64,000 nucleotides of DNA, from the NCBI GenBank assembly GCA_010909165.1, contig VJWM01000239.1, forward strand, positions 124,001-188,000, in the 5' to 3' direction. Both the position numbers and the translations under genes were made by a program. The notes under the pieces are model-generated. The model saw nothing but the letters and a program-made list of their open reading frames with translations. It was not told the origin of the DNA and did no database searches. Of the stretch, positions 1-64,000 are shown piece after piece (position 1 is the first letter of the stretch; the number at the start of each line of letters is the position of its first letter). The stretch comes from Anthoceros angustus (lineage: Eukaryota > Plantae > Anthocerotophyta).

Positions 1-472
1 GCTTCCCATGGCGATTCCACTTTAGGGCATCGCATTTGCCCGCCAGGGACCTGTCCCACTGCACACTTGGCGCATTTGCTTGCCCTCCTAGTTCTGATCC
101 CTGCAATCTCGCATCGCTCGACCCCTTGTGTTGCGAAAGCGTCACGTCTCTTTTTACTGCCGGCTCGTGGAGGAGAGCCCTTGGCGCAGTGACATGACCT
201 GCTCCTTGTGCTCGCTGCACTGCTCGGAACCACGGCCGCCGGCAGGACGACGTCTCAATGTTAGGGTTCCAAGAATGTGGTGCCATGACGATGGCTTGCT
301 GGTGATGTCTCCCTTGCACCGGAATTCCCTGCCCATGTACCAAGTGTCTTACCAGATGTGCGCGGCCAACAACCATCAAAGATACCGGAGAATCCGAATC
401 CTTGATATGCGATACCTTCCTTGATTTCACAGCAGAGCAGAGGGGAGCTGGTCTGGTTTGGTGCAACATTGA

Positions 473-1275
473 ATGGCGACTAAGAAAAGAATCCGCGATC
501 TGACAATCGGTCCTCTCCTTTTAATATTATTTGGCATGCAAATTGTTCAGCTGGCTCTTGCTGGATCCGAACAGCGACATTACAGCAGTAATACAACAAC
601 TCTCAATGGTAGTACTCCTATTCCAAGTACACTTGTCACTTGCTTACAATTGTGTAGGCTCAGCCTCAAATTTCCTACATCAATAATTCAGGATTTAATG
701 TTATTGTAAGGGAAGTTTGCCGACATGCTATGATATCGGGATCAATTGGATTGACCTCAGCTCTAGCTGCTCTCCACCACCTACTAGTTTGGCGCCCAGA
801 ATCCCGAGCGGCTTATGCAGCTACTGCCTTAATTGATGTCTCTTTATCTTTGCTTGCACTTGGGTAATTCTATTTTATAAGCTAACTTCATGAAAACGTA
901 TCTTTATTCGTATTAAAAAAACTTTAATCAGATTAGATATCAAATAACATATATATAAATATAATTAAAAATATAATAAAATTTTCGTCTGTAGGTATTC
1001 TTGCAAAAATATTCGCAACGGAATGCATCATCCAAAAGATAAAGAAATGGTAAAGTAGCTTGTGAAGTTCGGTTGAATTTTTTTGCAGAACAAAAGTTGC
1101 AAATGGAAAAAAAGCCAAAATTTATAAATGGATGAAAAAATATTAATTGGATTATTCTTCTTTGCAGAATCCATTGGATTCATTTGTCATTATTGTCGCA
1201 GCCCTTAAATTGCTTCAGATTGGATTGCTACTTAATCCCCTTTGCCCAACTTTTTCTGCTCTGGAAGACAACTGA
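473..1275 (+). CDS. AWPM-19 (PM19)-like membrane protein, 4 exons (approx. 473-608, 692-863, 995-1049, 1168-1275)
   Basis: Manual splicing at GT-AG sites gives GPLLLILFGMQIVQLALAG...HAMISGSIGLTSALAALHHLLVWRPESRAAYAATALIDVSLSLLALGYSCKNI...LDSFVIIVAALKLLQI*. This matches the AWPM-19 pattern (PLLxLN; HHxxxWRxxSxA; LAxGxxCKxI; LExFVII). The exon 1/2 junction is the least certain. Confidence 0.72.
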
Positions 1276-1588
1276 ATGCTGTTTACAAAGTTATGTGGTG
1301 CTGTTACCTTTTAAGTGGATGATGATTGACTTTTAACCCAAAAATTCAATAAGCATTTCAAAGAAAAGATTAAATGATGATATTTTCTCTATTGATTTTT
1401 ATAAATTAAAATATTTAAATACTTATAAAAAAGTGTCTAAACATATTTTATTTTTGTAAGGAAATTTTTAGGGCTACAAGAATTGATAGGAACACCATAC
1501 TAGTAAGAGCATACTTTATATGACATTGAAGTAGTTTTAAAAACCCATTCACAATGGTATGCTTTTGTCTTTATAAGTAGTCGAATAT

Positions 1589-2619
1589 ATGGTGAGACAC
1601 CATAATTTTAGTAATTTCATGCATGAAACATTGTTATGCAGATTCAATTTGTGCTAGTTATGAGTAGACAAGGTAAGATTCGGTTATCCAAATGGTATAC
1701 TCCTTATTCTCAAAAGGAGAGAGCTAAGGTAAACAAAATTCATGTGTCATCTCTATATTACAGATAAAGATATGAATATTCATCTCTATGCTTTTTAATC
1801 ATCTGCGTAAAGGAGATTGTACTTTGGGGCTTCAGATAGTGAGGGAAGTAAGCAGCCTATTTATTAACAGAGGACAAAAACTTTGCAACTTCGTGGAATG
1901 GCAGAATTATCGAATTGTATATAAGCGGTATTGCATGGTATTTGTTATGCAAATTATCTTGGAGAAGAAATAAGGGAAAAAATATTTTTGACAAGAAGAC
2001 ATAATAATAAACATCTTCTGATCCCAGATTCGCAAGTTTGTACTTTGTTATGTGTGTGGACCTAGAGGATAATGAACTTGAAACATTGGAAATCATCCAA
2101 CATTACGTAGAAATTCTTGATCGTTACTTTGGAAATGTAAGTCAATTACTAACTTCCTAGATACTTAGTTTTCATGAGTGAGCATGAAGGAGTAGCACAT
2201 TTCTTAGTGCGCAAGTTTTGATGGGGTGCAGGTGTGTGAGTTGGACCTCATCTTTCATTTTCATAAGGTGCCAAGCTCTTAATCTTCCAAAGCTTGGTGT
2301 TGTGTATGCTTGCTTGTAACAAATGCAACAAAATTTCGACCTAAGAAAGAGGTGTTCCAGGCTTACTACGTGCTAGACGAGGTGTTACTTGCTGGCGAAC
2401 TCCAAGAACCAAGCCGGAAGTCGGTGGCACGAGTGATGGCAGCACAAGTACATTGTGCTAAACCTGAGGCTGCTGAGATTGGACGCGTGTGTATCCTATC
2501 CAGGCCTTGTCTTCCTCGTCCCCTTTTGTGTGTGCGTGCAGGATGAGGCTGTGGAGCAAGCCAAGACGGAGGCCACGTCCATCACCAGCATGATAGCAAA
2601 TGCCGTGAAATCTTCGTAG
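1589..2619 (+). CDS. AP1S: AP-1 adaptor complex small (sigma) subunit, 7 exons (1589-1591, 1642-1728, 1836-1927, 2028-2136, 2232-2267, 2361-2447, 2542-2619)
   Basis: Spliced translation: [52 protein letters not shown]...RFASLYF...[72 protein letters not shown]...*. All introns are GT-AG. The ATG-only first exon is inferred; an alternative ATG lies at 1636. Confidence 0.92.
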
Positions 2620-3003
2620 CGGGGAAGAGGCAGTGGCAGTCTGGAAAGAACTCCAAGGAAAAGCGTTTGACGACAGACAGGACTTCACGTGGCCGGCAGG
2701 TTATGCATGAATAAAGCAGGGGCAGTAGATCCGGCAGGCTCGTCGGATGAGATCATGCAGCATCGCGATGGCATCGGCCCCGGGAGACACGCTGCCGCTG
2801 CCGCTTCCGCGCGGATGACCAGCGTCGCTTGCATTTGTCCGGGAAGGGCGTGAAGGCGGAAGGCTTCCTTCCGGAAGGAGTGAGTCGTGAAAGTGGGAGG
2901 CCGGGGTGGCCTCGGACTGGGACTCGGGACTCGGGACGCGCGTTCCGTGACCGGCTGCTGGCCTGCCGGTTTCCAGGATACTCGGATAGTCGGGAGGGGA
3001 GAG

Positions 3004-3102
3004 CGGTTTATGATGGTCATTCCAACACGTATTCTACGTGGCCGGAGAGCCGGAGAGCCAGGGGAGGGATGGGGCGGTCTATGATGGTTATTCCAACACG
3101 TA
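3004..3102. repeat. Two ~28-bp direct repeats (CGGTYTATGATGGTYATTCCAACACGTA), 71 bp apart
   Basis: Copies at 3004-3031 and 3075-3102 differ at 2 positions. Confidence 0.7.
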
Positions 3103-3671
3103 CACCATAGCAGGAGTGGCCGAGGCAAAGCGTAACCACGTGGGTCGACGCAGTGATGAGGAATCTCATGAAGCGGAAGGCAGAGGGCAGCGACGAGGCT
3201 GGGGCCGGGCTGACGCATCATTATTTGGAGGTGGAGCCAGCCAGGCCTGGGGATGGCACCTTCATCACTTTGCGACTTACACGTTAGTGTAAGAAAATAA
3301 TCAGGGACGGGACCGGGGTGAATGTATGTATAATACTATATGTAGGGTCGGCGGGGACGAGTGGTGCCTTTCCCCGGCCGGCCCTTGGCACGTGCTACTC
3401 CACATTTATATCGGTCGCCTTAATTTCGAGAATCGGGCATTGTGCAGCGTGCTCTCGTCTATGGCGTGCCGTTATCGACACTTCGGCAATCGGGACACCG
3501 CCCATAATTTATTGCGCTTATTTTTCATTTTGTTGCGGACTAAAAAACCTATACAAAGATGTGGGTGTCGGTAACATTGGGTGTGGGTAGGTGGCCCGTT
3601 CGGGCCAACCGGGGTGGCATATGATCCCTCTATCACGAATGGACAAAAATTTTGACACGTGGCTGGTTTGT

Positions 3672-3910
3672 CACCCCGCTTGGAGAGAAGAGGGGAGGAG
3701 CATGCTGCTCATGGAGATGTTGCTGGATTTCTCATGACAAAGCTATACTCTTGAGCATTTCCCCAATCTCAGGAAGATATGGAGATCAATTAGGAGGTGT
3801 CGGACAAGATATCTTGCCTGCAGCAGTTTATTTGTCCTAAGCACTTGGATATACCTCCGAGCTGGAACTGGGAGTGGGACAGGCTCCAACGTCTTGCACA
3901 AGATAGCTTG
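3672..3910 (+). pseudogene. Intronless VPS9 (Rab5 GEF) gene fragment with stop codons
   Basis: HPAW...GDVAGFLMTKLYS*AFPQSQEDMEIN*EVSDKISCLQQFICPKHLDIPPSW...LAQ resembles the plant VPS9a helical-bundle region (HPLW...YVMTKLF...KMSLVQQFISPENLDI...LAQKEL). It has two in-frame stops and one frameshift. Confidence 0.65.
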
Positions 3911-5329
3911 GGGCCTCGGCGCTAGAGTTGCTACGGACATGCCTTGTGGAGGATACTTGCAATTGCGTGGATTCTCCTTGGGAAGAGCAAATGGAGTCAG
4001 CTGCGACATTCGCGGCCTAAAATTGAGCCGCATATGAATTGAACACATGTATCCATATAAGTTGCTTTGTTAGGATCAAGTCTACATAGGGTTTTGTGGT
4101 TCACTTTCCTTGGATTCATTGCTTCTAGCTAGTTCCTTCTTTTGCTTTATCGATCCTTGTTAGCGTTACGTCGAACTATGGCGGAGCCAGGAAGAGATGG
4201 TGCCGCTAGTATCAAACACACTCTCTGTCTTACTCAAGGCTTCACCGAATTTCTTAAGGCAAATTTAGTACCGATGCCTTCAAAGAGTATGTATTCATAT
4301 GCTTACTAGAAGGAGCCACTCATACAGCCCTCTTCATTCTCACTTATCTCACTATCGTGCAGTCCCTCCTCCTCCCACTAGTACAGCTCCTATTATCGGC
4401 GGGTAATCTTACATCAAAGACTACACACAAGGGAGGCCGGCTCGCCCAACAAATGGGGTCAGGACCATACACAATATACTTCCAAAACAAATGGGTCTAA
4501 ACTAGGGCTGGCCAATGTGAAACGTATTCGTTAATTACCGGGTTATTTTTAAGGGAGAGAATATGTCAAGATTGCGATTAAGGAAGAAGTACTCGCGCGA
4601 CTATGAGAGACGATTGTAAGCAACTATAGCTCTTCATTCTCACTTCTCTTTCCACCCTTTTGTCCCTCGTCGTCATGCCTCGTTCTTTCCTTAGCCTATA
4701 GTCTCTCTCTTCTTATCAACCCTAACTTCTCACCCTTTCTTGGTGTGTTCCTCGTAGCATGCCAATTACAAGTTCCTCAACCAAAATCTAAGATGCAAAA
4801 AGGCTCATATCATGATCAACTTGGAAAAGAGCTGTTAATAGGGTGGAGGAGCACCACAACCGCCAAGGGCAAGAAATTGAAGTTCAATTCTAACATCACG
4901 AGTTATCGAGGAGCAACGGAATGCAGGCCAAAGGGGAAAGGAGTGGAGCCATCATCACACACTGAACTTGATTCTTATTCGCAAGGTATGGAGGATGAAT
5001 AGAATAAGCAGCCCAAGCAAGGTATGCACTTTGCATGTGCACCTCATTCTACTAGTGTAGAGGTGTGAAATAGGCTTTGTTTCCATACATATCATGTGTA
5101 GGTGTTGAGCAATGAAGTATATGTACTCCTTAAGTTTCCTAGCATCATTACAAGATACTTGAATCAGAATCTAGGCTAACGGTTACAAGTGTTCATAGGA
5201 ATTAAAGTGCACATATTGTAGGCGATGAGCACTCAAGAAGGTACGCTCTCGTTCCGCATCATTACAAGATACGTGAGGAGAATGTAGCCTAGTATTTATA
5301 GGCAATACATACAGTAATTTCTTGTGATC

Positions 5330-7470
5330 TCTCGGATGACCATCTTAGTATTCATATCTTTCTTTTTAAATCAACGTTGCAAGTTCTCTGCAAAGATATT
5401 CAAAAGTGCACCTGCTCATTCGTACCATTTGATTGAACATCTCAGGAGCAGTAGTGCATGATCTTAGCAATTGATTGGGTAGAAATGTTAGCGTCCATTC
5501 CACCTACCATACTCGCCGTGCCTGCCGAAATATTGACTTATGTCAATTCTCCTCATGAAGTAGGTAAAGTATTGATATGTCTGCCACTACCACATAGATG
5601 CCACAAATTATCCACGTTCATATCACCAGCGACAGGTTTAAAACCCAAAACAAGTGTCCGTCAATGCCGGAGAAACTCCTTTCTAACTAGACGCTGTTAG
5701 GGGATAAACCTCATCCATATAAGAGGTGGGATTGACTCAGTCGAATTTGTTAAGAAACCAGGATGAGGTTAGCCTTTTGCTATAGATTAAGTTTCAATAG
5801 CCACGGAATTCAATGTCTTGGGTTTCGGCAATGATTCTTCATCTAACTGTCATTTATTCATAGCATGTTGCTATTTTCTACCTCAGGGTTCTCCCCATGC
5901 CAAAGGCCAGCTTCCTATGACATTTGAGGACCTTTCAGAAGATTTCATATATTTCATGCCTCTGGAGGACGTCTTGTTGGTTGGAGAATTCTGTAATAAA
6001 AATGCAGAGACCTGTAGGAAGAAATGGAAATTGATTTATAAGGACTATAAGCTAGACAAAGCTCACATTGTGTGTGAGGCTCGTGCCTCTTCACACAATA
6101 GGTCTAGTGTGAAGAATATTTTAATAAGTGAAGTGAGCAACAAAGACATGGCCAAAAAGAGGAAAACTCGTCAAAACACATAATTACTTGATGCTATAAG
6201 TTTATTGAGACGATAAGATCCGTGTTCTGTCCCCGAAATAACGAGGGAGCTTCATGTGGATATGGAGAAAAGGAATTGTGATATTAAGCCACTAAAGTAG
6301 GCTAAAGCATATTCGCTGCATATAATTGCTAGGGGTGGCGCTATTCAACAAATCATATGCTTTTACAGAGCAGTATTCGAAGCTATGGAATTTGAGTCGG
6401 ACAAGGAAAAAGGATTCGGAAGTCTCAAGGGTGCTACGCTACAGATATTTGAGATTATTAAGGGCCTCGCAAGAGGATAGAGGTCATAAGAAAGACGAGA
6501 TGTGTATAACTTGTTCAAGGGGCACAATGCATAGAACCATCGCCAAGAAGATTTCTTCTCCGATCATCAATGAGTATCTATCGGGGCATTAGTTTTCAAA
6601 GACAATAGCTGTATTTCGTGAAATGTTTCAGTATGCACCATCTGTTGTCAAGAGCGACAAACAAAAATTGGATTGCTACATGAAGGACTCGGCTAAACCT
6701 ATTTAAGAGGCACTGTGCATAGAATCAGCATTGAGAAGATTGCCTATGCAGCAAGTAATCGGTAATATTTATTAGTGCATCAATTTTCAGTAGCAATAGC
6801 TGTATTTCGTAAAGTGTACATTCCATTGTGGATCATCTTTATTCAAGAGCGGCGAACAAAAATTGAAATGCTACATGAAACACTAGGCTGCTAGAGATCA
6901 CATTTTTTTATATTGTTGCCTTTAGCTGCTTGTAACCTGAAGCATCTAGCTTGTGTGTTGTACATCATGAGTGGAATAGCAGTAGCTGCTTGTAGCCTAT
7001 AGCATATAGGCTGTACGTCATATATTTTGAGTGGAATAGCTGTGCGGATTCATCGCAAGAAAAAAAAAGTATGTTGAGTTTCAAGTCCAAAAATTGGAAG
7101 TTCGAGAGGAGACGAAAGTGGCAATAATGGAAAGTTTTTTTTATGAAACTTTCTCAACATTTATCCAAATAGTATTTACAGGCCACCTCACTATTCATTA
7201 TCCGCCGGTAAGTCAGAAATGCTATGACATATTGTGCAGGACTACATGTTGATACAAGTCACAGTCTCGTAGCCATTTTGCTCTCGTATCATGCAAGTTG
7301 GAAATAATCGTTGCTCCAGAGTAGCGTTACCAACTGCAGATGTGCTGTATCCATAATAGTTGCTAAGAGATTCGAGAGTTTCACTCTCTAGTTGTCAACC
7401 TCTTGAGTGCCATGGCGATTCTTGCGTCCATGGCAATGGCTTTCCGAAGTGCTCTATCATAAAGATTGGA
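5330..7470. mobile_element. Degenerate PIF/Harbinger DNA transposon remnants (transposase fragments plus a Myb/SANT-like fragment)
   Basis: Minus strand ~5330-5450 reads MFNQMVRMSRCTFEYLCRELATLI. Minus strand ~7225-7460 reads RALRKAIAMDARIAMALKRLTT...YYGYSTS and VVLHNM. Both are Harbinger/HARBI1-type motifs. Plus strand ~5990-6065 reads NAETCRKKWKLIYKDYK, a trihelix/Myb-like motif typical of Harbinger ORF1. Element ends were not found. Confidence 0.55.
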
Positions 7471-10197
7471 TATGGAGCTCTAGAACTTTCTTCCTGTGGT
7501 TCAGACATACTTGAATCTGCGGAGCTATGGTGTATACTGCAGAGCCTCGATGAGCTTGAATGCTAACAATGTGTAAAGGAGAGTAGCTCGCACATCGTGG
7601 CACAAACACACTAATTACTTACTTAAAGATAAGTAATTAGATTAATTAATGCTAATCAAACACTAAATCCAAGTGCATAGATTAGTATCACACGGCATGA
7701 CAAGAGGGGAATCGTAGAAGAGAATGGGCGCGCGTGATGGGTTGAAGTTTATATCGATATCGGTATAAACTTGTGATTCGATATTGTTTATGTATGAGCC
7801 ACCACACTGAGTTGCCAAATGGAAGTCGATGCGTGGCGCGGTGACACGGTGGCACCCTTGCGCGGTGACAAAGTGACAACTTGGCGAACGGTTGTCACCA
7901 GCCAGCTCGTGGTAGACCACTTTTCGTGCACCACATTGGCTTCCACTCATATTATCCCCAGAATGACGGTCGAATCTTAGCAAATTTTCAAGCGTCAACT
8001 TTATACATATTATGTTGGACTGATTTATTGGTTTTCAAAATTTAGAAAACTAGGACCGAGGTTGACCAATCGAATTTCTATCCGACGGTTGATGACATGC
8101 TAAATTCTAATTGCAATTGACAAAACTAAAGAAACGCTTCCCCGTAAAGTATTTCTTACTATGAGAGCATCTCAATTTGAGACGTTCCTCGTTGAGAGGT
8201 TAAGTCTAGGGTGCCATTGGCATGACACCAATGCTGTGATGGCACAACCTTTGAGGCAATCACATGGCCCTCTCCTGAAAGACCAGCGCTAGAGGAGCCT
8301 CATGCTCTCCCATGAGAGACTTGAACGTGATTACTAATATCATGGGGTAAAACGTGTTTTGTGAAACAGACCCTTTCATGTATGGGGTTTTATGAATGAC
8401 AGTGGCAGCCACATGCCAAACATCGACACGCTAATAACAACAAAAACAGCGTTGTGACATATTTTGTGCTACATCCGGTGCCTTTCACGACTATCGGTGA
8501 CACCTTCTATCTAATAGGGTGTCCGAAGAGTCCCAACCAGCACCACCGTCCTAAACGGTTGCCAAAGTTCTTGGGCTGTAAAAATAGCGACATTCACAAA
8601 GACAAATGCAGCGCTTGGGTTGTAAAAATCGCAACATTCACAAAGACACCACGACGACCATGTGGATCGTATAATATCGATGAACAAATACGGTAGATAA
8701 AATCGTAGAATATAAAGAAGTTGTTGAGACGGAGATTTTGAAATTGTGGGTTTTCTTTCCAAGTAGTAGGCGTACGGGGTTTCTTCTCAAGTAGGCGTAC
8801 GGGACGGATGTGGGATGTGCCGGACTTTTGAAGTGTCCCAAACGGCATGCCATACTCGTCAATACCGTCAATGCTGTGCGCTGTGCAACCTTGTGCAAAA
8901 TTTTGCAGTGCATCGGTGTGTGTGTTTCTCCTTATTCTCCCTTCCTAAAAGTGGGCAGTCGGACAAGCCTGGTGCGACGCTGAAAGCGCATCATTGTGGG
9001 ATGTCCTCCAAGTGGCACGGGATTGGATGCGGATTTCCCACCGCCCAGACTCCGGAGCCGAGATGAAGAAGTTGTTCCGCGAAGCGCAAAGCGCAAAGCA
9101 GCAGCAGCCAGTCGCAAGTGCCCACGATGCCCCAGTGCAGCGTCATGTGGGGGTGACACTTCGTGCATCATCGCCCACAGGGAGTTCCGTATACGACGAT
9201 GCGTTTCCTGGCAGACTGGCAGGGGAAGGGAATGAGGCACAGCAGCCCACGCGGCACCGCGCCGATTTGCATTGCCAAAATCCCACCCCGATGGAGAGTT
9301 GACGACGGATGGAGGGCGGCAGCGGCAGCGGCAGCGGCACCAGGAAAGCCCACCACCTGCAACGGCTGGCATTGGGGATTGTGCGACCGATTACGGCCCC
9401 ACATGCCCCAAATTACGCGCCGTAACCTTTACGTAGGCAGAAAGTTGAATCCGCCCAGCGAAAAGGCGGGGGGAAAGGCAGACGGCTGTCGGCGACCCAA
9501 CAGGCACTCACCACATACTCTTTTTACATCCCAAGTTGGGCAGCTTGGCTGCAGGCTGAAGGCGGCAGCGGGAGCCTGCCACTGGCCTGGCCCTGCATTT
9601 TATAGAGACACGAAGCAGCAACCACCACCACTTACTGGTCCTGGTCGTTGTGGCATGTGGGCTGCATCGGATCTGGTGAATCCCCGAAAAGGTTGGCCTC
9701 GGCATCCCAGAAGTGCACTGTAAACCCCGAAGCCGGGTTACGGGTTGAGTTTAATACACCATCCGCCAACCGGGGCGACGGCCGCCAGCCGGGATGACGG
9801 CTTGCATTTCCGCCCAACCGTGACCTCATTTGACCGGTGACCTGAGTGGACTGACCTGCTTCACTTTCTGCACTCGTGGAACTCTCTTTCCCTCTTTCAA
9901 GCTGCATCCGCTGTGCCCGCTGCTTGCCGGCATCGGATCCGATCCAGAATCCTCCACCACCAACCTGTCATCTCGGGCCCGTCATTGCGCCTTTGCTTTG
10001 TCGCCTCCTCCGCTTCAACTGCCGCAGGCCTTCCTCCGCTCTTTAAATCCGCCCCGGCCTTCAGCTACCGAATTGTCACTTGATGAAGGCTCTCCTGCTC
10101 CCGTTCCCGCTCCCGCTCCCGCCCCTGCTTCTGTTGGCTGGTGAGCGTGTCTGTGAGGGATACGAGGGGAAGGGAAGGCTGGATTGAGGCTGCTGCC

Positions 10198-11397
10198 ATG
10201 GCCGTGAGAAAGGAGCCGGAGGGAGCGGGGTTGGAAAGCACCAGGGACGTGAAGGTGAGGAGGAAGGCGGAAGAGCGGAAGTTGGAGGTGGAGGAGGAGG
10301 AGGAGGCCCTGTACCTTCCCGGCCTGCCGCAGCATCTGGCCATGGAGTGCCTATCTCAGGTCCCGATGGAGGCCATGTGGAGCGTGAGCAAGAGCTGGAG
10401 GAGACTGCTGTACCGGTCTGCCTACTTCCAGGCCATGCGGCGGGGGCAGGGGATGGCTTCTCCGTCCTCCCTCTACTGCATGGTGCGGCGGAGTGTGGCG
10501 CTGGAGGAAGGAGTCCGCCACACCTTCGGCTGGCTGTCTTTCGATCCGCTGGCAGGGAAGTGGAGCCGGCTGCCCGCAATGCCGGAGGAGGTGGAGTTCC
10601 AGCTCTCCAGCCCGGGGCTCATCGGGGTGGCGCACTCGGTGCAGACGCAGAGCACGCAGGACCGCCTCTTCGTCGTGGCGGGGCTCAAGCGGGGTGCGGG
10701 TGGTGCCATGGTGCCTGCTTTGTCGAGGCCGTTTATCTTCGACATCGGGAGGCAGACATGGCGGGCGGGGAGGCCTTTCTCGGTGGCCAGGAAGTGGTGC
10801 GCATGCGGCGTCGTGGAGGGGAAGCTCTACGTCGCTAGCGGGTCCGGGACGGAGTGGGATGAGAGCTTGTCCAAGCGCGCGGAAAGATACGACCCGGAGC
10901 GGGACGTGTGGGAGCAGCTGGATGATCTCTCCACGTCCAAGATGAGTGGCGAGGCCATGAGCGCCGTGCAGTCGGCAGGAAAGCTTTACTTCTCCAGCGG
11001 GAACGGGATCTTCCTTAAGGTTGGCATGATACTGGATGCCTCTACTGGGGCCTGGTCCGCCATGAACCCCGGGCTTAGGCATGGCTGGCGCCCGATCACT
11101 GTCGCGGTGAAGGGAAGCTTCTATGCGCTCGATTCTGTGACCGGGAAGGTGGAGGTCTATGACCAGGAGGCTGATCGGTGGAAGCTTTTCTTGGAGGACG
11201 CGCGGCTGCAGCGCATGAAGCACGTTGTCGTTCACAACGGGAAGCTTTGCGGGGCTGTATCGAGCGATGGGAGCGGGAGCCTGCTCCGGATTGTGGATCT
11301 GGTGGCGAAGCCGGTCTCTTTTATGGACATTTCTGTGCCGGAAGGCGAGGTTGTGGCCGTGCAGGTTGGGAACTCCAATCCCAACGTGGGTGAATGA
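10198..11397 (+). CDS. Intronless F-box/kelch-repeat protein, SKIP25/KUF1-like
   Basis: F-box LPGLPQHLAMECLSQVP...VSKSWRRLL, followed by PALSRPFIFD...RKWCACGVVEGKLYVASGSG and WSAMNPGLRHGWRP, matching the SKIP25/KUF1 motif series. The first ATG is at 10198; the ORF track starts at an upstream GTG. Confidence 0.88.
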   Translation: MAVRKEPEGAGLESTRDVKVRRKAEERKLEVEEEEEALYLPGLPQHLAMECLSQVPMEAMWSVSKSWRRLLYRSAYFQAMRRGQGMASPSSLYCMVRRSVALEEGVRHTFGWLSFDPLAGKWSRLPAMPEEVEFQLSSPGLIGVAHSVQTQSTQDRLFVVAGLKRGAGGAMVPALSRPFIFDIGRQTWRAGRPFSVARKWCACGVVEGKLYVASGSGTEWDESLSKRAERYDPERDVWEQLDDLSTSKMSGEAMSAVQSAGKLYFSSGNGIFLKVGMILDASTGAWSAMNPGLRHGWRPITVAVKGSFYALDSVTGKVEVYDQEADRWKLFLEDARLQRMKHVVVHNGKLCGAVSSDGSGSLLRIVDLVAKPVSFMDISVPEGEVVAVQVGNSNPNVGE

Positions 11398-11746
11398 GAA
11401 GGAATGAAGGAAGAGGGAGGACGAGTGATTCCCCTTTGCCGCGTGGCGTGCCTTATTCGCTTTCCCGCCTCCCACCTGCTTCGCCATCCCACCACGACGA
11501 CATCTGTTGTTATGGAAATCTGAGGAGGCCGGGTCCGAATGCTCTGAGGGAGCTCTTTTGCTGTGATCTCTTTGTGAAATGACGGCACAGGCCAGCCACA
11601 AGCGCAGTATGGCATCCTTGCCTGAAGGCAAGCTGCACACAATGGTGCAATAATGCGTCTGTCTTTTTTGTTTGATTCTTCTCGAAGTACTAGGTCACTT
11701 TCATTTTGTACCTGAAGGCTCTTTGCAACGCCTGCCTCTCTAGGTT

Positions 11747-12536
11747 TTATGCTCCGTGCCTGTTGCAAGCTGTTTCCGGCCGCAAGCTGGAGATTATGGA
11801 GTTTAGCAGAGGCCTGTCAGCAGGCCAGGAGCATTCAAGAAAATTGTGTAATGCACCGACTCAGCGATCCTGCTTGGTCTTTACAAGCTGCAATAATCAG
11901 TTTTTAGTGTGTGACATGAGTGGAGGATGTAGATTCGGTGTCGCTGGAAATGTGTGGGAGGAAAGCGGGAACCTACTCACTTTTTTCTAGATTCCTCGTT
12001 GTCCGAAACTCCAAGCTCTCTTGCGAGAAGTGTGCGCGTCAAAGCCCCTTCGGGATGTCCACTCTCTACGCAACCAACGCGAATAGCACGATTTTATCAT
12101 GTCACGTGACAATGCCCATTTTTTGAATTTGTGTAGCTTACCGATTGTTAGAGGCCACGATAATTTTTTGCTCACCCAAGACGAAGACGTGATTCGTGTT
12201 CTCCAGCTTCTGGAAAAGAAGATACTCCCGAATAAGCTCGTTGATCACAAACTCCAGGTCTGACATTGCCTTCCTTTTCTTCACCTGCGCACAGTTTACA
12301 CCTCGCACAACCTCATACGCACCTTCTTGGAAGCACGTACAGAAAATGAAGCAAAACATCTGGCTCCTTCTGTGGTTGCACACCTACTCCAGCCAGCACA
12401 GAAGAGAGGGGAGTTTCCTTCTTACAGGTTTTTCGTCAATGGAGTTGAAAATCTCTGCTCGTATTTTTGCGCGAATTGGGCCAAGCACGCCACGCCTTTC
12501 CAGCACATCTTTCAATGCTGCTCCTGCTTCCCACAT
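11747..12536 (-). CDS. CEP20: CEP20/FOPNL/FOR20-like LisH-domain centriolar protein, at least 4 exons, 5' end uncertain
   Basis: Spliced translation ALKDVLERRGVLGPIRAKIRAEIFNSIDEKP / MSDLEFVINELIREYLLFQKLENTNHVFVL / ESGHPEGALTRTLLARELGVSDNEESRK / PLLNSIISSL...* is colinear with FOR20 (LKDTLEKKGVL...IRAEVF; LINELIREYL; ESGQP; PLLYG). Confidence 0.8.
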
Positions 12537-13330
12537 AGACGACCGAGTGTACGTGAGCATACAATTTTCACAGCATGCTTGCTTCACCTTCATCAGGCCT
12601 TTCTTGTGCTCTAGTGCGTGAACCGACCGGCCCTTGGCCGGATCGGCTTTTTCGCAACCTGTGGCTGCTTTCGAAAACCACAACTGAAAGTCATTGTGCA
12701 AACTCACTCTTCCTTGAAAGGACGAGCGAGAGAGAGCATGTACAATTAAGGGAAAGGATGCAACGTGAGATAGGTGAGGTTTAAATAGTTGCCTATGTTC
12801 TCATCCGCCATCGCTCCTGGCTCCCCCTGCATCCAGGTTGTCAGTGAGGTGATGAAACGTCCCCAAGCTACCGAGCTCCACCAAGAGGAAATGCGTAACT
12901 TCTTTCTTTCTTCTCCCAAGACTGCGTGCTTAAACCTGTTGCTCTTTCCGTTTCGTTTCTAACAGACCAGCTCTTCTTGGACGGCAACTGCCACAGATCT
13001 CAAGCCCAGGGCGGCAGACAATTCCCGCGAGGGAGCTACTACTTTCAGCGTTTGCGCACCTGTATGTCCTTGACGGCCACTGTTTGCACAACTCTCAAGC
13101 AGGGAGTCTAGTACAGCATATGAGCATAGCAATGGTGATAATGCAGACGACTTAGTGGAGCTTTTCGGCATCATTGTCGGAATTGATTAGGAAAAGGAAA
13201 CAAGGCTCTCTGGCCTGCTCAGGCTTTGAGCCACATAAGGTGGGGGAAAAACATGAGGCGGCCTAAGGAAATTACGTGTATACCAAAATGGGAGGACCAA
13301 CAAAGGAGGCAGGTCTCTAACTACATGGTC

Positions 13331-14890
13331 TCACAGGGGGATAGGGCGTAGAGAAACTCGTCCAGATGACTTGGTGAAACTCACAGCGGGATAGATCCGC
13401 TTTTTGAGCCATGCACCACCTAAGCCAAACTCCACGGAGGCTCCTTCCCAGCCTGTGAAACGGCAGGTTCCTGTATCCAAGTTCACACTGACTTGCACTT
13501 GTGTCACATAGGACCTGAACGCAATTCTGTCTTTCCCCGTCAGAGTCCGCCCATCATGCCAGAACCTGCCACGGCCATCCAGAATCGAGCCATTGCAGCT
13601 ATATCCGAGCCACTTGGAGTAATCTACCTCATCAGAGCAGAAGCCGATTCCGATAGCCGCGGATTAGAGGAATTGAAAACAGAAACAATCCAGCTGTGCT
13701 CTTCGGTGCTACCTCTCAAGCACGACAGAGCCCTTGCAAACCCCGTTCTGTCAGACGCGCATTCGAGTTCCCTACCATCCGCCGGATACTCGCCGATGAC
13801 AAAGTCGGACGAACATGCAACATGGGGACCCAAGATGGGTGCCCTCAAGTTGGAAGCCATGGTATGGTGGCATAAAGCCCTAAGCAACATCTCGGCAGGA
13901 ACTATCTTCAACGACTCAATGTCTCAACGGCAATGTCCTGGCAGGTCATCCGCCAAAAATTCATCAAGGGAAGGAAAGGCCGAGCAATGCTGGCTGCACT
14001 CTCCGACACTTCCGCAGTCCCCGAGGCACACATATCCATATCCTCCATATCCATATCCAAGCTCGACTCTTCTGACATCCCATCGAGATCGAGAGGCTTT
14101 CCCCAAATGCTGCCCCGCATCTTCCTAAACCACCCATTGCAGCACGTAATAAAAGATTGAACGCTCAGAGGAGAAGCAGGGGAAACTAAACGACCACGGT
14201 TCCTCGCACTCCAGCGTCTTGGACAGCAAGAACTCCAGCGCCTAGGCACTCAGCTTTCCGTAAGGGGGATGTTCAATGGGCCTGGAAAAAAACTTCTTCA
14301 GCAAAACCTCGGAAAAGAAGGATTCCGAGTCCGTGGGCAAACATTCCAGTGCAAGCGACAGCGCCTCCGCCAGCAACGTTCCATCCAGTTTACTCCCGGC
14401 GCCTGCGATCGGCAACGCCTCCGCCACCACTCTGTCGATCAGCTCCTCCATATCATCCGTGAGCTGGAAAATTAGACGCCGCATTGATAACATCCACCGA
14501 TACCTTCCGCATCCGCTGTTCCGAGAAGCGGCCAGAGGTGCAGAACTCGAGCAGCACCTCCAGCGCCTCCGTCCTCATCCCGGGAAACGGAATGGTAGCC
14601 ACCTCCCACACGGGCTGAGTAGCCTACTTCATCCCGCCCAACAGCACCTGGTTGCACATGGGAGACCGAAACGCTAGACTGTGCCGGGAGCCATACAGCA
14701 CGTCGCCGCTGGCGCTCACCAGCTTCATGTTGCTCAAGGGATACGCGACACTGAAGTTCAACACATCGGAGGCCGGGAAACGACCCACCCGCTGCCGCTT
14801 CCGCAGCCTCCTCTCGTCCGATGCACTGCCTTCCATTGCCAAAACTCCACCGTCCTCCGGCGCGCCCCGCTCGTGCTCGACCTTCACCAC
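13331..14890 (-). pseudogene. Intronless BTB/POZ-(BACK-like)-SPRY protein pseudogene
   Basis: BTB-like KLVSASGDVLYGSRHSLAFRSPMCNQVLLGGMK*, BACK-like SERSIFYYVLQW, and SPRY-like C-terminus VQVSVNLDTGTCRF...RIYPAVSF. In-frame stops at ~14624, ~14242, ~14126, ~13924 and ~13624, plus frameshifts. Confidence 0.6.
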
Positions 14891-15147
14891 CGTCTAGCTG
14901 AGGTGCTTTGGCGGGCAAGACGAACGTTTCGGAGGAAATGAAACCAGATTGTTGACGCCACATTTGGCATGAAATTACCCACAAACACATCTGACCCGTG
15001 GCCCAGCAGACTCACGATGTACTTCCCTTTCTTTTTTACAGGGACACCTTTTAAACTCGTAACTGAAATTTTCATTTTGAAATTTTTATTTTAAAGTATT
15101 AAAAAAAACTCAGAACACAAGATCCTCTTCTTCTTGGGACGAAATCA

Positions 15148-15268
15148 CGTTGTAATGTCCTCCCTTCGAGAGTAACATAAGACTTGGGTTCATTGGAACT
15201 CCGCAGTCAAGCGTTGTTATGTCCTCCCTTTGAGGAATGACATAAGACTTGGGTTCATTGGAACTCCA
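15148..15268. repeat. Tandem duplication, ~65-bp unit x2
   Basis: CGTTGT(A/T)ATGTCCTCCCTT...ACATAAGACTTGGGTTCATTGGAACTCC occurs twice. Confidence 0.8.
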
Positions 15269-15452
15269 CAGCCAAGCGTGTGCTAAGGACACGATGGGGT
15301 GTCATCCATTCTCAGCTCCATGTCCTTGTGGGGCCATTTGGTATAAATCATGCCCTCATCTCCGGAATGTGCAAGGCGTACCTTGTTAGTATCGTATGGG
15401 TTACTTCAGATTAAATTCCCAGTGCCGTAGGGGTTACTCTATCATCCGTGTG

Positions 15453-16262
15453 TTACACACAACCCCACACGGGTGTCGAGAATCATGGCTGCTCTAGGTA
15501 GCAAAATATAGCAAGCAGATAGTAGAAAGCTTTGCACAAAAAGAGTTGTATGCATTGATTATAATAGAAAGTATAAAGCTTTTAGGGTCGCGCCCCCGGC
15601 ACGCCACCACACATGTGTCAGGATCGGCCTGCGGTCGCACGGCGCCGATGCTGCAGGAAGACGAATGTCGGCCTGCCTGCAGTTGGAAAAAGAAAAAGGG
15701 AGGAGTGCGGCCCCTGGGGAGGGGACCGCGCCCCTCTGAGGAGCAGAACGCCCCTCCTGGGCAATACCCTAGTGATCCTCTACCTGCCTCTCGCTAGATT
15801 CCAACTTTTGTAGAGCGCCCACCACGATTTCTGGTGGTAGGAAGTGGTCTGGCACTCGTGTCGATGTTGAAGTCACCTGTGGAGAGGTGGAGGTTGTCCC
15901 TGCAGGTGCTGGAGGTCGCCAATTGATGTGTGAGTGCTGCCGGATGTGGAGTACCTCACTCAGGCCGGGAAATTGGAGAAAGATGTTGCCCCATGTCTTG
16001 TCTCAATTTCTTGAAGGTGCCTTCTGCCAATCCCAAGCCAACACCTGCTCCAACTGCAGCATGTCGTCACCACAGTTGTGTGCAGATGAGAGATCGTCGA
16101 GGGAGATTCCAGAAGGCTCTTGTGGAGAAGAAATCGCCGGAGATTGTTCTCTCATCTGATTCAACTATCTTGGAAGAGTCTTCATGGAAGGGCTTCCCTG
16201 CTTCTGCTGATGAAGACGAGGCTGAAATCTCAAGTAAGACACCCGTGTGGGGTTGTGTGTAA
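15453..16262. repeat. Perfect 25-bp inverted repeat pair bounding 810 bp
   Basis: TTACACACAACCCCACACGGGTGTC at 15453-15477 and its exact reverse complement at 16238-16262. Confidence 0.85.
15478..15582 (-). repeat. Truncated copy of the copia LTR
   Basis: GAGAATCATGGCTGCTCTAGG...TATAATAGAAAGTATAAAGC is near-identical to 21999-22100. It lacks the first 4 nt and the remaining ~170 bp of the LTR. Confidence 0.85.
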
Positions 16263-17049
16263 TAGGCTGTTGTAGCAGGGTATCCCCCCTGTCGTGAGGG
16301 AGAGGCACCTAGTTGTTAGCCCGTTTGTGGGCATGTTTAAGTGACCATTTTCCAGTTCGGAAAAAAAATTGTAATGAATTTTTTGATACTATTTTCGCAG
16401 ATTTACGTATGGAAAATTTTGGGAAAAAGGAAAATGAAGTGGAAAATGAAGAAAATGAGAAAATGAAAAGGTAGACATGCTTTTGTGATTCTAAAAGGTG
16501 TTCTAACTTATTTTTCTCTTGCTAAAACTTGCCCATTTTAGGTTTCTTTTCTGGCCCCGAAGAAAGACATAGGATAGGAAACATAGGGTTTTGGAAGCCC
16601 GGCATATATCGCAAGGATGATGATGTGAAGCTCATCTATATAATCACTAATATGAGAGGGGAGAGCGGGCCAGACGTACCACCATGCTCCTATGTTTGCC
16701 AAGAAACTAAGATACACATGATATGGGTTATGTATGCTGTCTGTGAAGAATTTCCCGGGCATATGATCCATGTCGATTGTGAGTATTCATGAGGCTAAGA
16801 AAATATGGAAAAGTTTTAATTAGCAAAAATATTATTTAATATTTTAATATTATTTTCTAGAGCACCTCAACTATGTATGAAGGAGAGGATGCGGCTACGA
16901 GGCCTATGTTAAGATTGAGGATGATTGTTCAAGACTTAGAATAGAATATTGGACTACTAAGGTTATCTCAAGTAGACCAATTTAGGCTAGGATGAACTAT
17001 AGTGGAGGCTTAGGGTGTCCAATATACCTAAACATTTCATGTGTTTCTG

Positions 17050-20000
17050 CGTTCAATGCCTAGTGACTTTGTTAATAAATCACCGCATTATCTAAAGTTT
17101 GAACATAACTAATATCTATAGTTTTATCCTCTATTTTCTCCGATGTAATGATATCCGACAACAATATGTTTAGTTCTAGAGTGGAAGACAGGGTTCCTTG
17201 ACAAGGCTATAGCTCCCTGACTATCACTCAACAACAAGGTGGGCTTTTCCTGCTTGTGATGAAGTTCACTCAAGGTTAGCCTAGTCCATACTATGTCTTT
17301 AGCAACTGAGGTTAGTACTCTATACTCTGACTCAGTGCTGGACAAGGCTATGGTTGGTTGTTTCTTACTTGACCAGGATATTGGTGCTCCCCAATGACGT
17401 AACTCGATACGGATCACGGTGTCGGTCACCAAGATAGTCGGCGTCGTATAAGTTAATGTCAACGTCTTTATGCTCGGTGTATACTTGAATGTCAATCCTG
17501 TGCATGGTACCCTTGAGGTATCGAATATGCGCTTAGTTGACATCCGGTTCACGCCTGTGGTTCTCGAATTGTGAGCAGGTGACGAAGATATATCCGGTCG
17601 AGTGAAGTTGGATAAATATATAAGTGTGCCAACAGATGTCGATATGGGATCGACATTTCCAACTTGTCTTGTCTTTGGACTCATATCCATGGTAAGCTGA
17701 CCGCTAGCAAAGGTGTAGGTTTCATCTTCAAGTCCAAACTTGGTTAAACTCTCTTTAATGTACTTGGTTTGAACAATACTCGAGTCTTGTTTGCTCGATC
17801 TCTAATAATGTTGACACCAAGTGCATATGTCATTTCTCCTAAATCAGACATTTCATAAAAAGTCTTGAGCCAGCTTTTGATCTCGGCTAGGAGAGTAAGG
17901 GAGTTTGTGGCCATGAATACGTCGTCGACGTAGAGCAATAGGTAAAAGATATCATTGCCTGATATTAGGATATACATGCATGCATCGGCATCACTTTGGA
18001 AGCCTCTTTGATGAGTTTCACATGTATGTCCATATTCCAATTTTACCGATTGCTTAAGGCCATACAAGCCTTTAATTAGTCTGCATACCCAATCTTCCTT
18101 GCCTTTAACCTCATAACCTTGGCTGTTTCATGTAGATTTCTTCTTGAAGACGGCCATAGAGATATGTTGTCTTCACATCCATCATATGGAGCTCAAGATC
18201 ATGATGGGTCAACATGAAGATTATTCTAAGGAAGCAAACTTTGCTCTTTACCGAATGTGGCCCATGGGAGGTAATCTAAACCCGTATCCGGGTGAATCCA
18301 CAGCCACAAGGCGTGCTTTGTATCTCTCAATGGAACCATCTCCTTTTCTCTTAATTTTGAATACCCATTTGCTGGTGACTATCTTCCTACCCTTAGGTGG
18401 CTTAACCAATTCCCATGTAGAGTTACTAATGAGAGAGTTATATTAATCTATACTACCTTCCATAAGGCTTTTTCGTGAGAAGAGAAAGCTTGTTTTAAGG
18501 TAAGAGGTTCTTACGGATCTATGGTTGCCTTGTATGCTTGTGAGTAAAGTGATACAGGGGAATAGGATCATCAAAACAGCTAGATATCCTAAAGGAGGTT
18601 CCTTCCATCCCGCGGGTCCGGATTGCGGACGGGTTCTTAAGTTGTACCTTTGTGTAGGTTACGGTGCATCTTCCATGGAGCAGGAACATCAATAGGATCA
18701 TGGTGCTCCATGTCATTCACGGAGGGTCATCATGCTCTTCATAAAGAGTGTCTGGCTCCTCGACTTGAATGTTGTCGCCATCCGGTGGTGTTTCATGTGG
18801 AATAGATGCTAACTCCTCCTCCCGCAGAGAGGTTCAACTACGGAACACGAGAGGTGAACTGGAAATTGAGTGATATAATCGGTATCATCAAATGAGGAGG
18901 TATCCGAGGGCTCTTGAAGAGACGCCCTGGCGGATGTACCAGCTCCCACTGGGAAAAGAGGTAAGACTCATGAAAAGTAACACTCGGCATATATAAGCTT
19001 CCGTGGTGGGTTCAAATAGCTTGTAACCTTTGATGCCTTGTAGCCAATAATAGATATTTGGCAGCTTTGGATCTAAAGCGTTGTACTTTAGGGATAAAGA
19101 CATAGAAGGTGATCTATGGAAGGCTTGTTGCCGTGAATGCTTCATATGGAGTCATACCTTGAACCGAGGAAGTCGGCGATTCATGAGATAGGTTGTCGTA
19201 AGGAGGGCCTCACCAATAAGCTTTGGATAAGTTAGCTTGTGTTAACAGCAACTGTAATCTCTTGGAGGCGGAGATTCTTATTTTCTACGCCATTTTGCCG
19301 AGGAGTGTATACTACACTTAATTGTTGAGCTACGCCTTCTCGACAAAATTCAGCAAATCTATGAGATGTAAACTCTCCACCGTTGTCGGAACGTAAGGTC
19401 TTGAGTTTGTGATCGTAAGCCTTTCTGCCCATGCCATGTAATCCTTGAAAAACTGATAAGTTTCACTCTTTTGGATGAGGATGTAGGAGAGGCAGAAACG
19501 GGAATAGTCGTCGGTGAAAGTCAAGAAGTATCTACTACCGCTAAAGGAGGGTGTAGAGAGGGGTCCGCAAATGTCTGTGTGTACTATCTCTAAAGGTGAC
19601 CTGGCCCTTTGTGGAGATGGATTTTTGAAAGGTTCCTGGTGACATTTTGTGATGACACATGTTTCGCACTAGTCTAAGTTGTGAACCTTGGAGAGACAAG
19701 GTGTTCTATACAGATTGGCTCTAGACATTTGTATTAACTTCTGACTATTAGGATGACCTAATCTGCAATGCCAGAGCATTGTGTGAGTTGGTGTGGCAGA
19801 ATGTGGGGAGGCTACATTGACGAAATGTGTGGCTCCTACTTTAACTGACAATCTATAGAGACCATCTTCTAAGATGCCAGTGCAGATATTGTGTGTTCTA
19901 TTCTTGAGGTAGGAAAGAAAACAGCTATCTGCATATAAAAGGACCTGCATGTGGTGTTGGTGGCAAAGACTAGCGGCTGACACTAGGTTTTTACACATGG

Positions 20001-21190
20001 CAGGGACATGGAGGACGTGGTGAAGATGAAGAGTCTGACCTGAGTCACAATTGAGTACAACAGAACCTAGACCCGCGATGGGAAGGTTGTGATCATCGCC
20101 AAGAACAAATGGATGTCCTGGTCGGGTGTATGACTCAAGGAGTCTTTGTTGTAGCAGATATGTGATGTTGCTCCACCGTCTGTGTACCAATAAGCGGTGG
20201 TCGGCTTAGAGGATGCAAGGCAAATAGTGAGCACACGTGTTGTTGATGAAGAGTGTTTCTTGAAGCAACATGAGCGCGGGCCTCGATCTAGGTTCCCATT
20301 CTTCTTCTTTCTACATCCTTTTCCATGTGATTAGGAATTCGCACCAATTACAAATAATTCCACTCTTTTGGTACCCCGGAAGGTGTGGAAGAGTTGGATT
20401 CGCCATGATATTTGTTTGGTGTGGAATAAGGTGTCTATTGGAAGGAGAACTTTTGCCGCCTCTTCCTCTCGCCTCTTCCAACAGACATCACCGCCGTCGG
20501 TGGACTTGGGCTCATGGCGTCGACTGGACTCCTCCTGTATCATTGCTCCGATGAGTTCTGCGACAGATGTCGAGGTCTGCGCATCGAAGCCGCCCGAAGT
20601 CTTTTGGGCTTGTCGAACCACAGCGTTCTGTGTGGTGAGAAATGGTCCGTAGGAGGGTGGGAGGGAAATCAAGAGAACAAGGAATGCAACAAGTTCGGAG
20701 ACGGAGGTGTTGGTGGCAGCTTCATATTGAGATCTAGCTTGCTGGAAAGTGTTGATATGGTGTTCGACGGAGTCGGATTCCTTCATCTTGATTGAAGAAG
20801 TTGCATCGCGGTCATCATACTCATCACATCTCTTGAAGAATATAATCGAGCAAGGTGATCCCACATCTTTAGAAGTTTTGCTTGACCGCATTGTCTTACC
20901 ATATTAAGGGCTAGTCCACCGATCGAGGTCTTGAGCTTTTCATCCTCGGCGTCCCAGTTTCTTTGCTCTGAGCCCCACTGTGGTTTGGTGTGGACCCACT
21001 TACAACGTCCCATAGGTCTCGATTGCGGAAAAGTGCACGCGCAGCGCCAAACGCACGCCCCATTGAATCATCCTTCTCCTTAAAACTGCCACCATAGTTG
21101 TGATTCACCACGGAAGGTCGTACTTCATCTTTGGGTGGATCCTTCCTCTCCTCTCTCTCTCTCTCGTCGTCCACGTCGGAACCAGCCATT
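17050..21190 (-). pseudogene. Copia gag-pol with frameshifts
   Basis: The motifs above are split across several reading frames (ORFs 20911-21273, 20331-20891, 19669-20190, 19232-19524, 17744-18067, 17124-17690). Confidence 0.85.
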
Positions 21191-21981
21191 GCGGTGGTCA
21201 CTATTGCAGAGAGCTGCAGCGCCTCGCATTTCCTCATCATCATGCAGAAATCCGGGCGCAAGGAGCAAAACAAGAAGAAACCTTTTCAGATCGGCGTGTT
21301 TGTCGGATGAAGCAGAAGGGAAAGTTTGTGATGAAGACACTCGATGTTTGGATCAAGATGCTCAAGGAGGCGCTTATTGAGATCACGCACTTCTCTTGCT
21401 AACTCCTCTATGCTTGTTCTGCGAGGGTGTGTTGATGGCGTGGTTCTCTGGCGAGAGTCTTTATCGAATCGAAGTTTCTTGCTTGTGTTGTTGTAAACCC
21501 GCATTGGAGAGGAGGAAGAGGACACCTTGTAGATTTGGGATATGATCAAGAGCGAGTTCTATTGCTTTCTTTTGACTTAAACTAAAGATAGTAAGCAAGT
21601 TTCTTCTAGCAATTTCTATCTGCCTCCCTTGATCTTCTACTTTGATTAGGATAGAGCCAATGAAGTTAGCTATAAGTATGGAATCTCCTACTATCTGACT
21701 AGACTTCCTAGCAATTCTAATCTTTGCATTCTTATATTCTATATCTTGTCTTGCAACCTTAATCTTCTTCCAATAGCCTTGCTTGCGAGGATTGAGGAAA
21801 TCCATCGCGTTGAAGCAAGGATTAGATGCACTGAGTGTGCATTATTGAAGATTAGGGAACCTGCAAACATGACAGCAATATATGACATGCAATCTAAAGA
21901 ATCTATACATCTTCTAAAAAGAAATGAAGAAGAAGAGTAGACTAGCATGTCAAGTTGCCCAATGCAAATAGAGATCAGCAA

Positions 21982-21994
21982 TGCTCTGATACCA
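21982..21994 (-). promoter_or_regulatory. Primer binding site complementary to tRNA-iMet (copia)
   Basis: Minus strand TGGTATCAGAGCA immediately inside the LTR. Confidence 0.9.
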
Positions 21995-22276
21995 TGATGA
22001 GAATCATGGCTGCTCTAGGTAGCAAAATATAGCAAGCAGATAGTAGAAAGCTTTGCACAAAAAGAGTTGTATGCATCGATTATAATAGAAAGTACAAAGC
22101 CTTTATATAGGCTAGGTGGTTATAACATAAGGTGGTTGTAACCATAAGTAGTTCTAACCTCTAAGTGGTTGTAACAACTAGCTACTCAATAAACTACCTA
22201 AAGCCCTAAGAACTAAATTAATCAAAAGTCTTAGGTGCCCTAGTGAAGAGTGCCCTAAATAGGTCATATTTCATCA
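21995..22276 (-). repeat. Copia 5' LTR (~282 bp)
   Basis: Terminal inverted repeat TGATGA...TCATCA, adjacent PBS, and a partial second copy at 15478. Confidence 0.85.
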
Positions 22277-23107
22277 CAGACATGCCGGTGGCGATACGGC
22301 TAATTGTCCAGCGGTAGAAGTTCATAGCCCTTAATTTCAGGGGACAGAATAATTGCGGTTGAGTGGCTTCGAATGTCAAAGTTCTCGTGTAAACTTGCTT
22401 CGTTTAGCCTTGAGCACGCCTCCAGGCCAGGCTTTGCAAGACACAGTTGCGAGCAAGAATGCAGTTTTGCTCAATAGTTGCCAGCAGGAACACGCCCGGA
22501 AATGCCTTTATGGACAATTACATCTTCCAACTCCATGTACGGATTCTACAAGTGGGCCAAATGTGTGCCCAAGATCTCACTAGAAACGGGAATCACAAAC
22601 TATAGTACTATTACAAGATTGATCACCGGTTGTATGGGGCACTGTTGTGGGATGCACAGGAACTGCATATCGTGAGGGACAATGCATATGGAAAGGGCTT
22701 GGAGGACATGGACTTCCTTTCGACTCTGTTTCGGCTACATGTAGCACTGATGACACTCTGCACAGAGTGCGAGAGTAGACGAGAGGCACTACTTGAATAC
22801 CTCAAGTATTGGACGGAGGTTGAGGCCATACCGTGGGCTTAGACAGCGGTCACCTTGCTCCGGGCTGTGGTGGACGGTGATGTTTGGGTGGGCGGACATT
22901 GTCGTGCAGGAGCTTGTGCACTTTTTTTGGTTCTCATCTATTCTCCTCTATCACCTGGGTGATGAGATTAGTACACGGGGGAAAGGCCCCCGTAGCCGAT
23001 CTGGTCATAGTTATGTTATAACAAGTTTTCCTGCCGTATGGCGAGACACCTCTTTCGTTGCGACACCTTTGATCCTTTCAACAATGGCTCTCCAGCTTTT
23101 TTGCCGC

Positions 23108-23676
23108 TGTCGTGGCACCAGACTTGTTTTACAAGAATATATATAGTAGCCTAGAGGTAGGCTGGCTATATATGTGATTTTGGCCATTAGGAAATAGCTA
23201 TTAATTAGCTTACCCCATATGAAGCTATTTAACTGACATTATCGTGATAGGTTATTAGGCCATTTAGGTCATTTCTAGAACCAGGGCTTCAAACCCGGGT
23301 GGCTCGTGGGCTACATCATGAAGCCCGCTGCTGCAACGCCAAAGGATCACGCGAGGTGGTGGCCTCATCACACCGAGAGGGAGGTGCTAGCTCATGATGG
23401 CGGCCAAGACCTCAAGACTGGCGATGGCAGCTGCAACAACCAGTTGTCGAAGTCCGTGGAAAGGGAATGTTGCTGAGACTCACGCAAAACCGCGGTGTTG
23501 CTGGATTTCTGATTGGAATGCAAGGTTTTGGTGTGCATGTGGCTCAGAACGATTGCAATGTGTGTGGGTGCTGCAGCAGGTCACGGATTTACCAACTCCA
23601 GGCAGCCCGTGTAGGGCAGCCCTTTGATTCGTATTTGCACCGAGGTGCGCCACAGACGCGGCGCTGCTGGCTTGTC
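23108..23676 (+). repeat. 5' terminal repeat A1 of the DNMT-gypsy element
   Basis: Starts TGTCGTGGCACC; homologous to 43799-~44358 and 45589-~46146. Homology stops at ~23676 without a terminal CA. Confidence 0.88.
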
Positions 23677-23677
23677 T

Positions 23678-23690
23678 ACTTCGACAACTG
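23678..23690 (+). promoter_or_regulatory. Putative self-priming primer binding site (Tf1-like)
   Basis: ACTTCGACAACTG directly after A1 is the exact reverse complement of CAGTTGTCGAAGT at 23441-23453 inside A1. No TGG-type tRNA PBS was seen. Confidence 0.7.
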
Positions 23691-23829
23691 CTTTCAATTG
23701 CTGGAGCTCACGTGTGAGGCGAGTGAGCTGGTGGAGGCGGCCGTGCAACTCTAGCAAGGCAGCATCCCCACACGCCCTGATTGTGCAGCAGAAGCTGCAT
23801 TTCATCTGCAGCAAGCTGCCCAAGTCTTC

Positions 23830-24190
23830 CAGCGTTCATAGCGATCGCCCCACAGGTTGCCGTCGATTTGCATACCAGTGTTCGCCTTGTTGAGACAAAT
23901 CTGTTGGTACCATTTTTGTCTACTTTCGAGTGCAATCCAGGGACTGAATGCCTTGGAGAGGTTGAGCACTTAGGGTTCAGGTGTGGAAATTGGCTATTTG
24001 CAGCCATCAGCGTTCATAGCGATCGATCCACAGGTCGGTTTCCTGATTTGCATACCAAAGTGTTCGCCTTGTTGAGACAAATCTGTTGGTACCATTTTTG
24101 TCTACTTTCGAGTGCAATCCAAGGACTGAATGCCTTGGAAAGGTTGGGCACTTAGGGTTCAGTTGGGGAAATTGGCTATTTGCAGCCATC
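23830..24190 (+). repeat. ~180-bp tandem duplication in the 5' leader of the DNMT-gypsy element
   Basis: CAGCGTTCATAGCGATCG...AAATTGGCTATTTGCAGCCATCA occurs at 23830 and 24008. Confidence 0.85.
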
Positions 24191-27100
24191 ACTTCCCTTG
24201 TTGCAGCATAGGTGCTAGGATAGTGATATTCCAGGTCCCTTTGCTTACTGAGGAGAAGGATCAGAGTTGCAGCGTTGGTGTGTTCAGAATTTTCGTTTTC
24301 ACATTGATTCTGTGGCTGGGGTTTTGCTTTCTCGGAGGCTGCCTTGCAGCACTTGCTTACCTAGCTGGTGGCTGATCTCTGGCGTGCTGTCTACATGGGC
24401 AATGCCCTCGACGAGGAGGAGGTAGTCCACGCATCGACTGAGGACAAGGGACGTGCCAGCCAGGGTCTTTGCAAGGAGGCGGCCTGGCAGCGGCTGTCTC
24501 TAGGAGGAGACCCAGCGGGAGCAGATCCTGGTGCTGAGCAGCTACAACTGCTGCAGGCACAAGTTGGTCCCTTTGCTAACCGGCCCCGATCCAGTTGCAC
24601 CAGATTTTGGTGACTTGAGGCAGGATAGTGGAGGCTAAGGTGCTGACCATTCATTGGTGATTTCAACAGCACAAGGAGGATAGACTAAAGCTGACCTCTC
24701 GGAGGATCTGATACCATGGAGTCAGGACCATCAAGTAGGCACGAAAAATTCTCAGGCAGGCCTGGGACTATGTCTTTGAGAGATTTCCGCCACGTGTGAG
24801 TGAGGCAATCAGCCGGGTGAAGTTCAAGCACTGCGTTGTACAATCACCTGTACATGTTCGAACAGCTGTCTGCCTACATGGCTGATGAGGCATTGGATTT
24901 GTCGAGGCTCACCAAGCAGATTTGACGCCACGGTGCAAACCTTGAATCCTTTGCACCAGGGGCGCTGCAGCTAGCCTACAATGCCAAGTTGCAGGCCGCC
25001 ATTACAGCTCATCAACAGGCCATTGCTAATGGCACTGTTGCCACCGTCAGCCTCCTACAGTGGTGAGCCCCTCACCCCAGCGGAGAGGACAACAGCAGCA
25101 GATTGATGAGTTCATCCAGACTCCCAAGCATGCCAACCCCGTGGAGGAGTTTCTGAAGATTCTGGAAAAGGCCTTCCCCTCAAAACTCCGGAGAAAATCG
25201 CTGAGTTGGCTACTTTTGCGAGGAAGAAAGGGAGACAGTCCAGATGTGCTTCCGTAGGCTGCAAAAGCTACGTGAGGGTACTGGCATGTTGACGGATCAG
25301 GAGGCGGAGAAATTCTTAGTTGCCCTGGAGGGTGATTCTCTTTTCACTTCCAGCTTGTGTCCTCCTTGGTGGACAAATATGGTGATAACTACACCTTGGA
25401 GCAAGTGCATGAAGAGGCGGAGAAGAAGGAGATCGCCTACCGGTGTTCTCCTCCAAGCATGCCAAGTCCTTCCATCACTACCAGTCCATGTTCACCAACA
25501 AGGGGTCAACCACGCATGGGGAGCTTCCTCAAGGCAGGGCCAGCTAAGCCAGCCAAGGCAGGGGCAGCAGCTACTACAGCAGCAGCAGCACCTGCGGCTT
25601 ATGCAATTACTGTGGCAGTCCAGAGCACTTGTCCACTGCATGCAAGTGTCCATCGGAGGGTTTGTTCTGCACTCACTGCCAGAAGAACGGCCATGTTGTC
25701 ACGGTCTGCTTCCAGAAACATCCGGAGGCGGTATCAGAAGGCAAAGGCAGAGGTTGGTGGGACAGCAGTGGCACCTACAGCTGCTGCAGCTGGAACAGCA
25801 GGGCCTTCACGGAGCAAACAACAACGTGACAAGGCCAAGGCCAAGAATACTGCCAATGCTGAGAAGGTCGCAACCTTGGAGGCACAACTGGCAGCATTGG
25901 CCACGCAGGTGGCCAATCTCTAGTGCTGAAGGAGCCAAACCGCTGCAGCAGTAGAACTTGTTGCAGTACCTGAAGGAGAGGACTACGGCCTGCCACATCA
26001 GGTCTGCACAGCGGATAAGGCACCAAGTGACAGCCAAGAGGGACGTGTTGTGATGCCGACCAGCTGGGTGGGGCATGTGCTCCCAAATACCACGCTGGAC
26101 ATTACATCAGCAGCTACTGGACCTGTCACTGGGCAACGAGGGGCGAGGGCAGTGATGCCTCAATCCTATGTGCCATTGCCGCCAGGTTCTGCCATTCCGA
26201 TCAGGGGCAGAGCCATTCTTCATCAGGTCAGAGCCAAGTGGATCAGCCCCTCAAAGGGGCAGGGCATATCACATGCGGAAAAATTGTACTTGCTTCCACA
26301 GGCTGTCACTGCTGAACAGGTGGCTAAGAGGCTCACGGAGATCCCACTCTTCACTCTCCAGGAGCTTGGAGTTACACCCAGCCGGCTGCAGCAAATGATG
26401 CAGACACTAGAAGTTGTGGCCACATGCAATGAGCCCGATCCTGTGGTTGCTCATGCCCGATTGTGGGAACTCCCACCAGACAGATCGTCACGCTGTGACA
26501 GCAGCCTTCAGCCCATGGAGCAGCCACGAATGCATTCCGGCTTGCTGGAAGGAGTCTGCAGTGTACAGGTGGCAGGCCAAGTTGGTGACAGACCACGAGT
26601 GCAGCCCCAACAGGCTCAACACCCGGGTTAGCAACGCTGTTGTTGTCGAGCAGGGCACGTGACGGTGAATGGTTACGCACCCAGGGTGGTGCTGCTTGAC
26701 ACAGGTGCACAGCCAGTCATAATCGGCAAGGTGCTGGCAGCCAGGTTGCATCTGAAGGGTGATGCTCTTCGCACATCACCCTGGAACATCAGGACTGCTT
26801 CCAGGGCAATTGAGCCAGTGTGTGGGAAACCATCCGACCGTGGATATTACCCTTAACCCGGCACGCCAGATGAGATGACCTTGTCATTGCCCTGTCTTGT
26901 GACCACAGCCACCAACTCGATGTCTTGTTGGGTCAAGAATTTTGTACCCACCAGGCATTGGCGTGGACAACTGGACGGAACAAGCCTTTACAGGCCTGAT
27001 TGGAGACAAGGGGGCTCCGTGTGGCGCATCTGCCACTGGACCTTCATGGTAAAACAGTTGCTGATGTGGCCTCGCTTGTAGCCTGCCAAATGGTTTGTGA

Positions 27101-27369
27101 CATTCAGTCTTGCAACCTTGGCGAGCTAGTGAGGACACTGCCCATGTAGAAGCGGCTGGAGTCTGCAGCTGATGAGGACTCACCTGGCAGTGGCAGCACT
27201 TTGTCTCAAGCCATGGCTCATCCAGACTACCCTGCTGAGGTGGCCGCACGTTTGCAGAATGCCAAGGCTCAATTGCAGCGTGTCCAGAGCCTTGTGGCTA
27301 CAGGGTTGGCGCATCCCACACAGGACAAGCTGAACTGCACTGTGATCACGTGGGCACCCTCTCAGCCTG

Positions 27370-28270
27370 AACTAACGGTGGTAGAGCTATTTGGGGTATC
27401 TGCACTGGCTGGAGGCTTTGCTATTGACGGGCTCACTATCCGGCTATGTCTATTGTGACAAGGACCCAATAGCCAGGGACATTGCAGCCTTCAGACTGCT
27501 TGGGCTGCAACAGCGCTTTCCAGCAACTACCCCAGAGGCCACTCACAGCGTTTTTACGGCCTGGCCACAGGATGTGCAGTACATCCAACAGGCCCACATC
27601 CATGCTTTGGGACCTGTGGACATGGTCATCGCTGGCTGGGAATGCCAGGGGTTTTCCAGGGCAGGCCGTGGCCAAGGCTTAGAAGATGCACGTTCAGGCC
27701 TCTTTCGGGACTTGCACCAGGTGCTCGCTCAGCAAGATAATCCACACTGTGCTTATCTCTTGGAAAACACACCTGCCCAGCTGGACTCACGCCCACATGT
27801 GCAACAGGACATGGTGATTGTGCAGCATTATGTGGGCTCCCATATGGATGCTGCCCAGGTGGGGTAGCTATGCCCTGAGCTACGCAATTATTGGACAAAC
27901 CTTGTCCCTCTTTGATTCTTGAGCTAGCCTTACGTGGCACCACCAGGGATCCCCACTTGCAGCTGCAGCTGGTCTTGGAACCACATCAAGCCAGTCACTG
28001 CTAGTGCGTGCCTTGGTTCCCTACCAATGTGCCAGGGCAGCCGAGACAGGCGTTGCCCACGCCGTGAGTTTTCCAGGCTCTTTTGCATACAGAGCTCAAG
28101 GCAATGGCATGCTCCTTAACACTACCACTCAGCAATGGGAGGAACCTGGTAGAGGAGGCGAGGCGCCTGATGGGTTTCCAAACAGGGCAGCACCTCAAGT
28201 CACTCGACCCCAGTGCTGCAGCCATAGGCAGAGCCATGGACCTTCACGCCATTACTTGGCTGGTCAGCCT
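27370..28270 (+). CDS. DNMT3-like C5 cytosine methyltransferase domain within gypsy pol (copy 1; frameshifted in this assembly)
   Basis: Motifs in order: I LTVVELFG, II YVYCDKD, III PQDVQ, IV GPVDMVIAGWECQGFSRAG, GLEDARSGLF, VI YLLENT, VIII MDAAQVG...RNYWTNL, IX EARRLMGF, X IGRAMDLHAI. Confidence 0.88.
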
Positions 28271-29912
28271 CTGCCTCGCCTTTCAATTGCACGCCAAGTT
28301 GCAGCTGTAGCCCTTCCTAGCTTGCTGGCCAGTATGTGCCCAGCAGATGCTGTCCATTTTCCCTTTCCTGGCTACACTCACCTACCCTTTTGGCCAGATG
28401 CTGGGGGTGGAGCAGCCTACATGGGGAAACAGGTCTGCTTTTTCCGCATCTGACCACAAGGGAAGTGAGCATGGAGCATCAACAAAGGTCACAGCTGATA
28501 ATTTCCCTTGGAAGATGGGGATGAGCTCACAGACCTGCAGAAGCAGAGGATTCACGTGCTACTGCTGAAGTATCGAGACTGCTTCGCCTTCTCAATGAAG
28601 GAGCTGAAGAGGTGTAATGTGTTGACCTTTAGGATCAACCTTACCACCTCGGAGCCCATCTACAGGAGAAGGTACCGTCTCAGCAAGACAGAATGGGACA
28701 TGGTGGACGCCCGCTGCAGGAATTGCTGGAAGCAGGGTTGATCAGGCCCTCCAGCAGTGACTATGCTGCTGCCACCGTGATAAGAAGGACAGCCAAGGGC
28801 TGTGGACTGAGAAGAGGATGCGGGACTATCGTCCCATAAATGTAGCAACAGCACAGGATCGGTACCGATGCCGACCCCTGAAGAAATTTTTGACCGCATT
28901 GGGCAGTCAGTCTTCTTCTCCACACTTGACCTACGCCAAGGATTCAACCAGGTGCCGGTTGCTGAGGAGGACATCAAGAAGACTGCCTTCCATGGATCTC
29001 AGCAGCTGTGGGAGTGGCTGGTGATGCCTTTTGGATTTAAAATGCACCAGTCACCTTCCAGAGGATAATGGATCTTGTGCTGGCAGGTGCAGCATATTTG
29101 ATGTGCTACATTGGCGATGTCCTTGTGCACAGGATTTTGAGCAGCACTTGGCACATCTAGAGGATCTGTTCCTTAGGTTGCGGAAGGCTGAGCTCACGTG
29201 CCACCCCTCCAAATGTGAGTTTGGGATGAGCACTGTAGCATACTTGGGACACAAGATCGTGCCCAATGGAGTCATGCCTCATGCAGCCAAGATCCAGGCC
29301 ATTCAGCGGGTGAAGAAGCCCACCAATGTGTCAGCACTACGGGCATTTCTAGGATTGTGCAACTATTACAGGGTGTACATCCAGAATTTCAGCAGGATTG
29401 CTAAACCGCTGAACAACCTATTGCGCAAGGACGTGGAGTGGCTGTGGGATGAGCATGCTCAACAGTCTTTGACACCTTGAAAGAGCGGCTCAGCACATCA
29501 CCCATTATGGCTCGTCCCAATTTTGACAAGCCGTTTGTGCTTCATACAGACTGGAGTAGTCTGGGGCTGGGTGCTGTACTTGCGCAAGAGGATGAGCAGG
29601 GAAGGAACGTGTGATTGCCTTTGCCTCACGCAGCAACAACCGTGCTGAGGCCAATTACAGCAGCTATGAGGGCGAATGCCTCGCTGTTTGGGCAGTCTGC
29701 CACTTCAGACCTTACCTCTATGGGCAGCAGTTTACCCTTGTCACTGACCATCAACCCTTGAAGTGGCTGATGACAAACACAAAGCTCAGCGGAAACTTGC
29801 TCGCTGGGCCATGATTTTGCAGGATTACAACTTCCATGTGGAGCAGGCCGGGGTGTCACATCAGAATGCGGACACCCTCTCCAGGAATCGGATAGCAGCT
29901 GTAGGGATGCAC

Positions 29913-32900
29913 GATTTTTTTTGTTTTAAGAGTGTTTGTATAGCAGTGCTTTGAGAATCGCCCGGTAAGGTCTTTTATACGAGAATGGTCCTTGGCCCTT
30001 GGGATAATAATTTGTTTTTTGAACCTTAGGTTTTTCGACCCCTATAGGTAGGTCGGAGATAGAGTCCTTGGGTTTTGGTGATTTTAGAAATAAGAAAGTG
30101 TCTATATATGTTGGTGCCTACACCGCCGCCACGCGCAAGCGGGAGGTAGCCGCCCACCACGGTCAAGAACGGACGACGCACTGTGGGAGTTTACAACCCT
30201 AGTGGCGAGTGGCCGCCACTGAGAATCGAGACGACACACCAAAGACCGCGAGGTCGCGAATTCGGGCCGAGCGCTGAGCAGCAAGTCGGGCGCGATGCAA
30301 CCGCACCGGCGAGCTCGTCATTGCAGTTGGACGACTACCGTGCAGACGGCGGCGAAAAAGAGAACCAGGCGGTAGCGAAGGAGGAAAAGAGACGCCGAGG
30401 CAAGAGCGCCAACAAGAAGTGGAGGAGACGCGAGGTGGTGTCCTTCACCAGCGCTGGAGTTGGGTTCTTTTCTCAAGAAGGAGAAAGAGATGGCGCCGAG
30501 TCAGGGCCGAAATTTCACTCAAAGGCCCAACATGGACCATCGGAAGGTGAGAGGCAGCCGCGGTCCGGAATTTATGGAGATGAAATGGTGTTAGGCTGTC
30601 AAAGATTGGTGTGCGCAATTGAGAACCAAGTTGCAAGAGGGAGACGCGAGGAAGAGGCCGAAAACTGGATTTGGGACTCTTCGAGGTATGGGCGAGAAGC
30701 ATCGAGGATGGAAGCTTGGTAACCCCAGAAAGAAGACCCCGAGTCGCACCGCGCCATGAAGCCTGGGAAGTGAGAGTGAACAATGGATGGGTGACTCGCC
30801 AACTCGTGTCTGCTGGTGGGATTAGCCAAGTGGATTTTGTGTTTCGCAGAATCGGAAGTTGATCGGGCACTACTCGGTCTTTCTTCATGAGGTGGTTAAA
30901 GGTACTCAAATCGACGGATGATCTTTGAAAGAGCCTGTGAGGAGAGGGCGAATTGTTCTCCCTTCCCTCGACCTCCTTGATTTCACCTTTTCTAATTCAT
31001 GTGTTCGCATTCGTGTCTAACGGAGTTGGAAGTCGGTCCGCCTTCATAGCCGGAAACCGGCCGTGAACTCAAGGTAGAGGAGGAGGAGTGTAAGGAAGAT
31101 TCCGGAAGGATTCCAGAAGCTTGGGAATGCGCCCCTAGAAGATCGGATGAAGGTGGAGGTTTCAAGGGCAAGAAGTGAGGGCGGACGGCCGAACGGGGTG
31201 GGGAAGGGAAGGACACAAGGCAGAAGAGGAACCCCAGCCACACCTAGGGTCACCAGTCGAATCAGCAGGAACGAGAGTGAAGGAGGAGAAAATAAAAGGG
31301 AACGACAAGTTGTGCCCTCTCAGTGGGAGGAGTCGCCGCTAGGAGAGATTGGAGCGGATGAGGAGATTGTGGCAAACCAACCCCTAGAAGAAGAGGGGTT
31401 AGCGATAGCCAAGTCCGCGCGGAGCTCCGAACATTTTTGGCATTTCAACGTCCTACCAAGTGGAGGTGTGACACCGTCATAGAATTGTTGTGGAAGGGAA
31501 TGGGCACGGACAGCCAATCGAACTGCAGCCTTGACTTCGCCATGGCTCGACGCAGTGATCTCCTCGACCAGCCGCCATGGCTCACCGGCCGAGTGTGCCA
31601 ACAGGAAAAGTTGCTCAAGGAGAAGTTGGAGAGCCCGAAGGCGAGAACAAGGTGGCGAGGAGCGCAGACGGAATGCGAGGCGGCCCTATGCAAGGCACAG
31701 GAGCAAAGGCCATGTCCACCCAACAGAGGCCTTAGTGAATCAGTCAAGCGATGCCACAATCGAGGAGCTTCAAGATGAGGTCTCATGAGCCTGTGAACAA
31801 ATGGAAACAATGGCGCCCGAGAAATTCAAGAAGCGGAGAGATATAAGCGAGAGAGAGATGAAGCTAGGGCCGAGTCAAGAGAGAGGTGGCCAAACCAAGA
31901 AGGGCAGAGCCACAAGAACCGCAGAGTCAAGCCACCACCGGGGAAACTACCACCACGGTGGCTAAACCGCCACCGTCGGGAGGAACCGAGGTGGGGAAGT
32001 CACCGAGCGCCGCAGTGGGGATACGATCCGGATTCCAAGGCCTGCCTGTGATTGTCCACGGAGGAGAGGGTAAGAACCTCTCAGAAGAGTGACAGGGCGT
32101 CTGGATGAGGATGCTCATGTCACAGCTGCACTGCATGGTGGTGCTCACTCTAAATGTGTATGTGGTTGTTGGGACGGGAGGCGGCTTGGTGCACATCTTG
32201 GCCGCCACAGGCGTTTACGATGGTTCTTCCGAGCAGGCGGGGCCTACCCCAAGTGGTGATCGAGGAAATGGCGGCGGAAGCTTGAGGCGTGGAGGGAGGA
32301 GCACACGGTGTGTGTCCGCGATGAGGAGGCGGAATAACGGGCCTAGGGCAAACAGCGCCCATGGGAAGGCCGAAAAGCTGCAGGCGTGTGAGGTGGAGGT
32401 TTTGGGGAGAATCGCTCGGATCGGGCGTGGCGGGAGGCGGGCAGGAACCCCAGCCCCTTGAGGGCTAAGCGACAACAGCGGGCCAGCAGCGATTTTAGGA
32501 GGCCAGACATCATAGGCGAGGCTTCTTTTTGGGGTAGAGGATAGGATGTTTTGAGGACCCGTGGGCAGTTTCTGAATTGGTAGGAGGCGCTCGTGGTAGT
32601 GGGCCATATTTTCTAGACACCTTTGGTAGGAGTGGTGGAAATCCACGGTGAATGTATAGAGACCCTTGAGTCTCTCTAGAGACAATTTGGTGTGAACTTC
32701 CGTGTGTTGAAGCTATGAGGTTGATTGGAGGCGTCGATCAAACTCGTTCGATGCACCGCCTTCTCGTCACAGGGGAAGATCACTGGATGGTCGAGGCGGG
32801 TGGCCAAGCTTACGGTGTGGGGGCGGACTCCCTTGAGGCCGTCAAGGCTGCCTCAGTTACCTCTTGCAACCCTTGCTGCTCGGCGTTCTCCTCCTCCGTC

Positions 32901-35900
32901 GTTGTTCCTCTCACTTGTTCAGGCCATGGGTGAGCTCCCCCACTTCCTGGCCGGACGAGCATGTAGCCTCTCCTCCGGTGCTTTCTTCCCTCGTCTATTC
33001 TTTCCGGAGGTCCCTTCCTTCTCCGGGCGGGCGGTATCCCGTCAGACTCACGGCTTCCTCCACATGCGCAACCTTGCGGCGTCGAACTCCTTGCACGTCG
33101 CCTATTCTCCTCCGTCTTCAAAGCGGGCTGGATCGCTCGAAGTCTTGGATTCTCGTTGAGAACCCTGCTGCTCCATGCATCTTGGGTTGCAACTCCAAGG
33201 TGTCCTCCTTCCTCCGCCCGCCCTTCTACCTCCTGCTGTGCAGGGTCCCCAATCTCCCGGGTCTGGCCTCCGATGCCTCCTCACGGCTCGGCCGTGCTTG
33301 CTCCTTCTTGCTCGGCCTTGAGTTGGCGCGGCTCTCGGCGCCTCCCTCCACGGTTCGATCACCATGAGTGATCGCGATCGGCCCGGCCTCCGCCTCCTTG
33401 GCCACCTTCACACGAGCCTCTCTGGCTCAGTCTCGTCGGGCCGCCTCCGCCCGTCGAGCTTTTACCTTGCTGCTCTTGCCTCCTGCGCTGCCTGCGGAGG
33501 TCCTCGGCGCTTGGGCCTCCTTAGGCCCCTTGTGCTCCTCGGTGAAGGAATTTAGTCCGGTCCTGCGGATGGACCCGACCTCCCTCTCGCCTCCGGCGTT
33601 TCCTTCCTCTGTCGGCGAGGTTTCCGCCTCCCCACAGGCTCGGGCCGCACGGCCTGGCTCCACCATCCGCACGGTGGCCTCCACGGTTTTCTCGGTCCAC
33701 AGGTCCCAGGCATACCGTCCATGGTAGCAACCGCCGTGTTTCTTCCACGGCCTCAGTGAGACCCACAAAGTCCGTAGTGGGCGGGCATCTCACGGTCCGT
33801 CAGGACCTCCCCTTGATCGGAGCAAGTCGGGGTTGGGTTCTCGGACCAATCGGGACCCTTAGGTCACGAGTCTTGAGCTTCCCCTCCTTGGCCCTTGGGA
33901 TAATAATTTGTTTTTTGAACCTTAGGTTTTTCGACCCCTATAGGTAGGTCGGAGATAGAGTCCTTGGGTTTTGGTGATTTTAGAAATAAGAAAGTGTCTA
34001 TATATGTTGGTGCCTACACCGCCGCCACGCGCAAGCGGGAGGTAGCCGCCCACCACGGTCAAGAACGGACGACGCACTGTGGGAGTTTACAACCCTAGTG
34101 GCGAGTGGCCGCCACTGAGAATCGAGACGACACACCAAAGACCGCGAGGTCGCGAATTCGGGCCGAGCGCTGAGCAGCAAGTCGGGCGCGATGCAACCGC
34201 ACCGGCGAGCTCGTCATTGCAGTTGGACGACTACCGTGCAGACGGCGGCGAAAAAGAGAACCAGGCGGTAGCGAAGGAGGAAAAGAGACGCCGAGGCAAG
34301 AGCGCCAACAAGAAGTGGAGGAGACGCGAGGTGGTGTCCTTCACCAGCGCTGGAGTTGGGTTCTTTTCTCAAGAAGGAGAAAGAGATGGCGCCGAGTCAG
34401 GGCCGAAATTTCACTCAAAGGCCCAACATGGACCATCGGAAGGTGAGAGGCAGCCGCGGTCCGGAATTTATGGAGATGAAATGGTGTTAGGCTGTCAAAG
34501 ATTGGTGTGCGCAATTGAGAACCAAGTTGCAAGAGGGAGACGCGAGGAAGAGGCCGAAAACTGGATTTGGGACTCTTCGAGGTATGGGCGAGAAGCATCG
34601 AGGATGGAAGCTTGGTAACCCCAGAAAGAAGACCCCGAGTCGCACCGCGCCATGAAGCCTGGGAAGTGAGAGTGAACAATGGATGGGTGACTCGCCAACT
34701 CGTGTCTGCTGGTGGGATTAGCCAAGTGGATTTTGTGTTTCGCAGAATCGGAAGTTGATCGGGCACTACTCGGTCTTTCTTCATGAGGTGGTTAAAGGTA
34801 CTCAAATCGACGGATGATCTTTGAAAGAGCCTGTGAGGAGAGGGCGAATTGTTCTCCCTTCCCTCGACCTCCTTGATTTCACCTTTTCTAATTCATGTGT
34901 TCGCATTCGTGTCTAACGGAGTTGGAAGTCGGTCCGCCTTCATAGCCGGAAACCGGCCGTGAACTCAAGGTAGAGGAGGAGGAGTGTAAGGAAGATTCCG
35001 GAAGGATTCCAGAAGCTTGGGAATGCGCCCCTAGAAGATCGGATGAAGGTGGAGGTTTCAAGGGCAAGAAGTGAGGGCGGACGGCCGAACGGGGTGGGGA
35101 AGGGAAGGACACAAGGCAGAAGAGGAACCCCAGCCACACCTAGGGTCACCAGTCGAATCAGCAGGAACGAGAGTGAAGGAGGAGAAAATAAAAGGGAACG
35201 ACAAGTTGTGCCCTCTCAGTGGGAGGAGTCGCCGCTAGGAGAGATTGGAGCGGATGAGGAGATTGTGGCAAACCAACCCCTAGAAGAAGAGGGGTTAGCG
35301 ATAGCCAAGTCCGCGCGGAGCTCCGAACATTTTTGGCATTTCAACGTCCTACCAAGTGGAGGTGTGACACCGTCATAGAATTGTTGTGGAAGGGAATGGG
35401 CACGGACAGCCAATCGAACTGCAGCCTTGACTTCGCCATGGCTCGACGCAGTGATCTCCTCGACCAGCCGCCATGGCTCACCGGCCGAGTGTGCCAACAG
35501 GAAAAGTTGCTCAAGGAGAAGTTGGAGAGCCCGAAGGCGAGAACAAGGTGGCGAGGAGCGCAGACGGAATGCGAGGCGGCCCTATGCAAGGCACAGGAGC
35601 AAAGGCCATGTCCACCCAACAGAGGCCTTAGTGAATCAGTCAAGCGATGCCACAATCGAGGAGCTTCAAGATGAGGTCTCATGAGCCTGTGAACAAATGG
35701 AAACAATGGCGCCCGAGAAATTCAAGAAGCGGAGAGATATAAGCGAGAGAGAGATGAAGCTAGGGCCGAGTCAAGAGAGAGGTGGCCAAACCAAGAAGGG
35801 CAGAGCCACAAGAACCGCAGAGTCAAGCCACCACCGGGGAAACTACCACCACGGTGGCTAAACCGCCACCGTCGGGAGGAACCGAGGTGGGGAAGTCACC

Positions 35901-37363
35901 GAGCGCCGCAGTGGGGATACGATCCGGATTCCAAGGCCTGCCTGTGATTGTCCACGGAGGAGAGGGTAAGAACCTCTCAGAAGAGTGACAGGGCGTCTGG
36001 ATGAGGATGCTCATGTCCTGGCCGCTCGCATGGTGGTGCTCACCTAAATGTGTGGTTGTTGGGATGAGGGGCGTAAACTATTCGACATCTTGACCACGCG
36101 CTACTGGTTCTTCCGAACGGGAGCGGGGCCTACCCCCAAGTGGTGATCGAGGAAATGAGCGGAAGCTGTGGCGTGGAGGGAGGAGCACACTGCTGTCCAA
36201 CGATGAGGAGCGGAATAATGTGCCTAGGGCCTATAACGACGCCCATGGAAGACGCCAAGAAACCGCAGCAAGTGATGCCGAGGTGGAGGTTTTGGGGAGA
36301 ATCGCCGGATCGAGGCGCAGGAGAGCGAGCGACGGAACCCCACCTACAGTGGCTAGGCAAAGAATCATGACGCTACGCTTTTAGGAGAGCGCGACATCAG
36401 GCCGAGGCTTTTTGGGGTAGGGGATAGGATGTTTTGAGGACCCGTGAGTAGTTTCCGAATTGGTAGGAGCGCCGTGGTAGTGGGCCATATTTTCTAGACA
36501 TCGGTAGGAGTGATGGCCGTGGCGGGGCTGGGGTCGGGCGCTTCTGTGTGCTCTGGTTGGGGCACGGAAGGAGGAGGCGGGAATTTCTTCCCATACTTCC
36601 ACAGGTGGTGAGGGGTCCGTTCAGACGTATGAGTCGGAATCCTCGATCGTCCTCCTCCCGAGTCCGTTTGGCGGCCGGCCTCCTCCCTCCGGCGCCCTTG
36701 CCGCTCCACTTGGCGGGGCCTCAGTCCTTTCGGGCGCTCGCTCAAGCTCTCCTTCCTTGAGGAGCTCGAAATGCCCCATACATGGATCGGGTATGGGGGC
36801 GGCCCAGAATGGCGGCTTCTCGGTCTGAGCTTGCGAGCCTCACAGCTAAGCGAAGATAATCCTTCCCAGTCGCCCTCTTCCCCATTGCTGCAGCGTGCGG
36901 GAATATAGATTATCACCAAGGTGATCCACCTTGGTGAGTAGGTTCGATGGACAATGATCACCGCCCTTACTCATTGTCAGCGGTCGGATGTCGACCGTTG
37001 GTGGTCCGTTCGTCGAGCCTTAGCCAGCTGCGTGGGCCCCTTCCCGCCTTGAGGGGCTCGGCACCACTCCCCTCTTCCTCCTTGGGGCGGTTGTAGGCCG
37101 CCTCGGGACCTCAAGGTCCATCGCCTTGGGTCCTCCGGAGGTTCTTGGACCGCACCTCCTTTATTGACCGCGCCTTGACATCTTGGGCAAACTCCGGACG
37201 GTGACTTGTCAAATGTCGGACCATCTGGAACACATCCAAATGCCACTCCTGCACCAATTCTCCCGCTTCACGGGCGAGCCCAAAGTCCGGATAGCGCGGG
37301 TCACAATGTTACGGTTCCATGGCTCCCAAACTTCCGCGGGCTTTTTGGGTGCCATCGCCTCCT
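29913..37363. mobile_element. GC/CpG-rich repeat family fragments (probable retrotransposon accessory-ORF region; no pol seen)
   Basis: Homologous in inverted orientation to 48300-50600, e.g. TPWSCN peptides at ~33190 and ~50185. ORF start MAPKKPAEVWEPW..RNIVT lies at 37355 on the minus strand. Confidence 0.65.
29989..36017. repeat. Apparently identical 2133-bp direct repeat (29989-32121 / 33885-36017), offset 3896 bp
   Basis: The ORF track entries are identical at an offset of 3896. Looser homology continues for ~500 bp beyond the identical block. Confidence 0.92.
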
Positions 37364-39319
37364 CCTTGGAGCAAGTGCATGAAGAGGCGGAGAAGAAGGA
37401 GATCGCCACCTCGGTGTTCTCCTCCAAGCATGCCAAGTCCTTCCATCACTACCAGTCCATGTTCACCAACAAGGGGTCAACCACGCATGGGGAGCTTCCT
37501 CAAGGGCAGGGCCAGCTAAGCCAAGGCAGGGGCAGCAGCTACTAGCAGCAGCAGCACTGCGGCATTTTATGCAATTACTGTGGCAGTCCAGAGCACTTGT
37601 CCACTGCATGCAAGTGTCCATCGGAGGGTTTGTTCTGCACTCACTGCCAGAAGAACGGCCATGTTGTCACGGTCTGCTTCCAGAAACATCCGGAGAGGCG
37701 GTATCAGAAGGCAAAGGCAGAGGTTGGTGGGACAGCAGTGGCACCTACAGCTGCTGCAGCTGGAACAGCAGGGCCTTCACAGACAACACAAGTGACAAGG
37801 CCAAGGCCAAGAATACTGCCAATGCTGAGAAGGTCGCAACCTTGGAGGCTGGCAGCATTGGCCACGGTGGCCAATCTCTAGTGCTGAAGGAGCCAAACCT
37901 GCAGCAGTAGAACTTGTTGCAGTACCTGAAGGAGAGGACTACGGCCTGCCACATCAGGTCTGCACAGCGGATAAGGCACCAAGTGACAGCCAAGAGGGAC
38001 GTGTTGTGATGCCGACCAGCTGGGTGGGGCATGTGCTCCCAAATACCACGCTGGACATTACATCAGCAGCTACTGGACCTGTCACTAGGCAACGAGGGGC
38101 GAGGCAGTGATGCCTCAATCCTATGTGCCATTGCCGCCAGGTTCTGCCATTCCGATCAGGGGCAGAGCCATTCTTCATCCAGGTCAGAGCCAAGTGGATC
38201 AGCCCCTCAAAGGGGCAGGGCATATCACGTGCGGAAAAATTGTACTTGCTTCCACAGGCTGTCACTGCTGAACAGGTGGCTAAGAGGCTCACGGAGATCC
38301 CACTCTTCACTCTCCAGGAGCTTGGAGTTACACCCAGCCTGCAGCAAATGATGCAGACACTAGAAGTTGTGGCCACATGCAATGAGCCCGATCCTGTGGT
38401 TGCTCATGCCCGATTGTGGGAACTCCCACCAGACAGATCGTCACGCTGTGACAGCAGCCTTCAGCCCATGGAGCAGCCACGAATGCATTCCGGCTTGCTG
38501 GAAGGAGTCTGCAGTGTACAGGTGGCAGGCCAAGTTGGTGACAGACCACGAGTGCAGCCCACCAACAGGCTCAACACCGGGTTAGCAACGCTGTTGTTGA
38601 TAATCGAGCAGGGCACGTGACAGTGAATGGTTACGCACCAGGGTGGTGCTGCTTGACACAGGTGCACAGCCAGTCATAATCGGCAAGGTGCTGGCAGCCA
38701 GGTTGCATCTGAAGGGTGATGCTCTTCGCATCACCCTGGAACATCAGGACTGCTTCCAGGGCAATTGAGCCAGTGTGTGGGGAAACCATCCGACCGTGGA
38801 TATTACCCTTAACCGGCACGCCAGATGAGATGACCTTGTCATTGCCCTGTCTTGTGACCAGCCACCAACTCGATGTCTTGTTGGGTCAAGAATTTTGTAC
38901 CCACCAGGCATTGGCGTGGACAACTGGACGGAACAAGCCTTTACAGGCCTGATTGGAGACAAGGGGGCTCCGTGTGGCGCATCTGCCACTGGACCTTCAT
39001 GGTAAAACAGTTGCTGATGTGGCCTCGCTTGGCCTGCCAAATGGTTTGTGACATTCAGTCTTGCAACCTTGGCGAGCTAGTGAGGACACTGCCCATGTAG
39101 AACGGCAGCTGGAGTCTGCAGCTGATGAGGACTCACCTGGCAGTGGCAGCACTTTGTCTCAAGCCATGGCTCATCCAGACTACCCTGCTGAGGTGGCGCA
39201 CGTTTGCAGAATGCCAAGGCTCAATTGCAAGCGTGTCCAGAGCCTTGTGGCTACAGGGTTGGCGCATCCCCACAGGACAAGCTGCTGAACTGCACTGTGA
39301 TCACGTGGGCACCTCTCAG

Positions 39320-40240
39320 CCTGAACTAACGGTGGTAGAGCTATTTGGGGTATCTGCACTGGCTGGAGGCTTTGCTATTGACGGCTCACTATCCCGGCGC
39401 TATTGTGACAAGGACCCAATAGCCAGGGACATTGCAGCCTTCAGACTGCTTGGGCTGCAACAGCGCTTTCCAGCAACTACCCCAGAGGCCACTCACAGCG
39501 TTTTACGGCCTGGCCACAGGATGTGCAGTACATCCAACAGGCCCACATCCATGCTTTGGGACCTGTGGACATGGTCATCGCTGGCTGGGAATGCCAGGGG
39601 TTTTCCAGGGCAGGCCGTGGCCAAGGCTTAGAAGATGCACGTTCAGGCCTCTTTCGGGACTTGCACCAGGTGCTCGCATGGGCTCAGCAAGATAATCCAC
39701 GCTGTGCTTATCTCTTGGAAAACACACCTGCCCAGCTGGACTCACGCCCACATGTGCAACAGGACATGGTGATTGTGCAGCATTATGTGGGCTCCCATTC
39801 CTTATGGATGCTGCCCAGGTGGGTAGCTATGCCCACAGGCTACAATTATTGGACAAACCTTGTCCCTCTTTCGTTCGAGCTAGCCTTACGTGGCACCACC
39901 AGGGATCCCCACTTGCAGCTGCAGCTGGTCTTGGAACCACATCATCAGCCCAAGCCAGTCACTGCTAGTGAGCGTGCACCTTGGTTCCCTACCAATGTGC
40001 CAGGGCAGCCGAGACAGCGTTGCCCACGCTCGTGAGTTTTCCAGGCTCTTTTGCATACAGAGCTCAAGGCAATGGCATGCTCCTTAACACTACCACTCAG
40101 CAATGGGAGGAACCTGGAGTAGAGGCGAGGCGCCTGATGGGTTTCAAACAGGCTCTACAGCAGCACCTCAAGTCACTCGACCCCAGTGCTGCAGCCATAG
40201 GCAGAGCCATGGACCTTCACGCCATTACTTGGCTGGTCAG
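39320..40240 (+). CDS. DNMT3-like C5 cytosine methyltransferase domain (copy 2)
   Basis: Same motifs as copy 1: VVELFG, GPVDMVIAGWECQGFSRAG (Cys codon 39592-39594), YLLENT, NYWTNL, RRLMGF, IGRAMDL. Confidence 0.88.
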
Positions 40241-42229
40241 CCTCTGCCTCGCCTTTCAATTGCACGCCAAGTTTGCAGCTGTAGCCCTTCCTAGCTTGCT
40301 GGCCAGTATGTGCCCAGCAGATGCTGTCCATTTTCCTTTCCTGGCTACACTCACCTACCCTTTTGGCCAGATGCTGGGGGTGGAGCAGCCTACATGGGGA
40401 AACAGGTCTGCTTTTTCCGCATCTGACCACAAGGGAAGTGAGCATGGAGCATCAACAAAGGTCACAGCTGATAATTTCCCTTGGAAGATGGGGATGAGCT
40501 CACAGACCTGCAGAAGCAGAGGATTCACGTGCTACTGCTGAAGTATCGAGACTGCTTCGCCTTCTCAATGAAGGAGCTGAAGAGGTGTAATGTGTTGACC
40601 TTTAGGATCAACCTTACCACCTCGAGCCCATCTACAGGAGAAGGTACCGCTCAGCAAGACAGAATGGGACATGGTGGACGCCCGCTGCAGGGAATTGCTG
40701 GAAGCAGGGTTGATCAGGCCCTCCAGCAGTGACTATGCTGCTGCCACCGTGATGCCGCCAAGAAGGACAGCCAAGGGCTGTGGACTGAGAAGAGGATGCG
40801 GGACTATCGTCCCATAAATGTAGCAACAACAGGCACAGGATCACCGATGCGACCCTGAAGAAATTTTTGACCGCATTGGGCAGTCAGTCTTCTTCTCCAC
40901 ACTTGACCTACGCCAAGGATTCAACCAGGTGCCGGTTGCTGAGGAGGACATCAAGAAGACTGCCTTCCATGGATCTCAGCAGCTGTGGGAGTGGCTGGTG
41001 ATGCCTTTTGGATTTAAAATGCACCAGTCACCTTCCAGAGGATAATGGATCTTGTGCTGGCAGGTGCAGCATATTTGATGTGCTACATTGGCGATGTCCT
41101 TGTGCACAGCGAGGATTTTGAGCAGCACTTGGCACATCTAGAGGATCTGTTCCTTAGGTTGCGGAAGGCTGAGCTCACGTGCCACCCCTCAAATGTGAGT
41201 TTGGGATGAGCACTGTAGCATACTTGGGACACAAGATCGTGCCCAATGGAGTCATGCCTCATGCAGCCAAGATCCAGGCCATTCAGCGGGTGAAGGAGCC
41301 CACCAATGTGTCAGCACTACGGGCATTTCTAGGATTGTGCAACTATTACAGGGTGTACATCCAGAATTTCAGCAGGATTGCTAAACCGCTGAACAACCTA
41401 TTGCGCAAGGACGTGGAGTGGCTGTGGGATGAGCATGCTCAACAGTCTTTTGACACCTTGAAAGAAAGCGGCTCAGCACATCACCCATTATGGCTCGTCC
41501 CAATTTTGACAAGCCGTTTGTGCTTCATACAGACTGGAGTAGTCTGGGGCTGGGTGCTGTACTTGCGCAAGAGGATGAGCAGGGAAGGAACGTGTGATTG
41601 CCTTTGCCTCACGCAGCAACAACCGTGCTGAGGCCAATTACAGCAGCTATGAGGGCGAATGCCTCGCCGCTGTTTGGGCAGTCTGCCACTTCAGACCTTA
41701 CCTCTATGGGCAGCAGTTTACCCTTGTCACTGACCATCAACCCTTGAAGTGGCTGATGACAAACACAAAGCTCAGCGGAAACTTGCTCGCTGGGCCATGA
41801 TTTTGCAGGATTACAACTTCCATGTGGAGCACAGGCCGGGGTGTCACATCAGAATGCGGACACCCTCTCCAGGAATCCGGATAGCAGCTGTAGGGATGCC
41901 ACGGAGGCTAGGCAGGATGAGGATGATCAGCCACGAGGACAGGCAGATTTTGCTGTAGCTGCCTTGGTGGCCATGACATGCCTTGGACAGCTTGAGGTTG
42001 CAGCAGCTCAACATGTCCCCAAGGACATATGGGAGGACGTGCATACAATTCAGTTTGTGCAAACTGGCCAGCTAGGTGAAGATTGGACAGCAGCAGAATG
42101 TGGAGCGTGCAGCAACGTGCTGCTGCCTACTACTGGAGAGATGGGTACCTCATCCGGAGGCGGGCCCATGGTGTGGAGCAGCTGGTTCCACCTCCCGGAG
42201 ATCGTGCTGATCTCATTCAAGAGTACATG

Positions 42230-43030
42230 ATGACATGGGGCATTTTGGAGTCAAGAGGACCTACAGCTTGCTGGCCCCTCACTTCCACTGGTTTGGCATG
42301 CATGCACAAGTCCGGGAATGTCTTGCTGTGAGCCATGTGACCGCGTCAAAACATCCTTCACTATGCAGCACCCAGAGCTGCACCACTCCCCATCATGGGG
42401 CTCTTCTTCAGGTGGTCCTGCGACCTCATAGGAGGCTGCCCAAGACACCAAGGGGTAGCGTGTACATCTTGGTGATGATAGAGCACTTTAGCAAGTGGGT
42501 GGAGGCCGTGGCGTTGCCTGACAAGTCATCCAGGAGCACGTCACAGGCTTTCTTGCAAGCGTGCTGAGCCGCTTTGGCAGTTCGGTGTCTCACCGACCAA
42601 GGTTCAGAATTCGAGGGAATTCCAAGACCTGTTGGATGTGGCACTAATTGACCACAGGAGGACCAGCAGGGACCACCCTCAGGCCGACGGGTTGGCTGAG
42701 AGGATGGTTCAAACCATCAAAAGGGCCTCAAAGCTCCTGCAGCAGCGAAGGGGATTGGGACATCATGCTGCCTTATATATTGATGGGGTACCGAATGAGC
42801 CGGCACGCTTCCTAGCTCATTTCTCACCCTATTTCCTTCTTTTGGCAGGAGCCTGTTCCACCTAGCTCCATCGCTAAACAGATGCAGGCCGTGGTCTCTG
42901 GATGATCCAGCCACTTGGGCTAGGATGATAGGTGACAGGGCTGCCCTTTTCCGTCGAGTGATGCCGATGGCTATGGAAAATTTGCACATTGCACAGCATC
43001 GGGACACACTAAAGGTACGCCCACACTGCA
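42230..43030 (+). CDS. DDE retroviral-type integrase domain (frameshifted)
   Basis: HHCC remnant GHFGVKRT...C; core WSCD / TDQGSEF / GLAERM; FSPYFLLFGR. Confidence 0.88.
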
Positions 43031-43271
43031 GCGCTTCAGCCCAAGCTTAAGAAATTCCAGGCTGGGGATTTGTATCTTCAACGCCAAAGCTGACGACACT
43101 CTTGAGACTTCCAGCAGCAGACATGTGCTTAGGATCAGGAGGTCAAGTCCAATGGAGTGTTGGTGCTGCAGGGATCTGATGGCAGGGTCATTTCTGATCA
43201 CACCAAAATTGTGCCCGTGCCATCTCCCTAACCTTGACCCCACCATTGTAACAGCTGATTGGATCCCGGAT

Positions 43272-43428
43272 TACCCATGCCAGATCTGCAGCCGCACGGA
43301 TGACGCCGAGCTCATGCTGCTGTGATGGATGCAATGGGGGTTCCACCTTTTCTTGCAGCCACCTTTGGCTGAGGTTCGAGCAACTTTGGTATTGTTCAAA
43401 GTGTGCTGAAACTGCTACTCAGGTGTGA
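43272..43428 (+). CDS. C-terminal PHD finger (C4HC3) of gypsy pol
   Basis: CQICSRTDDAELMLL(C)DGCNGGFHLF..QPPLAEV...WYCSKC, reconstructed across small indels. Confidence 0.82.
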
Positions 43429-43693
43429 CTGTTTCAATTCGTTTTCAGTTGTGAAGATGGATGTGATTGCATTGCAAGGTTTCATGGCTGCTAGTCACAA
43501 TTGGGTTCATGTGGCATCTGCCATTCTACGTGTGACAGGTGCTATGGCCCCATAGCGTTGCAATCGCTTGAGCATGGCTGTGATGCTGATGCTGTTTGGG
43601 GTTTCCTTATTCTTTCCTTCCAGGTGCTGGATAATTCCAGTTCTCCTTCTTTGCCATGCTGCCTTTCTTCTAGCCCGTCCATCATCTGGGGGG

Positions 43694-44463
43694 TGTGGCA
43701 TGAATTTCCTTTTGCCCTGTTTTCTTGTTGCAGCTGAAGGTCGGGCCGGACTGGGCGCGGATGCACGTACCTTGTGTGGGTGATGCACCCATACGACCTG
43801 TCGTGGCACCAGACTTGTTTACAAGAATATATATAGTAGCCTAGAGGTAGGCTGGCTATATATGTGATTTTGGCCATTAGAAATAGCTATTAATTAGCTT
43901 ACCCCATATGAAGCTATTTAACTGACATTATCAGGATAGGTTATTAGGCCATTTAGGTCATTTCTAGAACCAGGGCTGCAAACCCGGCGGGTGGCTCGTG
44001 GGCTACATCATGAGCCCGCTGCTGCAACGGCCAAAGGATCACGCGAGGTGGTGGCCTCATCACACCGAGAGGAGGTGCTTGCTCATGATGGCGGCCAAGA
44101 CCTCAAGACTGGCGATGGCAGCTGCAACAACCAGTTGTCGAAGTCCGTGGAAAGGGAATGTTGCTGAGACTCACGCATAAAACCGCGGTGTTGCTGGATT
44201 CTGATTGGAATGCAAGGTTTTGGTGTGCATGTGGCTCGGAGCGATTGCAATGATGTGTGGGTGCAGGTCACTGGTTACCAACTCCGACGGCAGGTGTAGG
44301 AAAGCCCTTTTTGAGATTTGCACGAGGTGCGCCACAAAGACGTGGCGCTGGCTTATACAATTGTGGCATGGATGTAATTTGCCCCTGCTTTCTTGTTGCG
44401 TACCAAGGTCCGACTGGAGCGCCGGATGCACGTACCTTGTGTGAATAGTGATGCACGACGACA
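43694..44463 (+). repeat. 3' split repeats: B1 (43694-43798), A2 (43799-~44358), B2 (44362-44463)
   Basis: B begins TGTGGCATG and contains GGATGCACGTACCTTGTGTG; it flanks A2 on both sides. A G6 tract (43688-43693, PPT-like) precedes B1. Confidence 0.8.
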
Positions 44464-45330
44464 CCAAGAATCTCACATCATCTTGAAGATCCCATTCAGA
44501 GGAACAATATTCCATTTTTCATCCTACCCGCTTGCCTTCAACTTTTCCAAAAGCTCATGCTCGATCCCGATCACCGATTATCGAACAATTGAGTACTTGC
44601 CATACAGTTGAATAATACGTTAGCCATATTTGTGGGTCTTCAAGTATTCTCGCAATGTATTTCAATTCACAAGAGCGCAAGTGTACTTTACTTTTCACAA
44701 GGCATATATTTTATTATTTATCGACCTCTTCTCACAAAACATGTATCGAGAAAGGGTCTCCCAATTTGCATTTCCTCTACCTACCCTAGTCAATTTTTCC
44801 CACCTTCCATTCGCTATCGCCTTCCACACAACCACATGTTGTGCTCATAGAATGATAAGCTCTATCCAATTTATACTACTAACTGCTTCCAGCAATAAGT
44901 CCAAGATGTAAGCCGAACAAGGAGTCCACACAATACTAGGATATTAAACTTAAATGATCTCACCAGCATGCTTGCAAATTTTTTTTGTCTAGCAAATTCA
45001 AATATTTTATAGATATTTGAAAGTAAACATCACGGTCCGTATTTGAATTTTTGATCTAAAGTAATCCCGTAAGACGCTAACAAAGGGCGCTTTCTTCTGT
45101 CACTCCAACCATCACTCAAGATCGAGCATGCAGTTGACCATGAAGCTTTGACGATTTCCAACTTTTTATGGATGGAGGCCTTTTCCTCATTAAGCAAAGT
45201 GGTTCTCAAAGCATCAAAACTAGGGGGCTTACATGAGTGACCCATGTCATTAGAAAAAGGAATGGTACTACGTTGAATATATACATAAAAACACATGGCT
45301 GCAACTGCATCTATAAGCTTCCTCCTCAAC
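44464..45330 (-). mobile_element. hAT-type (DUF659-like) transposase remnant
   Basis: Minus strand AMCFYVY..., KPPSFDALRTTLLNEEK, CSILSDGWSDRRKRPL, IVWTPCSAYILDLLLE. Confidence 0.75.
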
Positions 45331-46253
45331 AACTCTCATGCCTTCTCCATGGTTGTTGTGGCGCGACTTTCGCTGACGGCTAGCCGGGCGCGCACAATCC
45401 CGTGTCGTTGTAGCAAGGGGTCCGTTCCCAAGAGAATGATAGGCTCCGTTGTGCGTTTCAACGATTCTCCACCTCAGCGTGTGGCATGGACAGAATTTCC
45501 TTGCCCTGTTTTTTTGTTGCAGCTGAAGGTCGGGGACTGGAGCGCGGATGCACGTACCTTGTGTGTGCCCAGTGGTGATGCACGCGACGTCGTGGCACCA
45601 GACTTGTTTTACAAGAATATATATAGTAGCCTAGAGGTAGGCTGGCTATATATGTGATTTTAGCCATTAGGAAATAGCTATTAATTAGCTTACCCCATAT
45701 GAAGCTATTTAACTGACATTATCAGGATAGGTTATTAGGCCATTTAGGTCATTTCTAGAACCAGGGCTGCAAACCCGGCGGGTGGCTCGTGGGCTACATC
45801 ATGAAGCCCGCTGCTGCAACGGCCAAAGGATCACGCGGTGGTGGCCTCATCACACCGAGAGGAGGTGCTCATGATGGCGGCCAAGACCTCAAGACTGGCG
45901 ATGGCAGCAACAACCAGTTGTCAAGTCCGTGGAAAGGGAATGTTGCTGAGACTCACGCATAAACCGCGGTGTTGCTGGATTCTGATTGGAATGCAAGGTT
46001 TTGGTGTGCATGTGGCTCGAGCGATTGCAATGTGTGTGTGCTGCAGCAGTCACGGATTTACCAACTCCGAGCACCCGTGGGGCAGCGCCTTTGATTCAGA
46101 TTTGCACCGAGGTGCGCCACAAAGCAACGTGGCCTTCTTGGCTGTCCGGGTTGTATGGCATGGATGCTTTGCCCCTGCTTTCTTGTTGCGGTGAAGGTCG
46201 GGCCGGATGGGCGCGGATGCACGGCTGTGTACTAGCTTGATGCACGCACGACA

Positions 46254-47120
46254 CCAAGAATCTCCACATCATCTTGAAGATCCCACTGTTCAGGAGGAAC
46301 AATATTCCATTTTTCATCCTACCCGCTTCTTGCCTTCAACTTTTCCAAAAGCTCATGCTCGATCCCGATCACCAGTGTCGAACAATTCAGTAGCATCGCC
46401 CACAGGTTGAATAATACGTTAGCCATATTTGTGGGTCTTCCAAGTATTCTCGCAATGTATTTCAATTCACAAGAGCGCAAGTGTACTTTGCTTTTCACAA
46501 GGCTGTATATTTTATTATTTATCGACCTCTTCTCACAAAACATGTATCGAGAAAGGGTCTCCCAATTTGCATTTCCTCTACCCTACCCTAGCTGACCCTT
46601 TTCCCACCTTCCATTCGCTATCGCCTTCCACACAACCACATGTTGTGCTCATAGAATGATAAGCTCTATCCAATTTATACTACTAACTGCTTCCAGCAAT
46701 AAGTCCAAGATGTAAGCCGAACAAGGAGTCCACACAATACTAGGATATTAAACTTAAATGATCTCACCAGCATGCTTGCAAATTTTTTTTGTCTAGCAAA
46801 TTCAAATATTTTATAGATATTTGAAAGTAAACATCACTGTCCGTATTTGAATTTTTGATCTAAAGTAATCCCTTAAGACGCTAACAAGGGCGCTTCTCAT
46901 TACCCAACCATCACTCAAGATCGAGCATGCATTGACCATGAAGCTTTGACGATTTCCAACTTTTATGGATGGAGGCCTTTTCCTCATTAAGCAAAGTGGT
47001 TCTCAAAGCATCAAAACTAGGGGGCTTACATGAGTGACCCATGTCATTAGAAAAAGGAATGGTACTACGCTGAATATATACATAAAAACACATGGCTGCA
47101 ATCGCGCATACATAAGCTTC
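46254..47120 (-). mobile_element. hAT-type transposase remnant (duplicate)
   Basis: Duplicate of 44464-45330. Confidence 0.72.
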
Positions 47121-47272
47121 CTCCTCAACAACTCTCATGCCTTCTCCATGGTTGTTGTGGCGCGACTTCGGCGGCTGGCAGGCGCGCCACAATCCCGTAT
47201 CGTTGTAGCAGGGGTCCGTTCCCAAGAGAATGATAGGCTCGGTTGGCGTTTTCAGCGATTCTCACCTCAGCG

Positions 47273-50200
47273 TGGTGAATTCCGGACTCAGTCGATTCTA
47301 CGACTAACTACTCTTAACGTTTACCGAACAGGCCCGGCGTGGCCAAACGTTTAAGGACTCGTTCGCGTTCGTATCCTACTAGTCCGTCCCTCGTTCGTCT
47401 ATTTCGTTCTCTTCGCCACTCTCACTACACTCATCATTCTTTGGAAAAGAGTGGGTGGGTTGCGTGGTCCGGTCCTCCTCCATCGTTCGGGGACCTCTCA
47501 GTCAAGCTCTACGCCCTCACGGAGTTCCTCCGCTCACACACAGTCCGTCCAGCGTCGGTCCATTGCCTGGAAGAGCAAGGGTTCTGATCGTTCGCCACGC
47601 ACACACCACGTTAGAGGTCCGTCACGGGACCTTGATCAATCTCTCCGGAGGTGCTGCACCTTTCGATGTTCGAGCCTCCGCGTTAGCAAAGACGCTGGGT
47701 CTACAAGGAGCCGGTATCCATGTGGGCTACCACTTTTGGGGTTAGGAAATAAGTTGGGTTTTGTTTTTCGTAGGTCAGTGTAAAATAAAGGCGGAAAAGG
47801 AGGAATAAGCACGGATGGCGCTCGGGCGTGCTCGGAGTGTACTCGGACTCGGGTAGGTAGTGGACCCCGGTACCACTCTGACGAGCCACGGACATGCCGG
47901 GTATCGGATAAGTCCGGACCCCAGTCAAAAGCAGGATAAATCGCCCGAAAGTAACTTAGAAGTTGAGTCGTGAGTCGACGGGCGCCACGTGGCCCCGAAT
48001 GGAAGGCAGCGGGCATGCGAGCCGGGGCCGTAGCCTTGCGAGGGCCGTTATAAGCGGTATTCACGCCCATCGGCGGCGTAAGGCGGAGTAGGCGGGCGGG
48101 TGAGGAAAAGCCATGCGGACCTGGCGATTCAGACGAGGAAGGGCACCTCCCGCCCGGCGGTTACTCCAGCGGCCGGAGCGAGGTCATTTCTCTGCGACCT
48201 CGAGACAATTCGCGGTCTCTTGCGCTCGCAAACCCTCTGGCGCTATCTCTCGACGCTCGAGGCACCAGCGCGGCTCACCTTTGGGGTTGGGCGTGACGCC
48301 GGAAGGCGCATCGTGCCGGCGATCACGGACAATCGTCTACGGAGTAAGAAGAAGAAGGCGATGGGACCCAAGAAGGCTGCGGTATGGCGCCATGGAACTG
48401 GTGGGCGCAACATTGTCACCGGCTATCCGGACTTTGGGCGTGGCTGGAGGAGGAGGATTGGTCGAGGTGGCAGGCGTGTTCAGGCAGGACATTTGTGATG
48501 TCACCTAGTCCGGAGTTCGCCGGGAAGATGTTTGGCGGCCAACAAGGAGGTTCGATCCAAGAACCTCGGGAGGATCGGAGGTGGACCTTGGAGGTCTGAG
48601 GCGGCTTACAATCGCCCGGCGGAGGAGATTGGGCGTAGTCCGGGAACCCCTCAGGCGAGGGAAAGATAGAGGCGGCGGCTTGAAGCCGGGCAGCGAACAA
48701 CCAGCTGGTTGATGTCGGACTGCTGGGCCGGGGAGGGTGAGGCGGTGGCGGATCAATCCCACGGAATGCTCACCAAGGTGGATCACCTTGGTGACAACTG
48801 TGTGTTCATGCATGCTGCGGCCAGGAAAGAGGTGCGGGAAGGATCGTCTTCGCGGGTTCAGCGAGGCCCTGGTGAGGTGCGAGAAGCCACCTCCGTCGGG
48901 ATCCCTGTCGATCCATGTGGGGACACTCGACCTCTGAAGGATGGGAAGAAGAGGCGGGCGCTCGGGAAGGGGTGGCGGCCCTACGAGCGGAGGCGGGCAA
49001 GGCGCCAGGTGGAGGCCCGACCCCTAGGCCAAACGGTCCGGAGGAGGACGATCGAGGATTCCTGACTCCATACGTACGGAGCGGACCCCCTCACCACTAG
49101 GGAAGTGTGGGAAGATATTCCCCGCTTCCCTCCTCTTGAGTGCCCAGGAGGCCGGTGCGGCGGGGAGGCGGTCCCGAGGCGGCGGCCCGGCAGCGGCGAC
49201 CAGCCGACCCGGCGGCCTGATGAGCCCGGACGGACTCGTCGGGGCCAAGCGGAAGATGGTGCCACCGCCAACGCAACACCGAGGCATTGTGCCCTTGCCC
49301 TTGCGGGTGAAGCGTGAGGCGGTGAGAAGGGCGAAAGAGCGCATCAGGAGGCGAGCGCGGCACGGGCAAGGTCACATGCGCCCGGCCAGGAGAGGCAGGG
49401 TCGACTCAGACCCCTCACCCTCCGAGCCCAGGACGAAGAGGCGAATAAGAATTGGCCAAGAGGCCAAGGAGGTGAGCTCTGGGACCTCATTTCAAGGACC
49501 TAAGGGACTGATTAGGTCAGAGCAGCCGGACTCGCTCAGGATGCAGTATGGAGGTCCTTAGACGTGAGATGCACTCCTGGCGGACTTTTGGGGCCTCACC
49601 AGTGGCGGCCGTGGAAGAGACACAGGCGGGTCATACACCGTCATGGGCAGTGTGCTCTGGGTCTCGCAGGACGGCCAGAAGACCCGGAGGTGGAAGCCAC
49701 GAGGCATGCTGCTCCTCCAGGGAGCAATTGGAGGCGGCGGGGAGGCGGAGGGAAAAGCTCTCGGCCGCATCGAAGAGGGAAGCGCCGAGGTCAGAGAAGT
49801 CCGTCCATTCGACAGATCGGATTAAGTTTCTTCACAAGTAGCAACGGCGGCAGTGAGGCCCAAGCCGGGCCGAGGATCTCGCCAACGGCGAGGGAGGCGC
49901 AGAGGGAGAGGCTCGCGACTGGCCGAGGCGGCCCGCCGCCCAACAGACCGGCCGAGGCTCACCAAGGCAAGACGGAAGTGAAGGCCACTAAGATCGACCG
50001 CGATCACTATCGGCGTGATCGAACCGGTGGAGGGAGGCCGGGTAGCCGCGCCAACCTCAAGGCCGAGCAAAGAAGGGAGGCACGGCCGAGCCGTGAGGAG
50101 GCATCTGAGGTCAAGACCGAGATCGGGACCTGTGGTGCACCGGCAGGAGGTAGAGGGGCGCAGAGATGGAGGACAAGAAGGACACCTTGGAGTTGCAACT

Positions 50201-51700
50201 CCAAGACGACGGAGCAGTAGGGGTTCTCAACGAGAATCCAAGACTTGCGAGATAGAACGCCCAGCTCCGCCTCAAGACGGAGGAGAATAGGCGTGCAAGG
50301 AGTTCGACGCAGCAGCAGCAGGAGATGTGGTAAGCCGAGTCGAACGGGATACCGGGAGGGAGGAAAGTGACCGGAAAGAGTAGACGGAGGAGGAAAGCTG
50401 AGAGAAGCAACCTACGCCTCAGTCCCCACAGTGTGAAGTAGAGGAGTCACTCCCCTAGCCCAAACCCATGAGCCGGAACAACGGAGGGAGAACGCCAAGC
50501 AGCGAAGGCTGCAGAGGTAACCATGGCCCCCGACGGCCTCAAGGAGTCCGCCCTACCATAACAGCTTACACTGAGACGGGCCGCAGCAGACGACATGCCC
50601 AAATTGGGAGCACCCATGGAGGAGGGAGTACCAGTGCTCCGGCTATGTGGAAGAGGCAAGTCGATTCCGCTTACTACCACTTAGTGACAAGTGGATTTAG
50701 TGCCTCAGCTTGTCCATACTGGCTGATGCCTCGCCCACGCTAAAGCTGCTACCTAACGCTTTTGGAGTTTATATAAACGACTGCAAGGAAAGAAAATGAC
50801 AAGAAAAAGTTATGATGATTCATATTGATTAAGAAGCCTGCCTCAAGTCTCTGAGGTCCCGCACCACCCTAGGCGGAGGGTGGGCCCCGGCGGGCCTCCC
50901 AAGGCGGTGCAAGGAGGACGGACTGGACAACAGCAAGCACGGAGCCCCAGGAGCTACTGCTTGACGGACGGCACAGCAGCAGCCGAGGGAGAGCAACGGA
51001 CGAGGAGGAGGGAGGGTCGCGACACCGAGGAGGCACTCGACCCCCACATGGAAGGAAGGGAGGCGGATCTTGGGAGGTCATGGAAAGGCTCTGCATTCGG
51101 AACCAAGGAGGCTCAGGATGAGCCCTGATCAGCCCGCAAGGAGGCAGCTGAGCCTCGCGGTCCGGACTTTGTTCGGACTCCAGGAAAGGCGATCCCAAGC
51201 CTCACCCCTAAGGGAAGTCCTGACTTAGAGATCCAGATCGAGTGACGAGTCCTGACCCCCGAGGTCCCACTGGAAGGGTCCAAGACCGACCTCAGCAGGC
51301 AAGTCTCGGACCCCGAGGTCCGGACTCCAAAAGAAGGTCTGACACTGAGACCGACCTCGAGGAAGACCGGACCTAGAGGTCCTGGACCGAGCCCGGACGG
51401 GGTCTGAGGTCCAAATTTAGGGAGTGGAGAGCCACCAATCACTGCCCCAGCAGATCTAGGCCTCGAGGGCCCATTGCAGGGCCCGCGAGAGATAAGAGAG
51501 GTGGGCGAGGAAGATTGAGCGCCATCGCTTGTCAGCCGCGCTGATAGACCCTGAAGAGGCGGCCCCGCCCCTGGATTATCCGATTGCCGATGGTGGCTGG
51601 CCAGCAAGAAGGAATGTGGCCATCCCACCCACCACCGACGGGCGATAGGGAGGATTAGGGGAGATAGTAGTAGGTTAGGCACACCTGAGGTCCTCGCTGT
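47273..51700 (+). mobile_element. GC-rich pol-less element, plus-strand copy (LTR-like segment 47300-47670; ORF start MGPKKAAVW at 48361)
   Basis: Reverse-complement homology to 51835-56830 and to 32800-33900 / 36500-37355. Confidence 0.6.
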
Positions 51701-52697
51701 AATAGAGGTGTAATAAAGGCGCCGACCTTCGGCGAGTATAAGAGGGCCGAGGCCACGTAATAAATCATCTTCTCTTGGTGTTGATGCCGCTTTCTTGCAC
51801 CTTTGTGTGTCTTCATGCTAACGTGAGTCCCGAGTCATCGAAAGGTGCACGGCGTACCGGGAGAGATCAAGGTCCCGTGACGGACCCTAACGTGTGTGGT
51901 GTGTGGAAGAGGACCGGGACCCTTGTTCCAGAGCGCCCAACGCCGGACCGGAACGCGGTGAAGCCGGAGGAACTCCGGAGGGCGGCAGAGCTGACGGAGA
52001 GGCCCGGTTGAGCAACGGAGGAGGTCTGATCGCAGGCGTAATGCTCTTTCCCAAAGTTGATGAGCGTAGCGAGAATGGTGAGAGGAACGGACTAGAGGAA
52101 CGAAAGTGGCATACGTGAACAATACGGACGCAACGTTCAAACGTTTGGCCTGCCCCGCTAGGTGAACGTTAGGAGTAGTTAGCGTACGCTTGTGTGTGTT
52201 AACGAGCGGTCTAGTAAGGTGAGAATCGATCGAACGCGCAAACGGAGCTTATCATTCTCTTGGGAACGACTCATTACTACGATCGATTGTGCGCGCCCGT
52301 CTGTCGTCACAAAGTCGCGCCAATCCACCCCAAGAAAAGACGCTTTACTAGAGCAGCCTGCCCTCTTATACTGCAGCCCAAGGGCGTCTTTATTACACTT
52401 ATTCGAAATGGTGGCCAGCTCGGATGCCCTAGCTAGCCGCCTACTACCTCCCCTCTTCCACCTCCGTTGGTTGGGTGGAGGCCTTGGTTCCTCGGCCTGG
52501 TGGCCCAATCACCCACAAGTGCGGCGCACCACTTGATGATCCGCAGGCGGGCCCCTTCCCTTCCCGAGACTGGCAGTGATGAGTTACCCGCCTTCGACAA
52601 CCGCGAACCACCACATTCCTCTCCTCTCTCGCCTCCCGAGTGGGTCCCTACTGGGACCAATCGCCTACCTGCGGTGGTGGTGATCCCCTTCTCCTCC

Positions 52698-52850
52698 TGA
52701 GTCCGGACCTTGGGGTCCAGTCTCGACTCTGGGGTCCGGATCTCGGGGTCCGGCCTTATTTCTGGAGTTCGGACCTCAGGGTCCAGTCTCGTCTCTGGGG
52801 TTTGGACCTCGGGGTCCGATCTTATTTCCGGGGTCCAGATCTTAGGTCTC
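52698..52850 (-). repeat. 33-bp coding minisatellite (~4.5 units; DPEVRTPExRx)
   Basis: ORF 52433-53251 reads PEIRSDPEVQTPETRLDPEVRTPEIRPDPEIRTPESRLDPKVRT. Degenerate homologous units lie at ~51170-51420 on the plus strand. Confidence 0.85.
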
Positions 52851-53369
52851 GGAATCACGGGCCCTTGGACTTTGACATCTGGGGGTCCGTCCTCACTCAC
52901 CGGACCCCCCTCTTGGCTTGGGTCTTCCCGGTATTCTCCTTCTCCACCCCCTTCGAGGCCCTCCTCCCTTCCTTCCCTGGAGGGTTGCGGCTGGCTTACC
53001 TTGTGTTTCGTTGGGTTGGCCGCGTTCTGCTCCTCTTGAGGCTCCTCTCCACTACTGCCCTCATCCCCAAATAGTGCCACCAAGGTCCCGGTGGCTGTGC
53101 TATCCCCGGGACCCTCTTCTCCTCCCCCTCCTTCTAATCCATCCGGAGGTCCGTCGATTTGACGAGGTTGGCGCAGGACCTCCAAGGCTTTGAGGAGTTC
53201 GGCATGGTAGTAGGCAAAGTCTGAGTCGACTTGTTGGATTGCCTCTTCCACATGCGCCGGGCACGGTACTCTTCGCAGGTGTTCTCCGGCGGTACTTAAC
53301 CTGCTTCTTGGAGGCGGGATCTCGTGAGGCGGGCGGAATCTCGTGAGGCCGCCATGAGGCCTCCACTAC

Positions 53370-54560
53370 TGCAGCCTCCGCCTCCTCCCCGCCCATCTCC
53401 CTCCGCTTTAGCGATTTTAGGCCCACCGCCATGGCGCAACGTTCTCCTTCCGCCTTCCGTAGCCGGACCAGGCCTCTTCTCTCGCCTTCCAGCCCTCGCC
53501 CCCATTCATCCCGCCCAAGCTCCGCCATCTCCTTCCTAGGCGGTCCTCACTTGGGCCTCGCTCATCCAAGTCCTTCTCCATTTTACGCCCGCCTGCTCCT
53601 TCTGCTGTCACCTCTCCGCCTCCAACAGTTGGAGCCTATCTCTCGCTGTGGTCTGCGATTATACCTTGGAGCTCCGCTCTGCTCACATCGTGCTTGGAGC
53701 TACGGCTCCAAGGTTTCTTCATGTCCTCTCTGCCCTGGTCTCCGCCCTGGTGAGCCCGAGATCTCATCTCCGTTCTCTCTCCTCTCTCGCACGGCCGCCA
53801 TGCGCTCCGTCATGTTGTTCGCCTTGTTGGCCGCGCTCTGTCCCTCCTCACCATCTCGCCGATAGTGGTTCGGCTACATTTAGCAGCGGCTTGCCTCCGC
53901 TTCACCCCGAGCCTCCCAAACTTGGTTGCTCCACGAGCCGCCCAAGTCCCAGCCCTCTCCGCCGCCTCCTCCTCTGCCCATCTCCCTCCGCTTTAGCGAT
54001 TTTAGGCCCACCGCCATGGCGCAACGCCTCCTTCCGCCTGTGAGCCGGGACCGCCAGCCTCTTCTCTCGCCTGCAGCCTCGCCTCCCATTCATCCCGGCC
54101 TCAAGCTCCATCTCCCTTCCTAGGCGGTCCGGCAGCCCGCCCGGCCTCGCCTATCCAAGTCCTTCTCCATTTCGGCAACGCCCCGCCTTGTCGCCGCTCA
54201 CCTCTCCGCCTCCAACAGTTGGAGCGCCTATCTCTCGCCGTGGTTCCGCGATATACCTTGGAGAGCTCCGCTGCTCAATCGCGCTTTGGAGCTACAAACA
54301 AGGTTTTTGCGTCCTCCATCTCCGCATTGCTCCGCCTCGTGAATCAGCCCGAGATCTCCATCTCCCTGGCCGGCCTCCTCCTCGCACGGCCCATGCCCGC
54401 CTGCCGCCGCTTGTTCGGCCTTCGTGGCCGGTCGCCTGCCTCCTCCACCACCCGATCTCGCCTGATAGTGGTTCGGCTGCTTTAGCCAAGGCTTCGGCCT
54501 CGCGCCTTCACCCCGAGCCTCCCAAACTTGGTGTTGCCTCGGCCGAGCCGGGCCAAGTCC
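53370..54560. repeat. ~586-bp tandem duplication in a coiled-coil-like ORF region
   Basis: CCATCTCCCTCCGCTTTAGCGATTTTAGGCCCACCGCCATGGCGCAACG occurs at ~53392 and ~53978. Confidence 0.82.
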
Positions 54561-57500
54561 TGCCCTTCCCCGCCCGGCCTCCTCTAGCTCCCTCCGAGCC
54601 GCCTCCGCTTGCAAAGGTCCTCCGCCTTGCTTGGGCCTCTTGCGCCGCTCACCGTCGACATTGAAGGATCTTGGTCCGATCTTGTTGAACGCGGACCGGA
54701 CCTCTCACCACGCCTCCTCCTCCTCGATTCTCGCGAGGGACTCCGCCTTCTTCACTGGGCCCACCTCCACACCGCCCGGAGTAGCACCATTCGCCTCCTG
54801 GTGGCCTCCACTTGGTCTTCCCGCTGCCCAGAGACCCAGAGCATACCGTCCATGACTTGCCGACACCCGCCAAGCTCCTCCACGCCTGGCCACTGGGAGG
54901 CACCAAATAAGTTCGCTAGGTGCGGGCATCTCCTACCGCTAGGGGACGCATACCGCAGCCCCGAGGGAGTCCTGACCGGCTCTCCGACCCAATCAGACCA
55001 TCGTGTCTTGAGTATCCTGTCCGGACCTTCCACCTCTTTGGCCTGCTTTGGTCATAGCCCTTCTCCGCCTTCTTTGTTTGGGGCTTGAGGTGGTGAGGGG
55101 GTCCTGAGCTAGCTCTCTTGCCCCTACCCGGCTGGAGACAGGGCTCGGGTGCGGCTGCCAAGGGCCTCGGCTTGGGCGATCTCGCCTCTTCCGCTGCCTC
55201 CGCCTCCGCCACTCCTGGTAGGTAGGGGGAACCGGTGCGTCTTGGCGCTGGTGGGGGCCTTCCGCCTCTGGCTACCTCCTCCCGTCCGGCGAGGCTCCAC
55301 GGCCGGGTCATGTGGCCGCTGGCTGCCGCTCGCCAGCCTGTGGGTGCCCTTCCGCCAGGAGCTCCACTACAAGAACCAACAAGGGAGGCGGGATGTCTTC
55401 CCACACTCCTCGGGCGAGGGATCCGCTCTGTATGGAGTCCAAATTCCCTCGTTGCCTTCCTCCTGCCGCTATTTTAGGAGGACGGACCTCCGCCTGTGTT
55501 TCCTCGCCTGGCCCGGGGGGCCACCCCCTTCCTAACGCCTGGCCTCCTCTCCTCAGAGGTTGAGGTGTCCCCATACATGGATGAGGAATGGTGACAACGC
55601 CGATGGAGGCGACTTCTCACTCCGGAGTTTTGTGGCCTCCTAGTTGATCCGGGCGAAGATAATTCGCCCCCAGTCGGCCCTCTTTCCTCTCTGCAGGGCG
55701 TGGAGGAATACTAGAAGGTTGTCACCAAGGTGGTCCACCTTGATGAGCATGTTCCAATGGACAATGACCTTCGCCATCGCTCACCACTGTCATTCACAGT
55801 CCGAGCATCAACCAGCCATTGGAGGACCCAAGGCCCTGGCCTCAACACCCGCCGCCCGCCGCCTACCTTCCTCACCTTCAGGGCCCGGACCACTCACTTC
55901 CAATCAAGCGATTGTAACCGCCTCGTGACCTTCACGGTCCAACTCCGGGTCCTCCTCGCTCTTGAGCGACCTTCTTGTTGGCCACCGCCAACATTCTTCC
56001 GAAAGGCATTTCTATCAGAGTGACGCTATCAAAAGTCCAAACCGCCCGGAAGATATCCAGGTGCCACTCCTCCACCAACTTCTCCGCTTCCTCCAGCCAG
56101 GGTCCGAAGTCGAGGTATCGTTTGGTGACGATGTTGCGCTCCACCAAGCACCAGGGCTCCCACACTTCCACCCCCTTCTTGGGCCCCATTGCTGCGATCA
56201 CGGTGTTCTGTCGAGGTGCAGCTTCGCGACTCTCCGCCTCGCCGTGAGTCCATCGCCCAAGTAAAGCTATTTAAAGATGCTCGGGCGCTTGAAGAGACAA
56301 CGCCAGAGAGCGGGGTGTCTAAGTGCGAGAGACTGCGAAAACCGCCGCGAGGTGGCCTGAAAGAATGACCGCCGAGTGGCGACGCCGAGAGTAATCAAGC
56401 GCCGATGGGCGCCTTCATATTTGTAATCGCTGAGGCTCGCATGGCTTATTTAGCCTTACGCCACCGCTGCATTTAGCTCTTTACGGCGCCACCCGAGCGT
56501 GAATACCGCTACCTGCCACCTGCAACCAGGTCCCGTCCACGCCTGCCCACCTCTCTCACTGGCCCCACGTACGCCTCACCGCCAATACGCTTACTCCCTA
56601 AGTTACTTTTCATGCGATTTATCCCGCCTTACTCCCGGAGTGTAGTCCTGGACTTACCGCAGCAGGTTTCGCGACTGCTTTCCGCCTCCGGAAAGTGTCG
56701 CCCCTGTACCGCCTACTCCGAGTGCACCGAGGACTCCGACCTTATTTCTCCATTTCCGCCTTATTTTCTACTCCACACCTACGAAAAAAAAACAAAAACT
56801 AGCTCTTTTCCTACCCAAGGGAAGAGTCCGTGGCCCACAGTTGTCTACTGAGAATTTGAAGTGCCGGACTGATGTGTAGATGCAACACATGAAGATATCA
56901 AATTGATCTTTGCTCCTATCAAATTTGCCGCGAAGTGAGAGCGGGAACAAGAATACGCAGCAGTAGTGAGTAACGAGTGAGAATGAACAAGAGTATGCTG
57001 AAATATTATGGTGAATGGAAAGGGACAACATAATGGAGGTGTAGTTGGCAACTTTATCATACCACAAGGATGTAAGCCTAAAGGCTCAAAAATGTTTTGT
57101 ACGTTATAAAAACTATACAAGTTATTCAAACATACAGAATCCTCGTAACACACTCACTTTTCCTCTAGCGAGGTGGCACGTATGGTGTACCGAATGCTCA
57201 GTTCTAAACAAATCTTTGTAGAACCTACAGTCCTACCAAAAACTTTGTTTTAGAGTGCCACAAGTATTAATAAAAATGGTTCTCAACTCCTCCTCTCGCT
57301 ATACCGAATGCATACGTCTTAAAATATTTCCGTACCTTGAGTTAGGGTTGCATTAGGGTTTGACGGTTGTCGTTGACCTTGTTGACACACTGATATCTTG
57401 ACAATGCAAGGGTTTGCTTGTGGGAGGCCTTATGGCCTTTTTACACACACCGATGGTGACAGGGTCATGGTGGCATTGGCAACCGACTGGACAATGCCAC

Positions 57501-59893
57501 CATGGTAGACCATTCTCGACGGTCGTGACACGCCGTTGCACACCGCCCATGTTGACCACCGATGGGCACATGGAATGAACCCTGGAAATTAGGATTTTCA
57601 ACCGCCCCATCTTTGACAAAATGTTTCATTTTTAGAAGCGAAGCTGAATGAAAATCACAAACGGTGGACAAAGAATACTCATACATTATCGTAGGAACAT
57701 CCACATCTCCTTTTGAGGCTAGAGCGCTTCGTCTGTAGCAAGAAAATCGTCTGCATCAAGGAATTCATATGTGACCACAACAAGTTGACTTGGAAGGGTA
57801 AATGTTAGAAGATGTTTGTACTATCTTCTTAGACTACTTAAAGCTATTCACATCGGTGAGTATCTATAGATTGAAGGACACTGTACCTTTAAATAAAAGA
57901 CCATCAGATCCAGGAAATGCTACAACGCCTATGCTAAAGTGCCCAGGCTGGTATCAACCTTGCCCATTGAATTGTACAGATGCACCCGCTCACAGAGATG
58001 TACCCGTGTACAAAGATGAACCCGCTCACCAACCAGCCCTCCGGTGCGAATCGCCCATTAATGAATATACCTGCTACACCCCGCTTACCTGTATCAATTT
58101 AACAAATATAGTATATTACATGCCTAATATTTCGGCCAAATTGATGGGCTTTATCAGACTTCAAAGTTGTCAAACTTCACCAGCCTTGGGAGATAGGTGA
58201 TGTTCTGACATGCCTGTCAATGCCACCTAGACACCACACATCATCCATGCTCGTGCCATCGGCTGTAGGTGTAAAATTGAAAACGAATGTCTGTGCAATA
58301 TTCTTTGACCACATACACACCGGCCATTTAATATAAAACTGCCTTTAAGGTCAAATTTGGGCGCCCAGGTACTTCAAAGGTCCTCTAGCCAAACAAGGGC
58401 ACCCTAAACCTGGCCTAACACCTCCACCCTCCAAACGCCTAGCGGCTCGATAGTACCTTAGGAGATGCAACTTGAAATGGGAGCCATGAGGCAAGGGCAT
58501 TTGCTCCCTTGCTGCATGGCTTCCATGTGAAAACCTTAAACCCTCAAGTCATTGTGTGAACATGGTTTTTTTGAAGCAAGATCCGAAAATAAACCCCTAG
58601 AGCAATTGTATAAACTTTATGTAGTACATGCATGCTTCAAGTTTAGGGTTTAGATATTAGGGTTCGGCGCCCTTGAACAGCGAAAAGAACTTTAGGCTCT
58701 CGGGAGAAATGTATATATGGCTAACGTTTGTATGGCTCACATCCATCCTTGTAACTTCGACCACCTTGGGATCCGTATGCGGTGCGGTGTGCGAAGTAAT
58801 GCGGTGCGGTCTGCGGTGGGGTATGTCCCAAAGGTTCAGGGCTTGCTTCGTGGTGGCCTATGTGGCTCTGTTACGTTGAATATAGGGTGTTGGGGTTAAT
58901 ATTGCGGTGAGCATGGGGTGAAGGAGGTCGCGATGACGACATGATTTATGGTTCTTAGTGCAAAGGTCGTGCTGAGGATATGATTTAGGGTTTTTGGTGC
59001 GAAGATCGCGGTGAGGACATGATTTAGGAGGTCAAGTGGCTTTCTTTCGTGGGGATGAATTGGTGGTGTTTAGCCCTCGTTCACGCATTTTCATTGACAT
59101 TGTTGATTGATTGAAGATTATTTGTTTTGTTTGAATTTTACCTTTACGTTCGTCCAGACCATTTTACCGTAATAGATGTAGTTGCAATATTTCAATCCCA
59201 TCGACGAAAATCCGTCCTTAGTGGACTTAAATAAAATTCTTTTTCTTCTTTTTCTTTGTACTTAGTAACTGTGTACATGAAAATAAGTAAAAATGTGCAA
59301 CAGAGAGAAAATGCAGAAAAACTATTCTATGAATCCGCGAAGAATGTGCATTTGATACACCATAGGCAAGCTCAAATTTGGGTGAAAGTTTAACTGATAG
59401 ATAAAAATAAACTCGATTAAGATTGAAACACGAGCCGATCAAATCAATCACCGTCACCCGGCCATGTGGAGCTCATTGCTGCTGTGTCCATGATCCCATT
59501 CTACCCTTTCCGTGCGATGTTCCTACCTACTCACCAATTCTCGGGCCTCTAGGCGTTCATTGATTCCGCGAAATCCGTCAGCTTGCAATCGCCTGGTTCG
59601 CCTTGGACTTAGAATGGCAACTCCTGACAATGTGCTGAATTTCTTTAGTCGTAAGTGATATGATATGAATGATGCATCTGCCAAACCCTAAATCCTTGGA
59701 GGCGTTGTTCCAGCTCCGTCCAATCTCACGAACTTCAGCATCCTTGCACGGCGATGCGGAAGTTGAATTGCCATATCCAGATGGGGACACTATTCAACTG
59801 AAAGGACTAAGGCAGGGGTTCTCGTCATCCGGATAAAAGCAATGAGCTGTTTCCCTGTCTGCTAGACTGGGATACATTCCGTCAGAAGCTGGA

Positions 59894-62800
59894 ATGGTGG
59901 TCGCGGGATGCGTTTCCTGCAGGCCCTGCCCCAGTTTCTTGTTGCAGGGGAGGAGATTGGAACGCCCCTTCTCGCAGCGGGCGTCATCTAGCAGAATCCA
60001 TGGAAATGCAACTTCCAAGGACTTCTTCCATGGTCGTCTGCACTGTGTTTTACAGTTTGCCTGGACGGGCCGACCAAGGTATTTGAGACGAACCATTGTG
60101 GTAAGGGCCCGAAATGTGGGAGGGGACAGCTCGGCAGACGACGGTAGCCAGCGGCAGGAAGCCTCCAATGGAGGGAGCTCAAGGGAGAAGTATGACAAGG
60201 GGCTCAAGAGTGCGTTTCGAAGAGGTGCTTCTCGGTATTACGAAGAATTTGTCGAGGAAGTGACAGGTGCTCTTGGGGTGGAGCCTGCGTCTGTAAAGGC
60301 TGGGCTTTTGTCGAAATACAGATTTGTGAAGGGCTTTATAGACATCACGTCTGACAGGGCAAGGGAACAGATTCAGGTGCTGCTCAAGGAGGCAAGGAGG
60401 TTCAAGGAGAAGGGTGGGAAGGAATTAAATGAGGCCAGGGCTCGGTATTGGCCCCTGTTTGTGGCTTACAACCGTTGGGATATGTGGAAGGTTAGTAGGG
60501 TGATTGCACCTGTACCAGTTGGTACTCTAAATCCAAAATGCCGACAACTCTCTGTGAGAGTGGCTTCCATATTGTGCCCCAGAAGCGTGTTGAATATTTT
60601 CGCTGTTTGATGCAGAACGTGAAAAAATGGGATGCCCGAAGAGCTGGAACTCTTGTCCTTTATGTGTTGCTTGCCACTGCATCTCTTACAGGAATTTACT
60701 CCGGTGTCACTCGACCACGAGCATCGAAAGGCATGATAAAGACTCTAGCAAATGAGTACATGGAAGCGGTGATACCTGCTCCCACAACGAAGAATATTCA
60801 AAAGTGAGTGCATTTTCTCTTTGAGCCAAAACACGTACACCCTCCCAGCCCCAAGAGTATCCACATCCCAAGTAACAGGAGCATGGAGGGTTCCTGCTTA
60901 TATTCCATCATCCACAGAAAGTCGTTTTCAATCATTTTGTTCTGCGTCGTTGGTCTGCTCTCCCTAGTTGGGTTACCTCTGCAAAGCTCTGTGCAGGGTG
61001 AAGAGAAGTGTCTTCAGAGAAGAAATGCCAGAAGGACTTGAGGTCCACAAATATGCGCTCGGGAAAGATGGAGAATATCATAGGGATCCTTCTTATGTGG
61101 GTGAAAATGCATGGGAGGAGCCTGAAGAGGAGTTACTAGACCTGGACAAGATCATTGATGAAGATGACAGTGGTATGACAGATGAGCAGAAGGCTGAACT
61201 GAAAACGATTGGAGCTAGAGGCAAGGCTCGCAGACTTGCAGAAGAGCAACGCAAGCGAGAAGAATTTATTGCAATTTACGGTGCGCTTTGTTTATCTGAG
61301 GTCATTTTTTGTTCCAATTCAGTGAGGGTGTGGTAAGGTTGCTGTCAAGGACTTAGATGGACATGCGTGTCAGATCAGCTACTGTTGGGACTATTTGCTA
61401 ACAAAACTTTTGCTGACCCCTTTGTATTGCAGGGGAGCAAGCACTGCCCACACCTGAAAGTCAGAAGCAGGAAGAAGAGACATGGTCAAAGAGCACCTGG
61501 CAACAAAGGCTTGACGAGTGGAAAAAGATATTTGCTCAGGAGCAGCTGGAGGAGCTGGCAGACGAAACTACCCGATACCAAGTTCAAGCTTCCATGCCAG
61601 AAGTTCGGCAAAACTACCTTGCGGACCAGTCATTCCGCGCATCCTTGCCTCCACAATTGAAAGCATCATTTTGGGTGGCAAGGAGGTGGTGGAAGTACAG
61701 GCCAAAGCTGCCTTATACATATTTCCTCTCACAAGTGGAAACACTTCAGGTACCCGCTAAAATCAGTTTTCTGTTATATATATATAAAACAGAAATATGT
61801 ATATATATTTTCACATCGAATAGTTGTGTGAGGTGCTGGTCAGCTGTTTGTCCTGCCTGCAATTCCCACTCTCTGAAATGGAACTGGAATTCTGCTTGGC
61901 TGGTTGACCAGAGTGCTGCTTAGAGTTGTGGCATCTGACCAACCTCTTCTCTCCTCAAGGTTGCTTCTGCTGTGTTCAGCACAGATATGCGAAAGCTTTA
62001 TGTGACCATGAAGGAGGGGTTTCCATCCGAATTTGTGGTATGTTCCTAAGTAGGTGTATCCCACGCCATCTGAACACTGTTTTTGTCCACATTGAAAGCC
62101 TTGAATTTTGTTCAGGGAGAAAGTTGAATGATGGACTCAGTCAGATACGCCACGATTTTCAGTGTAATGCCAGGCTGCTGTCTGGGGCCTTGAAGTGACT
62201 ACTTGTCAGGACGTATGGGTTGTGCAGAGTATCTAACGATATCACTTCTTCGCAGGTCGATGTGCCAGTTGATCCATTTTTGTACCCAAAATTGAAAAAC
62301 TGTGGAGTGGAGATTGATATACTGAGCCGCAGTAATTTCTCATTTTTCTTCCGAGCGCTTGTTGCAACACTTCCTGGTGTGCTCATTATCCTATACATTC
62401 GTGCCCTTCAATATCGGGCAAAGGAAAAAATGTCCGAGGAGATCTATGATTTGCTTACCATGAATCGCCGACAGTTGATCCTGGTCCAATATCTTGACCC
62501 TAGTCTCTTCTCTGTGTACCTCACATGACTCCTGATAGCTACTCGAGCTGACTCCATGAATTCTTTGCTCAACTTCAGCCGGAGGTAGCTGCTGACAAGG
62601 CGAAGTCACAATACAAGGATGTTGTTGTTGGAGGGGATGTGTGGGTAGTTCTAGACGAAATTATGACCTACATGCGAGATCCACTGAAGTACCACAGCAA
62701 GGGAGTGAAGCTGCCCAGGGTAAGTTGCTAGCTCGTGTTGTCTCTTATGTTTCATCTGAATAGTGTGAGGTTAAGCAAGCGATGAGGGCCTGCAAGTTTT

Positions 62801-64000
62801 GATGGGTTTATACTCTTGTGCTTTCCATGTTTGGTTGGTGCCAGCCTGAAAGTAAGGAGTTTTTCATGTGATGTACTGAACACAGGGGATCCTCATCAGT
62901 GGACCGCCTGGAACTGGAAAAACATTGCTTGCAAGGGCAATTGCAAGAGAATGTGGGCTCCCCTTCGTGTTTGCATCTGGTGCAGAGTTTGTTGAATCCA
63001 GCTCTGGCAATGGATCGGACAAGGTCTTTGATATTTTCTTCACAGCACGGGCAAATGTATGAAACCTCCCTTTACTCTGCATCTTCGTTTGTGGTCAAGG
63101 CAATTTTCTTATGCACCTGAAGGCTTTGTCCTTGCAGGCACCATCTTTTGTGTTCATTGATGAGATTGATGCTCTTGCGGGAAAGAATGCAAAGGATGAT
63201 GCAGAACGAAGGGCAACTTTCCAGCAGCTGTTGGCTGAACTAGATGGCGAGTGAGTGGGGTCCGGAGACGACAAGCTTGTTGTGCTAGTCTCCTAGCTGG
63301 TGTTTCTCTGTTGGAATGATGGCAAGTTCCAGGTCAGGTCCTGCAGGTGAATACTGATGCTATGGCAATTGCAGGCCAGACGATACAGATGTTGATAGAT
63401 TTTCCCTTCGCCAGGCGGTTATACTCATTGCCGCAACAAATCGACCTGATGAGCTAGATGAACAGCTCACAGTGCCTGGTCGCATTGATCGAGAGATCAC
63501 TATTGGATTACCTGGGGAGGCAGAGCGACTGCAGATATTTGAGGTTCACAGTGAAGGCAAAAGGCTGGCCAAGGATGTTGACTTCTCTAAGGTGACCGTC
63601 CAGCTTGTCTGCCGGTGTCCTTGTTTCAGACGTTCAATTGTTCTCTAAACCTCCTGGTTGAAAGACGACACCTAGTATGCCTTCTGGTTGTGCACTGTGA
63701 TGCTTATTGTTTTTGACTGAAGAGCACTGTGTAAACGTGCTGTATGAATTGATCCCCTTCTGTTTTCATATGTTTCAGATGGTATACAGGACCATAGGGT
63801 ACTCCGGGGCAGACATCAGAAATTTCATCAATGAAGCTGGGATTATGGCGGTAAGTACGTAATTGCACGTTATATCCCTGCAACAGGTTGGGAGCTCGTT
63901 ATTGCAGGCTTAAAATGGCTCCCCTTCACGTTATTGAATTCAGGTCAGAAAGGGACGTACTGAAATCACTCAGGGTGACTTTCTGGAAGTTTTGGACAAG
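59894..64000 (+). CDS. FTSH12: Chloroplast ATP-dependent zinc metalloprotease FtsH12-like, multi-exon, runs off the window end
   Basis: Transit-peptide-like N-terminus, then YMEAVIPAPT, DPSYVGENAWE, RRWWKYRPKLPYTYFL, LYVTMKEGFPSEFVVDVPVDP, Walker A GPPGTGKT (~62900), Walker B FVFIDEID and SRH ATNRPDELD. About 12 GT-AG-bounded exons lie in the window. Confidence 0.92.

Follow-up and report, generated by a model that had tools for sequence, protein, structure and literature searches.

How does a retrotransposon with a DDE integrase come to end in split direct repeats, with one repeat, A, at its 5' end and the series B-A-B at its 3' end? The question is raised by an element of Anthoceros angustus that lies in a 64,000-nucleotide stretch of DNA (contig VJWM01000239.1, positions 124,001 to 188,000), which we refer to as the window. 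It has long been asked whether retroviruses can truly integrate from circular cDNA, a path that serves them as a side route at most; the sequences described here point to a clade in which the cutting of an internal palindrome is the normal route. We propose, with a probability of about 0.6, that this is a Ty3/gypsy element with its ends placed back to back within the LTR, and that an end-joined two-LTR circle is opened by the DDE integrase at CA^GC and inserted with a 4-bp target-site duplication (TSD).

The layout in the window is as the original prediction had it, with no B adjoining A1 in the window sequence, B1, A2 and B2 in series at the 3' end, and a G6 tract directly before B1 (Table 1). 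A1 and A2 are 92.4% identical, their differences being mostly indels, and B1 and B2 76.5% (score 82, against a best of 25 in 1000 shuffles). The outer ends read TGTCGTG and CGACA, in agreement with the claimed TGTCGTG and (CA)CGACA, the complete CACGACA being seen at 46247 in the tandem duplicate. The flanks match at two of four bases, with no clean TSD; the short-read contigs align from 23106, and the flanks beside A1 and B2 are the reading of the noisy assembly alone. The window's own A2/B2 joint finds no confirmation in any of the short-read contigs shown.

Table 1. Features of the window element and its surroundings (window positions)
Feature	Positions	Strand	Evidence or remark
5' flank CCGC	23104..23107	+	last two bases = GC spacer
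A1, 5' repeat, starts TGTCGTG; putative downstream U3 + R + U5	23108..23677	+	self-alignment, short-read contigs
Predicted transcript 5' end and self-primer, complementary to 23678-23690	23441..23453	+	13-bp complement, 0/1000 shuffles
Predicted self-priming primer-binding site, adjoining A1 3' end	23678..23690	+	
gag (zinc knuckle), protease, C5 DNA methyltransferase, RT, RNase H, first copy; broken frames	24380..29910	+	translations, PF00145, PF00078
Unrelated insert of 7.4 kb, containing a 2.6-kb internal duplication	29911..37363	.	outside element
Second copy of 25394-29910 (gag end to RNase H)	37364..41899	+	96.6%, 19 mismatches, 139 gap positions; PF00098, PF00145
DDE integrase (H2C2 + rve core), then PHD-like finger; broken frames	41900..43410	+	PF17921, PF00665, translation
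G6 polypurine tract	43688..43693	+	directly 5' of B1
B1, putative U3 start; CACGACA end in short-read contigs	43694..43797	+	
B/A palindrome CACGACA-GC-TGTCGTG (noisy in window), predicted integrase cut site	43791..43805	.	short-read contigs
A2	43799..44360	+	
B2, end CGACA; abuts A2 end without G tract	44362..44463	+	
3' flank CCAA	44464..44467	+	identical in tandem duplicate
Tandem duplicate of B1-A2-B2 + 1 kb flank	45479..47274	+	90.8%, 105 gap positions

The window is noisy long-read sequence, with 62 gaps in 2.1 kb against one short-read contig. The 21-kb span of the element is inflated because a repeated block (25394-29910) surrounds the unrelated insert, in whose ORFs no Pfam match was found; the second copy of this block may be a recent duplication or an assembly artefact. 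The segment 43693-45478 is also present as a tandem repeat, and its duplicate is possibly an assembly artefact. Contig depths are inconsistent (about 126 in the early part of A but 41-65 in the interior for run X1, and 164 against 148 for X2) and were excluded as a measure of copy number, X2 being RNA by guess only.

The window element is a Ty3/gypsy retrotransposon with a DDE integrase. Its gene order, gag-PR-RT-RNase H-integrase, is that of Ty3/gypsy, with the methyltransferase lying between PR and RT; in an intact relative (L069) the RT and integrase are closest to those of Ty3, whose Gag-Pol is the best PDB match, and a PHD domain (PF00628) is found at the matching place in a sister copy (L084). 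The integrase catalytic motif is kept, with a D,D-E spacing of 34 in 18/18 proteins and 36/36 locus matches, one less than in Ty3 and PFV; the noisy window sequence has 103 nt where 105 are expected for the D-E spacing. No tyrosine recombinase match was found among the 82 ORFs of the window, L069 and L084, the broken frames of the window lowering the sensitivity of this search. The nearest named relatives of the element come from Closterium and Scenedesmus, and the viral contigs searched gave phage methyltransferases or chance palindromes alone.

Most of our counts come from one sister family, with 65% DNA identity to the window element over 820 bp of integrase, in short-read assemblies in which B-only ends could be collapsed repeats. 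Its 3' ends comprise 10 that read B-A-B and 16 with B only, and its 5' ends 15 with A only; the ordinary identical LTRs that would mean a local accident are absent (0/15 5' ends and 0/26 3' ends), as they are from the window copy. A 4-bp TSD is perfect in 6 of 8 two-ended sister copies, the other two agreeing at three of four bases, and a match occurs in 8 of 459 unpaired flanks taken as a control; the expected TSD of 4-6 bp is present in the sister family, against two of four matching bases in the window copy. Duplications of this length fit the action of a DDE integrase, and the layout is a heritable family trait, not a local accident. Of 80 loci, 28 gave no match to the A and B queries (short or other families). 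Excluded from the 3' count were L112 (A2 cut short), L141 and L143 (interrupted), L110 and L120 (contig ends) and L124 (solo A-B), and from the TSD count L099 and L143 (damaged ends) and L088 (A inverted, three of four bases). L068, L069, L072 and the X2 contig read B-A-internal; they resemble collapsed multi-copy assemblies and were excluded from the layout counts. The lack of a branch in the X2 contig weighs against the proposed reading.

The B/A joint was found in short-read contigs of two organisms, reading CACGACA-GC-TGTCGTG in X1 and X2 and CACCACA-GC-TGTCGTG in X3/X4. These contigs carry GC between CACGACA and TGTCGTG, and the palindrome therefore has a 2-base spacer; the original prediction was right that the ends match its halves, but had placed the two in direct contact. 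The spacer is 2 bases long in 12/12 B/A joints and is GC in 8, and the palindrome core is common to L068, L072, L116 and L228, on either side of a 100/100 split. Each end of the element is one half of the internal palindrome. A stable hairpin at this site was also considered, and is unsupported in decayed copies.

A G-rich tract lies directly 5' of B in 31/31 of the related loci listed. Since B begins at the polypurine tract and A ends at the predicted primer site, the LTR that these two sites define is B+A, as had been proposed. The primer site is predicted to be self-priming and not of the tRNA type; relatives have the same arrangement, with the self-primer 28 nt after a TATA box. Of 9 copies tested, 7 have a significant complement, and L121 and L139 fail. 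An LTR of A+B from which the 5' B had been deleted was rejected, as every 5' end examined shows A1 directly followed by the primer site. The A/B joints of relatives are blunt in 7 of 11 cases, with one extra base in two, two bases missing in one and an altered sequence in one. A G tract was found at none of 12 such joints, and the 'GGG remnant' at about 46147, seen in a single noisy copy, was rejected as a polypurine relic.

Among 10 elements the distance between B1 and B2 is 0.091 within an element, against 0.127-0.129 between elements (0/10000 permutations), and B1 and B2 do not fall into distinct lineages; both results favour the proposal. Against it, the B1 nearest to a given B2 is that of its own element in only 3 of the 10, and the divergence of A1 from A2 exceeds that of B1 from B2 in 4/4 full copies (0.096-0.149 against 0.074-0.121).

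In the mechanism that we favour, the transcript would start inside A1 and prime itself at the site after A1, to which it shows the observed complementarity. Plus-strand synthesis would start at the G tract, and the product, which the observed boundaries suggest to be B-A-internal-B-A, would therefore end without TG or CA. The end of A would then be joined to the start of B by a slightly imprecise end-joining, to which the variation of the joint points. Because of the element ends, the spacer and the TSD, we infer a double-strand cut by the integrase at CA^GC-TG; this would give two CA-3' ends with 2-base 5' overhangs, as in ordinary 3' processing, and insertion would leave A-internal-B-A-B with a 4-bp target duplication. 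The very short B of some algal families (6-8 bp in Gypsy-7, 8 and 9) would be easier to explain if joining preceded cutting. A circle with two identical palindromes also predicts the mirror form A-B-A...B, and its absence (0/15 5' ends of the sister family; Fisher p=0.007) counts against a plain two-LTR circle; the upstream palindrome alone is observed to be used, and may become double-stranded first. The form without the repeat, A-internal-B, could arise from a one-LTR circle, a double cut or a later deletion between B1 and B2.

The alternative that survives best, although we consider it unlikely, is that cutting comes first and joining later: the integrase would cut the left palindrome of linear cDNA and insert both of the cut ends, and host repair would join the end of A to the start of B in the chromosome, with the same chemistry at the palindrome but no circle. 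The final sequence, TSD and variable A/B joint would be the same, cutting of both palindromes would yield A-internal-B directly, and break repair suits the larger joint scars of two library entries, an inverted insert in Gypsy-14a and a loss of about 21 bp from B in 14b. However, the severed piece in Gypsy-7, 8 and 9, at the lengths given in the library, would be short for an integrase-bound end, the majority of A/B joints are exact, and the left-right asymmetry is left unexplained here too.

We find it decidedly improbable that the element is copied in the manner of DIRS and Ngaro, with a transcript running from A1 to B2, template jumps on the internal B1-A2 that rebuild the ends, an inherited A/B joint, and an integrase acting on the ends or junction so made. 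Such copying would account for the single permutation seen, and the repeat layout is that described for PAT and Ngaro (PMC4157794), but in separate families the base that follows the polypurine tract is the first of B2, and the primer site marks the end of A2. The A/B joint also differs between copies, B1 and B2 lack lineages of their own, and the predicted start site lies inside A and not at its start.

That an ordinary LTR element was altered in the window by deletion, duplication or misassembly has very little probability: the noise, the two large near-identical duplications and the lack of a clean TSD would suit such an accident, which can account for the extra duplications. The related loci refute it as a source of the layout: independent loci and the curated algal library show the same layout, palindrome and TSD again, and the B/A joint stands in short-read contigs of two organisms. 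Just as hard to credit is a tyrosine recombinase that acts in trans and inserts the element at the B/A junction in the DIRS fashion; the layout is like that of tyrosine recombinase elements, but no such enzyme matched in the ORFs scanned, the integrase motif is kept, and three features agree with DDE chemistry: the variable 4-bp TSDs, the TG...CA ends and the loss of the 2-base spacer.

The layout had been called a hallmark of tyrosine recombinase elements and not of DDE ones, but it is already on record for gypsy elements, in the Fig. 4c legend of PMC5890265 and the supplement of PMC9940879. PAT, Ngaro and TOC1, as described in PMC4157794, share the split direct repeats A1-B1-A2-B2, and unlike them the window-type elements have a DDE integrase, TG...CA ends, a 4-bp TSD, a polypurine tract and a primer site. 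KnitGypsy-Dnmt3 of Klebsormidium nitens (de Mendoza et al., 2018) is given in that Fig. 4c legend the repeat structure of a DIRS element, A-coding-B-A-B; compared by published description and not by sequence, it shares with the window element Gypsy domains, a C5 methyltransferase in pol and DIRS-like repeats, and the portions of PMC5890265 consulted give no palindrome, TSD, primer or mechanism for it.

The Chlamydomonas repeat library (Craig et al., 2022; PMC9940879) records the layout and files it as ordinary LTR/Gypsy. In the entries consulted, Gypsy-14a, 14b and 18 read A...G-tract-B-GC-A-B with variable A/B joints, 16 internal entries (families 2, 3 and 6-11) end CA-GC, and 15 of the matching LTR entries finish with the same short B. 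Gypsy-2, 3, 5-11, 14 and 18 of C. reinhardtii are, in these entries, like the window element in their G tract, B, CA-GC-TG, A and B, TG...CA ends and PHD finger; they differ in having a B of 6-55 bp, against 105-180 in window-type elements, and in the short-B families the internal part starts TGG, a tRNA-type site, unlike the predicted self-priming site of the window. The lab-active Gypsy-7a_cRei has the same layout, with a B of 8 bp, and the Fig. 6 legend of PMC9940879 describes a left LTR in which the last 8 bp of the right one are missing. Unlike the window element, Gypsy-7a has no methyltransferase listed; its entry and that of Gypsy-14a have 34 residues from the second D to the E, as counted by eye. 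The same paper reports 86 new Gypsy-7a insertions in one strain, and the sections of it consulted offer no mechanism for the layout.

Integrase cutting of a two-LTR junction has precedents. Foamy virus integrase cuts a palindromic LTR-LTR junction in vitro after CA on both strands (PMC1180852), and as described for foamy virus and HIV-1 (PMC1180852; PMC4372172) this gives processed-like ends, as proposed here; there the palindrome arises from joined cDNA ends, on a side route leading back to a normal provirus, whereas in the present elements the LTR itself encodes the palindrome, which seemingly serves the normal route. The self-priming chromoviruses Tcn1 and Tf1-sushi, by their description in PMC6317226, resemble the window element in having self-priming in place of a tRNA site and in their presence in non-seed plants, and differ in their ordinary LTRs and, mostly, chromodomains.

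Somewhat below even odds, and hence tentatively, we suggest that an old gypsy clade, extending from chlorophyte algae to land plants, has both integrase sites in a U3 palindrome and an obligatory two-LTR circle, that it has converged on the DIRS/Ngaro layout with DDE chemistry, and that Gypsy-7a_cRei transposes in this undescribed way now. The layout itself is already known; a mechanism for A...B-A-B is apparently unpublished, as we found none in print in a search of the open literature, outside which lay subscription papers, the REM1 paper, theses and bioRxiv supplements. The laboratory activity of Gypsy-7a_cRei makes the mechanism directly testable, and an integrase able to open a short defined palindrome and insert a circle would have mechanistic as well as technical interest. 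Two identical LTRs are the element-finder criterion described in PMC6317226; finders that require them would miss split-repeat and A-internal-B copies, and the share of such elements in algae and non-seed plants is therefore likely to be undercounted.

REM1 of C. reinhardtii, a Gypsy element with a PHD finger, is called 'a new type of LTR retrotransposon' in the title of its description (Perez-Alegre et al., 2005, as cited in PMC2774666 and PMC9940879), and Gypsy-5a, which has a reversed PHD ORF in its library entry, may be related to it. The internal part of Gypsy-5a starts GC-TG, and this entry was considered as a mirror form and rejected, as it has the usual layout on the opposite strand. 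The internal parts of the library entries Gypsy-21 and 24 also start GC-TG, which gives them a mirror-like look.

Self-comparison of the window recovers the split repeats A1...B1-A2-B2 of the original prediction, with no B adjoining A1 and with further copies of both segments (see table). B1 and B2 are 76.5% identical, scoring 82 against a top value of 25 in 1000 shuffles, a likeness well beyond chance, and the outer termini of the element are TGTCGTG and CGACA. The window sequence is noisy (62 gaps in 2.1 kb relative to a short-read contig of sequencing run X2). The palindrome predicted to form where the end of B meets the start of A is present in contigs of runs X1 and X2, with a GC spacer between its halves that had not been foreseen, giving a perfect 16-base palindrome, CACGACA-GC-TGTCGTG; contigs of runs X3 and X4, from another organism, read CACCACA-GC-TGTCGTG. 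The A2-B2 joint of the window family was not found among the short-read contigs listed. Two near-identical duplications, which may be assembly artefacts, and a 7.4-kb insert enlarge the span; with these removed the element sums to about 9.5 kb, in agreement with a 7751-base internal contig in X2.

Features of the window
Feature	Position	Strand	Remark
F-box/kelch host gene	10087-11394	+	best named match lycophyte protein, 51%
107-bp direct repeats around copia remnant	15478-15584 / 21999-22105		97% identity
Ty1/copia remnant	19672-20903	-	gag and pre-integrase domains
Flanks of the element	23104-23107 / 44464-44467		CC-GC / CCAA
Copies of A (starts)	23108, 43799, 45589
Predicted self-priming complement	23441-23453 with 23678-23690		13 bp; 0/1000 shuffles
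Near-identical duplication	25394-29910 / 37364-41899
C5 methyltransferase	27385-27864, 39409-40032
G+C-rich repeat family	29911-37363, 47158-56000		no Pfam matches
Integrase D(34)E	42595-42698
Last base of G6 tract	43693
Near-identical duplication	43693-45478 / 45479-47274
Copies of B (starts)	43694, 44362, 45480, 46156

The frames of the element, all of them broken, encode a zinc knuckle, a protease motif, a C5 DNA methyltransferase, reverse transcriptase (RT), RNase H, an H2C2 and rve integrase and then a PHD-like finger, and no match to a tyrosine recombinase was found in 82 ORFs from the window and two relatives. The nearest solved RT and integrase of the intact relative L069 are those of Ty3. 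The second D and the E of the integrase are 34 residues apart in 18/18 proteins and 36/36 locus matches, one fewer than in Ty3 and foamy virus; this spacing is a clade-wide marker, and may be related to the unusual integrase cut discussed below. Between the gag-PR-methyltransferase frame and RT, the relatives L069 (5083-5091) and L072 (~4660) have a lone in-frame TAG followed by CAR-YYA, which matches a stop-readthrough signal of tobacco mosaic virus; L116 has TAA CAA there, and the site is not readable in the noisy window. The methyltransferase piece matches 928 protein clusters, the long ones being gypsy polyproteins in which the domain either precedes RT, as in the window, or follows RNase H; the named ones are from Closterium and Scenedesmus. 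According to PMC6338049, land plants such as tracheophytes lack methyltransferase-carrying retrotransposons; here the domain shares a window with land-plant-like host genes. The F-box/kelch gene, with its lycophyte best named match, points to a non-seed land plant as the likely host.

One metagenome scan yielded 402 confirmed relatives, of which 80 (56 clusters) were retained. Self-comparison of 42 long loci revealed A...B-A-B in L087, L118, L121 and L147, and mapping of A and B onto all 80 gave matches in 52, whose joints were then read. A sister family, whose integrase shares 65% identity with that of the window over 820 bp, has A alone at all 15 5' ends, while its 26 3' ends comprise 10 distinct B-A-B and 16 B alone; there is one solo A-B. 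Ordinary LTRs on other copies would have counted against the predicted layout, and no ordinary pair occurs among these ends. The expected 4-6 bp target site duplications (TSDs) are borne out at 4 bp in the relatives, being perfect in L084, L101+L108, L121, L124, L129 and L147 and matching at three of four bases in L087 and L118 (8/459 matches among unpaired flanks), but not in the window copy, whose flanks, read from noisy sequence alone, give no clean TSD. The two bases that break it are those of the GC spacer, as though gap repair had retained a 5' overhang; this is one instance in noisy sequence, and no GC ending occurs among 18 related 5' flanks. The B-A spacer is two bases long in 12/12 joints (GC in eight, AC in three, TA in one). 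A G tract and a short B likewise precede the palindrome core in L068, L069, L072 and L116, as well as in L228, a chlorophyte-type element separated from the window by a 100/100 split in a midpoint-rooted RNase H tree that gives the window no firm place within its own group. The contig with L228, a eukaryotic gypsy element, is filed under a bacterial metagenome bin, which is contamination. The layout is real and heritable, and the element is a gypsy variant. In L092, L099, L108 and L124 B ends in one to three 15-bp units terminating in CACGACA, and the B1 and B2 of a single element may carry different numbers of them. The insertion L086/L088 has its 5' A repeat (4831-5122) in the opposite orientation to pol.

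A G-rich tract directly precedes B in 31/31 loci listed, and the sequence that adjoins the end of A1 without a gap is complementary to a site within A. In three sister copies the complement is 13-15 bp and the site lies about 28 bases past a TATA box; the complementarity is significant in 7 of 9 copies tested, the exceptions being L121 and L139. The same arrangement appears as predicted self-priming of Tcn1/Tf1-type elements in PMC6317226. Since B starts at the G-rich tract and A ends at the predicted primer site, the LTR made by RT would be B+A, with ends lacking TG and CA. The A-B joint connects the two ends of this LTR; 11 such joints are exact in seven cases, gain one base in two, lose two bases in one and are altered in one, and a G tract was never seen at those read in relatives. 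B1 and B2 differ by 0.091 within elements versus 0.127-0.129 between them, and no separate B1 and B2 lineages were found, as expected if every cycle recopied B2 from B1; against this, an element's own B1 is nearest in just 3/10, and A pairs diverge more than B pairs in 4/4.

These sequences strongly imply a non-canonical integration step, and we put the probability of an internal cut at the palindrome at roughly 0.8. Normal integrase 3' processing leaves CA-3' ends with 2-base 5' overhangs; cutting CA^GC-TG after CA on both strands would produce two such ends, which fits the element ends, the loss of the spacer and the 4-bp TSD. Two reports describe foamy virus integrase yielding such ends from a circle junction in vitro (PMC1180852) and HIV-1 circles as a reserve (PMC4372172). 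That the cDNA ends are joined in a circle before the palindrome is cut seems the better supposition, held less firmly than the cut itself. The final insertion sequence cannot tell this order from its reverse, but some algal families have a B of 6-8 bp, which speaks for the circle; joining after cutting, by chromosomal repair, is unlikely. A circle holds two palindromes, and leaves unexplained the absence of the mirror form A-B-A-internal-B (0/15 5' ends, versus B-A-B at 10/26 3' ends; Fisher p=0.007). We can only guess that the upstream LTR might become double-stranded first, or that the attachment site might span the circle joint. The A-internal-B form, seen also in L070 and L138, could be a product of 1-LTR circles or double cuts, or else the result of subsequent deletion or of repeats collapsed in assembly.

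A figure legend of De Mendoza et al. (PMC5890265) gives KnitGypsy-Dnmt3 DIRS-like repeats with gypsy domains, a combination shared with the window element; a search of the supplement found nothing further on it. The Chlamydomonas v6 paper (PMC9940879) notes that the last 8 bp of the right LTR of Gypsy-7a are missing from its left LTR. Among the Chlamydomonas reinhardtii library entries compared, Gypsy-14a, 14b and 18 have A...G tract-B-GC-A-B with variable A-B joints, 14a and 14b starting TGTCGTG like the window element. In families 2, 3 and 6-11, at least 16 internal entries end CA-GC, and for 15 of those 16 (10a being the exception) the LTR entry ends in the same B, which is 8 bp in Gypsy-7a; Gypsy-5a has the same layout on the opposite strand. 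Together, the legend and these entries indicate that the layout was already recorded and is independent of the methyltransferase. Our literature search, which did not extend to the REM1 paper, turned up no description of either the palindrome or the integration route, and the mechanism we infer is apparently unpublished; it is directly testable in a lab-active relative, Gypsy-7a.

The G+C-rich, purine-skewed repeat family of the window has direct and inverted copies over 30-56 kb, and its start also terminates the tandem duplicate.
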